DNA from: a virus
Taxonomy: Duplodnaviria > Caudoviricetes
Direction: 5' to 3' (one strand)
DNA length: 28,835 bases
IMG/VR virus record: IMGVR_UViG_3300017913_000891
Span: 1 to 28,835 of that record
Shown here piece after piece: positions 1 to 28,835 of this stretch. The position numbers and the translations under genes were made by a program. Numbering within the stretch: position 1 is the first letter of the stretch; every line of letters begins with the position of its first letter. The notes beneath the pieces were generated by a model, which searched no databases, was not told the DNA's origin, and was given only the letters and a program-made list of their open reading frames with translations.

Positions 1-1255
1 AAATCCACATGCACGAATGCTACTTGTTCGTAGGTCTACAGAAGAGCTTAGAGAACTTATATCTGTAAGTAAGCAGCTTTATCCTCAGGCCATCCCTGGA
101 ATTAAGTTTATGGAGAGGGACAAGACTTGGGTAGCACCCAACGGTGCAACACTCTGGATGTCTTACCTTGACCGTGACGATGACGTTATGAGATACCAAG
201 GTCAAGCCTTTAACTGGATTGGCTTTGACGAACTCACACAGTGGCCTAGCCCCTATGCCTGGAACTATATGAGGTCACGTCTACGTGCTACAAAAGCCAG
301 TGGATTACCTCTCTACATGAGAGCAACATCAAACCCAGGTGGCCCAGGTCATCAGTGGGTAAAGAAACACTTCATTGATCCTAGTATTCCAGACAAACCT
401 TTCTGGGCGACAGATGAACATGGTGAAGTAATATGTTGGCCTAAGGGTCACAGTCGAGAGGGTGAGCCTCTATTTAAACGTAAGTTTATTCCTGCCACTC
501 TCTTTGACAACCCTTATCTATCTGAGGATGGAATGTATGAAGCCAACCTATTATCTTTGCCTGAACATCAGCGAAGACAGTTGCTTGAAGGTGACTGGGA
601 CATTAACGAAGGAGCAGCTTTCCCAGAGTTTAACAGACGCATACACGTTGTTGAACCATTCGACATACCAAGTAACTGGGTTCGTTTCAGAGCTTGTGAC
701 TATGGCTATGGTTCCTATACTGGTGTAGTCTGGTTTGCAGTTGTTCCAGGATCTGAACAGCTAATTGTGTACAGAGAGCTGTATGTATCTAAGATAATAG
801 CCACTGATTTGGCTGACATGATCCTGGACATTGAACAAGAGGAGAAGATCAGGTATGGAGTTCTTGACTCTTCTCTTTGGCATAATCGTGGTGATACTGG
901 CCCTAGCCTTGCTGAACAGATGATTATGAGAGGTTGTCGATGGAGACCAGCAGACAGATCAAAAGGTTCTCGTGTAGCAGGTAAGAATGAACTACACAGA
1001 CGTTTACAGATAGATGAGTTTACAGAGGAACCAAGACTTGTCATATTTTCTAATTGCACTCATCTTATATCTCAGCTTCCCTCTATTCCTCTAGATAAAA
1101 GAAACCCTGAGGACGTAGACACAAACTCTGAAGATCACTTGTATGATGCTCTAAGATATGGTGTAATGACAAGGCCAAGAAGTAACATATTTGATTTTGA
1201 TCCCTCCTCACAGAGAAGTGGCTTTCAGGCTTCAGACCCCACATTTGGTTATTAA
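1..1255 (+). CDS. terL: Terminase large subunit (5'-truncated by window edge)
   Basis: The frame is open from base 2, so the ATG at 17 is probably internal. Walker B 'WIGFDE', motif III/coupling region 'ATSNPGG', RNase H-like nuclease motifs 'ACDYG' and 'DHLYDALRY'. Walker A is not in the window. Lies directly upstream of the portal. Confidence 0.95.
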   Translation, partial: NPHARMLLVRRSTEELRELISVSKQLYPQAIPGIKFMERDKTWVAPNGATLWMSYLDRDDDVMRYQGQAFNWIGFDELTQWPSPYAWNYMRSRLRATKASGLPLYMRATSNPGGPGHQWVKKHFIDPSIPDKPFWATDEHGEVICWPKGHSREGEPLFKRKFIPATLFDNPYLSEDGMYEANLLSLPEHQRRQLLEGDWDINEGAAFPEFNRRIHVVEPFDIPSNWVRFRACDYGYGSYTGVVWFAVVPGSEQLIVYRELYVSKIIATDLADMILDIEQEEKIRYGVLDSSLWHNRGDTGPSLAEQMIMRGCRWRPADRSKGSRVAGKNELHRRLQIDEFTEEPRLVIFSNCTHLISQLPSIPLDKRNPEDVDTNSEDHLYDALRYGVMTRPRSNIFDFDPSSQRSGFQASDPTFGY

Positions 1256-1264
1256 GGAATCCCT

Positions 1265-3397
1265 ATGGAAGAAGATGACATTTTTGAATCAGACGAATTG
1301 TCTATTGATGAGGCAACGTCCTCCTACGCAGATGATATATCTGAAGAAGAAGTCTTTAGTGACCCAACTGTAGGAACTATTGTAGGCTTCGTAGAAGATC
1401 GTTACAGTAAAGCTGAGAAAGCTAGATACACAGACGAACAAAGATGGATTAAAGCATACCAAAACTACAGAGGTATCTACGGTCCTGATGTACAATTTAC
1501 GTCTACAGAAAAGTCTCGTGTATTTGTTAAAGTTACTAAGACCAAAGTTTTAGCAGCATACGGTCAGATGGTAGACGTTCTGTTTGGTTCTCACAAGTTT
1601 CCTATCAGCATCAATCCTACTAGACTTCCTGATGGAATTGCAGAAGCTGTACACTTTGAAGCTAACCCACAGCTAAAACAAGCAGCAGGTCAAGCACCTG
1701 AGATGTCACCAGAAGACACAAAGTTAAGACCTGGTGAAACAATTATTGATCTACGTGAACGTCTAGGTGGTCTTAAAACTAAACTAGAACCTGTGATGGA
1801 TGATCTTAAAGAAGGTCCAGGTACTACACCTACACAGCCTACTTTCCATCCTGCTATGGTAGCAGCTAAGAAGATGGAAAAGAAAATTCATGATCAGTTA
1901 GAAGAATCTAACGCAAGCAAGCAACTACGTAATACAGCCTTTGAGACTGCTCTCTTTGGTACAGGTATTATGAAGGGGCCATTTGCTCTAGATAAAGAGT
2001 ACCCTAACTGGGATGATGAGGGGAACTACTCCCCTATGTATAAAACTATTCCACAGACTTCATCTGTAAGTATCTGGAACTTCTACCCTGATCCAGATGC
2101 TAACAACATGGATGAAGCAGAATACGTTGTAGAACGTCATAAGATGTCTCGTTCTCAAATGAGAGGTCTAAAGAACAGACCTTTCTTTAGAGCTAACGCT
2201 ATTGATCTTGCAGTAGAACTTGGAGAATCCTACACTAAAGAGTGGTGGGAACAAGTTATGGAAGATGCAGACCAAGAAACTAGAGCAGAAAGATATTCTG
2301 TTCTAGAGTTCTGGGGATACGTAGACGTAGACATTTTAAAAGATCATGATGTAGACATTCCAAAAGAATTAAAAGATCAAGATCAAGTTTCAGTAAATAT
2401 CTGGATCTGTAATGGTCAAGTTCTACGTCTTGTAATGAATCCTTTTACTCCTGCTATCCTTCCATACTATGCTGTCCCATACGAAGTAAATCCTTACTCA
2501 TTCTTTGGGGTAGGTATAGCAGAGAATATGGATGATACACAGACCCTAATGAATGGGTTTATGCGTATGAGTGTAGATAATGCTGCACTTTCAGGTAATT
2601 TGCTTATTGAAGTAGATGAAACAAACCTAGCTCCTGGGCAAGACCTTTCTATCTACCCAGGCAAAGTCCTACGCAGAATGGGGGGAGCACCTGGACAGGC
2701 CATCTTTGGCACCAAGTTCCCCAATGTAAGTAACGAGAACATGCAGATGTTCGACAAGGCAAGGCAACTATCAGATGAATCAACTGGCTTCCCTTCCTTC
2801 GCACATGGTCAGACAGGCGTATCAGGAGTTGGTCGTACTGCCTCTGGTATTTCTATGCTTATGTCTGCTGCCAACGGTAGCATTAGGACTGTCGTAAAGA
2901 ATATTGATGACTACTTACTTGGTCCACTAGCTAAAGCATTCTTCAGCTTCAACATGCAGTTTGACTTTGATCCTGAGATTAAGGGTGACCTAGAAGTTAA
3001 AGCTGAAGGTACAAACTCGTTGATGGCTAACGAAGTACGTAGCCAACGTCTAATGCAGTTCTTGGGTGTTGTACAGAATCCAGCACTTGCACCATTTGCT
3101 AAAATGGATTATATTATCAGAGAGATTGCTAACTCAATGGATCTTGATCCTGATAAAGTAGCAAACGACATGAAAGATGCAGCAATCCAAGCTGAGATCC
3201 TCAAGAAGTTCCAAGAAGCTAATCCACCCCCTACACCACCTCAGGCACCACCAGGAGCAGCACCACAAGGTGCAGTACCTGCAGGAGCACAGGCACAGGA
3301 CACACAGGGTTCTGGTGGAGGTCAGATAGGCACAGGCAGTGCCCCTACTCCAGGTGAACCAGGGTTCTCAGCCAACACAGGACAAGGGCAAGGATGA
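1265..3397 (+). CDS. Portal (head-to-tail connector) protein, 710 aa, with Pro/Ala/Gly/Gln-rich C-terminal tail
   Basis: Position after terL, size, P22-portal-like segments ('FYPDPDA', 'PYSFFGVGIAE', 'RTASGISMLM'), AAGGA RBS upstream. Confidence 0.88.
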   Translation: MEEDDIFESDELSIDEATSSYADDISEEEVFSDPTVGTIVGFVEDRYSKAEKARYTDEQRWIKAYQNYRGIYGPDVQFTSTEKSRVFVKVTKTKVLAAYGQMVDVLFGSHKFPISINPTRLPDGIAEAVHFEANPQLKQAAGQAPEMSPEDTKLRPGETIIDLRERLGGLKTKLEPVMDDLKEGPGTTPTQPTFHPAMVAAKKMEKKIHDQLEESNASKQLRNTAFETALFGTGIMKGPFALDKEYPNWDDEGNYSPMYKTIPQTSSVSIWNFYPDPDANNMDEAEYVVERHKMSRSQMRGLKNRPFFRANAIDLAVELGESYTKEWWEQVMEDADQETRAERYSVLEFWGYVDVDILKDHDVDIPKELKDQDQVSVNIWICNGQVLRLVMNPFTPAILPYYAVPYEVNPYSFFGVGIAENMDDTQTLMNGFMRMSVDNAALSGNLLIEVDETNLAPGQDLSIYPGKVLRRMGGAPGQAIFGTKFPNVSNENMQMFDKARQLSDESTGFPSFAHGQTGVSGVGRTASGISMLMSAANGSIRTVVKNIDDYLLGPLAKAFFSFNMQFDFDPEIKGDLEVKAEGTNSLMANEVRSQRLMQFLGVVQNPALAPFAKMDYIIREIANSMDLDPDKVANDMKDAAIQAEILKKFQEANPPPTPPQAPPGAAPQGAVPAGAQAQDTQGSGGGQIGTGSAPTPGEPGFSANTGQGQG

Positions 3398-3582
3398 GCC
3401 TTAAACTACTCGTAAATAATAAAGACATATGGGAAGCATTCCTGGAAGAGATGGACGCTAAAATTGAACGTGCCCATGTCCAGATGGAACAGACTACAAC
3501 ACCAGAAGACTTTTACAGGTTGCAAGGACATGTGGCCTGTCTTCGTAGGTTGAAAAGACTTAGGGAAGAAGTAAATGGATAA
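3394..3582 (+). CDS. Small helical phage protein following the portal (62 aa)
   Basis: ATGA overlap with the portal stop and overlap with the next start. 'YRLQG..LRRL' pattern typical of small post-portal podovirus ORFs. Confidence 0.7.
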   Translation: MSLKLLVNNKDIWEAFLEEMDAKIERAHVQMEQTTTPEDFYRLQGHVACLRRLKRLREEVNG

Positions 3583-6500
3583 TAAATTTACAGAAAGAGA
3601 AAATTACATTTTACGTAATTCTGTAAATACTGGATGGTTTCTTGAAGCTATAGATCAAAATAATCCTTTACATCCTGAAGAAGGTGCTGCTCATACAGAA
3701 AGCTATGAGTTAAATGGTCAAAATATTTTAGTACCTAGAGTAAGAATTAAAAATGGTAAAGCAGTATTAAATAAAGAAAATGCTTTAGATGAAGCTTTAG
3801 AAAAAGGTGACTACATTGTAGTTCCTGAAGGAGAAGACCCAGACCAATACTCTAAAGATCTAAGTAAGTTAATTGGTAAGTTTAGGGGTTTTAATGAGGG
3901 TGGTATGGCTGATAAAACAGTACAAGACGTATACGAAGAAGATCCACTGGCACTAGCCAGAGCCTATGGTGTAGAACCTGTTGACCTTGATGAAACTGTA
4001 GAGTCATTTAAGGATGTAGGTCAGTTTGCTTTAGAGAGTCTTCCTGGTGTAGGTACAGCCTTTACTGTTGCAGAGATTGAAGACGAACTTAAGAAAGAAG
4101 AACCTAACTACGTCAAGATTGGTATGCTCGTAGGAACAGAGGCTATTGGATTGATCCCTGGTCTTGGTACTGCAGCTAAGAACATGATACGTAAAGGTGC
4201 TGACATGGCTCGTCAAACAGACGAAGTTATGGATGTAGCAAGTAATATTCCTAAGGTATCACGTACCAGTAACGTTGATAAAGAAAAAGCTTTGGCTATG
4301 ATTGAAAGCCAAGAGTTAAGGAATGCTTGGGTTAGTAATAAAAGAAAAGAACTAGGCATTTCAGATACTGATAAAGACTACTCTTCAAGAGATCTCGTAT
4401 CAAAACAAGAAGTAAAAAGAAGACAGACTAGAAAATTTCCAGAACAAATCAAAGCTCTTGAAGAAGACAGAATGTCTGGACCAGAGTACAGACGATATAT
4501 TCGTGAAAACCAACCTGCTACAAAATTTACAAAAGAAGATGTTGAAGGTATGCTTACCTCTTTTGAGGATATGGTTGGTGGTCTTGATGCACTGGGTCAG
4601 AATAAAGCTTCAAAAGGTATTATTGGTTTAACAGAGGATGTTGAAGTAGGTTCAGAGGTTGCAGCTAGATTAGATATCCCTGCATATAACAAGAGAGATA
4701 TTTGGGTTGCACAGATTACTGGTGCAGGAAAAAATATGTATGGTCGAACTGCTGTTCTTAAAGACGTTAAGTTTTACATTGAAGGTAAAGACCCTGTACG
4801 TAAAAATGAAAAAATGCGTAAAGTTGGTAAAGGGGAGGTAGATAAACAACCCTTTGCTACTATGAAAGGTAAATGGCAAGGTTTATCTGATGATGAAGCT
4901 TTTGAAAAAGCTCTTTCTTTAATGGACGATCCTGAATGGATTCAAGTAGGTTTTAACCCAGAGCGTCATAGCTTCTTTTATGATAAAGATACCATGATGC
5001 CTGTATTTGAAGCAGAAGAAGTAATTCAAGTTGGCCCTCTTGTACTAGCTAAAAAAGCTAAACTAGGTGATAAAAGAATTGATCCTGAGACAGGTAAAGA
5101 ATCTTCTTATGTTCCTGCAGAAAGAATTAAAAAGATAAGAGAACTTAAAATAGAAGATAAACCAGGAAAGCCTACAGTTTTTAACAAAGGTGGTGAAGTT
5201 ATGAATATGCAGAAACAGATGTCGTTGTTTGAGTATGGTGGTGTTGCAGATGATGGCATGAAGAAAGATCCTGTCTCTGGTAACGATATCCCTCCTGGTT
5301 CACTAGCTAAAGAAGTCAGAGATGATATTCCTGCAATGTTATCTGAAGGTGAGTACGTAGTCCCTGCTGATGTTCTTAGGTACTATGGAGTCAACTTCTT
5401 TGAGAACTTACGTAATAAAGCCAAGACAGGCTTGCAGTCTATGGAACAGAATGGTAGAATTGGTGGTGAGCCTCTTACTCCACAGCAGATCCAACAGAAC
5501 ATGAGTGGTGCTCCACAGGCTGGTGCTCCTGCTCCTACGCCTGTACAAGCTAACGCAGGTGTTCTTACAATGCCTGATGAGTACATGCAGCAAGCACAAC
5601 AATTAGGTGGCAGTAGTTTTGATCCTTCAGACTGGGCTACAGTTGGTGGATCTGTTTTTGATAAAGCTAGTACTCAAGGTGATAGCATCACTAGAACTGA
5701 AACATACGTAAACGCAGAAACTGGTGATAGACGTATTGTTCAATTTGTTTCATCTGCAGGATCTACTAAGATTGTTCCTGCTTCTGATGAACAGTACACA
5801 AAGCCACCTTACTATGTACAGGGTTCTTCAGCCCTAAAGAAAGCACAGAAGGAACAACAACCTACTGTTGGTGACGATGGTGGTACAACACCTTCACCTA
5901 CAACACCTACCTCAGGAAACGAGTTTGAACAGTGGGGTCAAGATGTAGATTGGACAGATCCTCTAGCTTACGCAAAAACACTTGAAGTAAGTAAGATGGA
6001 AAAGCTTGGTGGAATAGGTACTGCCCTTGCAGGTGCAGCCCTTGGTCCTGCAGGAATGCTTGGAGCAGGATTAGCACAGACTGGAATGGGTCTGCAAAAA
6101 ATATCTGATCTACGTGCAGCAGCCATTATTGCTAGAGCACAAGGTATGGAAGACCAGGCAAAGCAGATTGATGATGCAGTAAAAGATTATATTTCACAGT
6201 CTAACGAAGCTGTTAAATTCCTAAAAGACATTGTTGCAGATGGTAATAAAAAAGCTGAGACTACAATGAATAGACTAGGATTACTCTTTGATAAGGACAA
6301 AAAAGGTAACTTTATATTTAAAGATACAGAGACTAATAAGAAAAGAACTGCCCTCCTGACAGGGGATGATGATGATCCACCTTTATTTGCTCTAGCAGAA
6401 GCAGCTAAAGAAGCAGACAAAGATGTGGACACACAAGTTACTCTTGATGATTCTGGAAATGTTTCAGAAGTTACTACGACAGGTGGTACTGAGGAACAAC

Positions 6501-6583
6501 AACAAACAATGCAGGACTATGTTACATCTGCAGCAGCAGGTAACAAAGGTGGTCTAATGACTAAGGCTAAAAAGAAAAAATAA
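3575..6583 (+). CDS. Large modular putative internal virion protein, 1002 aa
   Basis: Long ORF between portal and scaffold. Contains 'DDIPAMLSEGEYVVPA' (a motif I recognise from phage virion/tape-measure-like proteins), a Gly/Ala hydrophobic stretch (GGIGTALAGAALGPAGMLGAG) and repeated xNxGG motifs. No Cys. Confidence 0.6.
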   Translation: MDNKFTERENYILRNSVNTGWFLEAIDQNNPLHPEEGAAHTESYELNGQNILVPRVRIKNGKAVLNKENALDEALEKGDYIVVPEGEDPDQYSKDLSKLIGKFRGFNEGGMADKTVQDVYEEDPLALARAYGVEPVDLDETVESFKDVGQFALESLPGVGTAFTVAEIEDELKKEEPNYVKIGMLVGTEAIGLIPGLGTAAKNMIRKGADMARQTDEVMDVASNIPKVSRTSNVDKEKALAMIESQELRNAWVSNKRKELGISDTDKDYSSRDLVSKQEVKRRQTRKFPEQIKALEEDRMSGPEYRRYIRENQPATKFTKEDVEGMLTSFEDMVGGLDALGQNKASKGIIGLTEDVEVGSEVAARLDIPAYNKRDIWVAQITGAGKNMYGRTAVLKDVKFYIEGKDPVRKNEKMRKVGKGEVDKQPFATMKGKWQGLSDDEAFEKALSLMDDPEWIQVGFNPERHSFFYDKDTMMPVFEAEEVIQVGPLVLAKKAKLGDKRIDPETGKESSYVPAERIKKIRELKIEDKPGKPTVFNKGGEVMNMQKQMSLFEYGGVADDGMKKDPVSGNDIPPGSLAKEVRDDIPAMLSEGEYVVPADVLRYYGVNFFENLRNKAKTGLQSMEQNGRIGGEPLTPQQIQQNMSGAPQAGAPAPTPVQANAGVLTMPDEYMQQAQQLGGSSFDPSDWATVGGSVFDKASTQGDSITRTETYVNAETGDRRIVQFVSSAGSTKIVPASDEQYTKPPYYVQGSSALKKAQKEQQPTVGDDGGTTPSPTTPTSGNEFEQWGQDVDWTDPLAYAKTLEVSKMEKLGGIGTALAGAALGPAGMLGAGLAQTGMGLQKISDLRAAAIIARAQGMEDQAKQIDDAVKDYISQSNEAVKFLKDIVADGNKKAETTMNRLGLLFDKDKKGNFIFKDTETNKKRTALLTGDDDDPPLFALAEAAKEADKDVDTQVTLDDSGNVSEVTTTGGTEEQQQTMQDYVTSAAAGNKGGLMTKAKKKK

Positions 6584-6586
6584 TAA

Positions 6587-6614
6587 GGCTACCCAGGGAA
6601 TCAACCCTGGCCCC
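6587..6614 (+). ncRNA. Hairpin with CUAC/CC internal loop in the scaffold mRNA leader (putative cis-regulatory RNA)
   Basis: GG-CTAC-CCAGGG-aatcaa-CCCTGG-CC-CC, just upstream of the AAGGA RBS and ATG 6632. The same internal loop recurs three times at 7633-7755. Confidence 0.55.
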
Positions 6615-6631
6615 AACATAAGGAATATACT

Positions 6632-7585
6632 ATGCCTGAACTAAATACTATGGAATCCCCTAAGACAGCAGGGTTTGTTCAACGTGGGTCTAACTACGCA
6701 CGTAAACAAAAACGTATGGAAGAAGAAGAAAAAGAGATTGCAAGATTAGAGGCAGAAGCTCGTGGTGAAGAAATTACTGAAAGTGAATCCAGTGGCAAAA
6801 CAACTGAGGACACCAAGGTACAAGCCACAAGTGATACCCAACAAGAAGAACAAGCATCCCAGGAAGGGGAAGCACAGGAAGACGATGCCACAGCAGGACT
6901 AAGTGCTGAAGAGAAGTCTTTCAAGAAACGTTATGGTGATCTACGCAGACACATGCAAGAGAAAGAAAAGGAATGGAATGAACGCCTTGAAGCTCTTGAA
7001 AAAGGAAAGAAGAAACAAAGTATTGTTCCTCCTAAGTCTGACGAAGACATCGAAGAGTGGGCGAAACAGTACCCAGATGTAGCAGGTATTGTTGAAAAGA
7101 TTGCTTCAGAGAAAGCAAAAGAGATGTTCAGCAAAGCTGAATCACGTCTACAAGAACTAGATGAAGCTCATAATGAAGCACTACGAATGAAAGCAGAGAA
7201 TGTTATTCGTAAATCTCATGATGACTTCGATGAGTTAAGACAATCAAATGAGTTCCACGACTGGGCAGAAGCACAGCCTAAGTGGGTTAAGGATGCTCTC
7301 TATGAAAACATGGATGACCCTGCTTCTGTGATTCGTGTGATTGATCTTTATAAAGTTGATAACGGTATGACAAATGCAGCCAAAAGAGATAATCGTAAAG
7401 CTGCAGCTTCATCTGTTACAAAAGGATCTCGTACTTCTATTGATGCCAAAGGTACATCAGGTCAGATCAAAGAGTCTGATGTAGCTAAGATGTCAGACAA
7501 GGAGTTTGAGGAACGTCAAGACGAGATAAACGAGGCCATGAGGTCTGGTAAGTTCGTCTACGATGTATCTGGTGCAGCCAGATAA
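6632..7585 (+). CDS. Capsid scaffolding protein
   Basis: Acidic, coiled-coil-rich, located directly before the capsid gene. 'FKKRYGDLRRH' and a C-terminal 'EINEAMRSGK' capsid-binding-type helix. Confidence 0.8.
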   Translation: MPELNTMESPKTAGFVQRGSNYARKQKRMEEEEKEIARLEAEARGEEITESESSGKTTEDTKVQATSDTQQEEQASQEGEAQEDDATAGLSAEEKSFKKRYGDLRRHMQEKEKEWNERLEALEKGKKKQSIVPPKSDEDIEEWAKQYPDVAGIVEKIASEKAKEMFSKAESRLQELDEAHNEALRMKAENVIRKSHDDFDELRQSNEFHDWAEAQPKWVKDALYENMDDPASVIRVIDLYKVDNGMTNAAKRDNRKAAASSVTKGSRTSIDAKGTSGQIKESDVAKMSDKEFEERQDEINEAMRSGKFVYDVSGAAR

Positions 7586-7589
7586 AAGG

Positions 7590-7617
7590 TTGACACTTTC
7601 AAAGTGTTACATATAAC
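7590..7617 (+). promoter_or_regulatory. Sigma70-type promoter for the capsid operon with an overlapping palindromic operator
   Basis: TTGACA (7590-7595), 16 bp, TATAAC (7612-7617). Perfect inverted repeat ACACTTT-C-AAAGTGT at 7593-7607. Confidence 0.65.
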
Positions 7618-7622
7618 TACGT

Positions 7623-7755
7623 GTATCTATAAGTAGAGCCTCCTTAGGGACTACCTCTACACGATACTTTTCCCTTTAAAAGTCTAAACTATGTAAAGAA
7701 CTACCTGATCTATTACAGGCCCACGTAAGTGTTACCCTGGAACGTCAGCCCCTTT
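7623..7755 (+). ncRNA. Structured 5' leader of the capsid mRNA with three YUAC/CC internal loops
   Basis: Stems GTATC/GATAC, GTAGAG/CTCTAC, TCC/GGA, CTGA/TCAG, CAGG/CCTG and CAC-GTAA-GTG (GNRA tetraloop). CC lies opposite CTAC or TTAC at three of the junctions. Confidence 0.6.
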
Positions 7756-7804
7756 CAAGGTGTTTAAGCTTTATTCATAAGCCAAATATCATGGAGGATT
7801 AATT

Positions 7805-8878
7805 ATGGCTTTTACAACAGCAAGTGGCTATGGAAATTTACCAAACGGTAATTTCTCCAGCGTCATTTATTCCAAAAAAGTACAGCTTGCTTTTAGAAAG
7901 AGCACAGTTGTAGGTGATATCACGAACTCTGATTATTTCGGAGAGATTTCTGCCCAAGGTGATACGGTCAGAATTATCAAGGAGCCTGAAATTTCAGTGT
8001 CGTCCTATGCACGTGGCACACAGATCACAGCACAAGACCTTGATGATGAAGACTTTTCTCTAGTCGTAGACAAGAGCAACTACTTCGCCTTCAAGATCGA
8101 TGATATCGAAGAAGCTCACAGTCACGCCAATTTTATGCAGTTGGCTACTGATCGTGCAGCATATCGTTTGGCTGATCAGCATGACCAAGAAGTTCTAGGT
8201 TATCTGTCAGGCTATAAGCAGTCTGCACTACACACTGCAGCAGACACAGTGAATGACCAAGTAAATGGTGATAAAGCTGTAACAACTGCAGGTTCAGACG
8301 AATTGCTTTCTTCAATGAAGCTTTCTCTTCCTAACTTCGGTAACTTGACTACAGCAGGTTCAACAGGTGACTCTATTCCTGTTGCTGCACGTCTACCAGG
8401 TGCAACAGCACTACCAACAGCTTACGTATCACCTAACATGATCGTAGCTCGTATGGCTCGTCTACTTGATCAACAACAAGTTGATAAATCAGGTAGATGG
8501 CTTGTAGTTGATCCAGTATTCATGGAAATTCTACGTGACGAAGATTCACGTCTTCTAAATGCAGATTTTGGTGAGTCAGGTGGACTACGTAATGGTCTAG
8601 TCGTCAACAACTTGCATGGCTTCAGAATCTATCAGTCTTCAAACCTACCACAAATTGGTACAGGTTCTGATACTGTAGACAATTCTGACCAAGCAGATAA
8701 CTTCGGTGTTATCGTTGGTGGTCATGATTCAGCAGTTGCTACTGCAGAGCAGATCAACAAGACTGAAACATATCGTGATCCTGACAGCTTTGCTGACATC
8801 GTTCGTGGTATGCACCTATATGGCAGAAAAATTCTAAGGCCAGAAGCCTTGGTAACTGCTAAGTATAACTTGGCGTAA
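7805..8878 (+). CDS. Major capsid protein (HK97 fold, P22/T7-like podovirus type)
   Basis: 357 aa after the scaffold with a strong GGAGG RBS. 'GDTVRI', 'FKIDDIE', 'RWLVVDP' and 'DIVRGMHLYG.K.LRPEALV' are typical of marine podovirus coat proteins. Confidence 0.92.
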   Translation: MAFTTASGYGNLPNGNFSSVIYSKKVQLAFRKSTVVGDITNSDYFGEISAQGDTVRIIKEPEISVSSYARGTQITAQDLDDEDFSLVVDKSNYFAFKIDDIEEAHSHANFMQLATDRAAYRLADQHDQEVLGYLSGYKQSALHTAADTVNDQVNGDKAVTTAGSDELLSSMKLSLPNFGNLTTAGSTGDSIPVAARLPGATALPTAYVSPNMIVARMARLLDQQQVDKSGRWLVVDPVFMEILRDEDSRLLNADFGESGGLRNGLVVNNLHGFRIYQSSNLPQIGTGSDTVDNSDQADNFGVIVGGHDSAVATAEQINKTETYRDPDSFADIVRGMHLYGRKILRPEALVTAKYNLA

Positions 8879-8892
8879 GGGAGGATTGACTT

Positions 8893-9303
8893 ATGGCTAA
8901 ATCTACTTCTTTGCTTTCAAAAGCAATCATGGTTGAAAAGCAAGTTGAACTTCCAACTTCAACTGGTACAGTAACAGGTCCAACTGTTGGAGCAGGTACT
9001 CTTGTTCTAGCAGCAGGTGTTGAGTTGATTGATGCAATGGATTCAGCAGACTACGATGTTACAGTTACTGATGGCACAACTACATTTATGGCTGCTACAG
9101 CAGTTGACAGTGGTTCTGCAGGTGACTTTGCATTCGGTACTCAAACACAGGGTATCATTGCTTCAGAAGACACCATTGACGTAACAGGTACTGCAGGTGC
9201 TGCTCCAGCAGCAACAGTGACTGCTCGTGTATGGGCAATCGTTGTTGATGTGAATGAAGCAACCAAAGGTGCAGACGAAGTTGATCGTGACTTGCTTGCA
9301 TAA
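8893..9303 (+). CDS. Putative capsid decoration/minor capsid protein
   Basis: 136 aa, beta-rich and Thr/Ala/Gly-rich, strong GGGAGG RBS. Lies between the capsid gene and the terminator, so it is likely expressed at high copy. Confidence 0.55.
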   Translation: MAKSTSLLSKAIMVEKQVELPTSTGTVTGPTVGAGTLVLAAGVELIDAMDSADYDVTVTDGTTTFMAATAVDSGSAGDFAFGTQTQGIIASEDTIDVTGTAGAAPAATVTARVWAIVVDVNEATKGADEVDRDLLA

Positions 9304-9316
9304 CTGATTTAACTTT

Positions 9317-9340
9317 AGGGGCTGGGAGACTGGCCCCTTT
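9317..9340 (+). terminator. Intrinsic terminator after the capsid/decoration genes (probably leaky)
   Basis: AGGGGCTGG-GAGA-CTGGCCCCT stem (2 G-U pairs, GNRA loop) ending in only TTT. Position is analogous to T7 Tphi. Confidence 0.7.
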
Positions 9341-9363
9341 AGGCTATCTGAAGGATTTTTGTA

Positions 9364-10092
9364 ATGGCTACTTACGTTACACTAGTTAATGAATTACTTA
9401 CTAGACTGAATGAAGTCACACTAGATACTGCTGGTGATGGGTTTGGTACAGTACGTAACGTGCAGTCACTGGCTAAACAAGCAGTAAATAACTCCATTAG
9501 AAATATCTTACAGACAGGCCAAGAGTGGCCTTTCTTAAAAAATACTTATACCCAAACATTAACTGCAGGAACAAGACAGTATGACTTTCCTGCAGATTAT
9601 TCTAGAGCAGACTGGCAGACTTTTTATCTTAAGAAGTTGACATCTGTTGATAACACACCTATGTCTTTACCTAGTATTACTTATGATGAGTACATTCAAA
9701 GGTACAGACACTTTGATGACACAGGTGAGCAAACAGGTATTTCTGCACCTACCCTTGTCTACCAAACAAATGAAGAGAAGTTTGGTGTAACACCTATTCC
9801 AGATGAAGCATACGAAATTGAGTACATCTACTGGTCATTCCCTGCAGACCTAACTGCTTACAATGATACAACAGTTATTCCAGACAGATTTAAACATGTA
9901 ATCATTGATGGTGCTATGATGTACATGATGAGATTCAGATCTAATGAGCAGAGTGCTGCAGTACACCAAGGTGTGTTCCAAGAGGGTATCAAGTCTATGA
10001 GAAGAATACTTGTTGATGAACCCTTACGTATTAGATCAACTGTAGTAGAAAGAATTAACTCTTCTAACCAAGTACTGGGTAGAGTTCTCTAA
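9364..10092 (+). CDS. Head-tail adaptor / tail tubular protein A-like
   Basis: Position after the capsid genes. 'TYVTLVNELLTRLNE', 'EWPF' and 'IPDRFKHVIIDGA' are typical adaptor patterns. Confidence 0.7.
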   Translation: MATYVTLVNELLTRLNEVTLDTAGDGFGTVRNVQSLAKQAVNNSIRNILQTGQEWPFLKNTYTQTLTAGTRQYDFPADYSRADWQTFYLKKLTSVDNTPMSLPSITYDEYIQRYRHFDDTGEQTGISAPTLVYQTNEEKFGVTPIPDEAYEIEYIYWSFPADLTAYNDTTVIPDRFKHVIIDGAMMYMMRFRSNEQSAAVHQGVFQEGIKSMRRILVDEPLRIRSTVVERINSSNQVLGRVL

Positions 10093-11633
10093 TGGCAGAC
10101 AATTTAGGTTCATTTAAAGTATTTGCTGAAGGGGGTCTTAACACTAACAGAGATGTTCTATCTCAAGGTGAAAGACAACCTGGTTCAGCTACGTTGCTAG
10201 TCAACTATGAACCTGCTGTTACAGGTGGCTACAGACGTATCAGTGGTTTTAGTAACGACTATGGTGAGGTTACAGGTACAGGAAGTGTACTTGGTGTAGC
10301 AGTAGCAGATGGAATTAACGATGGTATCTTAGCTGCTCGTGCACCTTCTAGTGGTAATAACTACTTACACTACTGGGACGATACTACAGAGGCTTGGGTT
10401 GCAGTAACTACTTCTGGTTCACCTACAATGACAGGTGTAGGAAAAGTACGTTTTACTAGGTTTAATTTTGGTAGCCCTAAAGTTCTTCTTACAGATGGTG
10501 TAAATCCTGCTGCTACCTACGATGGTACAACGTACACTCAAATCACACATGCTAATGCTCCTACAGATCCTAAGTATTCTGCAGTCTTTAAGAAGCACAT
10601 GTTCTTAGCAGGTGATCCAGCAGAAGATCAGAACCTTTACTTCAGTGCACCAGATGACGAAACAAAGTGGGCACCTGCAGATGGTGGTGGTGTTATTAAT
10701 GTAGGTTTTCCTATTGTAGCTATTAAACCATTCAGAGATCAACTTTTTATCTTTGGTACAACAAACATTAAAAGACTACAAGGTAACAATATATCTGATT
10801 TTGTTTTAAGTGAAGTTACAGATGACCTTGGATGTCTAGCAACAGATAGTGTTGTAGAGATTGGAGGGGATATTCTCTTCTTATCTCAAGATGGTTTAAG
10901 ACCAGTTTCAGGTACTAATAAAATTGGTGACGTAAACCTTGAATCTCTTTCAAAGAACATTCAATCTATCTTTACAGATGTTATCTTTGACATTGATCTA
11001 AATGGATTATCTAGTGTAGTTATCCACCAGAAATCTCAGTTAAGACTATTCTTTTCAGGGGCAGATACAACTGGTATTATAGCAGGTTTTAGAGAAAACC
11101 AATCAGGTGGTATTTCTTTAGAGTTTGGTCAGCTTTTAGGTATTCAGGCTACTTGTGCAGACAGTGGGTATTTAGGTCAATATGAATATGTAATTCATGG
11201 GGATAGTTCTGGTAAAGTACACAGACAAGAACAAGGTTCAGACTTTGATGGATCAGAAATATTTAGTGTTTATCAAACACCTTTTCTACATATGCAAGAT
11301 CCAGAGCAACGTAAGATTATACATACTGTAGCTACTTATTTAAGATCAGAAGGCGATAATAATATAGTTCTTTCTGTTCTATTTGATTATGAAGACTTTG
11401 ATACATTAAGTCCTAATAACTTTGATTTAATCACTGAGAATGCAGCAGCCTACTATAATGAGGCACTATATGACAGCACTGCTGTTTTTGATGGCAACCC
11501 TGCACCAGTAAAAAGAACTAATATTTCAGGATCAGGAAAGTCAGTGGCTTTTAAATATGTGACAAATGACACTAATGCTTCACACAGTATCCAAGGTATT
11601 GTCGTGACGTTTGGAGTGGGGGATAGACTATAA
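10092..11633 (+). CDS. Tail nozzle / tail tubular protein B-like (beta-propeller, P22 gp10/T7 gp12 analogue)
   Basis: TAATG coupling to the adaptor gene. N-terminal 'GGLNT', propeller-type strands ('HMFLAG..LYFSA', 'LGCLATDSV', 'ILFLSQDG'). Confidence 0.7.
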   Translation: MADNLGSFKVFAEGGLNTNRDVLSQGERQPGSATLLVNYEPAVTGGYRRISGFSNDYGEVTGTGSVLGVAVADGINDGILAARAPSSGNNYLHYWDDTTEAWVAVTTSGSPTMTGVGKVRFTRFNFGSPKVLLTDGVNPAATYDGTTYTQITHANAPTDPKYSAVFKKHMFLAGDPAEDQNLYFSAPDDETKWAPADGGGVINVGFPIVAIKPFRDQLFIFGTTNIKRLQGNNISDFVLSEVTDDLGCLATDSVVEIGGDILFLSQDGLRPVSGTNKIGDVNLESLSKNIQSIFTDVIFDIDLNGLSSVVIHQKSQLRLFFSGADTTGIIAGFRENQSGGISLEFGQLLGIQATCADSGYLGQYEYVIHGDSSGKVHRQEQGSDFDGSEIFSVYQTPFLHMQDPEQRKIIHTVATYLRSEGDNNIVLSVLFDYEDFDTLSPNNFDLITENAAAYYNEALYDSTAVFDGNPAPVKRTNISGSGKSVAFKYVTNDTNASHSIQGIVVTFGVGDRL

Positions 11634-14600
11634 ATGGCAGGTTATTGTAGACAGAGTGCAGCAGACATTATTGCAAGTGCAGTAATTAAAGCTGCACCAG
11701 TTAATGCAGAGTTTAACTGTGTAAGGGATGCATTTAACTCAAGCACAGGACACAAACATGATGGCACTTCAACTGAAGGTGCTTATGTCCCACTTATTGC
11801 AGACCCAGATGCTAATAATAAGGTTTGTATTGATACTTCAAATAATAGAGTTAGCTTTTTTACAGAAGTGTCTTCAAATCCAGTTGAGCAACTAAGAGTA
11901 CAAGATGGTGCCATTGTCCCTGCCACTGACGATGATATTGATCTTGGTGTAACAACTACAAACAGATTTAAAAACCTATTCCTTGCTGGAAATGCTACTG
12001 TTGCAGGAACCTCCACAGTCACAGGCAACAGTACTTTCGGAGGAACACTAGGTATTACAGGTGTTACTACATTTTCAGATACCATCTGTGGTACAAACTT
12101 CTGCAGCACAGGAACTTCAACTCTAGCCACAGTAGACATTAATGCAGGTAATATTGACAATACTGTTATTGGTGCCACCACTGCTGCTGCTGGTAGCTTT
12201 ACTACACTTAGCACGACAGGACAGGGTACTTTTGCTACAGTCGATGTCAATGGGGGTACTATTGATGGTGCTGTTATTGGTGGTAGCACAGCAGGTGCTG
12301 TAACAGGGACAACAGTCACAGCTAATACTTGCTTCGTGGGTGATATCACTGGTAATGTTACAGGTGCAGTCACAGGTAATGTAACAGGTAATCTGACAGG
12401 TAACGTTACTGGAAATGTTACTGGAGACCTTACAGGAGATGTGACAGGGAACGTTACAGGTGACGTAACTGGTGATCTGACTGGAGATGTAACAGGCAAT
12501 GTTACTGGTAACGTTACAGGCAACTTAACTGGTGATGTAACGTCCACAGGTACATCTACTTTCTGTGACATCAACATGTCTGGTACAGCAGGTATTGATC
12601 TAGGGTCTGCTAAGATTACTTCTGTTGCAGATCCAACTGCTGATGGGGATGCAGCCAATAAATGTTATGTTGACACACAGATTAGTAACCTTATTGGGGG
12701 TGCACCTGATGCCCTTGACACACTTAATGAACTAGCTGCAGCTATCAACGATGATGCTGCATTCTATACATCTGTTACAACTTGTTTAGGTACTAAGCTA
12801 AACAAATCAGGTGGCACTATGACAGGGGATATTTCCCTTGGTGCTAACAAAGCTACCTCTACAGCTACACCTACTACAGATGATACACTGACTCGTAAGG
12901 GTTATGTTGATACACAAGATGCTTTAAAACTTAGCTTGACTGGTGGAACCATGTCAGGTGCTATTGCTATGGGCACATCAAAGATCACAGGGCTAGGTGA
13001 TCCAACTGCAGCCCAAGATGCAGCAACAAAGACGTACACAGATACTCAACGTGATACAAGACTAGCATTGTCTGGTGGTACTATGACTGGTGCCATTGAC
13101 ATGGGTGCCAATAAGATAACTACGACTTATACACCAACTGACAATGCTGACCTTACAACAAAGACTTATGTTGATGATATCTTAGGTTCTGCTACATGTG
13201 CAGAGGCATCATGTGTTTGTGCTGCTGCCAGTGCTACTGCTGCAGCTACAAGTGCTAGTTGTGCATCTGCTTCTCAGACTGCTGCTGCAACTTCAGCATC
13301 TTGTGCTGCATCATCATACGATCAGTTTGATGACAGATACCTTGGAGATAAGAGTGGAGAACCATCTGTAGATAATGATGGTGATGCCCTACTTACTGGT
13401 GCTCTTTATTATGACACAACAGACAATCAACTAAGAATTTATACTGGATCTGCTTGGTCTAATGCAGCATTTACTTTAGGTGATGCTCTTACTTGTATTC
13501 AAGAAGATACTTCTCCAACTCTTGGTGGAAACCTTAATGCTAACTCTCAGTGTATTACAAATGCTACAAGTGTTTGTGGTACAAACTTTTATGGAGCACT
13601 TACAGGTGATGTTACAGGTAACGTAACTGGTTGTGTTTCTACACTTGCAAACTTTAACTCTTCTGATGTTTGCTTTAACTCTGTCTGTGTAGCAGGTAAC
13701 CCAACTCAGGCTTGCCAACTAGCAACTAAAGAATACGTTGACACGATTGCTGCTGCTGGTCTACACTACCATGACCCTGTACGTGTTGAGAGAGAAGGTA
13801 ACCTAAGTGCTACCTACGACAATGGTACGAATGGTGTAGGTGCTACACTTACCAATAACAGTACACAGGCTGCTCTTAGTATTGATGGTGTTACACTATC
13901 TCTCAATGATCGTGTACTTCTTTATGAACAAACAGATGCTACACAGAATGGTATCTACACAGTTACTAACGTAGGTTCTGGATCTACTAACTGGGTTCTT
14001 ACTCGTGCTACAGATGCTGACAGCTATGGTGCTTCAGATAAAGATGCACTGGGTGAAGGTGATGCATTCTTCGTACTGGAAGGTAATGAAGGTGCTGGTG
14101 AGCTTTATGTCATGTCTACCACAGGTACAATTACTTTTGGTACAACTAACATTTCATTCTCACAAGTTGCTGCTACTGCTGTCTACTCTGCAGGAACAGG
14201 TATTACACAAACTGGTACTCAGTTCTCTATTGGTCAAGACGTAGGTACAACAGATGCTGTAACTTTCTCGTGTGTTTGTACAAGTAACTGCCTTAAAGCC
14301 CCTACTATTTGTGCTACCAGCAGTGTTCAGTTCCCTGACAATTCCTGTGCTACTTTTGGTGCAAGTGGTGACCTAAATATTTTTCATAATGGAAGTCACA
14401 GTGTAATAAGTGAAGGTGGCACAGGAAATCTAAGGCTACAAGGCAATGATTTAGCTTTAGAAACTTCTGGTGGGACATCTTATTTAACAGCAGCAAATAA
14501 TGGCTCTGTAGCTGCATATTATGCAGGTTCAGAAAAATTAACTACTAAGTCTTATGGTGCTCAAACAACTGGATGCCACTGTGCAACTGTTTGTTCAAAA

Positions 14601-14930
14601 TCACCAATAGTGTGTGGTAGTACCTGTGTCGTAGCTCCTGACATCAATGCTACTTCTGACTGCAGATGTAAGGACAACATCACTACAGTAGATAATGCTT
14701 ACTGTAAGATCGGTCAGATCAGAGGTGTGAACTATAACTGGAAAGACTCAGGTAAGTACACAATGGGTGTTGTTGCTCAAGAAGTAGAAGAAGCATTCCC
14801 AGAACTTGTTACAACAGATGACGATGGCTACAAATCAGTCAACTATAATGGCTTGGTAGGTGCACTCATTGAAACTGTGAAGTGTCTACAAGGTAAAGTA
14901 GAGGAACTAGAGAATGGCTCTAAAGGTTAG
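11634..14930 (+). CDS. Tail fibre with C-terminal peptidase S74 intramolecular chaperone domain; unusually Cys-substituted
   Basis: N-terminal anchor ('NAEFN..GHKHDG'), G[ND][VL]T repeats, 'DAATKxYVD'-type neck repeats, Ala/Ser/Thr coiled coil. C-terminal 'SDCRCKDNI..IRGVNYNWK..GVVAQEVEEAFPELV..VNYNGLVGALIETVK' matches the S74 pattern. Confidence 0.88.
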   Translation: MAGYCRQSAADIIASAVIKAAPVNAEFNCVRDAFNSSTGHKHDGTSTEGAYVPLIADPDANNKVCIDTSNNRVSFFTEVSSNPVEQLRVQDGAIVPATDDDIDLGVTTTNRFKNLFLAGNATVAGTSTVTGNSTFGGTLGITGVTTFSDTICGTNFCSTGTSTLATVDINAGNIDNTVIGATTAAAGSFTTLSTTGQGTFATVDVNGGTIDGAVIGGSTAGAVTGTTVTANTCFVGDITGNVTGAVTGNVTGNLTGNVTGNVTGDLTGDVTGNVTGDVTGDLTGDVTGNVTGNVTGNLTGDVTSTGTSTFCDINMSGTAGIDLGSAKITSVADPTADGDAANKCYVDTQISNLIGGAPDALDTLNELAAAINDDAAFYTSVTTCLGTKLNKSGGTMTGDISLGANKATSTATPTTDDTLTRKGYVDTQDALKLSLTGGTMSGAIAMGTSKITGLGDPTAAQDAATKTYTDTQRDTRLALSGGTMTGAIDMGANKITTTYTPTDNADLTTKTYVDDILGSATCAEASCVCAAASATAAATSASCASASQTAAATSASCAASSYDQFDDRYLGDKSGEPSVDNDGDALLTGALYYDTTDNQLRIYTGSAWSNAAFTLGDALTCIQEDTSPTLGGNLNANSQCITNATSVCGTNFYGALTGDVTGNVTGCVSTLANFNSSDVCFNSVCVAGNPTQACQLATKEYVDTIAAAGLHYHDPVRVEREGNLSATYDNGTNGVGATLTNNSTQAALSIDGVTLSLNDRVLLYEQTDATQNGIYTVTNVGSGSTNWVLTRATDADSYGASDKDALGEGDAFFVLEGNEGAGELYVMSTTGTITFGTTNISFSQVAATAVYSAGTGITQTGTQFSIGQDVGTTDAVTFSCVCTSNCLKAPTICATSSVQFPDNSCATFGASGDLNIFHNGSHSVISEGGTGNLRLQGNDLALETSGGTSYLTAANNGSVAAYYAGSEKLTTKSYGAQTTGCHCATVCSKSPIVCGSTCVVAPDINATSDCRCKDNITTVDNAYCKIGQIRGVNYNWKDSGKYTMGVVAQEVEEAFPELVTTDDDGYKSVNYNGLVGALIETVKCLQGKVEELENGSKG
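12339..12542 (+). repeat. 17 tandem degenerate 12-bp repeats encoding G-[NDA]-[VLI]-T
   Basis: Translation GDIT GNVT GAVT GNVT GNLT GNVT GNVT GDLT GDVT GNVT GDVT GDLT GDVT GNVT GNVT GNLT GDVT. Confidence 0.9.
12795..13175 (+). repeat. Three ~44-aa tail-fibre shaft repeats ([KR]LxxxGGTM[ST]GxIx[LM]Gx[NS]K[AI]T...KxY[VT]D)
   Basis: KLNKSGGTMTGDISLGANKAT..KGYVD / KLSLTGGTMSGAIAMGTSKIT..KTYTD / RLALSGGTMTGAIDMGANKIT..KTYVD. Confidence 0.8.
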
Positions 14931-15129
14931 TGGTACAACTGTTATTGATGACAGTAAAAACATTCCTTCAGGAACACCATCAGTACAGGGGACGATAGTA
15001 TCAGCTAACGTCCTCACAATACCTTCTGGTACTACAGCACAAAGACCTGCATCCCCAAACACAGGTCACATCTTTTTTGATACAGATGTAGGTACTGTAG
15101 TTTCTTACAATGGAACTACTTGGGTTTAA
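14914..15129 (+). CDS. Small tail-fibre-associated protein, paralogue of the N-terminus of the next ORF
   Basis: GAGGA RBS. MALKVSGTTVIDDSKN..PSGTTAQRPASP.TG.IFFDTD.G...SYNGTTW aligns end-to-end with residues 1-70 of the 1156-aa ORF. Confidence 0.8.
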   Translation: MALKVSGTTVIDDSKNIPSGTPSVQGTIVSANVLTIPSGTTAQRPASPNTGHIFFDTDVGTVVSYNGTTWV

Positions 15130-15169
15130 TATTCACGATAGTCTTTGACTGAGAATATAGGAAAACAAT

Positions 15170-18100
15170 ATGGCTTATAAGATTAATGGAACCACAGTGG
15201 TTGATAACAGCAGGAACGTATGTGCCTGTTGTGTTACTTCTTGCTGTATCACAGCTAGTAATAGGATGGATGCCCCTAGTGGTACTACAGCACAGAGGCC
15301 AAGTTCTCCTGCTACTGGGTCTATTTACTTTGATACAGATCTAGGTTCTCTTATATCTTATAATGGTACAACTTGGAATGCTGTTGGTGGAAGCTCTGTA
15401 GGTCTTGGAGTTTCTTCAGGGCTTGTTAATTCCCCTTCTGATGCTTGGTCTGCTACATATCTTAATGCAGCACCAAAGACACAGTGTAGGGGTGTTAGAA
15501 ACAGTTGTATGTCAAATGATGGTTTTTGTAACTTACAAATATGTAGATGCTTACCTTACTATAAATGTGAATACGAAGCAGAAGTGTGTTGGGCTGGTCA
15601 ATGGAAATATCCTTGGGACTGTTCCTGTGGTGCATTAACCAGGTACTGGTGTGTTTTATCTAAACAAGGGGCACCCAATTGTGATGGGCAGCATGGTTAC
15701 AGTAATCTTTTTTGTGGTGATCACACTTGTGTTGTATCAATACCATCTTATTGCTGCCAAGGTATTTCTTGGGAATTTTTTGAAGATGGTTCAATCTGTC
15801 ATACCAACTTTGACTGTAGTCCAACTGGTTCTGTATCTTGTGGTTGTACTGCAAGTATAACCTCAATACACTTTGATAAGTACGGTAATAACTTTTTATA
15901 TACAAACTTTCATATAACTCCTTCACTTTGCCCTTCCTCTCCAAATTGGGTTCCTGAAAATAGTTTGTTTTATATGAACTTTATAGGGAGAGGGGTGAAT
16001 GGACCTATTGCTCCTTTAAGAAATTGTTTAGATTCATACTTAGAAAGTCCTTTAGTACATAAGGTTGGATGCACCTGCTACGTTTTTGAAGTTTGCACAG
16101 ATTATATTTCTAGTTTTGGTTATGAAGTTTGTGATATAGCTCGTGCCTGGTGCAGCCCATTTAATTCAACTTGTATGCCACAAGAAAAACTTAACCAAAT
16201 GGGGGGTGCTCATTTTAAGAGGCAAACAGGTATAGATATCGCAGGTGTTTGTCCAAGATTTCTTTCAAGCACTATAGTAGGAGGTACAACTGTATGTTGT
16301 CCACCTTGTGCTATGCGTCAATGGTCTTACATCTCTAAATGTCCATCCTACGACAAGACCAGTCCTTCTGCTTACATTGCAAAAGAGGGAACATGCTCTT
16401 CATCAGGACTTAAGGTAGGATTTTCGTATGAAGCTGCATGTAACTCAATAGCTTACTTAAGAATGTTAGACTGGAACTGTTGTTATAGACAAGGGGGTCT
16501 TTATAATTTCTGCTGTGGTCAAGGTGTTTACTGGTCTTCAGAAGATAACTGTTGTATGTTCCACGTCTATTTCCCAGATCAAAACTGTGGATCTGGTTGG
16601 GACTGTTTTACCTGCAGTACTCTGTGTAGTTTAAGTACTGGGATATGCGTCAATGGGTCCAACCCATACCCAGCACTTGAGGTTATAAACACAACAAATG
16701 GCTGTGTTGTGTGTTCAATTTATTGGTTAGGTTGGTACGACTGCCAAGTATCAGGTGCAGAATACGATAAGGCAGTATTCGGTACAAGAAACTGGTTTGG
16801 TGTTGCTCCTCTAACTTATAGACAGGCTCCAAGGGATAGGCATAAACGTAGAAATGTTTTCTCTGAAAGCACTTCAAGTGTTGATGGTTACCCTATGTGT
16901 GCAATTAGATCATGTAATTGCCCAGGAATTATCTACTTCTTACCTTACAATCAAAATGGGTGTAGATCTTCTAGGTTCTCTATTTTTGATGAATGTAATT
17001 TAAAATTTGTAGGTGTACAACCTGTCACTCTTTTACACTCAGCATGTCTATACACTAAAACTAAATGTTTGTTAGGTGGGGTTCAAGGTGTTTACCTAAC
17101 TTCTGGTACTGCTTATAATTGCTTATCATGTGCATTCTGCTGCACCTACGATACAACTAGTACTACACCAAGAAGAGTTTGTAGTTTGTGGACAACACTT
17201 ACTGGAGGTTGTTTAGCAAATACATCTGCGTGTTGTGATTTACGTTTTGATTTCCCAACACCATGTTTAAGTGATCCTTACTGCTTTGGAGATACTTACT
17301 ATATCAACCCAGAGACTGATCACCTAGTTACTTTCTACTCTTTAGCTTATTATTCTGGTACACTTGCAAGGACAACTAAATGGATTGGTGCAGTCTGTTG
17401 GGATATCTGGAATTGCTGTATAACTAGAGTAGAAACTCTATGGCCTACTTCAGGTGAAAAATGTATTGCAGGTCTTTGCTGTGGTCTATGTTGTTGGGGA
17501 ACCCTTGATTGGACAGACGCAAATGGATGCTTAAAAGCTGCAGGTAATTTCTGCATGTGTACTAACACCTGTAACTCTGGCCCTTACATTAAGAAAAGAG
17601 TGGCAATGGTGGGTAGAACGTATGGTGACAGCCTTTCTGAAGGTGGTTTCAGTTATATAGTTACCCCTAATGTAGGTGCTGCAGATGGAATGGCTATACT
17701 ATCCTCTTGTAGGATTTGTAACTGTCCTGGTGGAGCATGTGGTACTTGTCTGACCTGTGGTACTTGTATGGGTTACTTTGGACCATGCCAAATAGGTGGA
17801 TGCGTATATAGAAACACTTGCTGTTGTACTAACTGTAAAGAAGGTTTGAATAGGGTTAATCCTAGCTTTGGTGTAGGAAGAGTTCCTTACTCAAAACCAT
17901 TAAAGTGTACAGAAATGTTTGAAGAAGACGCAGGGGTAAAATGTTTCATTGAAATGGTCCTTGGTTGTCACGATATTGGTTGTGCTCTTTACTGTAATAA
18001 CCAGTGTCAAATTGACAAGGAAGTTTATTCTTACTTTGCACCATGCTTCTATTGCACAGTAGATATTACCTGTCAGTTTACTTGTGGTTGTACAAATGTT

Positions 18101-18640
18101 TACACTTGGGGTGGAACATGCTGGTGTAGTGCTTGCAGATGGCAGATTTGGGATACAAGTACAACCTGTGTTTGTTATTGCAGATATTCTTACATTGATT
18201 CGCCAACTAACTGCTGCGAAACTATGTTAGACATGGTTAGTTATGATTGTTGCTGTGGTTTCTGTTGCTTTAAAGTTTGCTGTGTTGATAATGGGAATGT
18301 TTATATATGTTGTAATCTAGCTAATTCCTGTGCTTGTCTTACTTGTGAAAACTTTGCTGCTGTCCCAACAGCCCTGATCTGTATTTGTACAGAAAACCTA
18401 TTTAGGGGTGTAGCAGATCATAGAAGATTTACAAATCCATCTGGAGAAGTAAGAATTATAGGATACGACACAGGGGGTAGTAGGGAAGCTGAATGTTTTA
18501 TTAGTGATTCTTGTGGACGTGTTAGACATTCAGGTCATGACAATTACTTCTCTAATCTATGTCAACCCTGCTGTTGCTTGAAAGGTCTATCAGGACCAGT
18601 TAAGTACTGGTTTGATAAATATTACGCAGAGATATTGTAA
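15170..18640 (+). CDS. Very Cys-rich putative distal tail-fibre/receptor-binding protein, 1156 aa
   Basis: AGGA RBS. N-terminal 'PSGTTAQRP..G.IYFDTD..YNGTTW' fibre-junction motif. About 134 Cys by hand count, with many CC, CCC and CxC. No family recognised for the body. Confidence 0.7.
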   Translation: MAYKINGTTVVDNSRNVCACCVTSCCITASNRMDAPSGTTAQRPSSPATGSIYFDTDLGSLISYNGTTWNAVGGSSVGLGVSSGLVNSPSDAWSATYLNAAPKTQCRGVRNSCMSNDGFCNLQICRCLPYYKCEYEAEVCWAGQWKYPWDCSCGALTRYWCVLSKQGAPNCDGQHGYSNLFCGDHTCVVSIPSYCCQGISWEFFEDGSICHTNFDCSPTGSVSCGCTASITSIHFDKYGNNFLYTNFHITPSLCPSSPNWVPENSLFYMNFIGRGVNGPIAPLRNCLDSYLESPLVHKVGCTCYVFEVCTDYISSFGYEVCDIARAWCSPFNSTCMPQEKLNQMGGAHFKRQTGIDIAGVCPRFLSSTIVGGTTVCCPPCAMRQWSYISKCPSYDKTSPSAYIAKEGTCSSSGLKVGFSYEAACNSIAYLRMLDWNCCYRQGGLYNFCCGQGVYWSSEDNCCMFHVYFPDQNCGSGWDCFTCSTLCSLSTGICVNGSNPYPALEVINTTNGCVVCSIYWLGWYDCQVSGAEYDKAVFGTRNWFGVAPLTYRQAPRDRHKRRNVFSESTSSVDGYPMCAIRSCNCPGIIYFLPYNQNGCRSSRFSIFDECNLKFVGVQPVTLLHSACLYTKTKCLLGGVQGVYLTSGTAYNCLSCAFCCTYDTTSTTPRRVCSLWTTLTGGCLANTSACCDLRFDFPTPCLSDPYCFGDTYYINPETDHLVTFYSLAYYSGTLARTTKWIGAVCWDIWNCCITRVETLWPTSGEKCIAGLCCGLCCWGTLDWTDANGCLKAAGNFCMCTNTCNSGPYIKKRVAMVGRTYGDSLSEGGFSYIVTPNVGAADGMAILSSCRICNCPGGACGTCLTCGTCMGYFGPCQIGGCVYRNTCCCTNCKEGLNRVNPSFGVGRVPYSKPLKCTEMFEEDAGVKCFIEMVLGCHDIGCALYCNNQCQIDKEVYSYFAPCFYCTVDITCQFTCGCTNVYTWGGTCWCSACRWQIWDTSTTCVCYCRYSYIDSPTNCCETMLDMVSYDCCCGFCCFKVCCVDNGNVYICCNLANSCACLTCENFAAVPTALICICTENLFRGVADHRRFTNPSGEVRIIGYDTGGSREAECFISDSCGRVRHSGHDNYFSNLCQPCCCLKGLSGPVKYWFDKYYAEIL

Positions 18641-18663
18641 TAAGCTCTCACTTATGATAAAAT
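18635..18663 (+). promoter_or_regulatory. Sigma70-type promoter (extended -10) for the glycosylation cassette
   Basis: TTGTAA (18635-18640), 17 bp, TAAAAT (18658-18663) preceded by TGn. Followed by hairpin CAGGGCTG-TAA-TGGCCCTG (18668-18686). Confidence 0.6.
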
Positions 18664-18714
18664 TCACCAGGGCTGTAATGGCCCTGTAAAGATAATAATA
18701 AAAAGAAGAAGACT

Positions 18715-19641
18715 ATGAAAACTGTTTTTATGATTGATGGTGGTGCAGGTAGGGCTATAGCAGCTATTCCTGCCCTCATCAAGTACTCAAAGAAAAACAA
18801 AGACTTTAGAATTATGGTTATGGGTTGGGATTCTCTGTACTGGGGTATTCCAGAACTACATGATAAAGTCTTTAACCCAGATCAAAAGGGTGCCTTTGAA
18901 CAATTCTTTATGGATGCTGATAGAGTTATTTCTCCAGAACCATACAGAGTTCCAGGGTACTACAGACAAGAAAAGTCTCTTGCTGAAGCTTTTGATTACT
19001 TAATCAATGAGACTGATGATCATTCTGATCTTGGTTCTCCTGTTCTTAAAACAAATAGAAACGAAGAGTTGCAAGCTGCTAACTTTATGCAGTCTGTCAG
19101 ACAGCAGCAACAGAAGCAGAAGACTATTGTTATACAGCCTTTTGGTAGATCTATTGAAAAACCACAAGAAGGTGTTTTGCTTGATCAGTCTTCTCGTTCT
19201 ATTAATCCAGATACGTATCTTAAATTAGCAAAGAAACTAGCAACAAAATATAACCTAGTTTTATTTGCTGAGAAAAACTTCTGGATGCCTGAAGACACAT
19301 ACACCATGAAGCCTGAAGCAGATCTTCGTATGTGGTCAGCATTTATTGATGCAGCAGATTACTTTATTGGATGTGATTCTGCAGGTCAGCACATGGCTAG
19401 AGCATTCAACAAACCTGGCACAGTAATTATAGGGTCTACGTTTGCTATAAACACTACGTACCCTAACCACTTCAACATCATAGAAAGGGATACTCCAAAA
19501 GTTTACTCACCTATTCGTATCTCAGGGCTAGAATCTCACTTGGCAGATAGAGCAAATGAAGGTACTGTAGAATTTACAGATGACGAAATAAACAAGATGT
19601 ATGCTGACATTGTAAAAGACATCGAAAAGAAGGTGAAGTAA
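18715..19641 (+). CDS. GT9-family (ADP-heptose heptosyltransferase-like) glycosyltransferase, with Arg at the catalytic-base position
   Basis: N-terminal 'GGAGRAIAAIPAL' is in register with WaaC 'SSMGDVLHTLPAL'. 'IVIQPFG' and the GT9 donor-binding signature 'ADYFIGCDSAGQHMARAFNKPGTVIIGST'. Confidence 0.85.
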   Translation: MKTVFMIDGGAGRAIAAIPALIKYSKKNKDFRIMVMGWDSLYWGIPELHDKVFNPDQKGAFEQFFMDADRVISPEPYRVPGYYRQEKSLAEAFDYLINETDDHSDLGSPVLKTNRNEELQAANFMQSVRQQQQKQKTIVIQPFGRSIEKPQEGVLLDQSSRSINPDTYLKLAKKLATKYNLVLFAEKNFWMPEDTYTMKPEADLRMWSAFIDAADYFIGCDSAGQHMARAFNKPGTVIIGSTFAINTTYPNHFNIIERDTPKVYSPIRISGLESHLADRANEGTVEFTDDEINKMYADIVKDIEKKVK

Positions 19642-19642
19642 A

Positions 19643-21358
19643 ATGAATATCCTAGCAATTAACCCAGGTCATAATGGTTCTGCTGCTTTATTAGTAGATG
19701 GTGAACTAAAGTTCTACGTTGAAGAGGAACGTCTATCTCGTAATAAATATGATGGTAACCCATTCATGGGTATCATCGAAGGACTTAAGTATGGCATAGA
19801 TGTCCTTATCCTTGGTGGGACTACTCCCCAAATGCCACAACTATTCTGGACTGGTGAAGATCCTTACAGTGCTTTAGTTCGTAAGCATAACCCAAATGTA
19901 CAAGTCCTTAATCTTGCCCACCTACATCACCTTGGTCATGCAGCAGGTGCATTCTATGCTTCAGGTTTTGAAGATGCTGCAGCAGTCATTGTAGATGGTT
20001 CTGGCAGTAGACACGAGATTCAATTCAATGAAGAGGGAGCAAAGAACCCTGGATTTGAAACTGAGAGTATTTTTAATTGTGACTATGAGGTAGGAATTAA
20101 ACCTGTATTCCAGTCGTTTGGGGGTAATCAAGATACTCAAAGATTGATTGGTGAAGAAATAGAAATGGACTCAGCAATTACTCTTGTAAAAGCTTATGAG
20201 GCTGTTTCACACTACCTTGGTTTTGGTTATATTGAAGCAGGTAAGACTATGGGTCTTGCACCTTATGGGAAGTACGATGAAATGATTCCTAGCCTATTCT
20301 TCAATGGTAGAGGAAATAAGAATGTATTTATCCCTAACTATCCTGCTGGTGCTCATATTGATCATAGTCGCCACCCCTACCTAGCTCTTACAGAAGATCC
20401 TCAGACTTGGCACACTGATCCTAGTAAAGTAACAGATGCAGCTAAAAACTTAGCTTGGGCAGTACAAGACGAAACACAGACTCTTGTAGGTGACTTGATT
20501 GAAAAAGCTGTTAAGATGACTGGCAAAAAGAACATTGTTATTGCTGGTGGTTATGGCCTTAACTGTGTAGCAAACTACTACTACAAGAAACGTTTCCCTG
20601 ACCTTAATATCTTTGTTGACCCTATTTCACATGATGGTGGAACAGCTATTGGATTGGCATACTTAGCACACTACACAGAAACTAAGGACACTACAAAACG
20701 TCCACTAAAAACTCTGTACCTTGGTCCTGAACGTGAAGAAGAGTATGACTTTGGTGATATTAAAACAGAGAAAGTAAAACCTGCTGATGTAGCAAAGCTT
20801 ATCTCTGAGAAGAATATCGTAGCTCTTTATCAAGGACGTTCTGAGGCTGGACCTCGTGCATTGGGTAATCGTTCTATTTTGTACGATCCCACAGATCCTA
20901 ATGGTAAGGATACTGTGAACAAGGTCAAAGGACGTGAGTGGTTTAGACCATTTGCTGGCTCCATGATGCAGGAGCACTTTGAGGAATGGTTCGAGACATA
21001 TGGAATGGAAGAGTCACCATTCATGATGTATGCAATGGACTTCAAGTTAGAAAAGCATGGTGAGTGTCCTGCTATCACACACGTAGATGGTACATGTCGT
21101 ATTCAGACTGTGACTAAAGAGCAGAATGAAACATACCATACTCTGATTGATGAGTTCAGAAAGATTACTGGTGTACCTATCTTGTTCAACACTAGCTTCA
21201 ACCTAGCAGGTGAGCCACTGGTAGAAACACTGGACGATGCAATGAGAACAATTAAAAACTCAGACATCAATTACTTGTATCTACCAGAGATGGGTAAGTT
21301 AATTCACTACCCTCACAATGACTCAGTAATTGAAGAAGTAAAGGAAGAGGCTGCTTAA
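19643..21358 (+). CDS. O-carbamoyltransferase, NodU/CmcH/TobZ family
   Basis: Motifs 'EEERLSRNK', 'HHLGHAAGAFY', 'DGSG', 'GKTMGLAPYG', 'AGGYGLNCVAN', 'GPRALGNRSIL', 'REWFRPFA', 'HVDGTCRIQTV', 'NTSFNLAGEPLVET'. Confidence 0.95.
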   Translation: MNILAINPGHNGSAALLVDGELKFYVEEERLSRNKYDGNPFMGIIEGLKYGIDVLILGGTTPQMPQLFWTGEDPYSALVRKHNPNVQVLNLAHLHHLGHAAGAFYASGFEDAAAVIVDGSGSRHEIQFNEEGAKNPGFETESIFNCDYEVGIKPVFQSFGGNQDTQRLIGEEIEMDSAITLVKAYEAVSHYLGFGYIEAGKTMGLAPYGKYDEMIPSLFFNGRGNKNVFIPNYPAGAHIDHSRHPYLALTEDPQTWHTDPSKVTDAAKNLAWAVQDETQTLVGDLIEKAVKMTGKKNIVIAGGYGLNCVANYYYKKRFPDLNIFVDPISHDGGTAIGLAYLAHYTETKDTTKRPLKTLYLGPEREEEYDFGDIKTEKVKPADVAKLISEKNIVALYQGRSEAGPRALGNRSILYDPTDPNGKDTVNKVKGREWFRPFAGSMMQEHFEEWFETYGMEESPFMMYAMDFKLEKHGECPAITHVDGTCRIQTVTKEQNETYHTLIDEFRKITGVPILFNTSFNLAGEPLVETLDDAMRTIKNSDINYLYLPEMGKLIHYPHNDSVIEEVKEEAA

Positions 21359-22002
21359 GGTAGCCTATCCACAAATTGAAGGAGGTTATCGAAAACCTTA
21401 GTCTTCTTTCTTAACTTCTCTTTTGAGAACTTCTTTAGCTCTCCTTCAGTGTCCACCCCATGACCAGTTCTTACTAAGATTGGGGTGGCACCAATTCTCT
21501 CAGCAGCTTTAAGGTCAGACATCTTATCACCTACATAAAAACCTTTATCCTTGAACCTAATCTTTCCACCAAATACTTCTTTCTCTGCCCTGTGAAACAT
21601 ACCTAAGTTAGGCTTGGCATATATATCTTCTTTCAATGATGATTCAGAGTAGAAGAGACCATCAATAGTGTAGATACCTGCATTACCAAAGATTTCAAAC
21701 ATACGTTGATGTACAGCTTCTACCTGCTCATGTGTTTGTAGACCTTTAATAATACCCCCCTGGTTAGTTAATATTACCACTTTGTAGCCTTTTATACGAA
21801 GCTTGTGGATAGCTGCCAGGGACTCAGGGTACACCTCAAAGTCTTCAGGGTCTGTGATGTAGTGTCCTTTATCTACGTTGATAACACCATCACGATCTAG
21901 ACCTACAATAGACTTAGGGAAGACTGTAGGCCAATCTGGTGGTAACTCTTGTTGAGGTTGTTGACTTGGTTCTTGTGTAATAATATGTTTAAATCTGGAC
22001 AT
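21355..22002 (-). CDS. gmhB: D,D-heptose 1,7-bisphosphate phosphatase (HAD IIIA)
   Basis: 'LDRDGVIN', 'TNQGG', 'KPNLGM', 'VGDKMSDLKAA', 'LVRTGHG', plus context among ADP-heptose genes. Confidence 0.9.
   Translation of the reverse strand: MSRFKHIITQEPSQQPQQELPPDWPTVFPKSIVGLDRDGVINVDKGHYITDPEDFEVYPESLAAIHKLRIKGYKVVILTNQGGIIKGLQTHEQVEAVHQRMFEIFGNAGIYTIDGLFYSESSLKEDIYAKPNLGMFHRAEKEVFGGKIRFKDKGFYVGDKMSDLKAAERIGATPILVRTGHGVDTEGELKKFSKEKLRKKTKVFDNLLQFVDRLP
21961..21989 (+). promoter_or_regulatory. Candidate sigma70 promoter for hldC-hldA-cupin-hldD, embedded in the gmhB 5' coding region
   Basis: TTGACT (21961-21966), 17 bp, TATGTT (21984-21989), 30 nt before ATG 22020. Confidence 0.5.
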
Positions 22003-22019
22003 ATTAGGATCTTTACCTC

Positions 22020-22430
22020 ATGAAGAAAGTTTTTGTTAATGGTGCATTCGATGTACTGCACTCTGGGCACCTAGATCTCCTTGATTTTGCAGGGATGTTA
22101 GGTGGTCATTTGTTAGTAGCTATTGACACAGACAGGCGTATTGAGTATAACAAGGGTACTGGGAGACCTTTTAATCCTTTGTCAATACGTAAACATATAA
22201 TGTCTATGTTGAAGCCTGTCAATAGTGTTAGAGTATTTGATACAGACGAGGACTTAGTAGAGATTATAAAAGCTTATCAGCCTGATGTAATGGTAAAAGG
22301 ATCTGATTGGAAGGGGAAGACAATACTTGGGGAGGAGTACTGTAAAGAAATAGTATTCTACGAGAGAACCAATGGGCAGTCTACCACAAAAACAATCGAA
22401 GATTTTATTACTAGGCGACAGTTGTTATGA
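22020..22430 (+). CDS. hldC: Heptose 1-phosphate adenylyltransferase (RfaE/HldE domain II, stand-alone)
   Basis: HxGH nucleotidyltransferase motif 'NGAFDVLHSGH', 'KG..RP', 'PDVMVKGSDW', 'STT'. Confidence 0.85.
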   Translation: MKKVFVNGAFDVLHSGHLDLLDFAGMLGGHLLVAIDTDRRIEYNKGTGRPFNPLSIRKHIMSMLKPVNSVRVFDTDEDLVEIIKAYQPDVMVKGSDWKGKTILGEEYCKEIVFYERTNGQSTTKTIEDFITRRQLL

Positions 22431-23130
22431 TGAATATCACACAGGCACTGTAACCAGAATAAGCCCAGAGGCACCTGTTCCTGTCTTTGATCTTACCTCA
22501 ACTGTAATCAAAAGAGGTATGGCTTACAACGTCTACAACAACCTAGTTAATCTAGGTGCTAGGGTAGACATCATAACAGAGTACAGAGAACGTAAGCACA
22601 GATACCTTGAGGATAAGACTGGTCAGCAACTGATCAGAGTAGACGAAAAGATTAAGACTGAGCACATAGATACAGCAGACGAAGACGTAAGTATGTATGA
22701 TGCTGTAGTTATCTCAGACTACAACAAAGGTTTTATAGAAGATAACGACATAAAAGATTTCAGAGCTAAGTATAATGGCCCTATCTTTGTAGATACTAAG
22801 AAGACCAACCTAGCTCAGTTTGATGGCTGCTTTGTAAAGATAAACCAGTATGAACTGGAGGCAGCAGAAACACTAACAGACGAACTAATCGTCACGTATG
22901 GCTCAAAGAAAGTCGAGTATAAGAACAGAACTTACCTACCCCCCAGTGTAGAAACTCATGATGTGTGTGGTGCAGGAGATACATTCCTTGCAGGTCTTGT
23001 ATTCAACTATCTAGATACTTATGATATAGACAAGGCTATAAAATTTGCAATGGATGCAGCAGCCATAACTGTCCAACACAGAGGAGTCTATGCTCCTACA
23101 CTAGCAGAGGTAACACAACATGAGACTTGA
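22372..23130 (+). CDS. hldA: Heptose 7-phosphate kinase (RfaE/HldE domain I, PfkB family, stand-alone)
   Basis: 'LLGD..D.Y', 'RISPEAPVPV', 'ISDYNKG', PfkB signature 'DVCGAGDTF'. Exact start codon uncertain (59-nt overlap with hldC). Confidence 0.9.
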   Translation: MGSLPQKQSKILLLGDSCYDEYHTGTVTRISPEAPVPVFDLTSTVIKRGMAYNVYNNLVNLGARVDIITEYRERKHRYLEDKTGQQLIRVDEKIKTEHIDTADEDVSMYDAVVISDYNKGFIEDNDIKDFRAKYNGPIFVDTKKTNLAQFDGCFVKINQYELEAAETLTDELIVTYGSKKVEYKNRTYLPPSVETHDVCGAGDTFLAGLVFNYLDTYDIDKAIKFAMDAAAITVQHRGVYAPTLAEVTQHET

Positions 23131-23476
23131 AGGCTTCGTTAAGAAGGGCTGGGGTTCTGAACTTATATGGGTAACAAATGACGAGTATTGTAGTAAGTTT
23201 CTATCTTTTAATACTGGTGCTAAATTCTCTATGCACTTCCACAAAGATAAGAAAGAAAGTTGGTACGTTCTATCTGGCAAGTTTGAGGTTCTTTGGATCG
23301 ACACAGAGGACGCCACCACACACGTTGAGTCCTTGGGTGAGGGCGATGCCTGGACGAATCCGACTCTTGTACCTCATCAAATCATTTGCTTAGAAGAGGG
23401 TACAATCCTAGAGGTCTCTACTCCTGATTCTGTAGAAGATAATTACAGGGTAGCAAAAGGTGACAGTCAGGCATGA
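23120..23476 (+). CDS. Cupin-fold sugar isomerase-like protein (type II PMI C-terminal / lyxose-isomerase-like)
   Basis: 'KGWGSELIW', cupin motif 1 'SMHFHKDKKESWYVLSG', motif 2 'PHQ'. GAGG RBS, overlaps both neighbours. Confidence 0.8.
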   Translation: MRLEGFVKKGWGSELIWVTNDEYCSKFLSFNTGAKFSMHFHKDKKESWYVLSGKFEVLWIDTEDATTHVESLGEGDAWTNPTLVPHQIICLEEGTILEVSTPDSVEDNYRVAKGDSQA

Positions 23477-24243
23477 AAATACTAGTCACTGGGAGTAATG
23501 GCTTCATTGGGCAAAACATGGTCAATGCCCTGTCACCATACCACGAAGTGGTAAAGAATGAGTGGGGCATGTCCTTTCCTAAAGTAAAAGGACTGGACTG
23601 GGTAATACACTTAGGAGCTATTAGCTCCACGACTGAGACAAACATCTCTCGTATATACAGACAGAATGTAGAGTTCAGTATTAAGCTGTATGAAGAGTGC
23701 ATCAAACATAACGTTAAGTTTCAGTTTGCTTCCAGTGCTTCAGTCTATGGATTAAAGTCAGACTTCAAGGAGACATCTCCTGTTGATCCTCAGAACCATT
23801 ATGCTCGTAGTAAGGCATTGTTTGAAAAGTATGTAGAGTTTAGAAATGCTGATATCACTACTCAGATATTTAGATACTTCAACGTACATGGCCCCCACGA
23901 GGAGCACAAAGGAAACCAAGCAAGCCCCTTCACCAAGTTTATGGAACAGGCTAAGACGACTGGTAAGATAAAGATCTTCAAGGGTTCTCCTAAGTATTTA
24001 AGAGACTTTATCCACGTAGGTAAAGTTGTGATGGATCATCAGAGGTTCTTTGATATAGACGAGTCAGGTATATGGAATTTTGGCACAGGTAAAACTCGTA
24101 GCTTCTACGATGTAGCCCTAGAAGTCTCAGGTAAGACTGGTGCAACTATAGAATTTATTGATTTCCCAGAGAATTTAAAAGGTAATTACCAAGAGTTTAC
24201 TAAAGCAGATACGACAAAGCTTAGGAAGACTTTATCATTATAA
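23473..24243 (+). CDS. hldD: ADP-L-glycero-D-manno-heptose 6-epimerase-like extended SDR
   Basis: 'VTGSNGFIG', 'HLGAISSTTE', 'ASSASVYG', YxxxK 'YARSK', 'RYFNVHGPHEEHKGNQAS', 'RDFIHV', 'YQEFTKAD', all matching RfaD/HldD. Confidence 0.9.
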   Translation: MKILVTGSNGFIGQNMVNALSPYHEVVKNEWGMSFPKVKGLDWVIHLGAISSTTETNISRIYRQNVEFSIKLYEECIKHNVKFQFASSASVYGLKSDFKETSPVDPQNHYARSKALFEKYVEFRNADITTQIFRYFNVHGPHEEHKGNQASPFTKFMEQAKTTGKIKIFKGSPKYLRDFIHVGKVVMDHQRFFDIDESGIWNFGTGKTRSFYDVALEVSGKTGATIEFIDFPENLKGNYQEFTKADTTKLRKTLSL

Positions 24244-24254
24244 GGTGCTAGATA

Positions 24255-27200
24255 ATGTCATCAGTAGATAAGAACAATGTAAAATCAGATAATTATGTAA
24301 ATGAGGGGGGCTTTGAAACAAGAGCCACCAACATAAATGATTTGACTCAAGCTGATATTGACTTTGTTAATTCAGTAGATACTCATGATTTTTTAGATGA
24401 TGGTAGTCTTGTTTATGTCGATAAGCAAGGTGATACACAACTTGCGTATGGGAACAATGAGCTTAACGTAGATACATCTCAGTTTAATCAAGCAGATGTA
24501 GCAGCCCTTGCAGACCTAGTTTTTCTTTCTCAGAATACTGGTGTTAATTCGACAGATATGAATGCTGCGATAGACAAACTTGGTATCACAGGGGAAAATG
24601 CTCATGAAGTTGGTCAAAAAAGGAATGCTTTGCTAGAAGCTTTTGGTTACACTCCTGGAAATAACAATCAATTTTATGGTAACAATACTGCTACAGATGT
24701 TGGGGCACAGATTCTATATGATAGACATCAAAATCAACCAACTGATCAAGACTTAATAGATGCAGGAATAGACCCAAATGTTGTAACAGTTACAAATAAC
24801 CATACTGCAAATAGCATATACTTAGCAGAAAAGCTTGCTGAACAGGGTATAGGAACCAACAATACAGCAGCAAGAATAACTACTTCAAATAGAACAGATC
24901 TTCAGAGACAACATAAAGAGCTTGAAGATATCCTAAGAGAGCAGTCTAGCCCTGATAGTTATTGGAATAGTAGGGTAGAAGCAGCAGGATCTTATGATGC
25001 AGCAGAACTAAATATTCTTGAGTGGGACTTAATTAAAAAGTTAAAAGAAAAGAAACCTGTAGATACTTCTTCAGCAGGGAAAACTGGAACTGCTTATATA
25101 GGTGGATATGGTGGAGCATCACCAGGTCAAATGACAGGTGGGGATACAGGGGGGTATGGTGGCCCACAGTTTGTTAGTAGACCTAATATAGGGGCAGTAA
25201 CTCCTGTCTATGGTGAAGGTGTCACAGGTCTAACTGAAGTAGATATTCCAACTTATGAAGAAGGTATTAGGTTACAGCAGGAAAGATTCCAAGAAAGAGC
25301 ACAAGATCAGCAAAACCTTTATAAACCACAAACACTAGTAGAACAACAAGCTGCTGGTACTGCTCCTGCATTTGAAAATGTAATGTATCGTAACAGATTT
25401 GGTATGACTATGTATGTGCAGCATATTAATGGTGTGCCTAGTCAACCTATTCCCCCTGGTTATTATAGAGTTCAAGGTTTTGGGACTGAAGCTCAGACAC
25501 AGGGTGGATCTACTGCTGCTGCAGCACAAGGTCAAAACCAAGGTGGTGTGATCCAAGGGTTTAATCCAGGGGGTACAGTAAACCCTGCCCTAAATTATCA
25601 ACCTGGTGGTACTGTTGTACAAGCTGCTGATGGTACTTACAAGATTAAGTACCCTGATGGAACATACTCTCAGGCGTATGACACTGCAATGAATGCTAAA
25701 GCTGCTAATGATGCAGGTCTTTCTGGGCTAGGTCTACCTAGTTATAGTGACTATCTACAGCAGCAAGGCATAGATATGAACCTCCCAGGGTATGATGCGA
25801 CTGCATACCAAGATGCATATCAGTCTTACATTACTGATCCTACAACACTACAGAATATTCAAGACCAACAGGCTGCAGCAGACGCTACTAGTCAGTCACC
25901 AGAAACTGGTTCTATTAATGCAGAGTTACCAGCAGGACAAATGGATGTCAGTGCAGAAGGTTTAGCACAGGCACAGAGAGACTTAGTTGCACAATCAACT
26001 GTAGCCCCTGGAGGGGCTGTAGCTGCTTCTCCTGTGTCTTATATTGACCCTAATGTGTATGGCTCTGTTATTGAATCTACTGCAGGTCAGGCACTTGCTG
26101 CAGCACCTATGGTACAATCTGACGAAGTAGCTCAAATTGGTTCTGTTACAACTGCTGATACACCACAAAAGATTGGTGCAGGGCAGGTCACAGCTAATCA
26201 AGCATATTCAGACGTTCAACAAGCAACTGAAGGTATGACACCAGCACAGCTTGCTCAAAAAGAAGGTTTTACTGCTGCTCAACAACAGGGAACATCAGTG
26301 TCAGGTCTTACCTCTTCTGCAGGTGAATCTGTAGATGTTACTGGTGCACCTACTCGTACCCAACAAACTGGGGAAATGGTTACTGGTACTGGTGTAGATC
26401 AGGCAAGAGTAGGTGAAGCATTCGGTACTGGTGAAGTACAGGCTGCATCTGTCCAAGGTGAACTAGCTAACCTGATGTCTCAGTTTGAAGGTGGTGAAAC
26501 ACCTGCTTGGGCTGCAGGTTCTATGAGGGCTGCATCACAGATGCTTGCTGCTAGAGGTCTAGGTGCTTCAAGTATGGCAGGACAAGCAGTCATTCAGGCT
26601 GCTATGGAAGCTGCTCTACCTATCGCTCAGATTGATGCCAGCAACAAACAACAGGTTGCCCTATTTAAAGCAGAGCAAAGAGCTAAGTTCTTGCAAATGG
26701 ACTTTGATCAAGCATTCCAAGCTAAGGTAATGAATGCTGCTAAGGTCTCTGAGATTGCTAACATGAACTTCACTGCTGACCAGCAGATTGCTTTAGAAAA
26801 CTCTAAAGCTGCAAACACAATGGAGTTGCAGAACTTAAGCAATGAACAAGCCTTAATCATGGCAGAGGCTGCTGCTCTATCTCAAATGGACACTCAGAAT
26901 CTGAACAATAGGCAACAGGCTGCAGTTCAGAATGCTCAGAATTTCTTACAGATAGACATGGCTAATTTGAATAATGCTCAACAGACAGCTATGTTTAAAC
27001 AACAGTCTTTGATAAACAGCATCTTGTCTGATCAGGCTGCAGCTAATGCTGCTCAACAGTTCAATGCTACATCAGAAAACCAAACTAACCAATTCTTTGC
27101 TAACCTTGCAGCTTCAGTCAATCAGTTCAATGCAGCACAGATGAATGCTATGAAACAGTTCAATGCTGATGAAGTGAATGCTCTACTGGAGTTTAATGCA

Positions 27201-27572
27201 GGTCTACAAAACCAGAGAGAGATGTTTAACGCACAGAACTATCTTGTAGTTGCACAGGCGAATGCTCAGTGGAGACAAAACCTGGCGACTATCAATACTG
27301 CTGCAGCTAACGAATCTAATATGGACTACGCACAAACAGTGAATGGTCTTACTCTTAAAACATTGGATGAGATTTGGCAGAGAGAACGTGATCTGATGGA
27401 TTATAGCTTCACGTCTAGTGAGAATGCTGCTGATCGTGCTCTGAGTATTCTTCTAGGTGATAAGCAGTTGTCAGCAGTACAGCAGCAACTTGACTCACAG
27501 GAAGACCAGGCGTTAGGTACTCTTCTAACTAAAGTATTCTTCTCCTCTGACTTTAAGTCTATTTTCGACTAA
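24255..27572 (+). CDS. Putative internal virion (ejection) protein, 1105 aa, with Gln/Asn/Ala-rich helical C-terminal half
   Basis: Follows the tail genes. Long NAQ/QFNA-rich helical repeats and 'RGLGASSMAGQA' are typical of podovirus ejection proteins. No Cys. Confidence 0.65.
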   Translation: MSSVDKNNVKSDNYVNEGGFETRATNINDLTQADIDFVNSVDTHDFLDDGSLVYVDKQGDTQLAYGNNELNVDTSQFNQADVAALADLVFLSQNTGVNSTDMNAAIDKLGITGENAHEVGQKRNALLEAFGYTPGNNNQFYGNNTATDVGAQILYDRHQNQPTDQDLIDAGIDPNVVTVTNNHTANSIYLAEKLAEQGIGTNNTAARITTSNRTDLQRQHKELEDILREQSSPDSYWNSRVEAAGSYDAAELNILEWDLIKKLKEKKPVDTSSAGKTGTAYIGGYGGASPGQMTGGDTGGYGGPQFVSRPNIGAVTPVYGEGVTGLTEVDIPTYEEGIRLQQERFQERAQDQQNLYKPQTLVEQQAAGTAPAFENVMYRNRFGMTMYVQHINGVPSQPIPPGYYRVQGFGTEAQTQGGSTAAAAQGQNQGGVIQGFNPGGTVNPALNYQPGGTVVQAADGTYKIKYPDGTYSQAYDTAMNAKAANDAGLSGLGLPSYSDYLQQQGIDMNLPGYDATAYQDAYQSYITDPTTLQNIQDQQAAADATSQSPETGSINAELPAGQMDVSAEGLAQAQRDLVAQSTVAPGGAVAASPVSYIDPNVYGSVIESTAGQALAAAPMVQSDEVAQIGSVTTADTPQKIGAGQVTANQAYSDVQQATEGMTPAQLAQKEGFTAAQQQGTSVSGLTSSAGESVDVTGAPTRTQQTGEMVTGTGVDQARVGEAFGTGEVQAASVQGELANLMSQFEGGETPAWAAGSMRAASQMLAARGLGASSMAGQAVIQAAMEAALPIAQIDASNKQQVALFKAEQRAKFLQMDFDQAFQAKVMNAAKVSEIANMNFTADQQIALENSKAANTMELQNLSNEQALIMAEAAALSQMDTQNLNNRQQAAVQNAQNFLQIDMANLNNAQQTAMFKQQSLINSILSDQAAANAAQQFNATSENQTNQFFANLAASVNQFNAAQMNAMKQFNADEVNALLEFNAGLQNQREMFNAQNYLVVAQANAQWRQNLATINTAAANESNMDYAQTVNGLTLKTLDEIWQRERDLMDYSFTSSENAADRALSILLGDKQLSAVQQQLDSQEDQALGTLLTKVFFSSDFKSIFD

Positions 27573-27583
27573 GGAAATAAATA

Positions 27584-28438
27584 ATGTATAATTTAAATCA
27601 GCCAGTACAGAGTGAACCTAAAGCCTCTGAAAGAATAGCAAGTAAAAGAAGTAAACATGCTGTAGGTTCTGGTAAGCAACAAGCTAAGAGAGCCTTAGGT
27701 CAGATTGATACAGACCTTATCCCAGGGATGAAGCAACCTGAGGTAAGTGGTGGTGAGGCTGTAGGTTCTTACAGAACTGCCATGAATGAGTACAGAGCTA
27801 CAATGTCAGACGCAGTTTCTAAATCTAAGAAATCTGGAGATGATTACTCTGACTTGGAAGACAACTATGGAGAGGATGCTATAGCATCTAGACCCCCTGA
27901 GTATACCCCACAACCAAGACTTCGTGGTGACAGTGGTAAGATTAGTTATGATGACAGTGCAAAAAAACTTCAGCGTGAATCTGGTGATGAAGACTTCATA
28001 GGATCTGTGGAACGTCTAGCTGAAAAGTATAATATTACAACAAGAGAAGTTTATGAAATTATTGATGGTGAGTCTAACTGGACTCCTGATTCTGTTAACT
28101 CTCTAGGATATAAAACTCTATTCCAGTTTGGCAAAGATGCTATCACAGATATAAACAAGTTTACTGATGCGAATGTAGACTATAAGACAATAGAGAAACT
28201 ATCACCTTCTGAACAAGTAGAACTCTACGATAAACATCTTGAAAGATGGGGCTACGATGGTAGTGTTCCACTAGCTGTAATGCAAGCTGCTCCTGCTAAA
28301 GCTAAAAACTTAAAGGGTAAGCCAGACAGTACAGTTGTTTATTCAAAGAACTCTAAAGAGTGGAAAGCAAACCCTGGATGGAGATCAAAGAATGATGGCC
28401 CAATTACACTTGGTAGTCTCAAAGGATATTATGGGTAG
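27584..28438 (+). CDS. Putative ejection protein with C-terminal lytic transglycosylase (SLT/lysozyme-like) domain
   Basis: 'AEKYNI..VYEIIDGESNWTPDSVNSLGYKTLFQF' resembles SLT motifs I-II (catalytic Glu in 'ES', then GLxQ-like 'TLFQF'). Confidence 0.65.
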   Translation: MYNLNQPVQSEPKASERIASKRSKHAVGSGKQQAKRALGQIDTDLIPGMKQPEVSGGEAVGSYRTAMNEYRATMSDAVSKSKKSGDDYSDLEDNYGEDAIASRPPEYTPQPRLRGDSGKISYDDSAKKLQRESGDEDFIGSVERLAEKYNITTREVYEIIDGESNWTPDSVNSLGYKTLFQFGKDAITDINKFTDANVDYKTIEKLSPSEQVELYDKHLERWGYDGSVPLAVMQAAPAKAKNLKGKPDSTVVYSKNSKEWKANPGWRSKNDGPITLGSLKGYYG

Positions 28439-28444
28439 GTAAAA

Positions 28445-28835
28445 ATGTTAGCACCACAAAAACAAACAATGAATGCACAGGCTGCTAAAGTATTTAAGCA
28501 ACCAGTTAAGTGTGACACAAGGCCAAAGCCTAAAGCTAAACCCCAGTTAAAGAAACCTGCAGGTAGGCCAAGCCCTAAGCTATTCAGTGCTCCTATCCCT
28601 GGTCAGTCCCTTACTGCTGAACCTAAGAGTAGACCATACGAAAGACCACCAGAGATCACTGATCCAGAGGACGCACTACGCCTACACCTTACACGTCTTA
28701 ACAATGTAGAAAGACTAGACACAGCTATGATGTTGTTAGATAAAGGTGTAGATGTTCGTAGTCTTACTGAGGGTATTCTACGTAGTGCAGTAGCTGAAGG
28801 TATCCACAGCATTGACGTAAGTCTAATCATTGCTC
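28445..28835 (+). CDS. Putative internal virion protein, 3'-truncated (missed by the ORF track)
   Basis: ATG at 28445 after a GGTAGGT SD-like sequence. The frame is open to the window end: MLAPQKQTMNAQ...FSAPIPGQSLTAEPKSRPYERPPEITDPEDAL...GIHSIDVSLIIA. Confidence 0.8.
   Translation, partial: MLAPQKQTMNAQAAKVFKQPVKCDTRPKPKAKPQLKKPAGRPSPKLFSAPIPGQSLTAEPKSRPYERPPEITDPEDALRLHLTRLNNVERLDTAMMLLDKGVDVRSLTEGILRSAVAEGIHSIDVSLIIA

What the first reader, a model, noticed from the sequence alone, without database searches (positions are those of the whole stretch)
18715..18790. GT9 enzyme has Arg13 exactly where WaaC has the catalytic base Asp13
MKTVFMIDGGAG-R-AIAAIPAL aligns without gaps to E. coli WaaC MRVLIVKTSSMG-D-VLHTLPAL (recalled sequence); the codon is AGG at 18751-18753. 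The donor-binding DS..H motif is intact, so the enzyme does not look decayed. The Asp deprotonates a hydroxyl acceptor, whereas an Arg would stabilise an anionic nucleophile such as a Cys thiolate (or a phosphate/carboxylate). This independently supports an S-glycosyltransferase next to Cys-rich substrates.
Basis: partly seen in the sequence, partly recalled or inferred. Interest (0 to 1): 0.85.

Follow-up and report, generated by a model that had tools for sequence, protein, structure and literature searches.

The report
Phage heptosyltransferase likely sugaring fibre cysteines
A marine phage encodes a relative of bacterial heptose-adding enzymes in which the catalytic aspartate is replaced by arginine, and in unrelated phages this enzyme type sits beside tail-fibre genes studded with cysteines, so it likely attaches a sugar to sulfur atoms on the virus's own fibres, which nobody has yet tested.

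Summary
Observation confirmed. ORF 18715-19641 has AGG (Arg13) at 18751-18753, folds like GT9 heptosyltransferases (Z 19.6-24.1, next 12.7) and aligns Arg13 on WaaC Asp13, with the donor site kept. Position 13 is Arg in 89 of 98 diverse relatives, Lys in 4, never Asp. Asp8 is not a substitute base. Arg13 covaries with Glu75 and Arg268, so the acceptor site is rebuilt, and Glu75 remains a possible relocated base. 101 of 107 scorable loci carry a Cys-rich gene; of 14 phage loci with Asp-type GT9-like genes, none carries a Cys-rich fibre. Cultured Vibrio and Aeromonas phages carry the enzyme alone beside Cys-studded tail proteins, whereas four Vibrio homologues without it have 2-9 Cys. Best reading: an S-heptosyltransferase for the phage's own fibres (about 0.55). 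The Arg is not independent proof: it marks one clade, losing the base favours N- as well as S-acceptors, and one 85%-complete relative has only three fibre cysteines. No activity or virion glycan has been measured. The scan reported this family before on other DNA.

The parts
18715..19641 (+). GT9-fold glycosyltransferase, 308 aa (PHROG 8954, unknown function)
18751..18753 (+). Arg13 (AGG), in the position of WaaC catalytic base Asp13
18736..18738 (+). Asp8; Asn in 25 of 98 relatives, so not a replacement base
18937..18939 (+). Glu75 of the E-P-Y motif after strand 4; covaries with Arg13; partner of Arg13 or alternative base
19516..19518 (+). Arg268; covaries with Arg13 and Glu75
19375..19392 (+). 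Donor-binding D221-S222...H226 motif (WaaC D261, H266); Arg161 at 19195-19197 matches WaaC Lys192
11634..14930 (+). Tail fibre, 1098 aa, 35 Cys, C-terminal S74 chaperone; orthologues exist in Cys-free and Cys-studded forms; candidate acceptor
14914..15129 (+). 71-aa Cys-free paralogue of the N-terminal domain of the next gene
15170..18640 (+). 1156-aa protein with 134 Cys (11.6%); N-terminal domain matches a virion structural family, the rest has no family hit; candidate acceptor
19643..21358 (+). TobZ/NodU-type carbamoyltransferase
21355..22002 (-). GmhB-like heptose bisphosphate phosphatase
22020..22430 (+). RfaE domain II-like heptose-1-phosphate adenylyltransferase
22372..23130 (+). RfaE domain I-like heptose-7-phosphate kinase
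23120..23476 (+). Cupin, function not determined
23473..24243 (+). HldD-like ADP-heptose 6-epimerase

Best explanation
The gene encodes a GT9-fold enzyme with Arg13 in place of the catalytic Asp, and it likely transfers a heptose from ADP-heptose onto exposed cysteine thiols of the phage's own tail-fibre proteins. Shown: fold, intact donor site, Arg13, its covariation with Glu75 and Arg268, and linkage to Cys-studded tail genes. Inferred: Glu75 and Arg268 position Arg13 so that the acceptor pocket is cationic; a cysteine thiolate needs no general base and attacks C1 with inversion, giving a thioheptoside; here the downstream genes supply ADP-heptose and the carbamoyltransferase is an optional tailoring step on the sugar; phages that carry the enzyme alone would use the host's donor. 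The likely result is a densely sugar-coated fibre that is more hydrophilic or shielded, or binds the host differently; which of these matters is not determined.
For: Fold and register. Triad: among 89 Arg13 sequences Glu75 is kept in 89 and Arg268 in 88; among 7 non-Arg sequences Glu75 in 1 and Arg268 in 0, while D-S..H is kept in 7 of 7; five of the losses lie at separate places in the tree. Linkage: 101 of 107 unique enzymes with at least 5 kb upstream have an ORF of 150 aa or more with 7% or more Cys in a 200-aa window (63 of 69 clusters at 90% identity, 30 of 32 at 70%, 8 of 10 at 60%). In 80 loci chosen by the heptose kinase: Arg-type 14 of 16 Cys-rich, Asp-type GT9-like 1 of 14, neither 1 of 50 (Fisher 2e-5); those two hits are a 153-aa zinc-finger-like ORF and an antisense shadow ORF. 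Vibrio phages K479, D505, SBP1 and Aeromonas phage HJ05 keep Arg13/Glu75/Arg268, have no annotated carbamoyltransferase or heptose gene in the 30-41 kb fetched, and flank tail proteins with 39, 41, 41 and 23 Cys; 4 of 4 Vibrio tail proteins that share the N-terminal domain but have no such enzyme in the 11-16 kb fetched hold 2, 2, 4 and 9 Cys. Lys13 relatives L360 and L361 also lie near fibre-like ORFs with 28 Cys each. In this window nine other virion/packaging ORFs hold 3 Cys in 4,666 aa. The fibre cysteines sit where Cys-free orthologues have small or polar residues: substitution profile closest to Ala, Asp, Ser, Gly, Glu and farthest from Val, Ile, Leu, Phe, Tyr over 71 site clusters; the 6 unshared Cys sites between SBP1 and K479 face K, T, E, Q, R, D. 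Chemistry precedent: S-glycosylation by PtUGT1 needs no base (PMC8819650); adding an Arg to a base-less glycosidase raised thioglycoside yield from 61 to 92% (PMC9609006). Carbamoylated heptose is known in Pseudomonas LPS core (PMC8005017).
Against: No activity, donor, acceptor or virion glycan is measured. Glu75 (Glu or Asp in 94 of 98) could be a base for a hydroxyl. All Arg-type enzymes are one clade in a quick tree, so counts and Fisher values overstate independence. G001 (L029; 47.7 kb, 85% complete) keeps Arg13 and most of the cassette but has no Cys-rich ORF in the whole contig; its fibre has only Cys5, 29 and 65, the same positions as in the window's fibre. L193, L210, L213, L307 and L313 are also negative (the two whose records were checked are 14-16% complete). 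HTVC111P (Lys13) has only 12 Cys in 811 aa. The polar-substitution excess is modest (14 of 71 against 39 of 380 for Val/Ile/Leu, p 0.04; no different from Ala or Ser/Thr), and Cys commonly exchanges with Ala/Ser anyway. 11 Cys are shared between SBP1 and K479 and the 1156-aa protein has 22 adjacent Cys-Cys pairs, which also fits disulfides or metal binding. The PtUGT1 and glycosidase precedents use aromatic thiols of low pKa, not protein cysteines.
Confidence: 0.55

Rival explanations
1. O-heptosyltransferase with a relocated base: Glu75 (alone or through Arg13) deprotonates Ser/Thr of the fibres, or a sugar hydroxyl, as TibC does for its adhesin; the cysteines form disulfides or metal sites that stabilise the same fibres.
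For: Glu75 is the only near-invariant acid at the N-lobe strand ends; TibC is among the top folds and heptosylates serines of a neighbouring adhesin (PMC4358343, passages); Thr and Ser make up about a quarter of aligned fibre positions; L029 keeps the enzyme with three fibre Cys.
Against: Does not explain why Cys-studding appears in unrelated fibre types only with this enzyme type and not with Asp-type GT9-like genes; Glu75 is lost together with Arg13 and is Asn in two Lys13 relatives that still flank Cys-studded fibres.
Confidence: 0.17
2. The protein acts on the Cys-rich fibres without S-glycosylating them: a nucleotide-sugar-binding chaperone or pseudoenzyme that protects or folds thiol-rich fibres, or an enzyme that adds sugar to a nitrogen (for example after S-carbamoylation of the cysteines).
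For: A GT9-fold chain is a subunit of the plant NDH complex (7wff_a, Z 19.9); base loss gave an N-specific PtUGT1; the carbamoyltransferase is adjacent in 69 of 75 scorable loci of the first tally and has His-Asn where TobZ has His-Asp.
Against: Donor-site residues are near-invariant and a donor pathway lies downstream; Cys-studded fibres occur with the enzyme and no carbamoyltransferase nearby (L202, L360, L361, Vibrio and Aeromonas phages), and the carbamoyltransferase without the enzyme has no Cys-rich neighbour (L326, L327).
Confidence: 0.12
3. The enzyme modifies the host surface (LPS core or another anionic acceptor such as a phosphate or carboxylate that the two arginines bind) to block superinfection; the link to Cys-rich fibres is hitch-hiking within the host-recognition module.
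For: This is the published reading of such phage genes (PMC7029224, passages; 'LPS genes' of unknown function in PMC3037559); closest folds include LPS heptosyltransferases; single clade; a cationic pocket suits any anion.
Against: Hosts and virion types differ widely (marine podoviruses, cyanomyoviruses, N4-like vibriophages, an Aeromonas phage), yet the Cys-studded neighbour is constant while the fibre itself is not homologous; in the Vibrio phages the gene sits alone between two tail genes.
Confidence: 0.1
4. S-glycosylation of the fibres is right but the donor is not a heptose in part of the family.
For: Many loci have no heptose kinase within the fetched flank; identity to WaaC/WaaF is only 13-17%.
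Against: WaaC heptose-binding residues are kept; in this window all steps but the isomerase have a matching gene.
Confidence: 0.06

Closest known systems
LPS core heptosyltransferases WaaC/WaaF/WaaQ (CAZy GT9; PDB 2h1f, 1psw, 3tov)
   Same: Same fold (Z 19.6-24.1); donor residues D261, H266, K192 matched by D221, H226, R161.
   Different: Asp13 base replaced by Arg, with a family-specific Glu75/Arg268 pair; below Pfam and NCBIfam cut-offs; viral and placed among tail genes.
Bacterial autotransporter heptosyltransferases TibC/AAH (PDB 4rap; PMC4358343)
   Same: GT9-like fold (Z 20.9); heptosylate a surface adhesin protein at many sites.
   Different: TibC uses Asp110 on serine acceptors and has an N-terminal barrel and a four-Cys iron finger; this protein aligns from TibC residue 97 and has a single Cys.
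Cyanomyovirus 'LPS gene' block, T4-GC 302-308 (P-SSM2 gp307-313, S-SSM7 gp120-133, S-CAM1, S-CAM3; PMC3037559)
   Same: The same enzyme family (annotated hypothetical), carbamoyltransferase and heptose genes behind Cys-rich tail genes.
   Different: In the passages read it is described only as LPS genes of unknown function, with no mention of this enzyme or of cysteine.
Protein S-glycosyltransferases of glycocin bacteriocins (SunS type, GT2) and S-GlcNAcylation by OGT (names recalled; PMC11242366 passages list only Glc, Gal, GlcNAc S-glycans)
   Same: Sugar on cysteine sulfur of a ribosomally made protein.
   Different: Different fold or family, hexose donors, few sites per substrate, not viral.
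Virion glycosylation in mycobacteriophages (recalled; only search listings seen)
   Same: Phage-encoded glycosyltransferases decorate virion proteins.
   Different: Recalled as O-linked glycans on capsid and tail tube; unrelated enzymes.

Membership tests
GT9 heptosyltransferases (WaaC/WaaF type) | GT-B fold closest to GT9 structures | tested here: met
   Top five VIA-align rows are GT9-fold chains at Z 19.6-24.1, next 12.7; Foldseek E 1e-10 to 6e-9
GT9 heptosyltransferases (WaaC/WaaF type) | Curated profile cut-off (PF01075, TIGR02201, PRK10422) | tested here: not met
   17.6 bits against 22; 24 bits against 170-467
GT9 heptosyltransferases (WaaC/WaaF type) | Catalytic Asp at the start of helix 1 | tested here: not met
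   Arg13; Asp in 0 of 98
GT9 heptosyltransferases (WaaC/WaaF type) | Heptose/phosphate-binding Asp, His and basic residue in the C-lobe | tested here: met
   D221, H226, R161
GT9 heptosyltransferases (WaaC/WaaF type) | Transfers heptose from ADP-heptose to an LPS core hydroxyl | not testable with these tools
   Needs an assay; donor suggested only by neighbours
BAHT (TibC/AAH) | N-terminal beta-barrel before the catalytic domain | tested here: not met
   Model 1-308 aligns to TibC 97-391
BAHT (TibC/AAH) | Four-Cys iron finger | tested here: not met
   One Cys in the protein; feature
BAHT (TibC/AAH) | Multi-site heptosylation of a neighbouring adhesin | not testable with these tools
   Gene linkage fits; activity unmeasured
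Glycocin-type protein S-glycosyltransferases (GT2; fold recalled as GT-A) | GT-A fold | tested here: not met
   The model is GT-B, GT9-like
Glycocin-type protein S-glycosyltransferases (GT2; fold recalled as GT-A) | Forms Cys thioglycosides | not testable with these tools
   Needs an assay or virion mass spectrometry

The most novel reading that the evidence does not exclude
A widespread viral family of protein S-heptosyltransferases: a rebuilt Arg-Glu-Arg acceptor site in the GT9 fold installs heptose (optionally carbamoylated) on tens to over a hundred cysteines per fibre chain, and phages of unrelated types have repeatedly recoded surface positions of coiled-coil, beta-rich and glycine-rich fibres to cysteine after acquiring it, giving thioglycoside-coated virions.
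Probability: 0.5. Interest if true: 0.9.

Novelty: new variant of a known kind. Interest (0 to 1): 0.74.

Why it matters
Protein S-glycosylation is described as rare and limited to Glc, Gal and GlcNAc (PMC11242366, passages). If right, this adds a heptose, a GT9-fold catalyst, a viral setting and very dense modification, in a family with at least 1,855 protein clusters that includes long-studied cyanophages whose 'LPS genes' have had no function. It would also give a natural broad-scope enzyme for making hydrolysis-resistant thioglycoproteins. The question is directly testable: cultured Vibrio and Aeromonas phages carry the enzyme as a single gene beside one Cys-studded tail protein.

Tried and rejected
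Single-sequence PDB search found no relative; the profile search matched only the C-terminal motif of WaaF/WaaC, plus spurious UvrC hits. Asp8 as base: rejected (Asn in 25 of 98). Enzyme decay: rejected (near-invariant donor site, 144 of 144 Arg). Carbamoyltransferase as the driver of Cys-richness: considered after and weakened; four apparent negatives came partly from my Met-only ORF caller (L202 proved to hold a 536-aa, 40-Cys ORF), so the tallies were redone. Neighbours of the variants that lost the triad (P0130, P0141) could not be found in viral contigs; P0162, P0225, P0234 and P0267 were not searched. A wider Lys13 family was not found. Five annotated phage records with the heptose kinase but without this enzyme showed no Cys-rich ORF in 21-41 kb, but four of these stretches are metabolic islands away from tail genes, so I do not count them as a fair control. 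The Atlas gave no hit for residues 80-1156 of the Cys-rich protein. The careful tree did not finish; the quick tree is used, with long-branch warnings. A complex prediction of enzyme plus fibre-tip domain was not available, so no interface result exists. Paper searches that found no description of this enzyme or of S-linked sugars on phage proteins: (listings only; open-access library only; no supplements read, and virion proteomics tables there may bear on whether the Cys-rich proteins are in the particle).

Full report
Observation. The ORF at 18715-19641 encodes 308 aa and codon 13 is AGG at 18751-18753. WaaC, WaaF, WaaQ and WaaU share G12-D13, D261 and H266. A profile of 103 family members aligned to these four (probability 97.9, E 6e-13) puts residues 1-28 in register without gaps, Arg13 on Asp13, Arg161 on Lys192, Asp221 on Asp261 and His226 on His266. 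Asp13 is the base and the other three bind the donor in WaaC (bioRxiv 10.1101/2021.06.16.448588, passages). The model is confident (pLDDT 97.6) and its best matches among 48,161 chains are 3tov (Z 24.1, rmsd 3.2, 276 aligned), WaaF (21.9, 3.6, 270), TibC (20.9, 3.0, 264), a plant NDH subunit (19.9, 3.5, 259) and WaaC (19.6, 3.6, 250); the next is 12.7. Sequence profiles alone leave it below the GT9 cut-offs. It is a GT9-fold family of its own (PHROG 8954), not a member by the catalytic-Asp criterion.

The active site. Of 150 representatives returned, the 97 of 265-410 aa were aligned with the query. Position 13 is Arg in 89 of 98, Lys 4, Cys, Ser and Ala 1 each, gap 2, Asp 0. Asp8 is Asn in 25, so it is not the base. 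Only two acids in residues 1-134 are near-invariant: Glu75, three residues after strand 4, and Glu117 in the linker helix (94 of 98 each). By Rossmann topology the loop after strand 4 lies next to the start of helix 1, as the Asp of the His-Asp dyad does in GT1 enzymes (inference; no coordinates were available). Arg13, Glu75 and Arg268 behave as a unit: with Arg13, Glu75 is kept in 89 of 89 and Arg268 in 88 of 89 (45 of 45 for both among sequences at 32% identity or less); without it, Glu75 in 1 of 7 and Arg268 in 0 of 7, while P76, Y77, D221, S222 and H226 stay in 7 of 7. Five of the seven are nested at separate places among Arg sequences, and two Lys13 sequences form the sister group (quick tree). 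So this is a rebuilt acceptor site with two arginines and one glutamate rather than a point change.

Context in the window. The window is a linear virus record, about 52% complete, with terminase, SU10-type portal, capsid and adaptor genes. Upstream of the enzyme lie a 1098-aa tail fibre with 35 Cys and an 1156-aa protein with 134 Cys; nine other virion or packaging ORFs hold 3 Cys in 4,666 aa. Downstream lie a TobZ-type carbamoyltransferase and GmhB-, RfaE-II-, RfaE-I-, cupin- and HldD-like genes, all best matching heptose-pathway models though below their equivalog cut-offs.

Does the motif track with Cys-rich genes? All 144 unique family ORFs in the loci fetched up to one search have Arg13; 107 have at least 5 kb upstream and 101 of these have a Cys-rich ORF. 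In 80 loci picked by the heptose kinase, not by the transferase (the best 80 of 573 found), Arg-type loci are Cys-rich in 14 of 16, loci with Asp-type GT9-like genes (classed by me from motifs) in 1 of 14, and loci with neither in 1 of 50; the two stray hits are not fibres. All 8 annotated cyanophage or single-cell virus records examined have Cys-rich genes beside the enzyme. In the window's own podovirus group the orthologous fibre exists with 0-3 Cys and with 12-58 Cys; sisters whose tail module was read to 10 kb without the cassette (L112, L122, L123) have 0-2 Cys in it, while some cassette-bearing phages keep this fibre Cys-free and put the cysteines in the following genes.

The strongest new evidence came from searching with divergent members. 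N4-like Vibrio phages K479, D505 and SBP1 and Aeromonas phage HJ05 carry the enzyme with Arg13, Glu75 and Arg268, without annotated carbamoyltransferase or heptose genes in the stretch fetched, directly beside tail proteins with 39, 41, 41 and 23 Cys, while their capsid, portal and similar proteins have 0-5. In the Vibrio proteins the cysteines stud a repetitive, probably coiled-coil stalk unrelated to the window's fibre. Of 61 records sharing that tail protein's N-terminal domain, I fetched four that lack the enzyme: 2, 2, 4 and 9 Cys. Lys13 relatives L360 and L361 lie near fibre-like ORFs with 28 Cys each; pelagiphage HTVC111P (Lys13) has a weaker 12 in 811 aa. Thus the enzyme, not the carbamoyltransferase, goes with the cysteines: L202 has enzyme and a 40-Cys ORF without the carbamoyltransferase, L326 and L327 the reverse.

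What the cysteines replace. In 71 clusters of homologous fibre sites the Cys-free orthologues have Ala 18, Thr 14, Gly 9, Asn 6, Leu 4, Val 3, Ser 3, Gln 3 and others; the profile is nearest to Ala, Asp, Ser, Gly, Glu and farthest from Val, Ile, Leu, Phe, Tyr. Polar or charged partners are 14 of 71 against 39 of 380 for Val/Ile/Leu (p 0.04) but no more than for Ala or Ser/Thr. Between SBP1 and K479, 11 Cys are shared and the 6 unshared face K, T, E, Q, R, D. This suggests exposed positions and not simple Ser/Thr swaps; it does not exclude disulfides.

Against. Six loci keep Arg13 with no Cys-rich ORF. The telling one is G001 (L029), 85% complete, with no Cys-rich ORF anywhere in 47.7 kb; its fibre has just Cys5, 29 and 65, the same three positions as here, where most orthologues have Thr/Ser, Ala and Val. 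That is either a three-site substrate, a recent fibre swap, or a sign that cysteines are not the target. The Arg-type enzymes are one clade, so the motif cannot be separated from its lineage, and I could not retrieve neighbours for the nested losses. Loss of the base is not sulfur-specific: in PtUGT1 both N- and S-glycosylation proceed without proton transfer and His26Ala was N-specific (PMC8819650, passages). An added Arg did raise thioglycoside synthesis in a base-less glycosidase (PMC9609006, passages), with aromatic thiols. From recall and untested here: glycogen phosphorylase has a similar glycine-rich loop ending in Arg, and several GT-B fucosyltransferases place their base elsewhere, so an Arg at this spot has precedent without sulfur chemistry.

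Mechanism and odds. Most likely (0.55) the enzyme binds ADP-heptose in the conserved C-lobe, holds a fibre cysteine as thiolate against Arg13 (set by Glu75 and Arg268) and forms a thioheptoside with inversion; carbamoylation, known on heptose in Pseudomonas LPS core (PMC8005017, passages), is an optional later step. Fold, residues and linkage are shown; donor, acceptor, stereochemistry and purpose are inferred. Rivals: O-transfer with Glu75 as base (0.17), non-S action on the same fibres (0.12), host-surface modification as proposed in PMC7029224 (passages) (0.10), S-transfer of another sugar (0.06).

Novelty. The gene block is in print as cyanophage 'LPS genes' of unknown function (PMC3037559, passages). 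Nine searches of the open-access library (listings only) showed no description of this enzyme or of S-linked sugar on phage proteins; subscription papers and supplements were not seen. The scan noted the same family and the Arg before on other genomes; those notes agree with my reading but are not evidence. A word look-up for the Vibrio cases returned none. Verdict: real feature, new variant of the GT9 kind, with about even odds of being a viral protein S-heptosylation system.

Noticed in passing
window 14914-15129 and 15170-15394: A 71-aa Cys-free gene is a paralogue (54% identical) of the N-terminal domain of the 134-Cys protein, which has five Cys in the matching segment: a natural matched pair for an assay.
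   Followed up: partly
window 19643-21358: The carbamoyltransferase has His-Asn at 10-11 where TobZ has His-Asp; His-Asn is kept in cassette-linked copies, while some second copies in the same loci have His-Asp. May reflect a different acceptor.
   Followed up: partly
window 21355-24243: No GmhA-like isomerase was detected among the heptose genes; the cupin's role is unknown, and the GmhB-like gene is the only one on the minus strand.
   Followed up: no
window 14660-14670 (fibre residues 1010-1012): Cysteines have entered even the motif at the start of the S74 chaperone domain, where orthologues have Glu/Gln and Leu.
   Followed up: no
L029 (G001) 4391-14897: Near-complete sister podovirus with the Arg enzyme and cassette (no gmhB-like gene) but only three fibre cysteines, at positions 5, 29, 65.
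   Followed up: yes
L360 2639-5464; L361 3-1997 and 9971-11023: Low-GC (25-33%) virus-like contigs with Lys13 enzymes that lack Glu75 and Arg268 but carry a C-terminal four-Cys motif, near Cys-studded fibre-like ORFs.
   Followed up: partly
L346-L350: The only close matches among 185,579 species genomes are five contigs in metagenome-assembled genomes, all with the Arg motif, the carbamoyltransferase and Cys-rich neighbours; probably mis-binned phage DNA.
   Followed up: partly
fold search of window 18715-19641: A plant NDH-complex subunit (7wff_a, 9grx_1) has the same GT9-like fold (Z 19.9).
   Followed up: no
window 27584-28438: Weak SLT transglycosylase match (E 0.003, below cut-off), probably an ejection protein.
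   Followed up: no
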